Part shown: piece by piece, positions 1 to 64,000 of the stretch
How the letters are laid out: every line of letters starts with the position of its first letter
Numbering within the stretch: the first letter of the stretch is position 1
IMG/VR virus record: IMGVR_UViG_2061766007_000514
DNA length: 64,000 nucleotides
Source of the DNA: an uncultured virus (IMG/VR IMGVR_UViG_2061766007_000514)
Lineage: Duplodnaviria > Heunggongvirae > Uroviricota > Caudoviricetes
Reading direction: 5' to 3' (one strand)
Notes under the pieces: model-generated
Database searches by the model: none
Told to the model about the DNA's origin: nothing
What the model saw: the letters and a program-made list of their open reading frames with translations, nothing else
Made by a program: the position numbers and the translations under genes

Positions 1-65
1 CATGAAAGGGGGTGGGTGCATTTTAAACACCCTCCCCCGGGTACTTGGCGGTTAAATCTTGGATG

Positions 66-305
66 TCAGCTGACTCGTTTAACTTTTCGATACTTGTTTT
101 CTGGATCTGTTTCAATAATTTCATCAATTGCTTTTCCAATCTCATCATTGTATTCAGCTTCAGAAAGAAGTTCTGTTACATGAGCAACTCTTGCTAAACG
201 TTCACATGTGTTGTGCTGATTAAGCACATCATAAGTGAACCATTCTCTAAAATTATCGAAGGGATCATAGGGGTTATCTACCGTGGTGATAGCATATTCA
301 GTCAA
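66..305 (-). CDS. small acidic hypothetical protein downstream of RNAP
   Basis: 79-aa ORF with SD (AAAGGAG) upstream; TTVDNPYDPF motif. Confidence 0.7.
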   Translation of the reverse strand: MTEYAITTVDNPYDPFDNFREWFTYDVLNQHNTCERLARVAHVTELLSEAEYNDEIGKAIDEIIETDPENKYRKVKRVS

Positions 306-320
306 TGTGGTTCACTCCTT

Positions 321-3265
321 TCACATGTATTTCGATACAGAAGACTTAGAGCATCCGACAGCTTCAGCAATAGCAGCTATCGAGTAACCAGATGCTTTCA
401 TTGCTTTAATCTTATTCTTTTGTGCAACAGTAAGTTCTGAACTTCTTCTTGGCAAAGCATAAGACTTAACATTATTCATGTCAGCATACTTAAGTAATTC
501 AGTTAATTTACTGTCACTGATTGCACCAGCTTGAACAGCTTTCCATTCTTTATCAGTGAAGATTATTGGCTTTCGTTTTGCACCAACAACAAGTCGAGCA
601 TCAGTTAAAGCTCTTTGTCTTTCCTTATCAATTAATGATTTGTATTCTTGTTTTGTTAAACCTTGTGCTTCATAAGCTTTTTTCTTTGCTTGTACACGAC
701 TAATAGCTAATCGTTGAGCTGCTCTTTCACGAGGACGATTCATCTTAGCAAGCTTTAATTGGGCATCTAATGAATCAACTTCATCTTTATACGCATTTTT
801 AGCTGCCGCTGAATACGTTATAGACCCGGNNNNNNNNNNNNNNNNNNNNNNNNNNNNNNNNNNNNNNNNNNNNNNNNNNNNNNNNNNNNNNNNNNNNNNN
901 NNNNNNNNNNNNNNNNNNNNNNNNNNNNNNNNNNNNNNNNNNNNNNNNNNNNNNNNNNNNNNNNNNNNNNNNNNNNNNNNNNNNNNNNNNNNNNNNNNNN
1001 NNNNNNNNNNNNNNNNNNNNNNNNNNNNNNNNNNNNNNNNNNNNNNNNNNNNNNNNNNNNNNNNNNNNNNNNNNNNNNNNNNNNNNNNNNNNNNNNNNNN
1101 NNNNNNNNNNNNNNNNNNNNNNNNNNNNNNNNNNNNNNNNNNNNNNNNNNNNNNNNNNNNNNNNNNNNNNNNNNNNNNNNNNNNNNNNNNNNNNNNNNNN
1201 NNNNNNNNNNNNNNNNNNNNNNNNNNNNNNNNTAGACTTGGGGGCCTGGTAATCGCTCTTAGCCGCCGATATTAATGTTGCTGCACCTTGTGTATACTTC
1301 CCGTTTTCAATACGACCTTGATAGGTTTTCTTAAGCTCCGCTATATCGTTATCCCGGGCACTTTGCTTATAGTCTAGGTCGTGCTTGGTAGCATCAATGA
1401 TTACCATAGAGTGCTTAACAGCCCTTACTATTTCCTCGGGTTTAGCGCCTCCAAGCTGCATATCGGTAATCAGATTAGAAATTTGTCCCATCTCTTGCTG
1501 CGTTGCACCCTTTGAAAGACGGGGATAGTCACCTTCATGCTTATACTGGTTTGGATCAAAGTCCGACAACTCAGCGAATGCACCAGTACGAGGCTGATTC
1601 TGTATCTTAACTTTATCAGATAATGGGATGACCATTACAGTATCACCGTCAAAGTCTGCACCAGATAAGATTTTAGCTGTATTAGATGTAATACCAACAG
1701 CTGATCTAGTATCCATGCCAATCATTCGCATGCCTTCAGCATTCTTATTATTGACTTTTAAAATTGGAATCTCAAATAATCCAGCATGAGGATAACGAAC
1801 TAATGCAACCTCTGTACCATCTAAGTAATCAGGAGCAAATATTTCAGTATCTTTCTGTGAATTAACAGGCAGAATAACTTTGTATTTTTGTCCAGGAAAT
1901 GCCGCAGCTTTCAGATCAACCGCATTACCATCGCACTTACTAGCAAACTCTTGAAGTAACTTTCGCTTAACTGTAGGATTCGTATAAGCTAGGATTTCTT
2001 CATACTCAGCTATCTTATCAGCTTTAGAAAGTTCAATCTGTTTAATAATCGTTTCCTGCGGCTGCTTAGATAAGAACTGAGTGGCAAGTGTATCTTTCCA
2101 ATCATTCCAATCATCCTGATCGGCTCGTTTATTAATCAATGAAAGAGACTGCCGTACACCCTCTGAATTAACAAATTTTCCATTAGGATCATCATAATAT
2201 GACTGGCCACCTTTTTCCCTTTCTTTAATTGTAGATCCAAAAGGATTATCCGGATTGCTATCAATCTGTTTTAAAACGGTATTGTTTTTATCATTGCCAA
2301 GGGCCGGTGTTCCTTCTTTTTTATTAGTGTTAAATATAACATCAACACCATCAGGCATCTCTTTCGGGTCGCCATAAACAGCCATGCCTTTTNNNNNNNN
2401 NNNNNNNNNNNNNNNNNNNNNNNNNNNNNNNNNNNNNNNNNNNNNNNNNNNNNNNNNNNNNNNNNNNNNNNNNNNCACCGTCTTTTAACTCTCCACCCTG
2501 TTCACCAGCATATCTGATTTTAAGACGAGATGAATCCATGCTGGCAGGATATTCAAATGCTTTATAAATATCATTGCCATTATTGACTAAGATCTTGTCA
2601 TAGTCATCAACTGTCCCTATCTTGTCAACATCAAAAATATCTTTATGCTGATGTTCAGGTGTCGTTAAGATATGCTGAGTTGTCGAATGATTACCAGTCT
2701 TGTCTGTTACCTGTTGAAACCGACCATCATATACATGATAACCTTCCATCTTGAGTATCTCGAGTGCCGATTCCAGTTTTTCATGAGAAATATGAAGTTC
2801 AGCTTCAACGCCGTCTCCAACATCAACCATGCCTTTATTATCGACAATCTCTTTCAAATACTCAGCAGTAACATGGGCAGATGATTTTAAACGTTTCTCT
2901 TCTGTAGCGATCAAGCTTCGAACTGTAGACTCAGGAATTCCCATTCTTCGACCAATCTCGGTCGGACTTGTAATACCTTTTTCTCTCAGTTCTCGAATCT
3001 GTGCATAGCTAGCTATCTCTGCTTGTTCTTTTTCAACTTTAATGGCTTTACGAAGTTCTGTCGTCGATTTATAACCAAGAAATTGAGCAATCTCAGCCTC
3101 ACTAACACCATCTCTTCTTAAAGCAGAAACACGGTCAGATAAATTCTTCGGTCTTTGAAAGGGGTCTTCACCACTGCCAAGAGGATATCTTCCGGAACCA
3201 ATTGGCGCACCATCTAATTTGCTTACACCAACATGAGCTAAAATATCATTGGCTATAGGATTCAT
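321..3265 (-). CDS. single-chain two-barrel DNA-dependent RNA polymerase (YonO-like)
   Basis: ORF pieces 2351-3265, 799-2478 and 321-743 are separated only by N gaps; the frame upstream of 743 stays open to the gap (GSITYSAAAKNAYKDEVDSL). Catalytic GADFDGD and RYPH motifs; HTH-like segments at both ends. Confidence 0.85.
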
Positions 3266-3921
3266 GCTAACAATACACCCCTCTCTAAGAATTCATTTAA
3301 GTCTTGATCTCGTTGCTGAATTCGATTCATAAAATATCTAACTTCATCACTGCTAGGCTTATGCACTAACACTTCACAAAGCTGATAGATGCGAAGTTCG
3401 ATTTCATTCAATTCTTCCGGTTTAACCTTATATTCCAAACAAAAAAGAGCAGCATATACTAAAAGCTGCTCAATCTTAGCTTGGGTCTTTCCTGTTTTTA
3501 AATCGTGTACTCTAAGACATTTTGATCTATCGAAATATCCAATAGCATCTGTCGTACCAAAACAATTGTCAGAATAATAAAGAAGTATTTCTGCATCCAT
3601 CCCATAACTTACACAATCATTAATGTAAGTCATAAGATTTATAAACATAGAATCAAAGTCAAGAATATCAATAATGCAATCTGGTATTCCAGAGTCTAAT
3701 AAGTCAAGAACTACACTAGACTTATCATATTTATGCATTTTGAACTTATGCGAGATATACTTCTTAGCTATCCCGTGCATTAATGTACCAATAGTACTTG
3801 CATAATAAGATAAGACTCTTTGACGAAACTGTTCGTCTTCTTCTAATGCCCATGTTGGTCTGCTTGCACCTAAGATACCTGCATGCTGTCCTTCAAGTTT
3901 GTAATGCCTGTTCCAGATCAT
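3262..3921 (-). CDS. PD-(D/E)XK nuclease (Cas4/DUF2800-like exonuclease)
   Basis: GTLMH, FGTTDAI, VHDLKTG, QLLVYA motifs. Confidence 0.7.
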   Translation of the reverse strand: MIWNRHYKLEGQHAGILGASRPTWALEEDEQFRQRVLSYYASTIGTLMHGIAKKYISHKFKMHKYDKSSVVLDLLDSGIPDCIIDILDFDSMFINLMTYINDCVSYGMDAEILLYYSDNCFGTTDAIGYFDRSKCLRVHDLKTGKTQAKIEQLLVYAALFCLEYKVKPEELNEIELRIYQLCEVLVHKPSSDEVRYFMNRIQQRDQDLNEFLERGVLLA

Positions 3922-4189
3922 GTAGAACCTCCTCTTTATTCTCAGGAAATATAAAGCGTGAAAAAGACATATTGTTCATCTTCTCAACGTAATAATCCTG
4001 ATTAGCTTGATGCGCAGAGTTCTTTTCTCGCTTGCATTCAAGAGCTGCCCAACGATCTCCTTGAAATATAAATACATCTGGCCAACCTTGCTTACAATCA
4101 AACTTGGTAACCAATGCATCGGGAAACCTTTGTTCAAGCTCTTCAATTAATTTTGCTTGAAAGTCGCTCTCACGTTTCTTTCGTGCCAT
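3893..4189 (-). CDS. VRR-NUC-like nuclease / resolvase
   Basis: ESDFQ...GWPD...LECK...NQ pattern. Confidence 0.75.
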   Translation of the reverse strand: MARKKRESDFQAKLIEELEQRFPDALVTKFDCKQGWPDVFIFQGDRWAALECKREKNSAHQANQDYYVEKMNNMSFSRFIFPENKEEVLHDLEQALQT

Positions 4190-4253
4190 CTAACATTCCT
4201 CCAAAAATAAAGAGAAGAAGTAGTAAAAATTCGCCATTTTATCACTTCTCTCT

Positions 4254-4278
4254 CATTAAAGGGGATGTTTTTTACGCG
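4254..4278 (-). promoter_or_regulatory. 25-bp phage promoter-like motif, copy 1
   Basis: CGCGTAAAAAACATCCCCTTTAATG. Confidence 0.7.
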
Positions 4279-4325
4279 TCTGCAGTATTTTGAGCAAAAA
4301 ATAAAAGGAAAAGCCGCTGCTGCGG

Positions 4326-4614
4326 CTAATCCTCATCATCAGATATGAAATATTTATAATATTCAATCATTTCATCAAAAGTTGTAAATTCAGTTACTTG
4401 ATTCAATATCTCTACCGCTAATTGTTTTCCATTAGGTAAAAATATTTCAATTAGTTCAAAATTAATCAACGCTATACCAAGACCAAAAGTTGCCATAAAA
4501 TTTCTTATTGTTTTAGGCAACCAATAGTGCTGATTTATTATTGCTAATACGANNNNNNNNNNACAGAATAATAAATACAATAACCTTTACAACATTCCAG
4601 ATATTTTTGAACAT
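4326..4614 (-). CDS. small membrane protein (cassette gene)
   Basis: ATG at 4614 after SD GGGAG and motif copy 2; contains an N gap; hydrophobic segment. Confidence 0.5.
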
Positions 4615-4630
4615 AGTATTTCACTCCCTT

Positions 4631-4655
4631 CATATTAGAAGGTGTATTTTTTGCG
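4631..4655 (-). promoter_or_regulatory. 25-bp phage promoter-like motif, copy 2
   Basis: CGCAAAAAATACACCTTCTAATATG. Confidence 0.75.
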
Positions 4656-4666
4656 TTAATTCAAAT

Positions 4667-4935
4667 CTCGTCAAAAAATATCCAAAAATTCTTGCTCGTC
4701 CAACTGTCCAACTTTTTTNNNNNNNNNNNNNNNNNNNNNNNNNNNNNNNNNNNNNNNNNNNNNNNNNNNNNNNNNNNNNNNNNNNNNNCATTTTTCTCGT
4801 CCAAATACGAAAAAATATTTGGCCATTTGGCCAACTTTTTTGGACGAATTTTACATTTTTTCCCAATTTTTCAAGTTTTGTCCAAATATACTTGGACGGC
4901 GTCCACTTTTTCTGGACGAGTTTGGCCAGAAATTT
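4667..4935. repeat. AT-rich non-coding region with direct/inverted CGTCCAA and TGGCCA repeats; candidate replication origin
   Basis: CTCGTCCAA at ~4696 and ~4796; TGGACG at ~4841, ~4893, ~4913; TGGCCA three times; no credible ORF. Confidence 0.45.
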
Positions 4936-6083
4936 AGCAAAAAATAGAGGACCTGCGAAGCTCATTTTGAGCCTTACAAGTCCTCTTTTTACATTTTAAA
5001 CTTTCAATCCACGAAGACCATTCTCGAATTCAGTCAGCCCAAAACGATCCATTTTGAGCATTCTTCTTCGTTTTTTATCCTTGTTCCAACCACATCAATA
5101 ACAATCCTTCGGTCTACAATTACTATCTCGGCATTCATCAGGAAGAGTGCAGTCTGCATAATTGCAGAACTTAATTTCATTTTCCAATTAAGTTTCCCCC
5201 CTCTTTAGAAATAAGAATATTTACAGTATCCTTCATACACCCCGTAAACTGTTTTACAATACAAAGGCCTTCACTAGACGGTTTTTCAGCAATTAGAAAA
5301 CTAATTCCAGACATGATTGCCATCTGATTAACCAAAATTTGTTGTTGAATTCGATCTGGTCCAAGCATAGCCATACTCACGCTTCCTCAATATTTGCATA
5401 ATTTTTATCAAGTAATATAATACAAATACCGCGTCCTCCACATCCTATGCTTCTTATTTTAATCATATATGCATCACCGAAATACTTGAGAGCAGTGTTA
5501 TACGGCATTATTGTTGACATCACCTCATTATACACTTCTGATTTTTCAGGAATAAAAGTGTCATAAAGATGAAGATCTACATCAGCATTAAAAAGAAATG
5601 GCTTATTAAACTCGTACCATTCTTTAAACGAAATCGTCGGGACTGTAGGTGTCATCGGTATCATTCTCCTCTTCTTCGGCAACTTGGAATACCACTTCAT
5701 CAATCTTCTTACAAGCATTTTTCATGGTTTTGAACATCGGAGTGAAGAACATGCACACAGCCCCGACCACCACGCCAGCGACGAATCTTCTGTTTGCCAT
5801 TCTACGAGCATAGATCTCATGAATCATAAAGTCATGTCTGCCTCTCATATCAGTTACCTCCATTTTAATAATTTCGAAAAAATAAAGAAGGAGACCTTGT
5901 TAGATCTCCTCAAGTCTCTTACAGGAACTTCCAGACCGCATACAATCCGACCAGGATCAATCCGATCGGCCCAAACAGGGCATAACCGAGTGCTCCAGCC
6001 AGTGCATAGATCAGAAGNNNNNNNNNNNNNNNNNNNNNNNNNTCTCTTCCATCAGTACTCCTCCTTTAAATATAGTATTAACT

Positions 6084-6108
6084 CATATTAGAAGGAGTAA
6101 AATTCGCG
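6084..6108 (-). promoter_or_regulatory. 25-bp phage promoter-like motif, copy 3
   Basis: CGCGAATTTTACTCCTTCTAATATG. Confidence 0.7.
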
Positions 6109-6117
6109 AATCAGATT

Positions 6118-6318
6118 TTACCTCTTAGCCGTCTTTGCAGAGCATTTTGATCCATCGTGGTAGAAGACCGTATAGTGTTCAGGATCATGCTCTTCACCGC
6201 AAGCCGGACAGATCAGAAGCCCATGACTCTCCTCGACAATATAATTTTCATGGTAAATAGGGCAGTTCACCTGAATTTCATCGATCTTATTTCCATCAAA
6301 CAAATTTTCTCTAGTCAT
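6118..6318 (-). CDS. small Cys-rich (zinc-ribbon-like) protein
   Basis: CPxY and CPxC motifs; SD AAAGGAG. Confidence 0.5.
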   Translation of the reverse strand: MTRENLFDGNKIDEIQVNCPIYHENYIVEESHGLLICPACGEEHDPEHYTVFYHDGSKCSAKTAKR

Positions 6319-6742
6319 TTTGAACTCCTTTCATCATCTTTGCAATATAACCATTACTATGAATATCATCAGAGTTGCAATCACAAGGACACACATTTGT
6401 AGCCTGATAAGTTCCCATAGGAGCATTGGAACAGACTTTATCTAAATCTTCCACAACAAGCGCCTTCAGAAGCAGAAGATAGTTAATATGATCCGTAATC
6501 TTCTCATCCCAAAGCTCCATCGGAAAGATTCTTCCGCTCCTACACATGTCATAAATGCTGATCGTATGTTTAGCCATCATGCCGGCAAGAGCTTCCTTCG
6601 GATCACAGCTCTGCATTCCTGCAGCGTTTTTAAAATTATGAAGTCTGTCACTGGTAGCATATTCTTCTGCTTTCTTACAGAGAATATCAGTGCAACGCTT
6701 CATCTGAAGCTCAATAACATCGTTGAATCGTTCAGTCGTCAT
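6311..6742 (-). CDS. nucleotide-modification-associated (Nmad1/DUF1599-like) all-alpha protein
   Basis: KxxEYA..DRLHNFK and D.INYLLL pattern; likely start MTTERF at 6742. Confidence 0.5.
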   Translation of the reverse strand: MTTERFNDVIELQMKRCTDILCKKAEEYATSDRLHNFKNAAGMQSCDPKEALAGMMAKHTISIYDMCRSGRIFPMELWDEKITDHINYLLLLKALVVEDLDKVCSNAPMGTYQATNVCPCDCNSDDIHSNGYIAKMMKGVQND

Positions 6743-7025
6743 TTTGATCATCTCCCTCGGTCTTATTAACAATGGTGTCTTCAATGTTATAAATAGACTG
6801 TCGAAGACTTCTCATCGTGGATCTGAATTCGTTTTGAGAAACGGGCTGACTACCGTATCGATCGTAATAGTCTCGATATGATGTTGTTGACCCGTAAGGA
6901 GTCCTATAGTTTTTTCTATATTTTTTTGCGTCCTTGAAAGTATAGATTAGAGCATTAATAGCTCTATAAACTATTTCGCCAAGGAAGGAGGCGAGAACGA
7001 TCCAAAGAAACATAGTCCAGGTCAT
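6732..7025 (-). CDS. hypothetical membrane protein
   Basis: N-terminal hydrophobic helix; coupled to neighbours. Confidence 0.55.
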   Translation of the reverse strand: MTWTMFLWIVLASFLGEIVYRAINALIYTFKDAKKYRKNYRTPYGSTTSYRDYYDRYGSQPVSQNEFRSTMRSLRQSIYNIEDTIVNKTEGDDQNDD

Positions 7026-7234
7026 TACTTCTTCACCCCTTCCGACCTAAGAAACAGCTCATATGGATGTCTTCCATAGAGTTTCGCTTTCATAAGAAAT
7101 CCGCCATCCTGCTGTCCAAGGTTGATAAGCTGGTCCAGTTCATCCCTTCTGCCAATCCAATATCCAGAGATCGCAGTAATAAGGGAACCTCCGAGTGCCG
7201 TGAGCAAGAGAATCCTACTGTTAGGAATAATCAT
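7025..7234 (-). CDS. hypothetical membrane protein
   Basis: SD GGAGG; hydrophobic N-terminus. Confidence 0.5.
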   Translation of the reverse strand: MIIPNSRILLLTALGGSLITAISGYWIGRRDELDQLINLGQQDGGFLMKAKLYGRHPYELFLRSEGVKK

Positions 7235-7244
7235 GTCTGCCTCC

Positions 7245-8066
7245 TTAATTAATTTTCAATACTTCCTTTAGTGGTTTAGTAAAATATCCAGGATGCGCCA
7301 TGCCGTATTTCCGCATCTGCTGCTCCACTTTCTTCTTGATTTCCGGAATCTCTTCCTCCATAAGAGACTTCCATCCATCCTCACCTTCATAAGTGAGCAT
7401 CAGAGACTTCTCGTTCTTCGCCTTTCTCGCATCAATCACTCTCTCACAGAAGTTCTTAAGCTTCGGCCAATCTGCTTCATAAGCATGGAAGGAGTCAGCT
7501 GTGTGAATGTATCTACCGACTTTCACACCAAGCACTTCAGCAACGATCCTCTGAATATCAATCAGAGCAAATGCATTCATGAAAAATGCCTTGACAGCAT
7601 CATTACTCCGGAAAGTAACATAGCAATCAAGACAATTGTCATTGATAAGGAAGTGAATCAGTTGCAAACAAGGTGGATCATCCATGGAAGTATCCTGCGG
7701 CCTTCGAATGGCAATTGATGCTCTCCTGGTATATGGATCAATTTTGAGCAACTCAACAACTTCTATCAGCTGTTCTATCATTCGGTTATGATAAGTATAC
7801 GGCCAGTTACCAGCAACCTGATACTCGAAGTCCATGATGCCGTCTTCCATTTCCATCAGATACTGCTGAAGTGCTGCAGGATCACAAGGAATCAGCTTGG
7901 ACAGATGTGGTTCTTCAAGCGGTCTGGCAATATCAATGGTAACACTGATGGATTTCTCACGAGTGTTATATGCAGGGCATGGACGAATATTACCATAGTT
8001 ATTCAAGACACTCAGTGCCTGATGGTATGCTTCAGGGAGTGTCGCTCCGTGAACGATGTGATGCAT
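7245..8066 (-). CDS. thymidylate synthase-family protein (ThyA / dUMP hydroxymethylase-like)
   Basis: TRRA, catalytic PPCL, FRSND...N, SFHAY motifs. Confidence 0.8.
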   Translation of the reverse strand: MHHIVHGATLPEAYHQALSVLNNYGNIRPCPAYNTREKSISVTIDIARPLEEPHLSKLIPCDPAALQQYLMEMEDGIMDFEYQVAGNWPYTYHNRMIEQLIEVVELLKIDPYTRRASIAIRRPQDTSMDDPPCLQLIHFLINDNCLDCYVTFRSNDAVKAFFMNAFALIDIQRIVAEVLGVKVGRYIHTADSFHAYEADWPKLKNFCERVIDARKAKNEKSLMLTYEGEDGWKSLMEEEIPEIKKKVEQQMRKYGMAHPGYFTKPLKEVLKIN

Positions 8067-8448
8067 CGAGCTCTCCTTTCAAGTAATTACGCAATTTCAT
8101 CCCAAGAGCTTTATTTCCAAGTTTTCTAGGATGTGCATCAATAAATATCTGCATTTCTTCAAAATAGTCAGCCACATCATTATAATCGGAAAATGCTAAT
8201 ATTAGAAAGAATTCTGTCATTTCAGCAGAATCAATACTTGCCATTGCCATGTCTAAGTAAAACAGAATAGCCCCACAATATGAAGCGGTCATTTCCGACT
8301 GTCCGGTTTCTAAATGCATCATCGTTGTTCGCGATATACCAAGATCATTTGCTAGATCCTCTACGGTGTAACCAACTATTTTCCTTAGGATTGGTAAGCG
8401 TGCCTGAACCTGAGCCTGTAATTGCATTCTATTAACGATGAGTTTCAT
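8032..8448 (-). CDS. XRE-family HTH regulator
   Basis: LRKIVGYTVEDLANDLGISRTTMMHLETG. Confidence 0.75.
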   Translation of the reverse strand: MKLIVNRMQLQAQVQARLPILRKIVGYTVEDLANDLGISRTTMMHLETGQSEMTASYCGAILFYLDMAMASIDSAEMTEFFLILAFSDYNDVADYFEEMQIFIDAHPRKLGNKALGMKLRNYLKGELDASHRSRSDTP

Positions 8449-8837
8449 TTAATCCTCCAAAAGTCTCAAATCTAGAGTTTCGTTATCTGACTTACCGTTG
8501 AAAATATAAAGCTGTATAGCATCATTAACAATCTGATAACCTTCCACTACAGCTTCACCGGTAAGATAAGGAGCGATACGGTTGTTCAGAACATTTTTGG
8601 TACTTCCGATTTTATATGGGACTCTGATTTTGAGCGTTAGCATTTATCTGCCTCCTTATACAAATTAGTGCCTTTCCTTTTCTTTATAGCATTCCGGAAC
8701 TCGGGTGGATTCTCTTACGCAATTATCAAGGCAAGTGTTACAAGGTTCAGTATATTCTGGCTTTTTCCGATACTCACATTTTTCGCAATACTGCTGGTAG
8801 TCGACTTCCATAAGGTTAGCATCCATTTTGATCCTCC

Positions 8838-9407
8838 TTAATCTACCGCTTTCTTCTTTGGTTCCTGAATCTTAATATGTCGATCAAGCCATTTGTGAAA
8901 ATGAGTTGTGCTGCCACAGAGCCTCTTCATATAAGCCTGTGCAAACGCCGAGTAAATATCATCAGGATCATCCGGTTTTCTTTTAACAATAGTCTTAGAT
9001 CCGCCTCTCCAAATGACTATTAGGGCATTATTATTCTTGATAATTTCTTTCGGCTCCCAAGCCAAGATATAAGTGTTATCAAGAATCATGTTACGCATTA
9101 TTGAACCAACAAAGGTTCTTCCATTTCCACGCGGAACATTCACAGTCAAATAAGTTCCGTCCGTACTTTTAGCATAAAGCGATGCATCAAAGATATCATT
9201 GGTGGATGGACCCATTTTTTCAGTTTCTCTCCTTTCGTTTTCATGTACGTACATATCACGCATAACTTTAGACGGTGACTGGATATCAAGTTCATGCTTT
9301 ATATCCTCTATAGCCTTCTCTATAAGAGTATACATAGCATCCTTCTGTGTCTTGGACATAGTGTCAACTACATCTCGAATATTTAAGATTACCTGTTCCG
9401 TAGGCAT
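8838..9407 (-). CDS. chimeric hypothetical protein carrying capsid-scaffold-like and tape-measure-like peptides
   Basis: SD GGAGG; aa 10-35 match the capsid scaffold, aa 39-51 match the tape measure; C-terminal common phage domain (LIVIW.GG.KTIVK). Confidence 0.7.
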   Translation of the reverse strand: MPTEQVILNIRDVVDTMSKTQKDAMYTLIEKAIEDIKHELDIQSPSKVMRDMYVHENERRETEKMGPSTNDIFDASLYAKSTDGTYLTVNVPRGNGRTFVGSIMRNMILDNTYILAWEPKEIIKNNNALIVIWRGGSKTIVKRKPDDPDDIYSAFAQAYMKRLCGSTTHFHKWLDRHIKIQEPKKKAVD

Positions 9408-9455
9408 TTATTCAACCTCCATCTAATATAACTGCCTCCAATAAATAAAAATAAA

Positions 9456-9537
9456 GAGAAAGCCCTTATCCCGGCGAACAATATTAAATTTTTAGATTTT
9501 GCTGAGAGAAGCCAGCGGTGTGTATAAGAGCTTTCCC
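9456..9537 (-). ncRNA. structured RNA 3' of the tRNA; diverged member of the CAGCAA hairpin family
   Basis: Closing stem GGGAAAGCTCTTAT/ATAAGGGCTTTCTC followed by U-tract; internal CAGCAAAATCTA identical to array unit D. Confidence 0.45.
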
Positions 9538-9540
9538 TTT

Positions 9541-9617
9541 TGGTGGGCCTTCAGAGATTTGAACTCTGGACCTGGAGATTATGAGTCAACTGCTCTGACC
9601 TACTGAGCTAAAGGCCC
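9541..9617 (-). tRNA. tRNA with CAT anticodon, Ile2-like (Met not excluded)
   Basis: GGGCCTTTAGCTCAGTAGGTCAGAGCAGTTGACTCATAATCTCCAGGTCCAGAGTTCAAATCTCTGAAGGCCCACCA; full cloverleaf, encoded CCA, two mismatches in anticodon stem. Confidence 0.85.
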
Positions 9618-9986
9618 TTAATCAAATTCGTCATTTTCATCATTAAAAAATTCTCTTATATTGAACCATTTATCTTCCATCAGATTTCCAATTTCATCAA
9701 TTCCTGATCCCAAACCTTGTTCTTTAATCCGAATATACTTTCCTTCAAGTTCTTCCCAAGAATCGACGCCAACAACATCTAATATATTCGATATTGCTTC
9801 CATACTTTTAGCGGAATATATCCTGGTTCTAGTATCAATATCGTAAGAATCTAAACAGTATCCACCAATACCGCACCCACATCCACTGAACTCAACAAAA
9901 ATGAAAAAAGTCAGAATTCCATGATCTTCTCGCCCTAAAAATGTCTGTGTAATTTTTGCGTTTTTAATTTCCATAACTGCCTCCAA
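9618..9986 (-). CDS. hypothetical phage protein
   Basis: 122-aa ORF; EDHGILTF...GIGGY..D motif. Confidence 0.6.
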   Translation of the reverse strand: MEAVMEIKNAKITQTFLGREDHGILTFFIFVEFSGCGCGIGGYCLDSYDIDTRTRIYSAKSMEAISNILDVVGVDSWEELEGKYIRIKEQGLGSGIDEIGNLMEDKWFNIREFFNDENDEFD

Positions 9987-10529
9987 ATATTAGTATTTAC
10001 GATATGTGCAGATGGGAAATTAGTTAAGAACATTTTTGCATTCCGCTCAAGTTCCATTTTTCCACCTTCTGCAAGACCACGAATATGCAGGATCTCATCA
10101 TCAGTCAATTTTTCTCCGTCGATCACCAATGTACGAAGCCAGTCTTCCAACCAGGCGATGTTTCCTCCTTCATTCAAGAAACTTGCAATGTATCTTGTTG
10201 CACGAATTCCATGTATTTTTTTGTTTTCCCACTCATCGTACATTTTAATACCTCCAAATAAAAACGGACTAGTTTTCAACACGTTCACATTTTGCATTAT
10301 CCGCCATTAAGTANNNNNNNNNNNNNNNNNNNNNNNNNNNNNNNTCGTCTAATTGAATAAACATTGGAATAGGTGGCTGTGCACCTTTGAATGTATATCC
10401 AGATAGTTCACCGTCAATGGTTCTAACTTCCATATGTTCACATCGGAACGCAAGAATATACCCATTTTTAAAAATGATACTTATATTTCGCATTATTACT
10501 GCCTCCTCAAAATAAAAGGGACCCCGAAA

Positions 10530-12117
10530 TCAGAGTCCCTTTACAGCGTTCTCAACGGGCTGGTAACGCTCAGTGTTGAGAGTCTCGAGCAAACATTCAT
10601 ACGGATCTGCCTTTCCAGACATCACCATTTTACAAATGTTCACGGAGAATCCGCTAACAAGAGCTACACCCAGCTCGTTTTCCCGAACAGGAATCGCGCC
10701 GGTACGAGAGTTGACATTCCAGAATACAAGCCTCGGNNNNNNNNNNNNNNNNNNNNNNNNNNNNNNNNNNNNNNNNNNNNNNNGAGGTTGAAAAGCGTAG
10801 CATCGGCACGGCGCATATGACGATACGTCTGCCCATGACCGATTATAGACCGACCCACCGAATACTCCGCGCAGTGATCAAACTCCATATCAGAGATGAT
10901 CAGTACATTTGCCGGAATATCATCCTGACTAAGATGATTTTGAACAGCCGTCTGAAGAATGAGGTCAAATACCGCCTCAATGTTAGTATTTGAACACTCA
11001 TTATGTCTGGCTGCTTCCCTGAGCTTGTCCCTTAATGTCATATCGTCATTGAAAGTGACAAACTGCGGGCTGGCAGAGAATGTGATGTACCGGTTGTGGT
11101 ACGGTCCCTTAGCCCTTTCCGCAAAGTAAATGGCGAGAGCATTGGCGACATCAAGCGCCATAGCAGTTGTTCCAGCGATGCTCGTGATCATCGAACCACT
11201 ACCATCTGCGACAACCATTGTGGAGCCACCGCCATTGACCATGTCAGGAAGCGCTTTCCACATCGCCTCGAGTGCAGGATCGAAAGTTTTCGGCACATAT
11301 TCCCACCAGCTTTCACTGCCATTGTATGCATGAACAATATCATGCGGATACAGGACGGAGGAATTGATTTTAGCCTCGCCTCTTTCTAATGCCGAAAGAT
11401 AGGCAAAGCGGCGATCTGCGTCGTGACGAAGGAAAGCATCCTTATAGAGCAGATTAGCTTTCGACGGGACAGTTTCATAGTTGATGCTGCCCCAGTCATT
11501 GCTAGACATTTTCCGCTCCGTCACATCGAGGTAATGACGAAGATGGCTCAGGATCTTACGATAAGTCCTCTCCGTCAGGTGAATCCCTCTGTAGATGACT
11601 TTAGCGAGCGCCTTCGTATGTTCCGAAGAAGCATTAGCCGAAGGAAGCCACTTAGCCAGGAGAGAGACCGGCTTACCCACTTTGGAATTCTCCACATCTG
11701 CATGAATCTGTGACCAGATCAGGTCAAAGATTGTCTCACGGAACCGCAGATCCGGAAGAAGCTCCCACAGATCATCCCAACGGCCATATTCGGCAACCAG
11801 TGGAATGAGCCTTTTCAGGATATCAGGATCACGGTTTGCGATTGTCCACAAGCAGGTACGGAACAGTCTCCGTTCGCCGAGGCCGCCACGAATATCTCGG
11901 GCAAAGAAGAGCCACTTAATAGCAAGAAGCTTATTCTCGCTATAAGCCTTGTCGAAGCGCATCCGAATATCTTCCTCAAAAGCACCTCGCAGAGAGGCAA
12001 CGGCGAAATTCAGATCCAGGAGATCTTTACCGGTCGAGCGAAAGGCCAGAGCACCATTCTCAGTACGAGTCAGATTCGCATCAGAGTTCAGATAGGNNNN
12101 NNNNNNNNNNTGTTCAT
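10530..12117 (-). CDS. DUF2828-family TROVE/Ro60-like protein with C-terminal vWA (MIDAS) domain
   Basis: TENGA, RDIRGGLGERRLF, EYGRWDD, LLAKWLPS, MIDAS DGSGS, ISDMEFD; after the N gap the frame continues PRLVFWNV...VSGFS to TGA at 10530; ATG at 12117 after SD AAAGGGG. Confidence 0.8.
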
Positions 12118-12140
12118 TGCATTTTCCCCTTTCTTTAATA

Positions 12141-12479
12141 CAAGACATGTTTTTCTTTTGAAAACCACTCAAAGAAATAAATTTGCTGTGAATGTCTTTG
12201 GTAGGGCAAGGCACTAAAAATACACNNNNNNNNNNNNNNNNNNNNNNNNNNNNNNNNNNNNNNNNNNNNNNNGCGCATAATTCTTTTCAGTAGCAATAAG
12301 AATTGAATTGCTGTTAGCGCCTAAAAAAAAGAAACAAAGCACAGGTTTTTAATCTAATAAATATCCATAGATTTTGCTGTCTGTGCTTTTAAAAATATGA
12401 GAGAGTGCGAACAAGACACATGAGTCAGCCTCNNNNNNNNNNNNTTGCTGTGTGCGTCTTTCTTAAAGCCACTCTCTCC
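12141..12479 (-). ncRNA. tandem array of five stem-ACAGCAA-hairpin RNA units
   Basis: Units at 12141-12198, 12207-(gap), (gap)12273-12322, 12335-12389, 12412-12460; invariant ACAGCAA in the four readable units, with covarying closing stems. Confidence 0.75.
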
Positions 12480-12503
12480 ATTATATAGTTTGTAATTTTC
12501 GCG
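12479..12503 (-). promoter_or_regulatory. 25-bp phage promoter-like motif, copy 4 (upstream of RNA array and DUF2828 gene)
   Basis: CGCGAAAATTACAAACTATATAATG. Confidence 0.75.
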
Positions 12504-12605
12504 AATATAATTGGCTTCTCGGTTTTAGTATACGCAAGGTTTGCCCGTTACCGGTTTTACTTCCGTTCAGCCATTCGGAAGGCNNNNNNNNNNNNNNNNN
12601 NNNNN

Positions 12606-12692
12606 NNNNNNNNNNNNNNNNNNNNNNNNNNNCACGCTATTAGTAGCAACGGATTTTAAGTCCGCTATGTCTACCTATTCCATCACGGCGGC
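12606..12692 (-). tRNA. tRNA-Leu(TAA); 3' end hidden in N gap (end coordinate approximate)
   Basis: GCCGCCGTGATGGAATAGGTAGACATAGCGGACTTAAAATCCGT plus long variable arm. Confidence 0.8.
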
Positions 12693-13238
12693 AAATATCT
12701 ATTACTCTTCCTTCTTTTCTTCCTGCTTAACCACGACAACCTTCTTACGGAAAGGATTGCCGCAGAAGAAGGTAACGACACCCCAGATAAAGATGCCATA
12801 CGCTGCTACTCCGCAGATCGAAGTAACACAGTTAGATACAGCCTCTGCTCTGCTCATCGGTCTTACCGGAACCGGAACCTTAACCGTATCGGGCTTGCCA
12901 AAAGTGATGTTGATTTTCTTATCCATTTTTCTGCCTCCTTAAAATATAATTATTCTCCATCAAGGGTCATGTACTTTACTTCAAAGAACTGAGCGATGGG
13001 ATTAGCGCCATAGCCGAAACGAATAGAATTAACAGACAGTCCGCATGGAAGAACAAAAGGATCATCTTCGTCAGGAATATCAATCATCATCGCTGCTTCG
13101 TGCTCACCACTATCAAACAGATTTGTGCGAATCGCTCCAATTGCCAGCGGAATCGAGGAAAATGCTCCCAGATTTTCATCCCGAACCTTTCCGAAATCGT
13201 TATGCTTTCTGACATGATAGATCATTTTGAGCGCCTCC

Positions 13239-13907
13239 TTATTCAATACTCTCAATAATAAGAGTGACCTTGTAATTACCTGTAAACTGACTGACCAGAG
13301 TGTCCAGAAGTTTATAATTCATGCCGTTGGTCATTGCGATTTCCAGACGATCAACCGAGGATTTAGGAATATCAACGGTTTTCTCGGGCTCGCGATTTAC
13401 AGGCTTTTCCTTGGTTTCCACAACATCGACGGTCTCTCCTTCTACTACTTCTTTGGATGCTTTCAGAGCCTCGACAAATATCAATTTCATCTTTGATGCA
13501 TTCGGGCCATAGACTTTAGATTTATGCAAAGACCATCCGTTCTTAGATGCCCTCATATCAAGATAGTTACCACTCTTACCAAGCAACTCAGTTGAAATTG
13601 TACCGGTACTGATGTGCCACTTGTCAATAAGATAGTTGACATAATCCTGCTGAATATGGGAAGGCATGAGTCGGAATTCCTCAAAGCTGTAGAAGTTATT
13701 CAGATTGTATGAAACAACATCGCTGTTGAGCATAGCTTTCTCCTTTTTTGTAAGATAGTCGGATGGAAACCTACAGATTTTTGTTTTTGAGCCTGTCTTC
13801 TTATGTTTTGCCCCGTTAGCCATTCCTTTCCTGGTTTTCACATCTTCGATGAATGCATATGTCTCATCGTTCATTCTTATCTCCTTTCTTTTTGTCATGC
13901 CAGGCAA
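13239..13907 (-). CDS. hypothetical basic protein
   Basis: ~210-220-aa ORF; PSDYLTKKEK motif. Confidence 0.6.
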   Translation of the reverse strand: MPGMTKRKEIRMNDETYAFIEDVKTRKGMANGAKHKKTGSKTKICRFPSDYLTKKEKAMLNSDVVSYNLNNFYSFEEFRLMPSHIQQDYVNYLIDKWHISTGTISTELLGKSGNYLDMRASKNGWSLHKSKVYGPNASKMKLIFVEALKASKEVVEGETVDVVETKEKPVNREPEKTVDIPKSSVDRLEIAMTNGMNYKLLDTLVSQFTGNYKVTLIIESIE

Positions 13908-14642
13908 ATATCAAGGGTAAAAGATAATCGGCCAGAACACCTCCGACAGAAAAGATGACACAACTCCAAAAAACAACGAACGCGGCAGTGAACATCGGAG
14001 TTCAATCTCCTNNNNNNNNNNTTGAAAATATCCCCAAAAATCATACAATATCTATTACCGTCATAATAACCGACACCTATAGCTTTACGCGGTTTTGTTG
14101 CTTTAGTCGGTTCTTCTCGTTTACGAGTTGGTGCGACATCGACGTTCTCACATTGGATCATATTTAGATCAGCACATTTTCTTTGAGAGGAATACCAATT
14201 CCAATGATCGGAAATTCGATATGAGTCGTGTGGCTTGCTATAGTAACTAAGCTNNNNNNNNNNNNNNNNNNNNNNNNNNNNNNNNNNNNNNNNNNNNNGA
14301 TTTAATCACCTCATGTGTGGAATCGAGCTTTTTACATAACTCACTGAAAAAACGCTGTGCATCTTCCCTTTTTTGTCTGTCAATCTCAAGCCAATTAATT
14401 GAACTCATATCCGTTCTCCTCTTAAGATTATTTGAATATCAATTCACCAAGCTTTTTATGAAGATCAGGATCCAATTTTTTGACAGTGATATCANNNNNN
14501 NNNNAAAATATGAAGTTGCGTGCTGACATCCAGCAGTAAACAAAAGAGTTCCACCAGCAATGAGACAACTAACCCCACCGACAATTCGTACAATGTTTTT
14601 GATGTAGACGTTCAAATCTCTCGAACTCCTTTCAAAAAAAAT

Positions 14643-14725
14643 AGAGAGAGGATGACGCTTGCTACGGTTGTCTCGTCCGTTATACTCTACGGAGTCATCG
14701 GCGGCAAGATCTAATCACCCTCTCC
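14643..14725 (-). ncRNA. ORF-less structured RNA with hammerhead-like core
   Basis: Starts at motif copy 5; 11-bp closing stem GAGAGGGTGAT/GTCATCCTCTC followed by U-tract; inner CTTGC/GCAAG and TCCGT/ACGGA stems. Confidence 0.55.
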
Positions 14726-14749
14726 AATAAATACCTTGTAAAATTCGCG
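14725..14749 (-). promoter_or_regulatory. 25-bp phage promoter-like motif, copy 5
   Basis: CGCGAATTTTACAAGGTATTTATTG. Confidence 0.65.
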
Positions 14750-15069
14750 AATAAAAAGGAAGAGCCTATGTAAGGCTCAACCTTTCGAGACTCATCTTCT
14801 GAAAGCTTTGAGAATTGATCCAACGAAGAATCCGGTGAATATAGNNNNNNNNNNNNNNNNNNNNNNNNNNCACCATCCCTTTTCCTTGCCGGCAGCGACG
14901 CTCGCCCTAGCCAGTTCAGTTAACGCAGTAACTGAATCTGTACCTTCGCCTGCGATCTCCTTCAGCTTTTCATGGGATTCATCGGAAATGTACATGACAG
15001 AGTAACGATGTGCCAAATACCGATCATACGTTTTCATTTTAGTATCTCCTTTCAAAATATAAAGTATCT

Positions 15070-15094
15070 CATGAAAGGAGCTGCTATTTTCGCG
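15070..15094 (-). promoter_or_regulatory. 25-bp phage promoter-like motif, copy 6
   Basis: CGCGAAAATAGCAGCTCCTTTCATG. Confidence 0.65.
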
Positions 15095-15222
15095 CTTTAA
15101 GATGCTTACCTTGATAACAGGATTTCTTCCACATTCTGAATGCAGCAATACCTTCTATAAATATCCAGCCTAATCCTAGTGTTGCCGTTCCAAAAGCTAT
15201 AAGGATTCCGCAAATGATAATA

Positions 15223-15795
15223 TCATCCATAAATTGTACCTCTGCAGAAATAGGTAGTAGAGTGGCACCATTTTGTATTTACCTCAAAGATTTTCCAAAT
15301 CTCTTTACCTTGAGGAAACTCAGCCTGCCACCATAAGTCTTCTGGAGCGTCATGATCACCATCCATAGCTGCCTTAGCTGNNNNNNNNNNNNNNNNNNNN
15401 NNNNNNNNNNNNNNNNNNNNNNNNNNNNNNNNNNNNNNNNNNNNNNNNNNNNNNAATATCCCACTCTTAACTCGATTGAGAATAACTGCTCCAACGTAAA
15501 CCATATGATCGAATTCACAGCCACCAGCTTCTCCTTCAATCACTTTCGCCACAATGCAGAAGTCATGGTATTCATCTTGCCATGCTTTCTTAAGCGCCTG
15601 TATTACTTCACTATTGTCAGAATATCCAAGTAATCGTAGCTGTTCCGCAGCATCGTGTAGAGCAATCATTTTATTCGTCCAAATAGGCTCTTCTGAAATA
15701 TCATCAGCTCTAGCACTTACACCGGCAAACACCACAAGAGCGCAAAATATAATGACAAATAAAAGATAGTACAACCAATTCTTATTCATACTCAT
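15223..15795 (-). CDS. SleB-like cell-wall hydrolase (Hydrolase_2) with signal/TM anchor
   Basis: VAKVIEGEAGG...VGAVILNRVKS motif; hydrophobic N-terminus. Confidence 0.75.
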   Translation of the reverse strand: MSMNKNWLYYLLFVIIFCALVVFAGVSARADDISEEPIWTNKMIALHDAAEQLRLLGYSDNSEVIQALKKAWQDEYHDFCIVAKVIEGEAGGCEFDHMVYVGAVILNRVKSGIXXXXXXXXXXXXXXXXXXXXXXXXXXAKAAMDGDHDAPEDLWWQAEFPQGKEIWKIFEVNTKWCHSTTYFCRGTIYG

Positions 15796-17003
15796 CCACC
15801 TTTCTGATAAAACCGTTGTTCATTGAATTTTTTCTTATTCTCCAATGCCTCTCCTATCGCAAGGTCGATGCCTGCCCGTGACTTAAAGTGATAGTAATAT
15901 AAATCGATATACGCTGTGTTTAATCGATCAATTCGACCTGCTGCTTGTACCATTTGACGATAACTATACGTCTGTGAATAGAACACAATGGTATCTGTCG
16001 TTACACAATTCCAGCCTTCGCAACCTGCAATGTATTGAACCAAATACATCCAGTTAGTTCCTTGCGGTATTGATAGATGCTTATGTCCATTCCATTCTGC
16101 GCATAAGATACCGTTTTCTTTAGCAAGATTTTTTAGAATATCTAATTCGTAGTCATAAGTGTAGAAAACAATAAGCCGTGGATGCTCTTTGTAAATATCC
16201 ATAAGAGCTTCGCAACGGCTTACATCACTATTCACTATTCTTCTTAGACATTGACAGAACTCACTGGCATTATCTATTGGTCTATCAGCCCACCAGTTCC
16301 ATCGATTTTTACACAAATCTTTATACTTGATTTTATCGTAATCGACGTAAACGGTTTCATGATGCTGTATAGTATGCCTGTCGAACTCCATATCGACTAA
16401 TATCTTTCGCCGGAGTCGAATTAATCGTCCAGTTCCAGTATAGCGTTCTATGCGTTGATACTTAGGAATACGCCAATCGTAAATTACATGCTGTTGCACA
16501 AAGTCAGTTTTGTTTTTGTAAAATCCATTTGCAATGAACACTGGCATGTAATCAATCCATCTGTCACCTGGTGTCGCACTTAACAATATCCATTCGTTTT
16601 GTTTGGCAATTTTGAAAAAGGCTTTAACCCAGGCTCCATAACCTACCAAACGTTGCTCATCAAATATAAAAAAAGCACCACTGACTTCGGAATACTTGTC
16701 GATATTATTCCAAGAATCAATGATGACAGTATGATGATACCGATCTTTTTCAATATCTGTAGACATTAAAAATGGTAGAAGTTCGGCATCCCATTCATGT
16801 TTATCTCGTTTTTGAGCAGTCGTAATGATATATAATGGCTGTGGCGTTTCCTTTAAAATATCAAACTTCTCTCCGCAAGGATTTCCACCCTGCCGGAGGT
16901 AGTAATAAGCGNNNNNNNNNNNNNNNNNNNNNNNNNNNNNNNNNNNNNNNNNNNNNNNNNNNNNNNNTTTTTCTTGGTGCGGATATAACTGCAGCCAACC
17001 CAC
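15792..17003 (-). CDS. SF2 (SNF2/DEAD-like) helicase
   Basis: LYPHQ Q-motif, IFDEQ, LLSATPGD, QAAGRIDR; Walker A masked by Ns. Confidence 0.85.
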   Translation of the reverse strand: MGWLQLYPHQEKXXXXXXXXXXXXXXXXXXXAYYYLRQGGNPCGEKFDILKETPQPLYIITTAQKRDKHEWDAELLPFLMSTDIEKDRYHHTVIIDSWNNIDKYSEVSGAFFIFDEQRLVGYGAWVKAFFKIAKQNEWILLSATPGDRWIDYMPVFIANGFYKNKTDFVQQHVIYDWRIPKYQRIERYTGTGRLIRLRRKILVDMEFDRHTIQHHETVYVDYDKIKYKDLCKNRWNWWADRPIDNASEFCQCLRRIVNSDVSRCEALMDIYKEHPRLIVFYTYDYELDILKNLAKENGILCAEWNGHKHLSIPQGTNWMYLVQYIAGCEGWNCVTTDTIVFYSQTYSYRQMVQAAGRIDRLNTAYIDLYYYHFKSRAGIDLAIGEALENKKKFNEQRFYQKGG

Positions 17004-17307
17004 TTATTACCACCTCCGAAATATCATTTCAGGCTTCCTTCAAATGATCGATAATCTTATGGCCTGCAATCTTAATTCCCTTAATGTTCTCAATCTCATT
17101 GTCGGGGATTTTGTACAGATAAGCCTGAGTAATTTTGTCTGCTGACCCAGCATGAGCGACCAATGCTTCGTACACTTTCAAACCTATGAGCTGTGCATAA
17201 CCGCATTCCTCTGCCGCATAACGAAAGATTTCACCAGTCAACACCTTTTTGTCAGGGATCTTAATACCAAAAATCTTCTTCATAGTATTATACTCCTCTC
17301 ATTTTGA

Positions 17308-17823
17308 TCAATTTACGTCAAAGGGCGGCTCGCCGGGATAGTCGTCCTGAGCATACTTATCAGCATAGTAATCCTCTTCAAGAACAGCATACATTGTCTT
17401 CAGATACGCTTTTACACCGGTTTCCTCATACTCCTGACCGTTTCCATCCTTCTTTTTCATTTTCCAGTTATACGGATTGATGGTAAGATCAACAGATTTA
17501 ATATCTGCCTCATCAAGATTACCGATGGTTTCTTCATTCAGAAGAGTCTGCTTTCTATTAGTCACAAGTACAACCTTCGGAGGCTTATATGTAAAAGAAA
17601 CAGAAACAGGAAGTCTATACTCAGGAGCATCTCCCTCTTCTCTGGGAGGACGCACATGGACATTCCAACCATCGGCAATAAGCTGCTGAGCCATAGCTTC
17701 ATCAGTTATAATAACATTGAAATTACGATCTCCTTCGCGATTGTACTGACTTTTTTTGCCAGAGAAATTTCGAAAAATAATTTTTGCATTCTCGATGTTA
17801 ATAGCGCTGTCAACGTAAGGCAT
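17308..17823 (-). CDS. ssb: single-stranded DNA-binding protein
   Basis: FRNFSG..YN..GDRNF, GVKAYLK; acidic tail ending PF. Confidence 0.7.
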   Translation of the reverse strand: MPYVDSAINIENAKIIFRNFSGKKSQYNREGDRNFNVIITDEAMAQQLIADGWNVHVRPPREEGDAPEYRLPVSVSFTYKPPKVVLVTNRKQTLLNEETIGNLDEADIKSVDLTINPYNWKMKKKDGNGQEYEETGVKAYLKTMYAVLEEDYYADKYAQDDYPGEPPFDVN

Positions 17824-18190
17824 AATGTCTCTCCTTTCAATTATCGTGAGTATTCATGTAATTATGACGAAGCCTATGTTTTATGGGAATGGCTCCGTTA
17901 ATCCGATAATGCTTAAGTTCGTTCTCCAACTTAGACAGAACAACATCTGAATCTAACCCAATAAGAGAACAAAGATCTGCACCTAGACCATCTGTAAGAA
18001 AATATCTTATTTCGGAGTAATTACAATCTGCTGTTGGTGTAGCACCATGCATTAAGCTCTGCCAATCCTGCACTGTCTGACAAATCACAGCAGCAGCTAA
18101 TGCTCGCATGTCTTTAATGTCAGGATCAATGGGCGGAAATGAATGCTGAATGCCAAAATTAGGTGAAGATTCCAAAATATCAATTCCTCC

Positions 18191-21100
18191 TTAGAAAGGT
18201 ACGAGTATCCATGGCCATTCTGTCCAAGGTAAGTTAACAAATGACTCAAAATCTCCATATTCGCTGATTGTATTTACAGCCTCATCGCATAAGTGTTCAT
18301 AGTAGGAAATATCAATGTCCTTCTCTTTACCAAGTGACTTGACCATCTCTGCTTCCATCCAACGATATCCAGAGGTGCCAGTAACGGCGTAATACTTTCC
18401 ATTGTTCTCACGGTAAAGTACTCCGCCACCGGTGCCAGGTTTCATCGGACAGAACAAACCAACACGACCTATAAATCTGTAGTCATGTCCCTTTGCAATT
18501 CGTTCGCGAAGTTCTCTGGACTTAACAATTTTAGCTTGCAGCTCCTCGTCAAGAAGTTCCATCATCTCATCAGTCACAGAGGAAATATCATAGTTATTCT
18601 TGCGTAAGATTTCCTCATGCTTTGCAAGCTCTTTCTCTTCTAAACTGACATCAGTAAGCTTCTCATTCAAATCAAGATAGATGTTACCGGCTTTTACAGA
18701 CTTAGTTTCACACATATCTTCAAAGAGAATATCTTCATGACTGAAAAGCTTCTTGAACACATAAGGTACTGCAAACTGTGTTCCTGTTGCTGTCCATTCT
18801 CCAGCATGCTTACCGCCTTTGCTTCGATTACCAAGTTCATCATATTTAGCAATGTAAACGGCATTGTTTACAAGACAGAACTTCTCATAGGTCGCTTCAT
18901 GCTCGAACTCATATCCGTACTTTTTCCCAAATTCAATGCAAAAGTCGATAATATCAGGAGTAGCGCCAGGGATTTTAATTGAGTCTGTCTTGATGTGAAC
19001 AACCGGATAACCTTTCTTCTGAACTTCATCCTGCAAAGTGCGCATAAATAAAGCCCCGCGAAGAGCAATAATATTGTTCCGATCGCGAGGATCTCTTAAT
19101 GGATTTTCAAATGTCGCTGCAGCAATACCGTATGTGGAATTCAGAACCAGTTTTAGAGCACCTTGCAGCTTATCTGCTTCTTCAGCACTATTCAAGTATT
19201 TAGCAAGTTTTCCGCCGAGCATCTGTTTTGCCTCAGTAAAGTCACCTGTCTTAATACCCTTCTTGATCGCCATACGAGCATCACGAATCTCTCGATATTT
19301 CGCCGTATGTTCACCAAACTTATTCAATGCCAAAATAGAAGCGCCATGCATGTTACCTACATCCAAGAGTGCCACATCATGATAGATGCCTGGTTCAGCG
19401 TAAACATATCCACCAAATCCGACATCAGTTCCTCGATACATATTTACCCATTTATTCTTTTGCTTTTCCCAGCCAGCATCTGTAAATTCAGCACGAATCT
19501 TAGCAATCCCAGCCTTATTTTGAGCATCTTCAAACTGATCACCGTAGCGCTTGAATTCGTAACCTGGAAAGTGGTTAAGCGCTTTAGACATTTGATCTCG
19601 GCTTAAGCAATTATTCAATTCGCCATACTGAGCACCAGTTGAGAAATCGGTGTAAATATGTTTCGGATTCTTATCATTGCCAACGAGAATTTGAGTAATG
19701 TGCATTCTTGTGGTGTCATTCACCGTTAACCCAGATAAGTCTGCAAGGATTTGTCTTGCTGAGAAGTCGGCTTCACAAGCATTGAAAACCGCTTCGGTTG
19801 CAATTACATCATTTTCGCAATATGAAGCAACCTTAGTCCAGAGCTTCTTGTCAACAGGTTGATCCCAAGGAAGTCCTAACTCTTGATGGTGGATTCCAAG
19901 TTCAATTTCCCATTTTTTCAAGCTCTGTTTCTTTGCTGCAAAGTCATACACATCAGCATAACTAACCTTATAGGCTTCTCTAAAACCTTTATTTCGACCT
20001 TCGCGATCATCAGAGACAATATCCGACGAAAGTTTATACAGCTGGTCATTATCCNNNNNNNNNNNNNNNNNNNNNNNNNNNNNNNNNNNNNNNNNNNNNN
20101 NNNNNNNNNNNNNNNNNNNNNNNNNNNNNNNNNNNNNNNNNNNNNNNNNNTGGTTTCGGATTAAACATATGAACGACAGAAGCATCTTTTCCTTGGTATT
20201 TCCAACTGACTAAGAATAAGTTAGGGAAACACTCAATATCAAAGAAAACTATTGGTGCTTCATCTGGTAATAGTGCTTCTCCAGGTTCTTCCGATTTGAA
20301 TTTCATTTTTCCAACCATTTTGAGACAGTAATCAGCTTGGTTGGTACTCTCAGATGCAAATATCAATACATTCTGACGCAAATCACTCACGTCATACTTC
20401 ATGCCACTCTCATAAGCATCCTCAAGTATTTTGTAAATGAAATCAATACTCGGTTTAGTCGCAGGATGAACTTCTTTGTTTAGGTTCTTTTTGATTAATT
20501 CACGTAAGCCTTTTTCGGACTTGACAGTATTTAAGTTAACCACTTTTGCCTCCTTTAAAGGCAAACCAGAGCTAATAGATGCTATAGGAATATCATTGCA
20601 CTTACTCAGCCTCCTCCTGAGTGCGCTATTCCCTTTCGCTACCTTAATTTCTACATGATCAGCATAAATGTTTTCCAGTAAACTTGGATTGCCAGTATAG
20701 TAATAGTGCAGATGAATACCTTGACCACTTTTACTAAGTTCAGCATAAGTCGGTGGCCACTTAGCAGCAGCTTCTAGATTTTTTGCTAGACACTTGTTTC
20801 CTTCGTCGTCTNNNNNNNNNNNNNNNNNNNNNNNNNNNTGAGAATCTTAGGCACTTGCACGTAATGTGTTCGAGATGTATCAATATCTTTTAATCTCGTT
20901 TTCACATTGTTCCATTTGAATTCCGGTCTGCCATCTTCAGTCTCGTATTGAGCAAGACATTCTGCAAACTCTTGGTCAAAGAGACTTTTTCTTGTACGGA
21001 ATATCAACCATGACACTGGAGTATTCTTAGGTTTCTTTCCGCCTGGATCTTTTTCAAATTTCTCCTTCTTAAAGCCAGAATACCAATTTCGGGGTCTACT

Positions 21101-22351
21101 TCCGTCATCTAAGGTAGGACGCTCATCGAACTCTTCAAAGTAATTTCTCATCTCTTCTTTGAAATTCTTGTAAGACAAAGGATAAGATACACGAGCTTCT
21201 TCAGCGTACTGCTTATACATTTCCCACGCAGCTTTTAAAGTCGTGCCATCTTGCCTTGCAAATATCAAATAAGAGTCCAGCATATAGTTATAGAAGTCAT
21301 TCGTAGCACCCATCATAGCGAGAGGTGTATAGTTGTCATACAGTCCAGGATCTTCGAGATACACGTTTTTGCAATGATATGCGATACCGCTCAACTCAAA
21401 GTCAATCTGCTTAACAACTCTGTCATACTCGGATTTTGGAAGCTTATTCCCAGACGGCTCCACATCAATAAGTCGCCGTAAGAGACCTGACTTGGCATCT
21501 GTAATCTTAACTGGCTTATTAGTGCCGATAAATAAGAATGAGTTAAATCGGTTGCTATATGCTGATTTGAATTTCTCATTAACCATCATTACTTCGTGGG
21601 AAACGAGAGAATTCAATCTAGCATTGTCTTCGATCCGTGAAAGATCTCCATCCTGTTGGACTGCTACCAATGGATTAGACCGAAATGCTTCTAAGGCAAA
21701 ACTATTTGACGATGAACCAAGTGCCTTAGCGTCAAAAGTTCCAGTATATCCATCAAATAGTTTGAGGATAATATTTAGAACTGTTGATTTACCTGATTTC
21801 GGAGGACCATACAAAACTAAGAATTTCTGAATCTTTTTCGAATCTCCGCATACAACTGATCCAATAGCCCATTCTATCTTCTGACGTTCTTCAGGAGAAT
21901 ATAATACGCTCATGAGATGATCATAAGCATCAATGTTTCCTTCCTCCAAAGGATAACTTAACCGTTTACTGCTATAATCTTTTTTGGAAGGCTTATGGTT
22001 TGAAAATATCAATTTTTCATCAAGCATATGATAGCTGTCGCGCATCTGTTTTTGACAGTACTTATGCCAGCTATCTATCATGCCAGATTCTGCGTCCCAC
22101 ATATGCAAAACTTTTACAGGGTCATCAAACGTGTCTTTATGCTCTGCTGCATAACTGTCCAGTTCTTTATCAATCATCGCCAGAGCATCTTGTTCACAGG
22201 TCGACCAAAGACCTCGTTCTTCAACCCAGACGGCATAAAAGTCTCCGCCACGTATCATTAAATCTTGTGAAGGATTACGAATGATAAATTTTGGATAGAT
22301 TTCTATAATGCCTCGTTTTTTCCTTGGGACCACCATGAAAAAGTCGACCAT
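18191..22351 (-). CDS. fused SF3 helicase - AEP primase - 3'-5' exonuclease - family B DNA polymerase
   Basis: Walker A GPPKSGKS; primase SKSGQGIHLHY (open frame 20564-20810); exonuclease FDIE; PolB LLDVGNMH, KLVLNSTYG, KTDS; breaks coincide with N gaps. Confidence 0.8.
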
Positions 22352-22378
22352 TTTGAACGTTGCTCTCCTTTCTCACGG

Positions 22379-22910
22379 TTAAATATCCGGTTGTTCACTG
22401 ATCCACCACATTGCTTGATCCCAGATCTCCACCTGCCTCATATCACCATATGGATGTTTTAAGTGAAATAAACTTCCTAAACCATCAGGAGCATAATCTC
22501 GATTTAGGAAACGTTCAACAGCTTGATCAACATAACGCTCATTAAACACAAAGTCATTTTGAGCAATCTGTAAGGAATAGATCATATCCTGGAACCACTC
22601 GTAAGTACGATCACCAATTTCAAAGTTACGCATGAAATTTTCTTCACAACGTATGGCTAAGGCGATCATCATTTCGAGCATTGAGCAAGGCTTATCATCT
22701 AATTCACATGCTACTTCTGCCGGTGCTACACCCATCGAATATGCAAAACGATATCGCAGTTCTATTCCATCTGCTTCACGATTTGCATCCCTAGGATGAG
22801 TATAGCGATACGGCTTNNNNNNNNNNNNNNNNNNNNNGATAATGTATGGAGTCCTTACTTAACGCAATGCAGCAGATCCATTGAAAATATCTTTCTTGGA
22901 GATTTTCCAT
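22379..22910 (-). CDS. hypothetical phage protein
   Basis: PCSMLEMMIALA, VEIWDQ; frame extends upstream across N gap to ATG at 22910. Confidence 0.55.
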
Positions 22911-22927
22911 AGGATCCCCTCAGTTCT

Positions 22928-23503
22928 TTAAATAATATCTGTGTAATTGTTTTCATCTCGTGTAATCTCGTAGATGCAAGACTTTTTATCATTACATACA
23001 TGAACTACGTCTTCCTCATAGTCTCCAAAATGCCCTAAGCATTCAGTCCCAACAGATTCTTTGATTTCGACATCTGTCAAAATATCATTTTCATCATCTG
23101 TCAGTGCGCCGTCTGCATAGTAGTTCAAACGAATGACATGATAATCTCCTGATTCTTCCATCTCATTGAAATCGTCAGGAGAAATTACGTACGGTTTTTC
23201 CGTACCTTTAATATTATTAGGAGGAGTAGCTCTTTCGGTAATGATTTTTTGAGCTATGTCTTTGAAGTCAGGATAGGCTACTTGAATATTAAATTCAGAA
23301 TGCTCTGGCTTTTCCGGAACAATGCCAAACTTCTTTTCGTACATCTCCCTGACAGAGGCTACTTCTTCCTCAATACGAGACGAATATTTCTTAATTTGTT
23401 TATCATACTTCCGCTTGAGCAGATACCAAGTTACTCCAGAACCAATACCCGCTCCAAATATAAGTCCAAACAGAGGTTTCCCTTTCATGTAAACTCCTTT
23501 CAA
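22928..23503 (-). CDS. membrane-anchored hypothetical protein
   Basis: N-terminal TM helix; PYVISPDDF, YYADG motifs. Confidence 0.65.
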   Translation of the reverse strand: MKGVYMKGKPLFGLIFGAGIGSGVTWYLLKRKYDKQIKKYSSRIEEEVASVREMYEKKFGIVPEKPEHSEFNIQVAYPDFKDIAQKIITERATPPNNIKGTEKPYVISPDDFNEMEESGDYHVIRLNYYADGALTDDENDILTDVEIKESVGTECLGHFGDYEEDVVHVCNDKKSCIYEITRDENNYTDII

Positions 23504-24429
23504 ATATGACGTAAGCAGCTTAGAATGGGACCGTCTACGTTAAAGTCGAGCCATACAGCAGGCTCATAACCATATCTGAAGTCATCGTTGCACTGTCTAG
23601 TTGCATCGAACAAACCAAAGTCGATACGTCCATCACCATCACCGTCCTTAGTCCATCCCACAACCTGTCCTGCTTCTGTTAAATCGAAGCCAAGTTTTTC
23701 ATACACTTCATTTAAGAAAACGAATCCTCGTGCATCCAGAATCTTCTGATAGGTTTCCTGAACACCATTAATAAATACCTGATTGTTATAGCAATTACTC
23801 TTGTAGTTAGGATTCGTCTCATCAAAGCAGCGAGCATAATCGGACAGTTCGCAAGGAATATCCTTCATCATATTAACGGACTTCTTAACTTTCTTGACTT
23901 TTCCGTTTTCGTCCGTTTCTTCTTCTGTTATCTGTTCAACTTTTGTGTTAAATCGGAGCTCCTTATCAACTTGTTCTCCAAAACGTTCAATGACATTTTT
24001 TCTATACTTCTTGAATGCTCCATCAACTGCACTATATGCTGCTGCAAGTGCCGCATTACGCTTTCGTAATATCTGATTACTTGCCAGCATGCACCCAAGC
24101 GATGCAAAGCCAAGAATCACAGATGGAGCGTACAATTTAATAATTTTCCAAGTAGTCTTGGCATATGTAACAGTCAAATCATGCTGAGCATCCTTATGTG
24201 TATACTCAGGAATCATCGCATTATTGTCGGCTTCATGGATCTTTTCCACTTCTGCCTTATGATCTTCGATAATAGTATCAATTTTCCTTGTGGCGCAGCA
24301 TGCTCCGACAGCAGCAGCAATAACGCCAACCGCTCCTCCAATAACGAGCAGTTCAGGACTAGCCTTTCTAAGGCTAAATGCAGTTTTCTGCAGTCCATTC
24401 GAGATCTTCTGTAAGAATTGAGTTTTCAT
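23500..24429 (-). CDS. DUF6353-like membrane protein, paralog 1
   Basis: SPELL TM, RRNAALAAAY-type helix, FVFLNEVY..LG..GQVVGW. Confidence 0.65.
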   Translation of the reverse strand: MKTQFLQKISNGLQKTAFSLRKASPELLVIGGAVGVIAAAVGACCATRKIDTIIEDHKAEVEKIHEADNNAMIPEYTHKDAQHDLTVTYAKTTWKIIKLYAPSVILGFASLGCMLASNQILRKRNAALAAAYSAVDGAFKKYRKNVIERFGEQVDKELRFNTKVEQITEEETDENGKVKKVKKSVNMMKDIPCELSDYARCFDETNPNYKSNCYNNQVFINGVQETYQKILDARGFVFLNEVYEKLGFDLTEAGQVVGWTKDGDGDGRIDFGLFDATRQCNDDFRYGYEPAVWLDFNVDGPILSCLRHI

Positions 24430-24440
24430 GTGCTCTCCTT

Positions 24441-25037
24441 TCATCTTAAGTCAATAGGAATAGGTCTGGGGAGTTTAATCATCCACCCATCGCCAACAGG
24501 ATAAATATCCATAGGTCCAAGATCAATCCAACCATATCGATTACCTGTGTAAGGGCCTTGACGATGTGCAAGTTCAAAGAAGTCTGCTACCGTAACCCTA
24601 CGTCTGTCACGCAAGATTTCAATCATCGTTAAGCGAACTTCTTCGGCTTTTCCATAATTTAAGAAGATGACATCATCAATGTCCAAATAGTCATAGTTGT
24701 AATTTGAAGGTTTAGATTGATTGGTCGAACCATAGTAATCCTTGTACGAGATTGTGGTCTGATTACCATTTTTAGGAATTATAGATGTTCCTTTTTCACT
24801 CAAGAGCATCTCAAGACTGTTAAGAAATATCCTTTTAATTCCCGGAATGATCAACTGTTTTACAACATATGTTTTGACAGAATTTAAGTCTTCTGCAATA
24901 AATGCATCACGAAACTTGTGAAAAATCGTTTTCTTTCGTATTTTGGTATCGTTTTCTCCTACAATTGGGACAATTGCTTTCTCTTCCGTCTTTTTTTCTT
25001 CTTTTGATTTGTAAGAATTAGAGGGATAGTCTGTCAT
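24441..25037 (-). CDS. hypothetical protein sharing the DUF6353-like C-terminal motif
   Basis: VTVADFF...RYGW. Confidence 0.6.
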   Translation of the reverse strand: MTDYPSNSYKSKEEKKTEEKAIVPIVGENDTKIRKKTIFHKFRDAFIAEDLNSVKTYVVKQLIIPGIKRIFLNSLEMLLSEKGTSIIPKNGNQTTISYKDYYGSTNQSKPSNYNYDYLDIDDVIFLNYGKAEEVRLTMIEILRDRRRVTVADFFELAHRQGPYTGNRYGWIDLGPMDIYPVGDGWMIKLPRPIPIDLR

Positions 25038-25640
25038 GTGGTTCTCCTTTCAAGAAATGAGCTTGATTTTGCCTGGGAGGGTGATTCGTGACTGTGCAGC
25101 TCGACCGTTTTCTTTTTTCCATCGATAAGTGAGGTTACTACGCGCCTTAGCTTCTGAAGGCGCTGTAGTTTCTGCTTTCCAAATATGCTGAACACATCGT
25201 TCAAACTCCATTACAGGACCTTCATAAATATAAAGGTTCATAGTTTCCTCCTTATTCAATTAAAAAAAAAGGAAAAGTCCTTGTAAGGACCTTTCCCTTT
25301 GAGAATCACTTCTCGTCCGAATCCTTTTCCGGATTCTGCTCACGCAGGTCGATGATGACCACCTGCTTNNNNNNNNNNTTCCGGTCTTTCTTCGGTTCCT
25401 GCTCCGTGGCGGTATCGCCGGCGTCGGACCTCGCTGCCTTCTTAGCCTTGATCTTCTTGATCACCTTCACGGTGCCAAAGACCAGGCCGCCAAGGACAGC
25501 GGCGCCAACGGCTGCTACACCAGCATTGAAGCTGTTGCCGGAAGAAACGCCTTCCNNNNNNNNNNNNNNNNTCAGTGTCGTTCATGACCTCGATATTGTT
25601 TTCGTCCATGATAAATTCTCCTTTCAAGAATGTATTTTCT

Positions 25641-25665
25641 CATAATATTCCTTGTAATTTTCGCG
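25641..25665 (-). promoter_or_regulatory. 25-bp phage promoter-like motif, copy 7
   Basis: CGCGAAAATTACAAGGAATATTATG. Confidence 0.75.
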
Positions 25666-25667
25666 TG

Positions 25668-26426
25668 TTAATATTTGCGAACAAGACCAGGATCTCGGGA
25701 GAATCCAAGAACNNNNNNNNNNNNNNNNNNNNTCGAGGAGAAGCATGGTCTGACAGGTCCATCGATTGCATTCCAACCAAGTACTTCACCAGTTTTTGTT
25801 CGATCAAGATTAATCATGTCATAGAATTCGTTTAAACTGATAAATTCTTCATCTCTGAGTTGATATGATAGATCTTCGATCGCGTGTTTCAGGTCATCGA
25901 TATCATATGGGAAGTCACGACCGCTCCATGGGTCATAACATACTTCCTGCGTACCTTTCAGTATGTATGTTTTCCCTTCCTGAATATCATGTTTCTCGAT
26001 TGCCTTTTCATTCGCTTTTTCCTGAAGAGTTACCTCCTTTTTCTCTCCAAGAAGTTCCTTCGCAGCTGTCTTATAATCTTGTAATGCTGTCTCCGTAACA
26101 CTGCACACTGCGGCTAAAGCTGCATTTCTACGATGGAGTTCACTTGTTGCAAATATAATGCAACCAGCAGATGTAGCAAATGAAATAGCACATGGAACGT
26201 AATACTTCCACGAATAATGAAGTTTTTCCTTAGCTGTAAGCTCTTGATATGGTACAACTTCATTTTCTTTAGGAACCGTGATCTTACTAACTTTGCTAGT
26301 TGCCTTGACAGCAAATATAATGGAAACGCCCATGCCAGCAATACCCATGCCGGTTAATATCTCTGGTGATTTACGTTCGAGAAAGCCGCTGATAGTCTTT
26401 CCGACTAATTTCCAATCGATTTTCAT
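25668..26426 (-). CDS. DUF6353-like membrane protein, paralog 2
   Basis: SPEILTGMG TM, RRNAALAA, ISLNEFY...GEVLGW; start MKIDWK. Confidence 0.65.
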   Translation of the reverse strand: MKIDWKLVGKTISGFLERKSPEILTGMGIAGMGVSIIFAVKATSKVSKITVPKENEVVPYQELTAKEKLHYSWKYYVPCAISFATSAGCIIFATSELHRRNAALAAVCSVTETALQDYKTAAKELLGEKKEVTLQEKANEKAIEKHDIQEGKTYILKGTQEVCYDPWSGRDFPYDIDDLKHAIEDLSYQLRDEEFISLNEFYDMINLDRTKTGEVLGWNAIDGPVRPCFSSXXXXXXXVLGFSRDPGLVRKY

Positions 26427-26466
26427 ATACTCTCCTTTCAAGATAAAAATAAGAGGGGGAGCCCAA

Positions 26467-26631
26467 TCAGGACTCCTCCTCCGTTGACTCTGCAGGCGGA
26501 TTGAGATGCCGTTGAACGGCTTCGTCAACCTCCTGTTCCATCTGCTTGCTGGCTACGATCCCACCGAAAATGCCGGCGAGTCCACCAACAGCAGAGAGAA
26601 TTACTCCTATTAACTGCCATTTTGACTTCAT
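26467..26631 (-). CDS. 54-aa membrane peptide (cassette gene, not in ORF track)
   Basis: MKSKWQLIGVILSAVGGLAGIFGGIVASKQMEQEV...; SD AAGGAGG; between motif copy 8 and a hairpin/U-tract. Confidence 0.65.
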   Translation of the reverse strand: MKSKWQLIGVILSAVGGLAGIFGGIVASKQMEQEVDEAVQRHLNPPAESTEEES

Positions 26632-26652
26632 ACTCAAACCTCCTTATTTAGT

Positions 26653-26677
26653 CATAATACGAGTTGCAAATCTTGCG
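26653..26677 (-). promoter_or_regulatory. 25-bp phage promoter-like motif, copy 8
   Basis: CGCAAGATTTGCAACTCGTATTATG. Confidence 0.7.
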
Positions 26678-27535
26678 TCACCGAACATCATAGGCATAGC
26701 ATTGATTTTCATCAATATAAAGCTCGATGTCTGGACGTTTCTCAAGAATATAATCCCATTCGGGAGAAATCGGAGTCTGAATAATATAATACGGAGGCGT
26801 GTCTATGTCTGACGATTCAACAAAACTATGATAGAATTCGATCCAGTTCTGATCAGGATCCCAATTTTCAGCAAAATCTTGGTAATCCCAGCCAACGTTT
26901 TCTGCACCAGTGTCAATGATTAACGAATCATTATTGGTTTCGTCTCGAAGAATCTGAATATAATCAGCTAGAGAACAACAACCATAATGAGCAAGCCGGC
27001 GATTTGCCTCATACTCGGACTTAATTACATCTGCTTCTGTAGCCCAAAAATATTGCTGTGTATTAGGTTCGAACCATAGAAACATTTCAGTCATACTAGC
27101 TTTCTTATGCTGCATGACTTCTTCAAGATTAAAATTATCTTTTGCAATCGACTTTTCTACTTCGTCATTTGCCTCTTTGCCAAATAACTCCACTACTTTT
27201 TGCTTGTACGTTTTAAAATTGTGTTGAAGCAAGGTGCATGTAGCAGCGAGCGACAAATTCTGACGATGATTAAGAATCTGAGAGCTAACAATTGCAAAAA
27301 TGGTGACGGCACCGGCTCCAATGGCAGGCAAATATGCCGGCGTTGCAGCAATCACTTTCTCTAAGGGTTTCAAAGGCTCTGTGCTAGTCTCTTGTTTCTT
27401 CTCTACCCTTTCCAGAGCCTTCGGAGTGCATTTTGCAGTCAGAACCGCCGTACCTACGACACCGGTAACACCAATTAATGTTAAAAGAAAGGGAGATGCT
27501 TTCTGCAGGCTTTTCCATGTTTGATTCCAGTTCAT
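26678..27535 (-). CDS. DUF6353-like membrane protein, paralog 3
   Basis: KASPFLLTLIG TM, CSLADY...NVGW. Confidence 0.65.
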   Translation of the reverse strand: MNWNQTWKSLQKASPFLLTLIGVTGVVGTAVLTAKCTPKALERVEKKQETSTEPLKPLEKVIAATPAYLPAIGAGAVTIFAIVSSQILNHRQNLSLAATCTLLQHNFKTYKQKVVELFGKEANDEVEKSIAKDNFNLEEVMQHKKASMTEMFLWFEPNTQQYFWATEADVIKSEYEANRRLAHYGCCSLADYIQILRDETNNDSLIIDTGAENVGWDYQDFAENWDPDQNWIEFYHSFVESSDIDTPPYYIIQTPISPEWDYILEKRPDIELYIDENQCYAYDVR

Positions 27536-27990
27536 TCGTCATCCTCCGTATGCATACTAAGAATGTTTTCAAATATCATTCGAACAAAATCCATACACAT
27601 CTGCAGAGATTCTGTACGACTGAAACCATTACGTACCAGTCCTTTTTTATACACACCTAATAGTTCTGTCACTGCCCCAATTCCATTGACAATCTGTTTA
27701 ATTGTTGTGTCGTCCATCTTACTCTCCTTTCAAAACATGTTTTTCTTGATAAGTGCCTCCAAATCAGATGTAGGAACACTAATAGCAGCATTAATATAAA
27801 TAACAGTATTAGATTCGCCTGACTCTAAGCTTAAGCTATGCAAATTCATTCTTGCTGTTTTGCANNNNNNNNNNNNNNNNNNNNNNNNNNNNNNNNNNNN
27901 NNNNNNNNNTCGGCCAAGCAACCCAGTCATTAATTTACTTTGTGCTTTCAACACATCCATACCTGCCTCCAAAAATATAAATAAAAAAAA

Positions 27991-28080
27991 AGAAAAGGAC
28001 CGGATTTGAACNNNNNNNNNNCCCAATCCGTAGATCGAGCTTTGTTATCAAGTGGCTCTAACCATTAAGCTACCTTTTCC
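27991..28080 (-). ncRNA. tRNA-like RNA lacking a canonical anticodon arm
   Basis: Acceptor GAAAAGG/CCTTTTC, D-arm GCTTAATGGTTAGAGC, T-loop GTTCAAATC; central region has a C(UACG)G hairpin; no CCA. Confidence 0.6.
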
Positions 28081-28104
28081 ATTTAAGGCCCTGTAAAACT
28101 TGCG
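28080..28104 (-). promoter_or_regulatory. 25-bp phage promoter-like motif, copy 9 (abuts the tRNA-like RNA)
   Basis: CGCAAGTTTTACAGGGCCTTAAATG. Confidence 0.7.
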
Positions 28105-28526
28105 AAAAAAAGGAGAACCTGTTAAGGCTCCCCTTATTTGAGTCATCTTCCTTTGAACCGGAAGATATTGCCCAGATTCCACTTGTTAGTTGTCGAGCAA
28201 ATATGCCCAGTCTCCTCGAACCTGAAGCCCTTCATACCGAAATATCCGTACAGAGCCGCCGGCACAACAATTGCCGCTGCGTCCAGAATCGCACGGATTT
28301 TGAACTTCTTCCTTTCGAGTTTCATCTCTTCGGCTTTTTCCTGCTGCTCTTCTTCATGAAGCGCAAGTTCATCGCCGTTCTTACGATCTTCGAATGCGAG
28401 TCGTTCCTCTTCCATGCGAGCCCTCTGNNNNNNNNNNNNNNNNNNNNNNNNNNNNNNNNNNNNNNNNNNNNNNNNNNNNNNNNNNNNNNNNNNCCATAAA
28501 TATCTCTCCTTTCATATTTATTGACT

Positions 28527-28551
28527 CATAGTAGCACTTGCAATTTTCGCT
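28527..28551 (-). promoter_or_regulatory. 25-bp phage promoter-like motif, copy 10 (variant)
   Basis: AGCGAAAATTGCAAGTGCTACTATG. Confidence 0.6.
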
Positions 28552-29030
28552 AATTTGTTTTGTCCACTATTTCTAGACGAATATCATGATAGTTCCGAAG
28601 CACTTCTGGATCTTCAATAGCTTGCAAAAATACGTAATATCCATTAGACGTGTCTAAGTCTTTAGCAATAAGCAATTTCCCTGCATACTTAGGAAAATAA
28701 AAACGACGGGTAAGTATCCCGCCGGCACATACTCCAATTCCAAAGCCTATAAGAATATAAATCCACCAAGGAATCATGAAATCACCTCCATAAAAANNNN
28801 NNNNNNNNNNNNNNNNNNNNNNNNNNNNNNACCGTAATAGTTCAGAATTTTCTGAGTACGCTCATCGTTGTCGAAGATGACCGCTTCGAGTTCCTGAGCA
28901 TGCTCATCGTAGTTCAGGATCGCGTTGTCATACACGATCATGTTTTCCTTGAGCCGCTTGAACTCCTCACGGTTCATTTTTTTACCTTTCAACGTAATCA
29001 TTATAATACCCTCCTTATAGGTTTGTTTTC

Positions 29031-29055
29031 CATATAAGGAGATGCAATTTTTGCG
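29031..29055 (-). promoter_or_regulatory. 25-bp phage promoter-like motif, copy 11
   Basis: CGCAAAAATTGCATCTCCTTATATG. Confidence 0.75.
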
Positions 29056-29386
29056 TTAGACATAGCTTAGTACTTCTAATGTTCCAGTTTCTACATCATT
29101 TGGATCAACATCAGTGTAAAACTCCAACATTTTCAAGCCAGCGTAACAATGACCAATAGCCAAGCCAAGTTGCTCTGTATTTTCATGCCCCTCATGAATC
29201 CATTCATGTAAATCATACTCTAAATCGGCTAAAAGTTTGACTGTTGCATTTAATGTTTTTTCTCCAAACTGTTCAGCAGCCTCCTTACATCTCTGTTCCA
29301 TTTCCATTTCTGTCATAGCGCTCTCGTCCTTTCTTATTGACTGCCTCCATAGTAGCATAGATTTTGGAAAATATAAAGGGGAATCG

Positions 29387-29563
29387 CTAAGACTCCCCTT
29401 TACGTTTCTGGATCAATTCCTGGACCTTTAACTTGGCCCTGTTATATGTCGTTTCCACCTTATCCCGCAAGGACGGAATTGACGCCACCGTAAATGTCGC
29501 GGCAGCGATGGTTCCAATCCACATACGAATTTCCCTGGACGTGTTAATCTGTTTCCAAGTCAT
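29387..29563 (-). CDS. 58-aa membrane peptide (cassette gene)
   Basis: MTWKQINTSREIRMWIGTIAAATFTVASIP...; SD AGGAGG. Confidence 0.65.
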   Translation of the reverse strand: MTWKQINTSREIRMWIGTIAAATFTVASIPSLRDKVETTYNRAKLKVQELIQKRKGES

Positions 29564-29590
29564 ACTGCAATCCTCCTTTTAAAATTAATC

Positions 29591-29615
29591 CATATAAGTA
29601 TTTGTATTTATTGCG
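29591..29615 (-). promoter_or_regulatory. 25-bp phage promoter-like motif, copy 12
   Basis: CGCAATAAATACAAATACTTATATG. Confidence 0.7.
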
Positions 29616-29652
29616 AAAAAAGAAGAGAGCCTGCTTTGACTCTCTCCTTTTA

Positions 29653-29739
29653 TTAGACTATGCCGAGGATTTTTCCTGCGACGAATCCCATAACAACAAT
29701 CACCATGAGAAACATCGCCATATTTTTAATCCAGCGCAT
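29653..29739 (-). CDS. 28-aa hydrophobic peptide (cassette gene)
   Basis: MRWIKNMAMFLMVIVVMGFVAGKILGIV; SD GGGAG; flanked by motif copy 13 and a terminator. Confidence 0.55.
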   Translation of the reverse strand: MRWIKNMAMFLMVIVVMGFVAGKILGIV

Positions 29740-29754
29740 AATTGTCACTCCCTT

Positions 29755-29779
29755 CATATTAGGAGATGTATTTTTTGCG
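29755..29779 (-). promoter_or_regulatory. 25-bp phage promoter-like motif, copy 13
   Basis: CGCAAAAAATACATCTCCTAATATG. Confidence 0.75.
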
Positions 29780-29800
29780 TGAAAAAAGGAAAAGGCCTTG

Positions 29801-29908
29801 TTAAGCCTCCTCCCTTGTGCAATCAGTTTCTACCTTGCCTTCCATATGGTTAGCTATATCTAAGCATGCCACCATGATAATGGCAAGGATTATTTTAAGA
29901 ATAATCAT
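29801..29908 (-). CDS. 35-aa hydrophobic peptide (cassette gene)
   Basis: MIILKIILAIIMVACLDIANHMEGKVETDCTREEA; SD AAAGGAG. Confidence 0.55.
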   Translation of the reverse strand: MIILKIILAIIMVACLDIANHMEGKVETDCTREEA

Positions 29909-29925
29909 TTGTCTGCACTCCTTTC

Positions 29926-29950
29926 CATATAAGGAGATGCAAAAATTGCG
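29926..29950 (-). promoter_or_regulatory. 25-bp phage promoter-like motif, copy 14
   Basis: CGCAATTTTTGCATCTCCTTATATG. Confidence 0.75.
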
Positions 29951-29989
29951 TGAAAAAGTAAGAGCCCTTGTAAGAGCTCCTACTTCGGA

Positions 29990-30292
29990 TCAAGCAGAGA
30001 ACATACTCATCAAATCGGGATATTTATCCCTGATCGAGTATTTGCCCATGTGAGAACACGCCTCGATGAATTTCGTCTCCTCAGTTTTCTCCTTCTGACG
30101 CTGTTCCTCAATCAATCGTTCCTGCTCACGTTTCGCTTCCGTGAGATTAGTTACGATGACCTTCGGGGCCCAGCGGCCATCCGGTTCCAGTTTGTTGACA
30201 ACCTTCATAAAGGTGGCGATCTCATCGTCAGTCAATTGTACCCAACCTTCGAGATTGTTATCTCCCGTAATAATAATTTGATATGTATCCAT
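29990..30292 (-). CDS. hypothetical protein (cassette gene; likely start MDTYQII)
   Basis: SD AGGAGG directly after motif copy 15. Confidence 0.55.
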   Translation of the reverse strand: MDTYQIIITGDNNLEGWVQLTDDEIATFMKVVNKLEPDGRWAPKVIVTNLTEAKREQERLIEEQRQKEKTEETKFIEACSHMGKYSIRDKYPDLMSMFSA

Positions 30293-30306
30293 ACTTTTCG
30301 CCTCCT

Positions 30307-30331
30307 CATGAAAGAAGCTGTTAATTTCGCG
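30307..30331 (-). promoter_or_regulatory. 25-bp phage promoter-like motif, copy 15
   Basis: CGCGAAATTAACAGCTTCTTTCATG. Confidence 0.65.
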
Positions 30332-30731
30332 CCTTATCAAGTAACCAAAAGAACTTATGATACCGATCGTAAAACATATCTTTGCAGCACGCCATCCCAT
30401 TCATTCTTAAGATATCATATGACATACCGGTAGTTACTGATTGAAATATAAATAATCCGAGATAATCATCCGAATTATTAGCAGTATGTTCTACCATTTC
30501 CATCAGTTCTTTTAATACCACTTTTCTTAAAGCTATTTTTTCAATAAAATATCCATCCAATGATTTGCTGTTCGGATGTACAACACTCTTGGATGGAGGG
30601 AGATTCTGTATTTTATTGTATTCCCGTTTCCATTCAGGATACTGTAGGCAGAAGTGCTTCAATTCTAAATATCTATGCTTACTAATATACCATTTACTAT
30701 TTTTAGATAATTCATTACGATTCCGTCCCAT
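30321..30731 (-). CDS. putative transcriptional regulator (ArpU/RinA-like)
   Basis: RYLELKHFCLQYPEWK...FYDRYHKFFWLL. Confidence 0.5.
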   Translation of the reverse strand: MGRNRNELSKNSKWYISKHRYLELKHFCLQYPEWKREYNKIQNLPPSKSVVHPNSKSLDGYFIEKIALRKVVLKELMEMVEHTANNSDDYLGLFIFQSVTTGMSYDILRMNGMACCKDMFYDRYHKFFWLLDKARN

Positions 30732-30733
30732 AA

Positions 30734-30961
30734 TTACGACCTCCTCACACCGAGAATGTCGCAGATTTCACTTAAGCCGATCTTGTAATGAAATATCAAT
30801 CGACGAAATTCAGATAAAGTAAATGAACCGGGATTTTTCAATCTCCTGTACCATGTTGCATGAGAAATCTTTGCTATCCTTGCTTGATCATCCGGAGTGT
30901 GAGAATAATACGCAGCAACTCCTTTTAATGTTTTTAACAAATTCAGGTCTTCTTTTTGCAT
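30734..30961 (-). CDS. small HTH protein (Cro/repressor-like), divergent from integrase
   Basis: QARIAKISHATWYRRLKNPGSFTLSE. Confidence 0.6.
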   Translation of the reverse strand: MQKEDLNLLKTLKGVAAYYSHTPDDQARIAKISHATWYRRLKNPGSFTLSEFRRLIFHYKIGLSEICDILGVRRS

Positions 30962-31091
30962 AATGCTTTCCTCCTATTTTTGGTAATAGCAAGATAGCAC
31001 GCCATATGGTGAAATGAATCCTGAACTTTGTCGAAGGTATTTACATAGAAATATCTTTCTGCTATAGTAAAGGCCGTAAGGAGGCGAAAAT

Positions 31092-32153
31092 ATGAAACCC
31101 ACGCAACTCAAATCAGGTGCGTGGAGAGTGAAAGTTTTTATCGGTAAAGACGAACAAGGAAAGAAAAAATTCCTCAGCATCACACGCTCAACAAAAAATG
31201 AATGCCTGCGGGACGCTGCAGACATTGCAATCCATCACCATGAAATTGCACGAGATCACCGTAACATGACCCTCGGCGAAGCAATCGACGACTACTTAGA
31301 ATCTAGGTCAAATATCTTATCGCCGTCAACCATTCGTGGATATGACTACGTTAGAAGACTCACACTGCAGAATATCATGGATATGCGGCTCGGTTCCATC
31401 ACCTCAAATGTAGCTCAAAGAGAGATAAATCTTGAAGCGAAGACCAAATCACCTAAAACGGTCTCAAATATCTATGGCGTTCTAAGCGTAATCATGCATG
31501 TCTACTGCGATACTGACCTTAACATAAAACTCCCTTCAAAACAGAAAAAAGATTATACAATCTTAACTGAAGATCAGATTAAGCAGCTAATCAAGAGTAT
31601 TCAGGGACATCCATGCGAAATACCGGTTCTGCTGGGTCTTATGCTAGGACTTCGAAGAGGAGAAATTCTTGGTTTACGGCCTGAAGATTATGATGCGAAA
31701 AATAAAAGGATAAGTATTCGCCGCGTAATGGTCGAAGATAAGCACTCGCACTTCATTGAAAAACCAACTCCGAAAACGTATACTTCGAACAGGGATCTTA
31801 TCGTGCCAGAATATCTCGCAAAATGCATTGAGAATGCACTCGCCAATGGACGTTCGCTAAACGAGTATAGTGCTGCTAGAATTAGTAAAGTCCTTGGCAC
31901 TATCTGCGAACGAAACGGCATACCTAAAGTGACTTTGCACGATTTGCGACGCCAAAACGCATCTGTCATGCTTGCACTTGGAATCTCTGATAAGTATGCA
32001 ATGGAACGGGGTGGCTGGTCAACGCCAAATATCATGAAGTCGGTTTACCAGATGACAATGAGCGATAAAAGACTCAATGCTGATAAAGCGATTAACAACT
32101 ATTTCGAGACGTTAGCGGGTTCTGTTTCCACAAAAGTTACCACGAATGAATAA
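31092..32153 (+). CDS. int: tyrosine integrase
   Basis: Arm-binding N-terminus (GAWRVKV), GLRRGE, LHDLRR, GGW, catalytic Tyr in SVY. Confidence 0.92.
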   Translation: MKPTQLKSGAWRVKVFIGKDEQGKKKFLSITRSTKNECLRDAADIAIHHHEIARDHRNMTLGEAIDDYLESRSNILSPSTIRGYDYVRRLTLQNIMDMRLGSITSNVAQREINLEAKTKSPKTVSNIYGVLSVIMHVYCDTDLNIKLPSKQKKDYTILTEDQIKQLIKSIQGHPCEIPVLLGLMLGLRRGEILGLRPEDYDAKNKRISIRRVMVEDKHSHFIEKPTPKTYTSNRDLIVPEYLAKCIENALANGRSLNEYSAARISKVLGTICERNGIPKVTLHDLRRQNASVMLALGISDKYAMERGGWSTPNIMKSVYQMTMSDKRLNADKAINNYFETLAGSVSTKVTTNE

Positions 32154-32362
32154 AAGTATAGAAATATCAATACATTCCAGCGTTTTCTAGTGGGTTCAAA
32201 TCCCGCCACTCGGACCAAACAGGGAATGCCGTGGAATGACGATTCTGCGGCATTTTCTAGTAATATCAATACTTTCCTGTCTTTCACTGATAAGATACCT
32301 CTCCCACATTTGATAGCTAAATCTCAGTAATAATAGGAAAAGTTTCCACGAAAGTTACCACG
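32124..32362 (+). mobile_element. attP: tRNA-Pro 3'-end core (32190-32217) flanked by arm-type repeats
   Basis: GTGGGTTCAAATCCCGCCACTCGGACCA; GTTTCCACRAAAGTTACCACG at 32124 and 32342; AATATCAATACWTTCC at 32163 and 32262. Confidence 0.8.
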
Positions 32363-32373
32363 GCAAAAATTAA

Positions 32374-32426
32374 GACCACCTGCATTTTGAGCGTTTAAGC
32401 CCTTGTGCAGGTGGTTCTTTTTTTTT
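32374..32426. terminator. probable bidirectional terminator between integrase/attP and tail operon
   Basis: ACCACCTGCA/TGCAGGTGGT stem with T-tract on the + side and A-rich flank on the other. Confidence 0.55.
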
Positions 32427-33866
32427 ACACAGGTACACAGTAGTCGATTAAATATCTAACGTTAGTCATATAATTGTTTGGCATTACTTTCCAATGTCCG
32501 CCAGAGTTGGTAACATTGTTAACAAAGAATATAGTTCCATCTGCAAACGACATAGTAGTCAATGCATTTGTAGTACCATATTCATATACATTAGTTTGCA
32601 CAGCTAAAGTACTGCGTAAATATATTCGATTTTGAGCAATATAAGTTGTATCAGTAGGATAAGTCCATTTACCAGGATAAGCATATTGTCCCAGTTCATA
32701 CAATGTATTACCTACTGTTCCAGCTCCTGATCCACCGCTTCTAGCATCGACCCACGGAATTGAAGAAATAGTATATTGGTGCATAACACCATTGATGTTC
32801 AAATATATTGTATCCGTACTATAGCTGCCAGCATAATATACCTGACCACCTAGTTGACCAGTAATAGTCGTCATTAAGGTAAATGCATTGTTAGAAAAGT
32901 TAAATCGCCAGATATAAGTATTTTGCCCACCAGTCATCCATATTTTAAGATAAATGAGATTATTCGAGGCATCGATAAATAATGGTTTATACTGTAATTT
33001 AGTTTGATATTCTCCATAATGAGGATTAGATACGACCGGATTTTCTCCTTGTAATAAATCCGATGAGATAGATACATGTGTTGCAGCTATAGGAGAACCA
33101 GACGAAGATGTGTTTGCATCTGCTATACTCAACCAGTATGCTTTAGCCGATGTATGGCCAATAAAATATGCTTTTCCATCACCTTTACCAAACGCACTTG
33201 ATCCTACCCCTGTTACTGGATAGGCTACTCCACTTNNNNNNNNNNNNNNNNNACAAGATTATTCATAGTGCTTAATGTGTATCTTGATGCATTTAGATAA
33301 TATGTCCAATAAGCGCCATAATCATCATAAGAATAATATACCAGTGTATTTCCACAATATAAGTTAGTTGTGTCAGATCCCAGATAAGTAGTGAGACTTG
33401 TGTGATGGTCTTCATATTGCACTGGTGTATAGATAGTTAAAGAAGCACCAGTAGAAATATTTTTCCATGTTGTATGTGGATCAATATATTGCGTGCCTGC
33501 TGTATAAGTGATAGATACTTTACCATCAAAAGTTTGATGTGCAGGTTTATCCCCTGAACCATTCAATATAAAACTCGGTTTACTTGTATCAACATGCAGT
33601 TTATATTGCTTATTATCAGTAGACCATACCTGTCCAGTGATCAGCTTATCAAATGCCTCATTAACTGTTCGATCAGTTGTGTTCCCGAATAATTTTTGTG
33701 ATGTCGCATCCGATAAAAAAGTAGACTTATTCAGCGGAGTACCAGCTTCAGTGGGAGTATCCGCCATTGTAATCTTATAGTATTTTGGCGTCGAACTATA
33801 CTGATTATCACCAATTTCCTCATATAATGCAATACGACCAGGTTTTGTCGCTTGTCGATCTTTCAT
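32425..33866 (-). CDS. tail fibre / receptor-binding protein
   Basis: N-terminal MKDR..PGR...AGTPLNK tail motif; Y/T/G-rich; frame open from the N gap through 33132. Confidence 0.6.
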
Positions 33867-33868
33867 AG

Positions 33869-34459
33869 TTACATCACCCCCATATGAATCTCAAAGCCTC
33901 CGCAAGTAATTGGAGCAGTAGCACTCGTCGCTGTACCATATACAGTCCCACAATGCGTCGGGTCTAAAGAAAGAATATAATTAATTAAATATGTATGAAT
34001 AGCTAAGATAGCTTTTTCAATATTATTGGCCGTACTTAATGAAATACCATCATAGATCTGCGTAATTGTAGGTATCGTTCCTCCGATATGCATTTCAGCA
34101 TACCATTTATCTCGTACTCTAATAATATTATCAATATATGCCGTTAACTGCGCTTGTGTAGGGTCAGCAATACTTCCCCAATTAGTAGCCATCGTCACAT
34201 AGTCAGGTGTTATCGTACTGTAATAATCACGCATTAAAGCAACAAAAGTATTACAGTACGTTGCTACACGATTACGATCTTCTGGATTATATGCACCTTT
34301 TTGAGGCGTTGTAGCCATTACCTTTTGAGCAGCAGTCATAGCATCATAAGCGATTAATCCAATAGCTTTTAAATTATTTACATCGGTAGTAGTACGATCA
34401 ATTATCATTTGCTGACTTAAAGTGGTAAGCTGATCTATCATTTCCTGTTTTGTAGGCAT
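33869..34459 (-). CDS. minor tail protein
   Basis: IIDRT..DV, KGAYN..DRNRV, ANNIEK; position in tail operon. Confidence 0.6.
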   Translation of the reverse strand: MPTKQEMIDQLTTLSQQMIIDRTTTDVNNLKAIGLIAYDAMTAAQKVMATTPQKGAYNPEDRNRVATYCNTFVALMRDYYSTITPDYVTMATNWGSIADPTQAQLTAYIDNIIRVRDKWYAEMHIGGTIPTITQIYDGISLSTANNIEKAILAIHTYLINYILSLDPTHCGTVYGTATSATAPITCGGFEIHMGVM

Positions 34460-34475
34460 TTAATCAACCTCCATT

Positions 34476-36710
34476 TTANNNNNNNNNNNNNATTGCACAA
34501 CCTCCGGTAGCCTTGACACCTACCGTAGGTTCAGTGACAGACGCAAATGCATATTCTGTTTCTGGTGTATAATGCCCTCCAAAACCACCGGCACCACCAT
34601 CACCGCTTCCAGGTTGCGGATAATAGCTTCCAGTACGTCCAAAACGTTTTCCAGAAATAGGTTCAACAATGCCTGCAGCTGTTTCTGGAAATTCCCCGCT
34701 TGAAGTACTATATGTGGTTCCGTTAATCGTTACTTTAGTATTATAATGCAAATCATCAATAGAAGCTGTTGTATCATCATCTCTTACATATCGAGGATAG
34801 TATTCCCATGGATCATATATAAGTCTTGCCGTTGGCTTAGGTTCAGCTGGCTTACCAATTTCAAATGTCAATTTTTGTCCACGACGGACACGTGGGTCAG
34901 TCCCTGCAATCTCAACTTGTAAATATCTACCACCCATTCCACTACGACCACGTGCGCCATCATTTTCACCATAATTATCATCTTCAATTGCCCAGCCACC
35001 ATGACCACCGGTAGCACCAGACGCAACAATTATGATTTTGATTTGACCATAGCCCTGTGAATCAACTTCAATATTGCCTGGTACGGTCCAATCTCCATCT
35101 TCGGTAATAATTTCAAAGCTATCATAATCAGCAATACGATCAACGCATAATAGCACGGTCTTGCACGACTTCATCACATGATCAGTAATTTGAATAGTCT
35201 GTTCTGTTACTCGTGCTGGGATAAAAGCACCTTTTGAGAGTTCGACAAATACGTAGTCTCCTACTTCTTGAGCCGGATTACCTCTACCTACTGTTTCAAG
35301 TAAATTTCCGCCATAATAGTTTAGTGCATATCCTGCTAAAGTAGTAGCTGCATCTTCATTTTTAATAAATGGATTCTCAATAGCAATTGCATTAGGTGAC
35401 GATTGTGAATTACCAGCAATAGTCCATTCGGATGAACCTTTTATACTGATCATAGAAATATCGTCATTCGCTTTAATAATAGGATACTGCTCTAAATCAT
35501 CTAAGACTAAATTAACTGCCTCATTTTGCGTCGATTGTCCGAGACGGTCAAATCTTCCGACATAAAGCTTACCATTACCAACAGCACGAGGCCAAGTTTG
35601 AGTAGCTTGACATACCCATTGGAGTACTTCACCACAAGTTTTATCTTTTAAATTACCTTTTGTAGTCGTCAGTGCCATACTTGAATATGCAGATGGTATT
35701 TCGTACATATTTGCAAAACCTGAGCCAAGGCAATTTAAGATCGATCTAACCCAGGTAGACAATGTTGTGGGTAATGTACCTGGTATCGTATATGGCTTTT
35801 CAACAATTAAACCAATCAAATCAACGAGATTCCAAGTCATGCTTAAAGCACTATTTCCAGTTTTCCAACCACCAGAATAATGATAAAAACGTCCAATCTG
35901 ATACCAATTATCTGAATCATTAGCACATACAAAAAAATCTAACGGCTGTCGTTCCTCAAGTGATTCAAACATACCAGACTTATTTGTCGGATCAAAAATC
36001 AACTGACTGTTATCTAAAGCGACACTACAAGTAGTATACGGGAGAGAAAATGCAGTAAATGAACTCTGCTGTTGTATGCTAAACGAAGCAAACATATCAT
36101 CCAACCATTCATCGTGCATACCCAACCATATTTCAGGTATTCGCATTCGTTTATATGGTAAACTCCACTTAGTAACGGTTAATCGAACCGATGTGGGCTG
36201 ATATACAGTGAAACCCATGATAAAAAGATCAGGTTTTCTGTTGTTTGTAATCGTTTCTGAATAAGCCGGGGTCGTTTCTCCAGTTCGAAGAATATCCAGA
36301 GTAAAATTGACAGCATATCCATCGTATTGATTATTAGGGAAATATAAATGGACTGCCTGCAGTACATCTACTCCAGTAAATGACATCTCTACAGACAATC
36401 CACTATGCTGTCCCGTATTACTAAATCTTTCTGACGTTTCATAGCCAGACTGATTAGATAAAGTTAACCGATCATAAGACTTAAACGTACTACCAATCAG
36501 CCACCTATTTCGTTCAGATGTGATCGCAGGAGTTCCTAAAGTAATGTTTTCGTTATAAACTTGAGCTGAATTTGAATTTGGTGACTGAGTACTTCCAGTA
36601 ACGTCTCCATATCGTACATTTACAGGAGTAATATCAAGGATAGCTTTTAATGCAATCTTCCTTGATTGAGCGGTAACAGCTTCTTTAAACGCCGCATTAA
36701 CGTTAATCAT
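34476..36710 (-). CDS. tail tip / baseplate hub protein
   Basis: ~745 aa; GRGNPAQEVGD motif; Gly-rich C-terminus. Confidence 0.65.
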   Translation of the reverse strand: MINVNAAFKEAVTAQSRKIALKAILDITPVNVRYGDVTGSTQSPNSNSAQVYNENITLGTPAITSERNRWLIGSTFKSYDRLTLSNQSGYETSERFSNTGQHSGLSVEMSFTGVDVLQAVHLYFPNNQYDGYAVNFTLDILRTGETTPAYSETITNNRKPDLFIMGFTVYQPTSVRLTVTKWSLPYKRMRIPEIWLGMHDEWLDDMFASFSIQQQSSFTAFSLPYTTCSVALDNSQLIFDPTNKSGMFESLEERQPLDFFVCANDSDNWYQIGRFYHYSGGWKTGNSALSMTWNLVDLIGLIVEKPYTIPGTLPTTLSTWVRSILNCLGSGFANMYEIPSAYSSMALTTTKGNLKDKTCGEVLQWVCQATQTWPRAVGNGKLYVGRFDRLGQSTQNEAVNLVLDDLEQYPIIKANDDISMISIKGSSEWTIAGNSQSSPNAIAIENPFIKNEDAATTLAGYALNYYGGNLLETVGRGNPAQEVGDYVFVELSKGAFIPARVTEQTIQITDHVMKSCKTVLLCVDRIADYDSFEIITEDGDWTVPGNIEVDSQGYGQIKIIIVASGATGGHGGWAIEDDNYGENDGARGRSGMGGRYLQVEIAGTDPRVRRGQKLTFEIGKPAEPKPTARLIYDPWEYYPRYVRDDDTTASIDDLHYNTKVTINGTTYSTSSGEFPETAAGIVEPISGKRFGRTGSYYPQPGSGDGGAGGFGGHYTPETEYAFASVTEPTVGVKATGGCAXXXXX

Positions 36711-37173
36711 GCGGAGATACCTCCCGTAACGTGAATTCGAGACCATGCCAGAAATTCATTCGTATATTTCCATCACTATCAACGGCTTGAAATGCTAATT
36801 TGGGCGATGTAAGGCTATCACAAATGAACATTCCAGTTCTCATATTATCACCGTCGTCAGGTAAATACTGCACAATAAAAGCTTGACTAGAGCGAAGATA
36901 CCGTGCAATTTTTCTCCATGTAGTATTGTCCATTGCATCGTAACTATAACGTATTTTCTGAACTTTACCACGAACTTCCCAAACCACACGTCCGGAGATC
37001 ATTTCAAGTTTACTGCCAATCTCTTCCGGATAACTTTCGTATTTGTCATTAGAAGTACAAGGGAGTGCAACAGAATCTGCGCCTTCTCCAAAAACAAGCT
37101 GAGGATGATCAACCAGCACGCTAGCATTAGTAACGTTTACAATTGTTTCAGCTCGTCTATTAACGTTAGGCAT
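36703..37173 (-). CDS. distal tail-like protein
   Basis: Follows the tape measure; MISGRVVWEVRG, FTLREV. Confidence 0.55.
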   Translation of the reverse strand: MPNVNRRAETIVNVTNASVLVDHPQLVFGEGADSVALPCTSNDKYESYPEEIGSKLEMISGRVVWEVRGKVQKIRYSYDAMDNTTWRKIARYLRSSQAFIVQYLPDDGDNMRTGMFICDSLTSPKLAFQAVDSDGNIRMNFWHGLEFTLREVSPHD

Positions 37174-37237
37174 CTTTCGCTCCTTTCTTTAAAACTAGGG
37201 GAAGAGTTAATAAATATAGCTCTTCCCCATTAACGTG

Positions 37238-40200
37238 TTAGAATGTAGTTTTTGGTGAGTAGAATGGAGTACCATTGGCACGACTGGCAAGCATATAATC
37301 TTTAAGTGTAGCACGTGCCAGAGTAAAACCATCAACATTAACATCGACGTAGAGGTCATTTTGAGCATGTGCTTCGACGATATCGCGAAGATCATCAAGA
37401 GACATGTTAAGTCCCTCAATACGATTACCAATGCTTTCAACAAGTGCATCAGTCATCGCCTTCTGCTTTGCAATGCGAGCATCTTCGCCATCAGCAAATG
37501 CTTTAGCTGCCATAGTATAAGAACCAGACAAATCAAGGAAATCACTTCCAAGTTTACTAGCATTTTCATACACACCAGACAGATCCAGCACAGGAGAAAT
37601 TGTCGGCGCAACATCAAGATCACTCTGAAGAACCTGATCAATCTTAGTTACTATGGTCTCCGCAGATTCCTGAGCTTCAGTCAACGCAGCATCCGTCAAC
37701 TTATGCACACACGAGATAACGAAGGGGATTAGATTCACGATGCCAAGTCCGAAACCTTCAGAGAAATATTCACCAAATTGTTCAGTAACTTTAGAAGGTG
37801 AATTTATTTCTAGTGGATCTGCGATTGCATCAGCAACTTGACCACTTAAGTCTTGAACTGCGTCAATAGCCTTACCAGCTGCATTTCGAACCCCATCGCC
37901 AAAACCTTCAGGTACATATTCTCCTAGATTGCTGAAAATATCACCAATACCGCCGCTATTAACTTGGCCAACTATATTTCCAACGAGGTTACTTAAACCA
38001 AGCGACTGCGCAAGATCACCATTCAATATACCAGATATGAAACCTTTAAAACCATTAACGGTTCCTTCGCCAAGGCCTTCGCCAATGGCTTCACCACTTG
38101 TCACGCCAGCACTATATAATTGAGGTTTAGCTTCCTCAATTATCTGTACAATTCCGTTCATACTTTCATTAATATCAGCAAGAACCTCATTATCACGAAG
38201 CGGTGCGAAAAGATCAACATCATCAAGGATAATCTCACTTGCATGCGGAGCCTTATCAAGTGCTTCTTGAATAATCTGCATAACAGGATTATTTTCAGGC
38301 ACTGTCAGATAATCAGCAATTTGCTCTTCGGACATGTTCTTGATGCGGTCCATAGCACGTGTATACGAAGGTACATACTGCTGGAAGCCAACTTGCTCAG
38401 ATGCTAAATTAACGAGTGTGAGATAAGTATCACGATAAGCTTGCTCCGCATCCATAGCCGCTTTAGAATCTTTACCGAATTTCTGAATTGAAGCATTTAA
38501 TTGATCCTGTGCGGCTGCAGCGCGTTCTGCAGCAAGAGCAATTTCTTCACGATTCTTAAGAATATCATGAACCATCTGATCATCGTCCGAAGCATTTGCG
38601 TTGGCAGCCTGCCAAATACTATCTCTAAAGTCAAGAGTAGAGGCACGAAGGTCAACAGAATCAAATACTTTCTGGAATGCAGCCACAATGTTCTCTGCTT
38701 TCTTAGCCGCAACTTCTTCTGCTGTCATATCAGAGGTGATGCCATAAGCAATACCTCTAATTATCATAGCACCAGCATCATTGTACTCAATTTTCGGTTC
38801 TGCTACCGTCGAAGCCAATGCATCATAATAGGACTTCTGAGTTTTAATGAACTCAATTTGCGCCTGGTTATACTCATTTGCGGCTTCAATGTACTGATCG
38901 GAACCCTCGTCGAAAGTGAGTTTCACCGTCTGGAATTTAGCAGCAGCAATCCGGAGTTTCTTTTCGCCAAGATCCATTTCCTTCTTAAGTTTATCAACCT
39001 GACGATGAACGCGATCGGCAGAAGACTCATGAATTGTGCTAACTTCCATGAGTTCGAAGTTAACCTGATTTGTCTTAATTTCAGTCTCAATACGATCGAA
39101 TTCTGTCTTGAAAGCGTTTACAATGTTTTCAGCTTTCTTTGCTGCTGCTTCTTCAGCAGACATGTTATCGGTAATACCATCAGCAAGACCCTCAACAATA
39201 TATCTACCGACTTCATCACGCATGACTTTCGAAGGAGATTGGATCTTGAGCTCATACTGAAATGTTGCGGTGATGGAATGAGCCATAGCAATCATGCTAT
39301 TTCTGACTTCATCCCAGGCATGATCCATACCCTTCTGAATACCCGTTACAATCCAGGCACCAGTTTTTGTTAGACGGCTAAGCAGATTAGCAGACTGTAT
39401 AGCATCGACAAGAATATCAATGTATTCACCAGCTAAAGTATCATAAGTGTTTCTTGCAGCAGCCTTAAGAACAATACCAAACGCGTCAGCCACTGTCTCN
39501 NNNNNNNNNNNNNNNNNNNNNNNGTAAGCTAAGTATAGAAGTAGCCGCATTATTCATCAAAGACTGAGCATCTTCGCTCTCGAACATACCAGCAAATGCT
39601 GTTAAGCCATTTTGTGCTAGATCAATTAGTCCCTGTGTAAATGCATACACGCCATCTGAAGTAACGGACTTCATTAAACCGGCTAATGTTACAAGTTTGT
39701 TAATGTTTGTTATAGCATAAGTAACAGAATCCCAGTTAACATCGCTCACAGTAATACCAAATGTTTTGATTGATTCTCCGAGTTGAGAAATTCTAGCACC
39801 AAATTTATCTAAAGTATCTTTAGTACCGATGCCAAGAAAACCCTTTNNNNNNNNNNNNNNNNNNNNNNCTACACTAACGAGTTCGTTAGCTAATGCTGTG
39901 CCGGCAGATATTCTAGTTTCATCGATTCCCATGGTCCATGCATAATAAGAATGAAGGCCAAGACCCAATGCCTCAAGATTACCTCCAAAATCACTTAAGG
40001 TATCTTTAGCTCCGAACCATTTCTCAAGCTTACCACCACGTGGCGGCAATTTACTATTTAATCCGGCTAAGGTTTCTGCTACTCCAACAGCAGCTTTGGT
40101 AGACTCGTCGCCAGCAGTAAATCCACCTGTATTTAATTTATTTTGAAAATCAACAAGACCCTGTGCTAACCAAGGTAATTCTGTTGCCCAATTACTTAAG

Positions 40201-43200
40201 TCCTTACTGCCTAACCAAGCCTGAAGAACTCCTCCGACGCCTGGTAAATGATTGTTAAGTGCAGCTAATGCCTCGCCAGCATTTGCAGCAGATTTAACCA
40301 ACCCTTCATCAAATGTAAAGCCTTCTTGTGTAAGAATCTGCTGAAATCGAACAATACCGTGAGCAAACCAAACGATTCCCGTAGCGAATTCTTTCATATC
40401 CCCGGCTTCGCCAGTAAACCACTGAACTACTCCACCAGTTTTTGGTAATGCATCTTGCAACTCTGCCATTAACATTCCAGCAGACTTCGCAGCTTTAATT
40501 TGTTCTTCATTAATCGTAATACCATCTAATGCATTACAAAGTTCTTTAATACCAGTTCCAAATGGGCCTATCCCTTCTGCAAAAGTCTTTAGATCTTCTT
40601 TATCACCAAGTATAAGTCCTGCTAATCCACCACTTCGAGGCATAGCATTTAGTAATTCACCAAAGCTAGCCATTGCTGTTGCTGCATTTTGTACATTTGA
40701 AAGATCTACACCAGCCAACATTTCAGATGCAGCAATGAGATGGGGCACGAATGCTTCAAATTGCTTACCAAATTCGGTCAAACTCTGGGCCCCACCAAGA
40801 ATATCATTAAGACTTTCGAGAATGTTAGCAGTAGCAAATTCCTTAAGAGCATGAATAAGATCCATAANNNNNNNNNNNNNNNNNNNNNNNNNNNTACCTT
40901 CTCCAAACTCTGTAATTGCAGTCTTAGCTGCACCACCCAGAATTCCACCAATAATATTACCAACAAAATTTCCGAGAGCCTTACCCAGATCCTCTAACAA
41001 TTTAGCTCCTCGTTCAAAGTTGGCAATGCCATTATCGCCAGAAAATATAAGTCCTATTGCACCTATAGCTGCAGACAACAGGATAAGAACTGCACTAAGT
41101 CCAGCGGCCCCAATAATTGCTTCCGTAGCAAGTGCTCCGAGAATTCCGAGAACTCCAAATAATATTGTAAATTCAANNNNNNNNNNNNNNNNNNNNNNNN
41201 NNNNNNNNAAGTCATTCCTCCAATAAGACCTAATATTGCAAATATAGCAAGTGCGCCAGCTATAACTAAGCCAAGAGTCTCAAACTGTTTAAGGATCTGA
41301 ACACCATTAGAAAAGAATTCTTTACCAGCTGCAGAAGAAAATATCAAGCCAATGATGCCAACTGTAGCAGATAAAGCTAACATTGCTACACCAAGACTGG
41401 CTGCATTGACTATTGCACTTGAGGAATCGATTTTAATCTTACCAAGAAGAATAAATAAAGCAGCAGCACCGGCCATAACTAAACCAATAGTCTCAAACTG
41501 CTTAAGAATCTGAATACCATTAGAAAAGAATTCTTTACCAGCTGCCGATGAGAATATAACACCAATTCCACCAACAGTTACAGCAATAATCACGAGAGAG
41601 GCACATATAGCAGCTACAGCTTTAACAGCTTGTTTTGCGCCATCAGCACGACTGGTTACACTGGTTATTATTTTGACAGCTCCTGCAATTGCCAATATGA
41701 CAGCACTAAGACCAGCTGTAGCCGCTATGATCTCAGTCCATTTCATGCCAATTCCAAGAACAGCAATAGCACCTGTCATGATCGCTAAAGCTAATGACAT
41801 TGACAATATAATGCCAGCAGCCTTTTGAGCATTTTTAGATGAGTGCACGACTAATGCCATTAAAAGCATTAAACCACCAATAGCGGCACCGCCCTTAGCA
41901 ATACCTTCCCATTCCATTTTGCTCATCAGCTTCATACATAAAGCTATGGCGCCAATAGCAATAGCCATTGCTATAAATGACCCACCAAGTTTTGCTATTT
42001 TCTGTTCTTTGTCAAGTTTTGGTGTGGCTTTAATCATAAGCGTCATCATGCTCATGATAACAATGATACCAGTAGCACCTTTACCAATTGATCCCCAATC
42101 CATCTTACCTAGACGTTGCATTTCTTCGCCAATAATAAATACTCCGCCTAACATGAGTAAGAAGCCTGCGCCAGTACCAAATGCTCCTTTTCCCTTAAGA
42201 CTAAGACCACTCGCTGCTTTAGCTAATAATTTCAAATACACGAACAAAACAAGAAATTGAGGTAAAATACGTAATAACGATCCTGGTTCAACCTCTTGTA
42301 ACTTTTCAAGCGCCTTGACCATTAGAGACAAGCTAGCGATCATAAGCACCATACTAGCACCGCCGCCTTTTCCGGCGATACGAGCAACACCTGCTAAAGC
42401 AAATAATGCTAATAATACTGGAGTTAACTTTTGAATTGTTAAGACCATTTGTTCTGCGTCTAATGCATCAATTGCCTTTAGTACTTTAGCCAGAACAAAC
42501 ATAGCCGTAGCTATTACCATTAAGGTCTTGCCACCCTTGCCAAGCAAAGAATGCATCTTACCGAGAACAAAGACAGTACCTAAAAACTCAACTATTAAAA
42601 TAGCAAACGCTTTTAATTTGTCGTTTATACCACTAATATCTGTCTTACCAATAATATAGAATGCTGCTGCAATAGTAGCTAAAGCAACACCTAAACGTAT
42701 AAATGTATTTGAAATAGCAACCAATGCAATTTGACTATCTTTCGCCATGATCGATTTAGACAAAAGTGTAATTAAGCCAACAGCAATAAGTAACGAACCT
42801 AATACGGCTATTAAAACACTAGCACCACGTAATAAACCTTCTCGGTCTTGTTTTGCTAGTATTACGAGAGCCGCTGTTAAAGCAGTAATTGCTGCTGCTA
42901 AAGCTGCTATAGGACTCGTATTAGCTATTTTACTTGTTATCTTCTTAACAAACCCGCTAATACTAGTGCTAAGTGTCGTTAAACTTTCCAAGAACTTTGA
43001 AATATTTGCAATCATTGTAACAAGCGCAATACTGAAAGCAAATATCAAAACACGTCCAGGTGTTAAACCTTTGCCAAAATCTATTAATGCATCTTTTACT
43101 TTCTTAAGAAGTTCAGGAAGATCTTTTGATTTTTCCTTAATAGTCTTAAGAAATTCACCAAAACCGGTACCTTCTAAGTTGATTTTGAAAGTATTAATCA

Positions 43201-45448
43201 AGTTTGAGAATATTTTTCGTATATTACTAATCCAGTCGGAAAGTGTCTTCCAACTCATGTCACTAGTTAAATTCTTTACATATTCCCAACCTATTTTCAA
43301 ATAATCAATAAAAGTACCAAATGCGCTAATAACAGTATCTAATATATTTACAAGATCTAATTTACTAATTGCATCTAAAGCTACAATTATACCGTCGGCA
43401 ATCCAATCAGCAACCTTAGATAATGCGTTTCCAATCTTCTCTAATACAGCTTGTGCCTTCTCACTACCAGTAAAACCTTCCCACATATCTGAGATATGTT
43501 GACGAACTCTCTTAAATTCATCGCGAAGATGTTCTATGGCTGTTTGGAATGACGTAATTATTTTTAATCCTTTGCTTTCGCCAAAGATCTTAGTAAGTAT
43601 CACTTCCAACGGCTTTGCATTAGAAAACGACTCTAAAAATGACCGGCCTAACCTATCTACTTTGCCTAAAAGTTTACCAAACCATTTAAAGCCCTTACCA
43701 GCTAAATCAACTACCCATCTAATTGGTTTTATTAAACCAGTTAATATGCTTTGCAGACCAGCTGCTTGCTCATCAGTAAGTTTTAAGCCTTCAGTAAAAT
43801 TTTTAAGTTTTTCTGTAAAATTATAAATTTGCTCAGCTGTGATTGGAGGAAATACGGTTCGAATTGCCTCTCTAAATATTGATATGATACCAACTGCCTG
43901 CTTTGTCTCTTCATTGACAGCAAATAAGGCATCCCAAATATTCCAAAATGCAGTGACTAAGTTTTCTCGCCCAGAAACTCGCTGAAGTAATTTAACATAT
44001 TCCTGAACACTAATTTCACCATTTGCTAAGGCACGAACATAGGATTGCATACTGCTTATTTGATCATCAGTATATCCTTTTGCTTTCAAGGTCGCCGCAT
44101 CGTATCGAATCGCTGCATCAGCTGAGTCGAGAAGTGCTTGCGTCAAAACTTCGGCATTGACCCAACCAAGCTTTAACGATTCATCGAAATCTTCATCAAT
44201 TGCTGCTTGAAGTGCATCGTCTAATTTCCCTGTCGCCTTAGCAGCATCTATTAAGTACATCTTAAATAGATCCATATCAGGGATTCCTTGTTCTTGTAAT
44301 CTCTGAAGACCTGTATTTAATCCATCACTTAATAATGCATTTCGTTTTTCGCCACCAACTACAAACACGGAATAGAATTCTTCTGCTAAATCAGTGAAAA
44401 ACTTTTTAGCTTCTTTATAGTTACCAATAATCAGTTCAAAAGTTTTCATCCAACCAGAACCGACAGCATCCTTGGTATAATCGATAACTTCAGAAAAAGT
44501 CTTAGCTTCCTGAGCAGCTTTGGCAGCTGTCATGCTTACGCCTTTATACTCTGTCGCAAGCTTCTCATACGCATCTGTAGCACTAAGAGCCTGACCGGAC
44601 TTGACCATTTTATATGCAAGCTCCGTGACCTTGCCAAAATAGCCAAAAGCCCGTTCCATAACTTCTGTATCAGCCCACTTATTCTTAAGTGTCTGTGCGA
44701 AGTTTGCAATTGTTACCTCGTCTTTCTTAATCTTACCCATTTCCACAGCAGTATCGATAAATGTCTGCTTTAACTGCTGTGATGCAACACCGGCGAGCTC
44801 AACACTTCGCCAATCCATATAAGTTAAATAACCAGCCCCATAAGACTGATTAAGATTATACATAACCCGTGAGAATTCCGATGCATTCTTACCTGCGTAA
44901 GCCGTAGCATTAGCTACACCTATAACCATCGGAATCAGTTTATCAATATCACCACCAGAGGAAGTCATCTGAGCAATAGCTCTAGTCATATCATTAAACC
45001 CATAGCTAGTCTCATCAGAGAACCACATGAGTTTATTCAGATATTCATTTACTGCTTCAATAGACTTGCCAGTAGCATTCATGATAGTCTGAACCGAATC
45101 AGTCTTATCCTGAAGTTTCTGCCATCCAGCGGCAATATTATCAACGCTTAAAGATTTTACCAATTTAACGCCAGCACTCGTCGCAGCATCAACAATATTA
45201 TAANNNNNNNNNNNNNNNNNNNNNNNNNNNNNNNNNNNNNNNNNNNNNNNNNNNNNNNNCTCTTCCATTTTTTGCATGGAAAACTTTGAAGCCTCTTTAT
45301 TTACTTCTTTGATTCCCTTTGCAGCACCTTCAAATTTCAGGTTCTTTTTGAATTCCTTCAAGGTCTTCATGGAAGTAGATACGTTTTTCTCAAAGTTCTT
45401 ATTATCGAACTTCATTTCTACTACTCTCTGGTCAACTTCAACGCCCAT
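37238..45448 (-). CDS. tape measure protein (~2700 aa)
   Basis: Three ORF pieces joined at N gaps; RVVEMKFDN N-terminus, tape-measure domain, TM-rich centre, SPSKV repeats. Confidence 0.85.
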
Positions 45449-45826
45449 TTATCCACGGACCTCCTTCCACATATCTCTAGCCATTTCATCAAATATTGGC
45501 TGCAAAGATGGATTAATATAATCACGGCCCTGAACGTACCCGCCATTTCGTGTACCATGGCCGTATTGTAAAATAATTGCGATAGGAACGCCTTTAACCA
45601 CGTTCGAATTCTTCCAAATAACACGTACAGCTTCTTTTGATTGTATTACTTCATAGCTCCATGACTCAGCTGTTTTACCTGTATCGCGAGGAGTATTTGC
45701 TTTCAGAGCTGCGACTCCCATTTCGCCATACTTATCAAAATTAAAATGGTTAAGCGACCTATCAGCTCTTTTAAGAAATCGTTCAGTTTTCAGGAAGTCA
45801 CCATGCTGACGAAATATAATACTCAT
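45449..45826 (-). CDS. HK97 gp10-like tail completion protein
   Basis: TPRDTGKTAESW, QYGHGT, DYINP. Confidence 0.7.
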   Translation of the reverse strand: MSIIFRQHGDFLKTERFLKRADRSLNHFNFDKYGEMGVAALKANTPRDTGKTAESWSYEVIQSKEAVRVIWKNSNVVKGVPIAIILQYGHGTRNGGYVQGRDYINPSLQPIFDEMARDMWKEVRG

Positions 45827-46362
45827 CCCATGCTTCCTCTCGCTCTTCTACGCTGTGCATTTAATGCAGCATTCTGATTCATCGTAGCCTTTTTAGACAT
45901 CTTCTTCGATGGTGCATTCTTAGTTTCACATACACGGATTAAAGTAAGAAGACGATTAAGATGCCATTTCTGGCATTCAAATGGAATACCGCAAGCTATC
46001 ATCCAATAGTAAATAAGCTCATTTGTAATTTTTTTAGACACAGCCGGCTTATTTTTTTGCTCAGTGAACCATGTTGCTGTCATAGAATCGTTAATATAAT
46101 CGTTGATCAATTGTATTGATTTATTATCAATTTGATTGTAAATATCAGGATCTATATTCTGGGAAATGGTCATGCAACGAATATAATCAATCGTTTCTTC
46201 TCGATTACGCTCTGTTCCAAGAAAAGGTTTTTTCCATTTCATTTCCCATTTTGAAACGGAGACGAGAGAATGCTCTAGAACAAGATGACCGCCTTTAGTC
46301 TTAACAAACTCTTCTGTAATTTCATTCCATAATAGGCGCTCTGGTATGTCTAATGTTAACAA
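45823..46362 (-). CDS. tail assembly chaperone-like protein
   Basis: LEHSLVSVSKWE, WHLNRLLTLI; position. Confidence 0.55.
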   Translation of the reverse strand: MLTLDIPERLLWNEITEEFVKTKGGHLVLEHSLVSVSKWEMKWKKPFLGTERNREETIDYIRCMTISQNIDPDIYNQIDNKSIQLINDYINDSMTATWFTEQKNKPAVSKKITNELIYYWMIACGIPFECQKWHLNRLLTLIRVCETKNAPSKKMSKKATMNQNAALNAQRRRARGSMG

Positions 46363-46388
46363 ATCTCTCGCCTCCTTTATTAAACTAC

Positions 46389-46799
46389 TTACATTTCAAT
46401 AAGTTTCGGACTTGCTTTATCCTTTTCTACTTCCTCCCGAAGATTCTCAGGAAGAATTCCAGACACAAACGCAGAAGCTTCAGCCTCATCGGTGACTAAC
46501 TGCATATAGTAGTCAGAATAAGCCTGTGTCTCTTTAAACTCACGAAGAAGCTCAGGGGATTTCATGAATCGTCTACCATCAGGTGCGATAACACCATATG
46601 CATTATCCATAATCAGCTCAAAGTACTCCATAATACGAGGAATATCGCGTTTTGCGATAATTTCCTCAAGAATCTTATCAAGCCCTCCGCTAATAGAATT
46701 ATACATGTTGGTAAGCTCTGCTTTAGTGAGGTTAAAGTAAAAAGTCTCCTCACGCTGATTACCGAGAAAGTCGGTATAAGCAATTTTCTTCTGATACAT
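46389..46799 (-). CDS. tail assembly chaperone
   Basis: YTDF.G..REETFYFNLTKAEL; follows the major tail gene. Confidence 0.65.
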   Translation of the reverse strand: MYQKKIAYTDFLGNQREETFYFNLTKAELTNMYNSISGGLDKILEEIIAKRDIPRIMEYFELIMDNAYGVIAPDGRRFMKSPELLREFKETQAYSDYYMQLVTDEAEASAFVSGILPENLREEVEKDKASPKLIEM

Positions 46800-46878
46800 T
46801 GGTATGCTCTCCTTTCAAATTTAAAAAGGGGACGCCACTCAAAAAAGCAACGTCCCCAATATTTAGAATAAGTTATGC

Positions 46879-47589
46879 TCAGGTCGGCCAGTCGCCATTC
46901 GTGAACAGATAAATGATCTGGTCAGGAGTCGGCAGAGTCGGGCTAGTAGCCTCAGTACCGGAACCAGCATCAGTACCATACAGCTTATCTTCAAGCTTGG
47001 CCAGCTTTGCAGCATCAGCGCTCGCAGTAAGCTTGGTAGCATCGATAACCATCGAGGAAGTCGGCTTATAGCCAGTAACAGCGACAGGAGTCGTAGTCAC
47101 TTCCCAAGAGAAGGTAATCGCATCCGGAGAATCGTTGATCGTCTCATAAGAACGCTCGGACGGAGAAGCAGAAGCACCCCAGATAATATGAATCTTGTAG
47201 CCTTCGGTGCTGTTCAGGTCGGTAACAGAGTCGTTACCAACACCAGTCTTATAGCAGAACCCAAAGACCTTACGGGACTGCTGCCCGATATACACGCCAC
47301 TCGCAATAGCCGCAGAGCCATCACACTCGGCGAACTCGTCCGGATAAGTATAGGCCTCGATCGTAGCACCGAAAGTCTCGGCACTACGGAAGGAAGCATA
47401 CTTCATGTTATCCGCCCACAGATCGGTCGGCTCTGCACCAGACGGACTCTCGGTCACGGTCGTTAAACCGTTCCAAGCAACACCAGTGCCATAGTTACCC
47501 GTAGTCGGGTCCTTAACGTACAGCACACCATTCTTAACACCGGCTTCAAAGTTTCTAGTGCCGGTAGCATCCCAAACAAGTCTAGCCAT
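46879..47589 (-). CDS. major tail protein
   Basis: MARLVWD, GVKNGVLY, AWNGLT, IEAYTYP; strong codon bias; followed by a terminator. Confidence 0.85.
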   Translation of the reverse strand: MARLVWDATGTRNFEAGVKNGVLYVKDPTTGNYGTGVAWNGLTTVTESPSGAEPTDLWADNMKYASFRSAETFGATIEAYTYPDEFAECDGSAAIASGVYIGQQSRKVFGFCYKTGVGNDSVTDLNSTEGYKIHIIWGASASPSERSYETINDSPDAITFSWEVTTTPVAVTGYKPTSSMVIDATKLTASADAAKLAKLEDKLYGTDAGSGTEATSPTLPTPDQIIYLFTNGDWPT

Positions 47590-48578
47590 TTAGGTATCCT
47601 CCTTAAAATATGTGGAATAATCGTAGAACTTATATCCATCTGTTGATGGACGAATACGAATTAATGATGTATTTTGAATTTCTTGTATAACTTCTCTAAC
47701 AGAAGCATGATCATAAGGTAATNNNNNNNNNNNNNNNNNNNNNNNNNNGCGGGGCTCTCTTCATCATGTATAATCGTATATTCAATTCCTGGACGTTTTT
47801 GTACTTGAGACTGCGGCGGATTATAATATACTCGAGTTTCAGACTCGCGATGTACAGCTCTAGGTATAGAATCATCGGAAAACCGAAATGTATCCCAAAC
47901 CCACAAACCTACAGTATCAATAGCATTAACGAGATAAGGACGAATTTCGTTAACAATACCTAATTCAACAAGATCTTCGAAAAGAGGTAATGTTGGTGGT
48001 GTCGTATCAGTTCCATAAAGGACATCCTCAAACACCTTCATTCCATCTCGTCCAATTTTTCGACTATCAAACGTAATACTCGATGCCGGGTACATATTAC
48101 GATACTTTGCCGGAACTGTGAAAAAATCCCAACCATGAACAACCGCATCTGCACCTTCAGCTATTGTCTTATAAGTCACTTCGCCCGGATTCAAATTAAT
48201 TGCATAGATTACATGAAGAATGTAGTCATATTGGTTAATCAATGATCGATAACATAATCCAAAAGATTTACGATGTTGCAGATTGACTTTTAAACCAAAA
48301 GTGGGTTCTTTCCAGCCATTGCACAATGACAATTCTGATGGATAGTCATACACTTCTATACGACCACTAAGCCCTTCCTGAGCCCGAATANNNNNNNNNN
48401 NNNNNNNNGCAAACAGCCTAGAGAGCTCCCCTCCGGTTGGAATCTCAGTAATAGCTCGAATACCATTCCATGCGACACCAGGTGCATAAGTACCGTCAAA
48501 ATTCTGTAAATACAAAACCCCATTAGATACGCCCATATGATAATCGCGCGGAAGAGCATCCCAATTCAGTCTTGCCAT
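47590..48578 (-). CDS. major-tail-protein paralog with C-terminal extension
   Basis: MARLNWD, GVSNGVLY, AWNGI; extra YYNPP segment; end approximate (N gap). Confidence 0.65.
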
Positions 48579-48589
48579 CGTTTCACCTC

Positions 48590-48907
48590 CTACCAATACA
48601 AATCATATACATCATGATTTAGATTGTCGGAAATATAACTACGCGTATGAGCACAGTATGGAATATCGGCAAGTTTTTCTGCAAAACAACTATCAGGATT
48701 CTTATCAATCAAGATCAGAGAATATCTAGTTCTGCGTATATACGACTGGTTATCCGCAAATACCGATGAGTAAGTATTTCGAGAATAAACAATACAAGGA
48801 TATGATAATCGCTTATTCTCAGGAGGTTGAAAATAGACGTTTTCACTCTCCATAATTTGCTCAAGCAATTCCTGCAGTTCAGTCCTCGGTCTCGTTATCG
48901 TCTCCAT
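48590..48907 (-). CDS. tail terminator
   Basis: NVYFQPP..LSYPCIVY, ADN, DNLNHDVY. Confidence 0.7.
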   Translation of the reverse strand: METITRPRTELQELLEQIMESENVYFQPPENKRLSYPCIVYSRNTYSSVFADNQSYIRRTRYSLILIDKNPDSCFAEKLADIPYCAHTRSYISDNLNHDVYDLYW

Positions 48908-49217
48908 TATACAGACCTCCTAATGACAGAATCAGCCGTGGATACTCCACCTCAACATCAGAGATTTTCCACTTGGCTCCCATGTATTCTATCCATCGCA
49001 TTGCATGGAAGTTTTCTCTGGCATAAGGATCGGCTATAATACTAAAACGATTGTTAATATTTACATTATCATTCACCTGGCCAGATGACTCCAAGCGCCG
49101 AGTGTCTCGAATTACTTCAGCATAGCACTTCTTGACCACCTGAACTTCTTCATAAACTCCCGGCGCTGTTTTTTCATATGAGGGAGCATAGCCGATTCGT
49201 GTGAACAATTTGGCCAT
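48879..49217 (-). CDS. head-tail adaptor / head closure protein
   Basis: SIIADPYA, YMGAKWKI, YPRLIL. Confidence 0.7.
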   Translation of the reverse strand: MAKLFTRIGYAPSYEKTAPGVYEEVQVVKKCYAEVIRDTRRLESSGQVNDNVNINNRFSIIADPYARENFHAMRWIEYMGAKWKISDVEVEYPRLILSLGGLYNGDDNETED

Positions 49218-49236
49218 ATTCTCACCTCATTTTGAA

Positions 49237-49644
49237 TTATTCACCCGGTCCGGGTTCTTCGATAGCTTCTTCTTCCTCACATACAAGTTCAGTTAAACTA
49301 TAAGTCTTGGATACGGACTCATACCCAACCTTACTCGCCACGACGGTAATAGTCTGCGAGTCCTTGTCAGCTATACGCAGTACAGCAATACCATCAGCAT
49401 CGAGCGTAACTGGATTCGTAACTTTAACGCTAATCGTTACTCCGCTCACATTCGGCACAGACGAATGAATCACAATATAGTTACCCTTCTGAAGTTCAGG
49501 ATCACCAGAGAATCCAGTGTAATCATCGACATACTTCAGAGTACCAGTAATAGCATTGTCACCAATGATAATTCCACTCTGAAGATCCGTTACAATTTTC
49601 CCGAACAGATCCTCAGAAGTGGAGATGTCTGCGTCAACCGTCAA
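49237..49644 (-). CDS. probable -1 frameshift C-terminal extension of the capsid protein (Ig-like/decoration)
   Basis: No SD/ATG; in the -1 frame after A AAC CCT TAA at the capsid stop. Confidence 0.6.
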   Translation of the reverse strand: MTVDADISTSEDLFGKIVTDLQSGIIIGDNAITGTLKYVDDYTGFSGDPELQKGNYIVIHSSVPNVSGVTISVKVTNPVTLDADGIAVLRIADKDSQTITVVASKVGYESVSKTYSLTELVCEEEEAIEEPGPGE

Positions 49645-49649
49645 GCCGT

Positions 49650-51488
49650 TTAAGGGTTTGAACTAGTGACGTCTTCTTCCAGAACAATAGCAGACTTGAT
49701 GCGAATCAGAGCACCAGAACAACGAGTTTCCAGCAGGCTCTTTTCCTGGTTGAAGTCAATATCGAACTGATTGAAGTGAGTGATCTCGCCACCCTTAGTA
49801 GAACCAACATTATAGTCGTTCATGTCAACAAAGATAGCAAGAAGCTTCTTAGTCGCGGCCTCAGTCGTAGCAGTCGCAGCGATCTCACGGGTCTTGTTAG
49901 CAAACTGCTCAACCTCTTCAATTGCGACAACATTCAGCGCTGCACGCAGCTCATCTTTGGTCTTATACATACGATGACCATCGCGGTCACGAGCCAGGAG
50001 CATGATGTTGATAATATGCGGGTCAGCATACATCGTCAGACGACCGCTTCCCTTATACTGCTCACGCAGATAAAGCGCTTTCTGGATAATAGCCTCAGCA
50101 TAGATGAAGTTCTCACCGAAATACTTCTCAGTGTCATCACCCTGAAGCTCTTCCGCCATCTGCTCAAAGTCCACATCACCGTGAATAGTGAACAGCTCAT
50201 CATCAGTCCAAATCGGGCGGATATGGGACGGGAAGATCTTATCCGGATCATCATCTTCACGCTCATCACCGATAAACATCGCAAGAGCAAGAGTCTCATT
50301 CAGCTGGAGACGATCGATCTTATACTGATATGCAACATAGTCAAAGTCAGTCAGATCAACGATATCATCACGGTTAAGAGTGCTACGAACATACACAGTC
50401 TGCGGATCAGTCGTACGACGAGCCTCACTATACTTACCAGTCAGAGCCTTCGGATGACCCTTAACATAACCCTTAGCCTTCAGAGTATCGATACCGCGAA
50501 TATCAACCTGACGGGTACGAATACGGCTAAACGGGGTCTTGTGGACGCCAGACATAACTCTGGTAACCCAACCCTGGTCATAAGTGATCAGCTCAGGCTC
50601 ACCAGGACGAACATCCTTAAACTCAGGGAACAGCAGTGCCAGACTCTCGTCGGTAAAACCAGCAACCGGAGCCACGTCGTCCTCATCATCATGCTGCAGA
50701 TAATTCTCAGTATAAGTCTTGAAAGCTTCTCTAAACGAACCACAGCGCTTGGCATCGGTCAGAATCTTCTCCTGATCGGCATGGCAAATAACATTCCCAG
50801 ACTGACGCTCATCAGTCTCAAATACATTGTGCTTCACGTTTTCTTCCTCCTCATTTTCATCAACGCCAGACTCTTCAAGTGCCTGACCAATAAGAGCATA
50901 CATAACAGTCTTCTGCTCTTCATTCATAGAATCGATAACATCTTTGACAGTCTTTTCGCTGTCATTCTTCTTTTCGTCGGCCACTTCAGGCTCCTCCTCT
51001 TCTTTTTTCTGTTCTTCGGCATGCTGTAATTCAATTGCAGTTTCATTGACATAACCGAATACGCATTCATCTACTTCCTCGCCCTCACCATGAGCCATGA
51101 CCTCTTCGATATAAGCTCCAGGATTTGCGCCAGCTAAAACAAGACTCACTTCACGAATCATACCATGAAGTACATCACTGCCTTTCTGCTGTAAGCGATT
51201 AGCATAGATAGACAATCCAGTCACATCACCATGCTGTACAAGAATTTTACCGGCCTGACCAGCTTCAGTGTCATTGAACGATGCATAAGCATATACGCCA
51301 TCTACTCGGTTTTCGAGCAGTGCATGCCCAAGAACATTCATCGGATCACTGTGATCATGATTCCACACCAGAGGAACCGTCTTACCATCACAATCCTTAA
51401 ATGCATCCTTCCGGATAACACGACCGTCAGCGCATTTAAGGTCATTGCGAGTGGCATAACCGGCAAAGTCGCAGTTTTTGCTACTCAT
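49650..51488 (-). CDS. prohead protease - scaffold - major capsid fusion
   Basis: HK97-type protease (VPLVWNH, LSIYA, EVSLVLAGANPGA), acidic linker, capsid domain; likely start MSSKNCDF after SD GGAGG. Confidence 0.85.
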   Translation of the reverse strand: MSSKNCDFAGYATRNDLKCADGRVIRKDAFKDCDGKTVPLVWNHDHSDPMNVLGHALLENRVDGVYAYASFNDTEAGQAGKILVQHGDVTGLSIYANRLQQKGSDVLHGMIREVSLVLAGANPGAYIEEVMAHGEGEEVDECVFGYVNETAIELQHAEEQKKEEEEPEVADEKKNDSEKTVKDVIDSMNEEQKTVMYALIGQALEESGVDENEEEENVKHNVFETDERQSGNVICHADQEKILTDAKRCGSFREAFKTYTENYLQHDDEDDVAPVAGFTDESLALLFPEFKDVRPGEPELITYDQGWVTRVMSGVHKTPFSRIRTRQVDIRGIDTLKAKGYVKGHPKALTGKYSEARRTTDPQTVYVRSTLNRDDIVDLTDFDYVAYQYKIDRLQLNETLALAMFIGDEREDDDPDKIFPSHIRPIWTDDELFTIHGDVDFEQMAEELQGDDTEKYFGENFIYAEAIIQKALYLREQYKGSGRLTMYADPHIINIMLLARDRDGHRMYKTKDELRAALNVVAIEEVEQFANKTREIAATATTEAATKKLLAIFVDMNDYNVGSTKGGEITHFNQFDIDFNQEKSLLETRCSGALIRIKSAIVLEEDVTSSNP

Positions 51489-52719
51489 TTTGATTTTTAT
51501 CCTCCTCTTCTTCGCTCGTCCGGTCATTTGATTTATCCGGATCGGGGTCTGGCATATTACTATTACGAAGTTCATCCGCCCTTGGATCATCCGACGGTTT
51601 CAAACCAATAATCTGACGGAACTCATTACTGGACATAATTTCATTACGCGTCATCTTATCTGCAATTTCTGCCAGAGTATTAACTGGGACAAGTTTGAAT
51701 GGATCACGGAAGAACATTATATCCTGTCCACGAGTTCGAGCCGCCTGAGATAAGAATTTTCTCTTCATTTCATCACAGATTGCAGAAATGATCGGCTCTA
51801 TCGTTCTAGTATAATAGTTCATCATAGCTTCATCGGTTGCAGTACCATCCATGATCGCCTGTGTAATACCTAACTGGCTGTAAAGCATACTCGTAAGATA
51901 CTCCACTTGACTCATTAATGTATTATCTACAGCACGATTAAGCTGTGTGATCTTTTCAGTCCCATCTGTATAAGCGATTCCATACTTGGATCCGCTTAAC
52001 TGCCGTTCGATGTCCTTACGTCGTTCTTCAGCCTGATCTCGTTTGGTCTGAGTCTTAACAACATAAGGCAATTGAATAATCAGATCCAGTTTCCCAGAAC
52101 TATTATTCTCATCAAGAATATCTAAAAGATTAAGTTTACGAATTAATCGCTGCATCGTCGAGTTCGGCTCATTCATTACTGAATAAAACGGATTCTCAAT
52201 GATTGCACACATAGTTTTTGGAAGTGTTAAATCCTGTTTGCGTCCGGTTTTTTCATTGTATACACGCACCATAACATGCTCTGGATACCAATTAACTATC
52301 TTTGCTGTTCGCATTGATAAAATATCATAAGCTCCAGGTGAAATGTCCTTGTCTACATCTGTATCTGTATCAACCGGNNNNNNNNNNNNNNNNNNNNNNN
52401 NNNNNNNNNNNNNACGGCCAGTCTGATCAAGATTAGCAGAAAAACTCAGGCAGTCATTTAAACCAGAATTAATAATTTCTTTAAATCTTCCATTATCATC
52501 TATACGTACATGATGAACAGCTATAGAGGCAGCATCTGTAGCAATTCGATTATATACAGAAGTTACGATAGTCCGCTCTGTCCCTCGAGATAAGCGAATA
52601 CGATCTGGACGATAGTAACTTCCACTAATATAAGTAGGTTTACCGATAGTTTCGGTAGGACTTCTACTTCGGAAAACATTCCAAGCATTACGAAGCCTGG
52701 AAATAAGAGAAGTTTCCAT
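51481..52719 (-). CDS. portal protein
   Basis: VYNRIATD, GKLDLIIQLPY, RNEIMSSNEFR; between terminase and capsid. Confidence 0.85.
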   Translation of the reverse strand: METSLISRLRNAWNVFRSRSPTETIGKPTYISGSYYRPDRIRLSRGTERTIVTSVYNRIATDAASIAVHHVRIDDNGRFKEIINSGLNDCLSFSANLDQTGRXXXXXXXXXXXXPVDTDTDVDKDISPGAYDILSMRTAKIVNWYPEHVMVRVYNEKTGRKQDLTLPKTMCAIIENPFYSVMNEPNSTMQRLIRKLNLLDILDENNSSGKLDLIIQLPYVVKTQTKRDQAEERRKDIERQLSGSKYGIAYTDGTEKITQLNRAVDNTLMSQVEYLTSMLYSQLGITQAIMDGTATDEAMMNYYTRTIEPIISAICDEMKRKFLSQAARTRGQDIMFFRDPFKLVPVNTLAEIADKMTRNEIMSSNEFRQIIGLKPSDDPRADELRNSNMPDPDPDKSNDRTSEEEEDKNQNE

Positions 52720-52754
52720 ATATAATCTCCCAAATTTGAAGGAGGTAACCCAGA

Positions 52755-53063
52755 TTATTCAGTGTATTTCTTTAAATACCACTGGATTCTAGCTGCTCTC
52801 TCCATATGTGCTTCATGTAAATAATCGTAGAATGCCTGCATAGCAGGAGGAGGATCTCCTTCTGTTTCACGATATGCTTTAATAAGTTTTACAATGGCGT
52901 TATGAAGATCATCCATATGGCCCATTTCATCTTTTGCATGTTTGTAAAACATATCAGAAATATCAGGATACTCATCCTTAACTCGAATGGCTTCTTTTAT
53001 ATATTCCTCGGCCCCGTTCAGTTCATCCTCGATCATTGCAGAAATATCTTTGATGATCTTCAT
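52755..53063 (-). CDS. ferritin-like four-helix protein
   Basis: EDEL..AEEY, DEMGH, H..R pattern. Confidence 0.55.
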   Translation of the reverse strand: MKIIKDISAMIEDELNGAEEYIKEAIRVKDEYPDISDMFYKHAKDEMGHMDDLHNAIVKLIKAYRETEGDPPPAMQAFYDYLHEAHMERAARIQWYLKKYTE

Positions 53064-53637
53064 CTGTTAACCTCCTGTGATAAAGGGAGAAGAAGATTAT
53101 ACTCCCTCTCCCACCTTGATTAGCCANNNNNNNNNNNNNNNNNTACTTACCCAGCATAGTCAACAGATACTGAGACTGATTATCCGCAGTAATCTGATTC
53201 TGCGCAGCATTAAGAGCAAACTGCGTATCCTGGAGACGATCCTGAAGCATCTGAGTCTTAATAGCGCAGCAACACTGATCCAGATTGTAGCCAAGCTGAG
53301 CAATAGCAGCACCCTGCGTTGCAAAGCCCTGATTAATCGCCTGCGTGATCTGGTTGAAGCCCTGAATAGCGTTCACGCCAAGAGTATCAATCTGGCGAGC
53401 AACTTCATAATTGTTATTAGCACTGGAAAGAAGAATAGCCTGCTGATTCATGCCGCTAGTCTGAGCAGCAATGGCAGCGCTCAGATCTGCCTGAGTAACA
53501 GCATCGCCACGACCGCCCCAAGCACCATTCCCACCGAGAAACAGAAACAGAACGATAAGCCAGATCAGTCCATTACCGCCCATGTTGCCATCACCGAGTG
53601 CAGCCTTGATGTCACTGAGAGAGAAATTAGAATCCAT
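53023..53637 (-). CDS. Gly/Gln-rich membrane protein with CCC motif (spore-coat-like cassette)
   Basis: IWLIVLFLFLGG, LDQCCC; true end lies near the N gap at ~53130. Confidence 0.55.
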   Translation of the reverse strand: MDSNFSLSDIKAALGDGNMGGNGLIWLIVLFLFLGGNGAWGGRGDAVTQADLSAAIAAQTSGMNQQAILLSSANNNYEVARQIDTLGVNAIQGFNQITQAINQGFATQGAAIAQLGYNLDQCCCAIKTQMLQDRLQDTQFALNAAQNQITADNQSQYLLTMLGKXXXXXXXANQGGRGSIIFFSLYHRRLTDEDHQRYFCNDRG

Positions 53638-53696
53638 TGTTACATTGCTCCTTTGTAAAAAATTTAAAACAGCTCAATGAGCTGTTTCATGCAAAA

Positions 53697-53948
53697 TTAT
53701 TTAAGAAAATTCCTGAAACTGTCCACGTTAGCTTGTGCCTGCTGGTATAACTGCTGTTTCTGAGTTTCAGTCATACGCCCAGAGGCACAAAGAGAATCCA
53801 CAATTGCTTTAGGATCTTTTCCTCGCATCATCTTTGCAAATTCAAGGAAGCTCATTCCTTTCGCGCTTCGTGGAACGTTTACTTGCTGTTGCGGTTGTGC
53901 CGCTTGCTTCTGATTCTGAGAACGCAACATCGACATAATCGGGTTCAC
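53697..53948 (-). CDS. Gln/Met-rich small protein
   Basis: DPKAIV..L..SGRMT. Confidence 0.5.
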   Translation of the reverse strand: MNPIMSMLRSQNQKQAAQPQQQVNVPRSAKGMSFLEFAKMMRGKDPKAIVDSLCASGRMTETQKQQLYQQAQANVDSFRNFLK

Positions 53949-54272
53949 GGTGCCTCTTCATCTCCTCTTCCAATTTTGCAATCCGCTCCTCAAGAGTAGC
54001 AACTCGTCTAGTCTCCTCATCTTCATGAATGGAAATATCTAAACCGGTGATTGTCTTGTAGCCAGCATCATCGGTCTTAACATACCAAATAATCGGATCT
54101 GTTTCGTCCATGAGTAAGATCTCACTTGCTTTCGGCATGTCATAAGCATTTGCACCGGCTCNNNNNNNNNNNNNNNNNNNNNNNNNNNNNNNNNNNNNTA
54201 CTGCATAAATGGATTATTTGAAGAACCCATAGAATTATTCTGCAGCATCTGTAACCAAGGATTGTTTACCAT
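53842..54272 (-). CDS. Asn/Gln-rich hypothetical protein (joined across N gap)
   Basis: MVNNPW... then AGANAYDMPKASEILLMDE...KTDDAG. Confidence 0.5.
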
Positions 54273-54296
54273 TTTACTGCCTCCAAACGAGTTTAA

Positions 54297-54866
54297 TTAC
54301 TGTCCAATAGAAAGTCTTCCAGTTCCTCGACGAACTTTAAACTGGTTTCCAATTACAACCCCATTCAAATTTCCATATCTCATTAATTCGTCGAAATATG
54401 TCATTCCTTTATGAGCATCACGGGCAATTTTAGTACTAGATACATCATAGCCAAGAGTATGCGCATTTGCCATCATCTGCCATGTTTTCTTTTCCATTTC
54501 TTCTAAATGACTATGACTATCTAGCATCTTTTTTAAATACTTAGTAGCTTTTTGACTAACTTTTTGCGCTCGCTTATCCTCTTGACCGTATTTGCCCATT
54601 TTATTTAAAGCTTTATTCGCGTATTTATTAGCTTTTTGTTTATAGGCCTCATAATCGCCTATAACATATGCCTGCTGTTTATCAAACTTATTTAAATCTC
54701 TTTGCAAATGCCGAGCACCACGGTCAGTCGGACCATACGTTCCACTATACCGTTTCCTACCGTCTGGAGTAAGAGATCCATCTTCATTCTGCCAACGACG
54801 GATGCCCCAACGCTGACCTTTTATACCATAGTGAAATAATTCGCCATTTACTAATGTATAATCCAT
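54297..54866 (-). CDS. basic protein with HxGxKGQRWGxRR N-terminal motif (putative internal virion protein)
   Basis: GELFHYGIKGQRWGIRRWQNEDGSLT. Confidence 0.65.
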   Translation of the reverse strand: MDYTLVNGELFHYGIKGQRWGIRRWQNEDGSLTPDGRKRYSGTYGPTDRGARHLQRDLNKFDKQQAYVIGDYEAYKQKANKYANKALNKMGKYGQEDKRAQKVSQKATKYLKKMLDSHSHLEEMEKKTWQMMANAHTLGYDVSSTKIARDAHKGMTYFDELMRYGNLNGVVIGNQFKVRRGTGRLSIGQ

Positions 54867-54878
54867 TTGTACTCATCC

Positions 54879-55325
54879 CTAAGCGCCTACTACTATATGA
54901 AGTTTTTTACTGCTATCATTGACATACATCTGCATAAATCGCTTACCACTCTCAACTTGCGCCGGATTGAGCTCTCTAGCATACTGTTTCTCCATCTTCT
55001 CATAAAATCGATTTGCCTTTTTTAAACTTCGAGCGTACTTCTTATGAGCGCGGCGATATTTCTGTGCAGTTCGAACTAAAGCATCATCAGATGTGTACCA
55101 CCTACGAGATTTCTTCTTCAGTTTACCAATCGCATGCTCAGACTTAATATACATTTTATCTGCTTTTGACTGAATCCGAAGCAGTTTATCAGAAGCCTTT
55201 CTATAACGCTGATAACCTTCAGGAGTTAAAGAGCCATCCTCATTCTGATAACGGCGAACTCCCCAACGCTGGCCTTTTGTACCATGGTGATAGAGTTCAC
55301 CATTAACTAACACATAATCACTCAT
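54879..55325 (-). CDS. basic protein with HxGxKGQRWGxRR N-terminal motif (paralog)
   Basis: GELYHHGTKGQRWGVRRYQNEDGSLT. Confidence 0.65.
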   Translation of the reverse strand: MSDYVLVNGELYHHGTKGQRWGVRRYQNEDGSLTPEGYQRYRKASDKLLRIQSKADKMYIKSEHAIGKLKKKSRRWYTSDDALVRTAQKYRRAHKKYARSLKKANRFYEKMEKQYARELNPAQVESGKRFMQMYVNDSSKKLHIVVGA

Positions 55326-57073
55326 CCAAACGCCTCTCTGTTCACTTTCCAAGCAATGAAAGCATCCATCATACTTGCAACAGGGTCAATCTTCTGCTCA
55401 TAACGACGCTTCCAAAGCTTTCTATTACCATTACTATCCTCAATCGTTATACAATTACCCATGGCGAATTGCATTATGGATTCATCAAATAATAAAAGCC
55501 GGTCCTCGGCCAACTTTCTCAGTTCACCAAGAGGCACCGACTCTGTTTTTACACCCTGTATAACTTTCTCAATTCCAAATGGCCCATTTTCTTGAGCCCA
55601 TCGATTGACAAACTCCTTAGCATTATACGGGTCATATCCAAAACAGCACACATCATACTCGTTATCGATAATATGCCGATCTAGATCTTCATAGACTTCT
55701 TCTAGATCAAGTACTGTTCCATTCAGAACCATCAAACTACCTTCTCGTATGAACTCTTCATACTTACTTCGCATAGCCGCTGGCAATTTCATTAATGTCT
55801 GTTCAGATATGTAATTTCTTGTCTTAACTCCGAACTGACTACCAGGTAAAGGAAATAGAAATGTAAAGGAGCAGAAGTCATCACCTTGAGAAAGGTCCGC
55901 ACCAAGAGCGCATTGCATCTGCCAATAACTCTTAGGCGGATGAGGAATCGTTTGCTCGTAGGTAAAGAAGTAAGTATAACCCTCCATCGGAATTCCAAAT
56001 CTTTTAGCTAGAATATCATTCCGATTAGCAGGAGCTGCTTCCATTCTTTCTACATCGGCCTGATATGCCTCGTAGGAAACACTTTGACCAATATTTGGAT
56101 TTGCCTTAATCCAAAGATCAGGTCGGGCTACTTCTGATACATCGTCAAGCTTATACCACCAGATAGAAGTATGAATGGCATTGTATTCGCCTTTTAAAAT
56201 CTTCATAAGTTCCATTTTGATGGTATCACCAGGGCCATTCCGGACAGTTCCTTCACTGCTGGTCGCTACTATAAGGTAGTCGGGAATATTACCCTTACTA
56301 GCACCCTGCTCAATAGCACCGATAACATCCTCACGAATATCACCAGAAAGCCATTCATCAATTGTCGCGACTTTACAACGTAACCCCTGAAGCTTATCAA
56401 TACTCATTGGTCTGATACGAAGAATAGAACCATTCAAGAAATTCTGAATTCCCATCTTCGTAGATGCTAATTTCACTCGATTAGCCTTAGAACCGGTTGT
56501 ATTTTGAAGTGAGCCTTCCGTTAAAAACTGAAACAATGGTCCACGGCTCCGAGTAATAGCTGTTCGAAGAGGCGAAAGCACTTCATCTGCCTGATCCATT
56601 GTCGGAGCAGTAGTAATCTGATCTGTTGTACTTAGATCAATGTTAAGAAATTGGTTATGGATGCAACTGTCGTAAATTGTCTTAGCTGCACCTCGACCAA
56701 CAATAAGAATCTGTTTATTAATCAGTCTTCGCTTAATTCGTTTCCGCACATAATGTCCACCATGACCACTCGGATCAGGTTGGTAAACACTTCTTTCGAT
56801 AAAATAATACCATCCGAAAATCTGTTCACCCCAAAGCTTGAAACTGTCCATTAATTCCAGATCGCTACCATCTGTCAGGGTTAATTCGTTCTCACAGCAA
56901 GCGATCCAACCTTCAACTGGATCAGGATCATAGTACACACCTGGATTTGCAATTAATTCATCGATGCGTTTCATCTCCATAGCGACAGTATCGCATACAG
57001 GAATTTCGCCACGAATCACGGCCTCTCTAAATTGGCCATAGTATTTCGGAACAGCCGTATTAGAGAGTGACAT
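55322..57073 (-). CDS. terL: terminase large subunit
   Basis: GRGAAKT Walker A, TIDE Walker B, GADLSQGDD nuclease, KIDPV. Confidence 0.9.
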   Translation of the reverse strand: MSLSNTAVPKYYGQFREAVIRGEIPVCDTVAMEMKRIDELIANPGVYYDPDPVEGWIACCENELTLTDGSDLELMDSFKLWGEQIFGWYYFIERSVYQPDPSGHGGHYVRKRIKRRLINKQILIVGRGAAKTIYDSCIHNQFLNIDLSTTDQITTAPTMDQADEVLSPLRTAITRSRGPLFQFLTEGSLQNTTGSKANRVKLASTKMGIQNFLNGSILRIRPMSIDKLQGLRCKVATIDEWLSGDIREDVIGAIEQGASKGNIPDYLIVATSSEGTVRNGPGDTIKMELMKILKGEYNAIHTSIWWYKLDDVSEVARPDLWIKANPNIGQSVSYEAYQADVERMEAAPANRNDILAKRFGIPMEGYTYFFTYEQTIPHPPKSYWQMQCALGADLSQGDDFCSFTFLFPLPGSQFGVKTRNYISEQTLMKLPAAMRSKYEEFIREGSLMVLNGTVLDLEEVYEDLDRHIIDNEYDVCCFGYDPYNAKEFVNRWAQENGPFGIEKVIQGVKTESVPLGELRKLAEDRLLLFDESIMQFAMGNCITIEDSNGNRKLWKRRYEQKIDPVASMMDAFIAWKVNREAFG

Positions 57074-57078
57074 TTTTC

Positions 57079-57107
57079 TTGCTCCTTTATATCAAACGTG
57101 ATAGAAT
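57079..57107 (+). promoter_or_regulatory. host sigma70/sigA-type promoter
   Basis: TTGCTC-17 nt-TAGAAT with TGn extended -10. Confidence 0.55.
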
Positions 57108-57137
57108 TATCTCAAATTTTGTAAAGGAGGTAATTCT

Positions 57138-57308
57138 ATGGGTTACAGAATCAGGATTTGGGATGAGGACGACAACGAATATACTGGTACTACCGTCTAT
57201 TCCACGTTTCGAGAAGCTTTACACCGTATGAACGAAGATATGGAAGAAGATACCTATATCGATGGTAAAGTAATTGTATGTTCAGAAGTCATTAGCGAAG
57301 ATGAGTAA
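57138..57308 (+). CDS. 56-aa acidic protein, opposite-strand moron (not in ORF track)
   Basis: SD AAAGGAGG; MGYRIRIWDEDDNEYTG...VISEDE; fills the intergenic gap exactly. Confidence 0.7.
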   Translation: MGYRIRIWDEDDNEYTGTTVYSTFREALHRMNEDMEEDTYIDGKVIVCSEVISEDE

Positions 57309-57905
57309 TTACTTTTTCTTTTTGTTCTCTTTATTATCAGTATTTAAATATTTCTGAAATTTATTAGGATAATCCTTAACGTCTTTAACTGTAGGTAAAT
57401 TATACTTTGTGAATGTATTGATGACTCTGGCACTTGCATTCCAAACGTTAATACCACTATTAACAAATTTAGCGACCTTTTGCATAGTGTCAGCCGTCTT
57501 CTCTACATATTCCATGCCTGTTTTCTTTTTAGGCATTAACTCCGCAAGCGACTTTTCTTTATTATTTCTAAGAATTACGGCATCAATCTCTGCATTAGTT
57601 AAATGCTTTCTGTACTTGTAAGCTGAAGAAATATCTCCAGACTCAATAATCTGTTTTTTCTTTTCTTCAGTTAATTCGTCGTCTTTTTTCTCTTCTTCAT
57701 GAAGTTTTTTAGGTAAGGTCTTTTGCTTATTTTTCTTAAATAAACCTCTATGTTTTCGCTTACTTTCATCTGCCTGAAAAGGTCTCTCCCCACTACCAAG
57801 AGGATATCTACCGGAACCTACCTTTGCGCCATCCCGTTTACTACGTCCGGAGTGCATTAAATAGAGTCGGCCATCTAATGACTCTACAATCTGATACTCA
57901 TCCAT
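57309..57905 (-). CDS. basic protein with H.G...GSGRYPLGSG N-terminal motif
   Basis: LMHSGRSKRDGAKVGSGRYPLGSGERPFQ; second half of track ORF 57309-58298. Confidence 0.6.
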   Translation of the reverse strand: MDEYQIVESLDGRLYLMHSGRSKRDGAKVGSGRYPLGSGERPFQADESKRKHRGLFKKNKQKTLPKKLHEEEKKDDELTEEKKKQIIESGDISSAYKYRKHLTNAEIDAVILRNNKEKSLAELMPKKKTGMEYVEKTADTMQKVAKFVNSGINVWNASARVINTFTKYNLPTVKDVKDYPNKFQKYLNTDNKENKKKK

Positions 57906-57929
57906 TTTGAATTNNNNNNNNNNNNNNNN

Positions 57930-58268
57930 NNNNNNNNNNNNNNNNNCGACGTTTAATCGCCATTCATATTCATTTATTTGCCTCTGAAAGCTTTCCAAAA
58001 TTACGCTCGATGCTGGAGGATCGAACATCAACTTAACTTTCAGATACATATAAGTTTTTACCAGCCCTAACTTTTGCCCAGCCGGGAGAAATTCGTCCCA
58101 TGTACTAAGTGCATCAGAGATCTCAAATCCACCCTTAGGACCAACACCAAGCTGGTGTAAAACCATAAAAGCACTATTAATATCAGTTATGATGGCTTCA
58201 TCAAAACTGTCATCTTCTTCTGTTAAACCAACATTTAACTTGATTGATGTTAAGATGCTATCTGTCAT
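57930..58268 (-). CDS. head-tail connector protein (end in N gap)
   Basis: MTDSILTSIK, QLGVGP, KLMFDPP, EWRLNV. Confidence 0.6.
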
Positions 58269-58279
58269 GTTATCCTCCT

Positions 58280-58693
58280 CTAACTTCTCCAGGGACAAGT
58301 ATCAAACCTGCTCCTCTGTATCACGGGAGGAGGAAGCAGTCTCTCATCGCCATAATGTATTGCGTTATGGGTTCTACGAGTTGTACAAATAAGATAGTCA
58401 GGGTTATACACCTCTGGCACAAGTTCAACCAGATCCGTAAGTTTTACTGGATTCATATGATGTATAATAATTAACCCATAAATGTCATAACCTTCCGAGG
58501 CCAGATCACAGCCAAGATCACGAACTATGACCTGGTCTCTTACGCGCTTCCACTCACTTGAATGATAAAATTTCTGATTCATCCACCGATCGAAACCAAA
58601 CGTTTCTTCAGCAACTCTACCATCTAGTTTGAGATAAGCGAAGCGTTCTTCAAAGGTTGGGAACTGGATTAGTTCAGAATATGTCCTCATCAT
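58280..58693 (-). CDS. HNH endonuclease (packaging-associated)
   Basis: RD.GCDL, IHHMNP, THNAIH. Confidence 0.8.
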   Translation of the reverse strand: MMRTYSELIQFPTFEERFAYLKLDGRVAEETFGFDRWMNQKFYHSSEWKRVRDQVIVRDLGCDLASEGYDIYGLIIIHHMNPVKLTDLVELVPEVYNPDYLICTTRRTHNAIHYGDERLLPPPVIQRSRFDTCPWRS

Positions 58694-59024
58694 CACTTTC
58701 TCCATTCCCACTATACTTGCGCATCGCTGCAATAGCTTTTGCATAGAGCTCCTCAGATGCTTTAGAAGCTTGTAATGCTTCTGTTTTAGCTTCTAGGAGC
58801 TCTTTCTGTTTTTCCATAATTTCTTTCTCAAGTCGCTCTTTTGTAGTAGCCAACTTAAGAAAATGGACCAACACCTGAGAAGATGCGGTCCCTTCAAGTA
58901 ATTGCTTTTCAGCTTGGTCAATCGCCAATGCTATTAATTGATTTTCTCGACCTTCCGGTGTCATTGCCGGTCGTAGTCTCTGGGGAGGTTCCGCTTCCCC
59001 GATACTCGCTTTTTTTCGAGGCAA
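58674..59024 (-). CDS. putative terminase small subunit
   Basis: RENQLIALA, GTASSQV..HFLK, coiled coil; upstream of HNH/terL. Confidence 0.5.
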   Translation of the reverse strand: MPRKKASIGEAEPPQRLRPAMTPEGRENQLIALAIDQAEKQLLEGTASSQVLVHFLKLATTKERLEKEIMEKQKELLEAKTEALQASKASEELYAKAIAAMRKYSGNGESDDEDIF

Positions 59025-59044
59025 AGCAGAGTCCTCCTTTCTGC

Positions 59045-59302
59045 TTAATACTCAAGAATTAAATGACCATTGTTATCTAGACTGTAATTCACAGACATAG
59101 AAGACGTACTATAACTAAGGATCAAATGTCCATTAGCATCAATACTAAATGTATAGTCATCGTAAGTCTTAATTGCTGCTATAAGATCAGGGAGATCATC
59201 AATAGTAGAATCGCTTGGAACTGTCACACCCTTATCTTCTACAGCATCAAAAGCTAAGTCACGTTTTGTAGTAATACGAGTAATTTCACTCTGGATGCTC
59301 AC
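59045..59302 (-). CDS. small fibre-associated protein
   Basis: MSI.SEI.RI...GVTVP...IDDL N-terminal motif shared with next gene. Confidence 0.5.
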   Translation of the reverse strand: MSIQSEITRITTKRDLAFDAVEDKGVTVPSDSTIDDLPDLIAAIKTYDDYTFSIDANGHLILSYSTSSMSVNYSLDNNGHLILEY

Positions 59303-59318
59303 CCAAGCACCCCCCCGT

Positions 59319-60212
59319 TCAAATGGCTGCTAAAGCGTCCTCAATGTCGCTCGTTAAACTCACCGTACCAGAACCATTATGGTAGCCAGCAGGAACTGTG
59401 TAACTCACCGTTGTAAGACCATCAATACTACCACTGATAGCAGCATTATTAGCCATTGTACCGGTTAACTGTACAGCAGCCCCGTTCTCAATACCATGGG
59501 CAGTCACGCCATAAAGAATATTAGCTGCTACTGCAGTATCTCCGGTTGTATCACCATACTGACCCGGGATAGCTGCTATAGTTACTTTACTAAGAACTTT
59601 ACCTGTCGTTGGAGTAACATTTTGACTTGAAGCACTGGGTGTTGCCGTTTTCTCTTCTAAAACGATTCCAACACTGCCAGAGCCATTATGGTATCCTGTA
59701 GGAACAATATAAGACTGATTATTTGCAGTTGCATCTAAGGTCTTACTCACAGCACCATTGTTAGGCATTGTACCAGTAAGTGTTGTACCATCAGAAGCCA
59801 CAATAATCTTCGGAGAAAGCACATCACTAGCGGTTGCATTGACTGACGATACATCCTGATAAGCAGCAGGTATAGCAGCAACTGTCACACCACTTAAACC
59901 ATAGTAACCACTATCTGCAGTGATACTCTGTTGACTCTTTGTTGGAGTAACCGATTTTGCCTGAAGTGTATAGTTACCACCACCGGCTACACCAGAAACA
60001 GTACCGGATCCATTGTGGTAACCCTCGGGGATTGTGTAGGTATCGCCTTCCTGAACAGTCGCAGAAACGGCACCACGATTAACGATACCATCAATTTCAT
60101 CGGCGAGATCATCGAGCAGATCAGTTGACTCACCCAGCCCGAGGTTCACCATCTTGTTGCGAATAGTATTTCTAGCCGCTTGTAATCGGGCTATTTCAGT
60201 TGCTGTGCTCAT
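59319..60212 (-). CDS. fibre-like structural protein with PxGYHNGSG repeats
   Basis: Three NxxAxS...YxxPxGYHNGSGxV repeats. Confidence 0.6.
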   Translation of the reverse strand: MSTATEIARLQAARNTIRNKMVNLGLGESTDLLDDLADEIDGIVNRGAVSATVQEGDTYTIPEGYHNGSGTVSGVAGGGNYTLQAKSVTPTKSQQSITADSGYYGLSGVTVAAIPAAYQDVSSVNATASDVLSPKIIVASDGTTLTGTMPNNGAVSKTLDATANNQSYIVPTGYHNGSGSVGIVLEEKTATPSASSQNVTPTTGKVLSKVTIAAIPGQYGDTTGDTAVAANILYGVTAHGIENGAAVQLTGTMANNAAISGSIDGLTTVSYTVPAGYHNGSGTVSLTSDIEDALAAI

Positions 60213-60220
60213 AACTCACC

Positions 60221-60508
60221 TCATATAGTACTAAGTAATGCATTAATATTACCGATTTCTGTATAAACAGCGGCTGCGGTAATTGGTCTTGTGTTATCTG
60301 CTTCCGGACTGTTGGCCGGGGTGATCCATTCAACATCGTAGTCCCCATCGGTCCTTTTTGCTAACAGATCACCCTGTAAACCGCCCATCGGAAGTTTAGT
60401 CTCGACATAATCACGAACTGCTTGCTGATCCATTCGGATACTAGTGGAATCAGCTTCGTCAACGTCAACGTCAATAGCTGAATTGGAGAATTCGGCATAA
60501 ACATTCAC
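60221..60508 (-). CDS. hypothetical structural protein
   Basis: GG..GDLLAK..D.DYDVEW; DNTRPITAAAVY. Confidence 0.5.
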   Translation of the reverse strand: MNVYAEFSNSAIDVDVDEADSTSIRMDQQAVRDYVETKLPMGGLQGDLLAKRTDGDYDVEWITPANSPEADNTRPITAAAVYTEIGNINALLSTI

Positions 60509-60828
60509 GCCTTATCCACCACCTTTAAACTTCCGCATTCAACAATATTGCACAGAAACAGACCGTTCTGATACCAGTCAAGAGAGTAAACATATGAGCC
60601 GACGGGAAACAGCTGACTCTCTTGCTCGGTAAGAGATAATTCAATTGTATTCTCTTCCAGATCTGTATATATCTTTTCGAGAATGAGTTCACCATTACGT
60701 TTTGTCTTAAATGTAAACTTAAAACTATCGTTTTCAGTGATTTCGGCTCCATGAATCTTAACTAATTCGGCAATTCCCCAGTCTCCTTCTACGAACTGAA
60801 GATTCTTACCGCTGGAACGCCATGCCAT
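60505..60828 (-). CDS. BppU-like N-terminal domain protein
   Basis: EGD, LSLT..ES, GSYVYSL. Confidence 0.45.
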   Translation of the reverse strand: MAWRSSGKNLQFVEGDWGIAELVKIHGAEITENDSFKFTFKTKRNGELILEKIYTDLEENTIELSLTEQESQLFPVGSYVYSLDWYQNGLFLCNIVECGSLKVVDKA

Positions 60829-60864
60829 TTTCTCACCTCGCTTATATGTACCTCTTGAATAAAT

Positions 60865-61128
60865 TTACTGTTTCAGTGCCTTAACTTCTCTTGCTCCATT
60901 CCAAGCAGCACAAATAGCGGCACTAAGGCAATCACCTATGATAAGCTGCGGAGTAAAAATACTGCCAAGCCAAGGAAGTACTTCGCTCCAAGTAGCAGGC
61001 GGCGTTGCTAAAGAAATAACAACAGCAGGTATCAGAGTACCTACAAACACCTGTACAAAAGTTTTAATAGTCCGAACTAACCAGTCCGGCATAGCCTTTT
61101 TTGCATGCATTTTGAATTCATCCTCCAA
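60865..61128 (-). CDS. holin
   Basis: RTIKTFVQ motif, two TM segments; adjacent to endolysin. Confidence 0.65.
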   Translation of the reverse strand: MEDEFKMHAKKAMPDWLVRTIKTFVQVFVGTLIPAVVISLATPPATWSEVLPWLGSIFTPQLIIGDCLSAAICAAWNGAREVKALKQ

Positions 61129-61936
61129 GTATTCCGGATAAAGACTTAGAATCTTCTTCTTCGAAACGCCGATTGTAATTTCTAATCATCTGCATGACTT
61201 CAGCGCGAGTAATCAGATCTTCTGGCCTTGTATCAGTTACGATTCCTTCCTTCAAAGCCCATTTAACCGTGTCGTCATACCAGTGTGTTACCGGTTCGGG
61301 TTTCTTAGGCATCCAAAGACCAGCAGCGTTCATATCCTCACAAGAGTCAAGATCAACAGCAAAATTAGGATCTGTGTCAATCTTAGCGGCAATCTCTTTA
61401 GACCGTTTATCCCCCTGCCAGGCATACTGTCTAACATTGGCGTTAACATGGTAATTCTTTGTCCAGGCTACACATTGCCAAGCATAATTACAAACGTGAT
61501 TGTCTAAACAATACTTAACAATCTTTTCGCCGCCATAGACACCGATCTTGTATGGACCTAAGGTTAGTGCAGCTGATTTCAGATACTGTCCACACATACC
61601 TAAATCATAGTCAGGCACATCGTAATCAGCCGCAAAGTAAATGACAGTACCATAAGGAACACCCATTGCCTCAGCTAAAGATCGTGCCCGAATACCATGA
61701 TCAGAACCTTTAGAACCGCCATATCTGATGTCAGAAGCGCCAAGTTCCCAACAAAGTAAAATTGCTAAACCTGCATTACGTAATATGTTAGCTTCATCTT
61801 CTGTTAAAGCTTTCCATGCTACAGTACCAGTTGCAGGCACGAGATAACGGCCAACAAAGCTTATTTTTGCGCGTATAGCATTATTGGCATGCTCTTCAGT
61901 AAGTTTTGCTGCCGTATCTATTCCTTGATAAGTCAT
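61118..61936 (-). CDS. endolysin (DUF1906/GH25-like glycoside hydrolase with SLH-like C-terminus)
   Basis: GIDT, FVGRYL, IYFAADYD, GVYG, WQCVAW; C-terminal WY...WA...G...RPED.ITRAE. Confidence 0.8.
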   Translation of the reverse strand: MTYQGIDTAAKLTEEHANNAIRAKISFVGRYLVPATGTVAWKALTEDEANILRNAGLAILLCWELGASDIRYGGSKGSDHGIRARSLAEAMGVPYGTVIYFAADYDVPDYDLGMCGQYLKSAALTLGPYKIGVYGGEKIVKYCLDNHVCNYAWQCVAWTKNYHVNANVRQYAWQGDKRSKEIAAKIDTDPNFAVDLDSCEDMNAAGLWMPKKPEPVTHWYDDTVKWALKEGIVTDTRPEDLITRAEVMQMIRNYNRRFEEEDSKSLSGILGG

Positions 61937-61938
61937 TC

Positions 61939-62229
61939 TTACTTCACTACTTTCCAGCGACGCATTTGATTGTATAAATCGTCGACGTAATTGTTTCCTT
62001 TTAACGCTTTGTATGCGGCAAAAATCGAATCAAGATTTTGACGCTCATATTCTCGCAGTGTCGGCTCCGCCTCATCGCAGTGTTTATAGTAAATTGCTGT
62101 GATGTCGTTACGAAGCTGACACTGCTGCCCTTCTGCTATGTCTCTGATCTTATTGCCGAATGCAACGAGCGTAATTAGGAAACCAATAAGGGTACTCATA
62201 TACCCTATGAATTGTACTATTGGTTCCAT
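61939..62229 (-). CDS. holin-like membrane protein
   Basis: N-terminal TM; LR..I, Y.ALKGN. Confidence 0.55.
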   Translation of the reverse strand: MEPIVQFIGYMSTLIGFLITLVAFGNKIRDIAEGQQCQLRNDITAIYYKHCDEAEPTLREYERQNLDSIFAAYKALKGNNYVDDLYNQMRRWKVVK

Positions 62230-62244
62230 AGGCGTATTCTTCCT

Positions 62245-62904
62245 CTATCTACCATAAATTCTATAAAGATATAGATTAGATATAGTATTTGAAGATAAAC
62301 GAATATTCGTATCTGACGAACTTGATACACTAATAGCCCCAACGACTGTTCCACGACTTATTGGAACAGAAATAGTGTACGATCCTATTAGATTAGCAGG
62401 AAGTGTGACTATTGAACGCGATGAACCAGTTGATGTTGAGGCAAGAAACAATAATGTAATATCGCGATAATCGGTCTTCTTAGTAACTCCATTTGGATAC
62501 GTCAATGTTAAATCTGTAGTTCCACTAGTCGGTATCTCCAAAGGCAACTCACCACTAGCAGGTTGCCAGATTGTACGATATTGTAAACTTGGCACGACTT
62601 TCCAATCCGTCCACGTAGCACCCGAATCGCTGGTATATCTGCNNNNNNNNNNNNNNNNNNNNNNNNNNNNNNATTGTATAACTGTCTTAGCAGAGTCAAC
62701 GCCCCGTCGTAAACAAATGAGCCAACCATTATTATATATATTTCCACTTGCACCGTAAGGTGCATTTGCTGGAGCATAGCCCCATGTATAAATTCCTGTT
62801 TCTAAAATGTCGTTAAGATCGCCACCAGCTGATTCTCGTAGAATAGTTCGTGCGACAGGAAACCCAAAGCTTCCTAGGTCTCTTTTTATTGTGCCACTAG
62901 CCAC
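62245..62904 (-). CDS. tail-fibre-like protein (pyocin-knob-like domain)
   Basis: DLNDI.ETGIY, ANAP, WTDWK. Confidence 0.55.
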   Translation of the reverse strand: MASGTIKRDLGSFGFPVARTILRESAGGDLNDILETGIYTWGYAPANAPYGASGNIYNNGWLICLRRGVDSAKTVIQXXXXXXXXXXXRYTSDSGATWTDWKVVPSLQYRTIWQPASGELPLEIPTSGTTDLTLTYPNGVTKKTDYRDITLLFLASTSTGSSRSIVTLPANLIGSYTISVPISRGTVVGAISVSSSSDTNIRLSSNTISNLYLYRIYGR

Positions 62905-63209
62905 TATTCTTCATCTCCTTCAGACTCAGGTTCGGGGTCTGGTAATTCAGCCAATTTTCCAACTGCTGCCGACTCAATTACAATACCGTCAGAAACTCTG
63001 ACAATCTGGGCGATCTGAATCTGTCGATCATCTCTTTTGCAGAAAGCGCCAAGAACCTCATGCCACTCTCCACATGCACGGCTATGCGCCTTTACAATAT
63101 CATTATTATATGAACGACTGTCAAACAATTTAGGATAACCAGTTAACTGGTTATATGCCCCATTAGCATCCACAATCATGGCGCGGACTTCATATATTTC
63201 TCTCTGCAT
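62904..63209 (-). CDS. hypothetical protein
   Basis: 101-aa ORF with SD GGAGG. Confidence 0.55.
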   Translation of the reverse strand: MQREIYEVRAMIVDANGAYNQLTGYPKLFDSRSYNNDIVKAHSRACGEWHEVLGAFCKRDDRQIQIAQIVRVSDGIVIESAAVGKLAELPDPEPESEGDEE

Positions 63210-63229
63210 TTCTTATCCTCCAATTAATA

Positions 63230-64000
63230 CTATAATGTTGTTGATGGCGTAAAACTAAGTTCTGCCGCCAATGTTAACGAAATGCTAGTCGTATTTAGCA
63301 AAGTTCCAAACAACGTAATACTTCCTGGCCCAGTCTGATATGTAATATCCGAAGCTAACATATTTGGTGTTCCGAACTCCGCCATAATTACGCGATGCTT
63401 TGTTGTAATATGACTTTCATACCGCGTAATTGGTAATGAACTGACATTACCAAAAGTTAAATAAATAGTTGCAGGATATATTAATTCCCATGGCGACCAG
63501 GTACCATCAAGACGCAGACGTGAGAATATTCTAACTCCATTGTCTATTGATGCCCTCTGACATGCAAACTGATGTATAATACCACCAGCAGCGATAACTA
63601 AAACGTCACAAATTGTATTGACTGGAGCGTTTAATGCATCTGCCGTTGACTGCCAAAAACCAGATTGGATTGCTCTGTTAAAATCTCCATGACTTTCGTC
63701 ATAGGTAATATACGTTAGCGGTAAATCTGCTCCGTTTAACAGTCCAAGCCCATAACCATAAGGCGCGAACCCGCCCATATTAGGATGAAGAGCAGCATCC
63801 TTAAGTGCTTGGGCTAACTGAGCTAATGTGAAAGTACCAGTGTTTAACGTCTCAACTGTAGAACCATTACCAGCTAAAATGCCCTCTAATGCTGTCTCTG
63901 TGGTTGTCAATATTTCATTAGGTCCAGGATTACCCTGAGGACCCTGCGGACCAGTATTACCCTGAGGCCCCTGCGGTCCAACAACGGAGCCAAGGTCAAT
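63230..64000 (-). CDS. collagen-repeat fibre protein (5' truncated by window edge)
   Basis: GPQG repeats at 63920-63990, then pyocin-knob-like NAP...WSPWE. Confidence 0.6.
   Translation of the reverse strand: MDLGSVVGPQGPQGNTGPQGPQGNPGPNEILTTTETALEGILAGNGSTVETLNTGTFTLAQLAQALKDAALHPNMGGFAPYGYGLGLLNGADLPLTYITYDESHGDFNRAIQSGFWQSTADALNAPVNTICDVLVIAAGGIIHQFACQRASIDNGVRIFSRLRLDGTWSPWELIYPATIYLTFGNVSSLPITRYESHITTKHRVIMAEFGTPNMLASDITYQTGPGSITLFGTLLNTTSISLTLAAELSFTPSTTL

Follow-up and report, generated by a model that had tools for sequence, protein, structure and literature searches.

A composite leader of structural-gene peptides on a widespread unnamed phage domain

In a 64,000-nucleotide stretch of DNA from an uncultured virus (IMG/VR record IMGVR_UViG_2061766007_000514; hereafter the window), the ORF 8838-9407 encodes a common, unnamed phage domain behind a 64-residue leader in which a translation start from the tail region, a helix of the capsid scaffold and the SPSK motif of the tape measure are joined. 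The chimera, its three family-level sources, the ancestral start that the leader has overrun and the recurrence of the scaffold helix on other proteins are established at the level of sequence, and the leader thus is a real and unusual case of structural-peptide reuse, with a putative function. The reading that we prefer, with a probability of roughly 0.38, is that of a portable docking tag that would engage partners in head or tail assembly; translation from M1, binding, the nature of the partner and the effect are what we infer.

The phage and the surroundings of the gene

The window covers most of the genome of a temperate siphophage, as judged by family searches that identified terminase, portal, protease-capsid, two major-tail genes, tape measure and integrase. 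Metagenome runs from bovine gut, all of one sample, contain its sequence. The protease-capsid protein has matches in 244 phage records, mainly of Arthrobacter, Gordonia and Streptomyces phages, and also of Lactococcus and Faecalibacterium phages. A supercluster that unites the actinobacteriophage clusters AM/AU/AW/BI/CC/DJ/EL with Lactococcus 1706-like phages and FP_oengus is described in the available part of bioRxiv 842583. The capsid kinship with this supercluster concerns the phage as a whole; unlike the supercluster phages, the phage of the window is uncultured and comes from bovine gut, and the top capsid identity among the 244 records is 56%.

The ORF follows directly after a tRNA-Met (9541-9617) on the minus strand, with small genes around it and a thymidylate synthase further downstream, and is placed in the co-oriented lytic arm, outside the tail operon. 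Between the tRNA and the ORF, at 9453-9540 (-), there is a 17-bp inverted repeat with a long loop and a subsequent U-rich tract; the whole 141 nt around it have a z of -1.5. A second GGAGG, at 9439, is followed by ATA and could be what is left of an older start. A DUF2828/DUF7788 protein is encoded at 10664-12214 (-), two genes upstream of the tRNA, and 23500-27535 (-) holds a cluster of three DUF6353 paralogues. Two otherwise unrelated proteins, 57309-58298 and 2351-3265 (-), have a 29-residue GSGRYPLGSG peptide in common (76% identical); if the starts of the DUF7211 proteins 54297-54866 and 54879-55352 are added, the phage group has several portable peptides.

The window contains 1745 N, and the tape measure, 37238-45448 (-), is broken into three frames at N runs, which probably are assembly gaps and not true breaks. 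An assembly artefact at the ORF itself was considered and is unlikely, as contigs of two runs span the motif region without differences; both runs are of one sample, possibly the source of the window, and hence do not constitute independent support.

Composition of the leader

Table 1. Positions of the ORF, its parts and the corresponding native elements in the window
Feature	Position	Strand	Basis
Whole ORF, 189 aa: 64-residue composite leader and ancestral gene	8838..9407	-	sequence, AlphaFold
Unnamed conserved domain at the C-terminus (three strands, two helices)	8862..9062	-	homologue search, structure model
Remnant of the ancestral M65 start, now inside the open frame; its GGAG stands 13 nt upstream of the ATG	9213..9236	-	sequence, homologues
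Copy of first half of tape-measure SPSK repeat, aa 37-51 (core aa 39-51)	9255..9299	-	tblastn, codons, profile
Scaffold-helix copy, aa 10-35	9303..9380	-	tblastn, profile, shuffles
Ribosome-binding site and first codons; GGAGG 8 nt before ATG	9388..9422	-	match to start of 33869-34459
Start of tail-region gene 33869-34459, likely donor of the ORF translation start	34440..34474	-	DNA match
Native tape-measure SPSK repeat	39215..39259	-	tblastn, profile
Native scaffold helix, linker of protease-scaffold-capsid gene 49650-51590	50871..50948	-	tblastn, family searches

An earlier note on this DNA had aligned the start of the protein with the capsid scaffold and, three residues later, with the tape measure. 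Both alignments were reproduced, with 12/26 identities of aa 10-35 to the scaffold at 50948-50871 (tblastn E 3e-5) and 12/13 of aa 39-51 to the tape measure at 39253-39215 (E 2e-6), and the spacing of three residues is correct. The two pairs score 40.5 and 36.7 bits; when the proteome of 101 window ORFs was shuffled locally 20 times, no pair scored higher than 32.0. With profiles built from 38 scaffold helices and 24 tape-measure repeats, aa 1-64 reach 25.2 bits for the scaffold helix (maximum of 3000 shuffles 11.0; still 19.7 bits when the window's own capsid is removed from the profile) and 27.8 bits for the SPSK motif (maximum of 3000 shuffles 6.0). One long tape-measure copy behind both matches was considered and rejected: a profile of the helix upstream of SPSK gives -0.6 bits, and the two likenesses therefore are separate.

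Between protease and capsid lies an acidic linker that holds the native scaffold helix, and relatives have one helix there or several in tandem; exact matches to its pattern fall into capsid genes in 80/80 cases, and none of the solved structures searched contains the motif. The copy retains D12, V13, Q21, K22, Y26 and A32, while the conserved Gly is replaced (E30) and the acidic pair at 19-20 is gone. It is degenerate, with only 5/66 native repeats scoring equally low, and by profile comparison it is no nearer to the capsid of its own phage than to those of relatives. AlphaFold models the copied segment as a helix-turn-helix (pLDDT 85-91) within a leader of three helices (2-16, 19-39 and 45-63), followed by a low-confidence linker (64-74).

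A capsid N-terminal motif is recognisable in 40/63 capsid genes, and a start codon with a Shine-Dalgarno core is found just before it in all 40, against a background of 36/458 ATG/GTG codons further in. Another such start lies at most 30 codons before the helix in 22/31 testable genes, with the reservation that acidic codons favour such cores. In the window, GTG at codons 203 and 252 of 49650-51590 (-) are putative internal starts, and the same pattern appears in L232-L311. The protease-capsid gene thus appears nested and likely has three co-terminal products. Lambda C/Nu3 is a precedent for co-terminal nested products.

The SPSK repeat is general among siphophage tape measures (63/80 records), a second native copy lies near 37787-37828 of the window, and residues 1029-1059 of the 80alpha tape measure (PDB 6v8i) contain the motif. 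With 189 aa, a position outside the tail operon and no downstream Gly-containing half of the repeat, the ORF differs from tape measures.

A third copied piece, not in the earlier note, forms the very 5' end: 9388-9422 and 34440-34474 are identical at 31/35 nt. When anchored at the start codon, the identity to the start of 33869-34459 is 30/35 nt, and the runner-up among 48 other starts reaches 17/35. Its seven codons show one synonymous and three non-synonymous changes, and this ratio suggests that a translation start was copied as DNA.

Several homologues begin with MGP at the equivalent of M65, and it follows that M65 is the ancestral start and aa 1-64 are a lineage-specific add-on. The homologue P0009 likewise reads through this spot, with two residues fewer before the Met, so that the internal M65 start, being more widely spaced than its counterpart in P0009, may be weaker. 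The possibility raised earlier that the true start lies downstream of aa 51 thus holds for several homologues, yet in the ORF the upstream start has its own strong ribosome-binding site, from which the frame is open. The three pieces are joined in frame and without stops, and the scaffold and tape-measure likenesses both end at motif edges.

Across the 13 tape-measure codons, the count of seven synonymous differences and one non-synonymous codon, taken earlier as a sign of selection on the peptide, was obtained again, but the conclusion drawn from it stands only in part. In a neutral-decay simulation that starts from the phage's own tape measure and ends at 34/45 nt, 12/15 residues were kept in 0.2% of stop-free runs (P=0.002), and decay from this donor is rejected. 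A 7:1 pattern is also expected if the piece came from a related phage. In L003, whose tape measure is about 38% identical in the region, 12/13 residues of the SPSK peptide are present, and the window's tape measure matches that of L003 at 29/39 nt and the ORF copy at 30/39 nt. Both are thus equally distant, and an imported piece would show as large an excess of synonymous differences. A donor in the phage's own lineage is indicated by the DNA likeness, which runs two codons past the SPSK motif and reaches aa 37-51 (34/45 nt). For the scaffold helix, the corresponding simulation gave 6% (P=0.06), and neutral decay is not rejected. A better retention at conserved columns (p=0.018) was discounted, as it is expected without selection on the copy.

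Could the leader be nothing but a tolerated mosaic? In such a scenario, sloppy recombination, partly with DNA from related phages, would have left debris ahead of a domain that tolerates N-termini of any kind; of this debris, the conserved motifs alone could still be recognised, and the captured translation start would be the sole part that matters. This agrees with the extremely variable N-termini of the domain family, with a 5' piece that behaves like a plain DNA copy, with the equal synonymous distances to the tape measures of the relative and of the phage itself, with the internal start that accompanies native scaffold helices and that may be the captured element, with the singleton status of the two-motif form and with the P value of the scaffold copy. 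It has to be reconciled, however, with the facts that three pieces are in frame and stop-free, that two of them correspond to conserved donor motifs and end at the edges of these, that the domain acquired the helix on three occasions (see below), and that the 34/45 nt likeness points to a donor of the own lineage, for which neutral decay is rejected. We regard such a passive origin as rather unlikely.

C-terminal domain and recurrence of the motifs

The C-terminal domain has a beta-beta-beta-alpha-alpha arrangement (model pLDDT 92) and is widespread in phages, with 845 representatives at E<=0.001 and presence in 10/30 related records. The N-termini of this family vary highly. Neither Pfam nor PHROG, NCBIfam or PADLOC provides a family name, and a fold search gave no PDB match at E<=0.001 and none at Z>=5; the BFVD matches at E<=0.001 are uncharacterised siphovirus proteins only.

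Two other members of this family carry the scaffold helix, P0047 (63 bits) and P0006 (46 bits), i.e. 2 among 150 others, the best of 845 hits, a share that is inflated because the search query itself carried the helix. The position of the helix differs among the tagged members. In a tree of the C-terminal domain (49 sequences, i.e. the 45 top-scoring of 156 proteins and 4 chosen ones, and about 70 columns), the three tagged proteins are on three branches among untagged relatives, with supports of 0.95, 0.86 and 1.00. The helix thus has been gained independently three times on one domain, as judged from this tree, and this repeated gain is the strongest new support for any function. Among 105 distinct ORFs with the C-terminal domain in the loci examined, none has either motif.

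A scan for the helix across 120 virus records, 91 of them with any match, yielded three clear non-capsid copies (G011, G007 and G098); six weak rows at E 0.008-0.04 were left out of this count. The copy in G011 is a stand-alone ORF of 69 aa. In the DUF7211 protein of G098 (L315:1756-2493 (-)), the family motif is preceded by an acidic linker and, at the N-terminus, by two scaffold helices, and this two-copy protein is the one candidate for a head-region protein with such a leader among the 120 records; DUF7211 members also adjoin the head genes in the window. In G007 (L198:1648-2229 (+)), an XRE-type repressor has a scaffold-like helix near its C-terminus (21 bits), which may be a generic helix. 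Including the ORF 8838-9407, the copied helix is N-terminal in 4/6 non-capsid carriers. A family of small stand-alone proteins, L197:2263-2469, L199:1006-1224 and L200:923-1084, shows a likeness to a single scaffold helix or to a pair of them, at 29.8 bits, with 10-11 bits for relatives.

For the SPSK motif, the 80 records contained no convincing copy outside tape measures: matches below E 0.012 are all in frames of at least 1005 aa, and three weak matches in short frames did not hold up on inspection. SPSKV in the homologue P0012 was rejected as a second case, with a cluster mate (P0155) that has no such motif and a score below 6 bits. P0047 shows a vague similarity in register behind its helix, which was left uncounted because the tape-measure profile gives it less than 6 bits. 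The 281-aa frame L201:445-1287 (+), from the tail region of a virus record without relation to the window, has a full SPSK repeat with the same QSPSKVMRD core and is a short tape-measure-like gene.

Relatives were also searched for the same chimera, and homologues without the two-motif segment were found, as the earlier note had seen as one way in which its reading could fall. No second protein with both motifs was detected in the protein collection, viral contigs, metagenomes, genomes, phages or plasmids, searches that diverged ones could escape, and the leader-bearing form is a singleton (sequence cluster of 1). The N-terminal matches in viral contigs were capsids in 13/13 cases, and the five metagenome matches all were SPSK repeats whose frames, long or truncated, resemble tape measures. 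The scaffold helix thus has been reused repeatedly, and its pairing with SPSK is unique so far. Within the literature found, which is largely outside subscription journals, no role is described for either motif, nor a chimera of scaffold and tape measure.

A possible relation of the C-terminal domain to anti-defence proteins rests on its topology. Like Acb4 of the PF13876 sponge family, in the available text of bioRxiv 2024.12.30.630793 and 2025.07.12.664507 a small phage domain with three antiparallel strands and two subsequent helices that is often extended or fused, it is built from strands followed by helices, and the PF13876 atlas score is 0.80. Unlike Acb4, the domain has no sequence match to this family: the PF13876 profile does not match the ORF and is absent among the 25 families listed for 108 aligned members. 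The structural comparison with Acb4 (9e4w; Z 3.1, rmsd 3.4, 54 aligned, rank 11) is tied with unrelated chains, among them dsRBD-like folds, and an Acb4-like topology is a weak lead from modelling.

It is in this context that a decoy, as proposed in the earlier note, has to be considered. A two-epitope leader could bind host sensors of scaffold or capsid and of the tape measure without activating them, and the C-terminal domain would display the epitopes or add an anti-defence activity of its own. A head and a tail motif in one protein of the early/middle arm would suit a bait better than a loading signal. Moreover, sensing of tape measures and of capsids occurs, and short motifs are said to be what Lit and CapRel detect in the capsid (PMC13581612, in the part available), while a review links scaffold mutations to escape from CBASS (PMC13728456, likewise in part). 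However, according to the same part of PMC13581612, Avs sensors read folds over large interfaces, and Avs18 needs about 130 tape-measure residues, and stand-alone look-alikes such as T4 vs.8 activate the sensor instead of blocking it, as far as described in the available part of PMC13601566. The searches made found no sensor of either motif, and the DUF7211 case in G098 suits docking. Taken together, we consider a decoy distinctly unlikely, and an equally low probability is given to the more specific version of a multi-epitope bait, in which the best-conserved linear motifs of head scaffold and tape measure would be presented on a small anti-defence-like domain to capture host sensors of virion assembly and relatives would independently have taken up the scaffold helix. 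No result obtained here favours a decoy of host sensors over a docking tag.

Possible functions and known systems

At the level of sequence, a small accessory gene (M65 to the end) has acquired its 64-residue leader from structural genes in the form of a start, a scaffold helix and an SPSK motif. If this leader is a docking tag, the helix would bind the partners of the native helix, i.e. other scaffold helices or the inner capsid face, and docking would bring the C-terminal domain to proheads, either for loading or for a modulation of assembly. The SPSK motif would be a second tag, directed to the partner of the tape measure. Tags for head and tail combined in a single chain point to different compartments, which fits poorly to loading. 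The docking tag is nevertheless ranked first, because the helix recurs on accessory and DUF7211 proteins, mostly in N-terminal position, and because of the precedent of CpmB. Tolerated debris follows closely, then the decoy, and last a dominant-negative blocker.

Such a blocker would act on related competitor phages, either from the prophage or in co-infection, by jamming their head and tail assembly, and it would address conserved motifs that competitors can hardly change. The phage has an integrase, both motifs are conserved group-wide, and CpmB works by such a logic according to the available text of PMC5644958. But the gene is located in the co-oriented lytic arm and has no promoter signal exceeding chance, and the assembly of the own phage would suffer as well, which makes a blocker highly improbable.

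What would follow from the different readings? Should the copies bind, two interaction sites would be identified, namely the scaffold helix in the 1706/Oengus/actinophage supercluster and the SPSK repeat in siphophage tape measures, and the copies would be ready-made peptides for finding the partners of two short, widely conserved and unexplained motifs. A portable head tag, if true, would be a tool for cargo loading, and a two-epitope bait, if true, would expose immune sensors of short virion motifs. If the leader is neutral, the ORF is a clear snapshot of a new N-terminus built from three structural genes.

Among known systems, the T4 IP proteins have capsid-targeting leaders that direct internal head proteins. 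A docking tag would resemble them as a short N-terminal tag that is common to head-assembly proteins and unrelated cargo. Unlike these leaders, the leader of the ORF also contains a tail motif, packaging is putative, and no sequence likeness is to be expected. The T4 protein vs.8 is a stand-alone homologue of the terminase ATPase that activates Avs2 (PMC13601566, available part), and like vs.8 as described there, the ORF product is a non-structural look-alike of structural proteins of a kind that is sensed. While vs.8 is a whole folded domain, the ORF has two short peptides on an unrelated domain.

The closest precedent for docking is CpmB of SaPI1, which reuses the capsid-binding end of the 80alpha scaffold, so that a copied helix can occupy the site of the scaffold (PMC5644958, available part). 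As in CpmB, as far as that text describes it, a small non-scaffold protein carries a copy of a short helical motif of the scaffold, and the scaffold-motif homology that characterises CpmB-type mimics is found in the ORF, with 25.2 bits against at most 11.0 for shuffled sequences. CpmB is a satellite protein with a basic motif (RIIK) at the C-terminus, and its binding has been seen by cryo-EM (same part of PMC5644958). The ORF 8838-9407, in contrast, belongs to a full phage genome, in which terminase, portal, capsid and tail genes are present, and its motif is N-terminal, joined to a tape-measure motif and putative in its binding.
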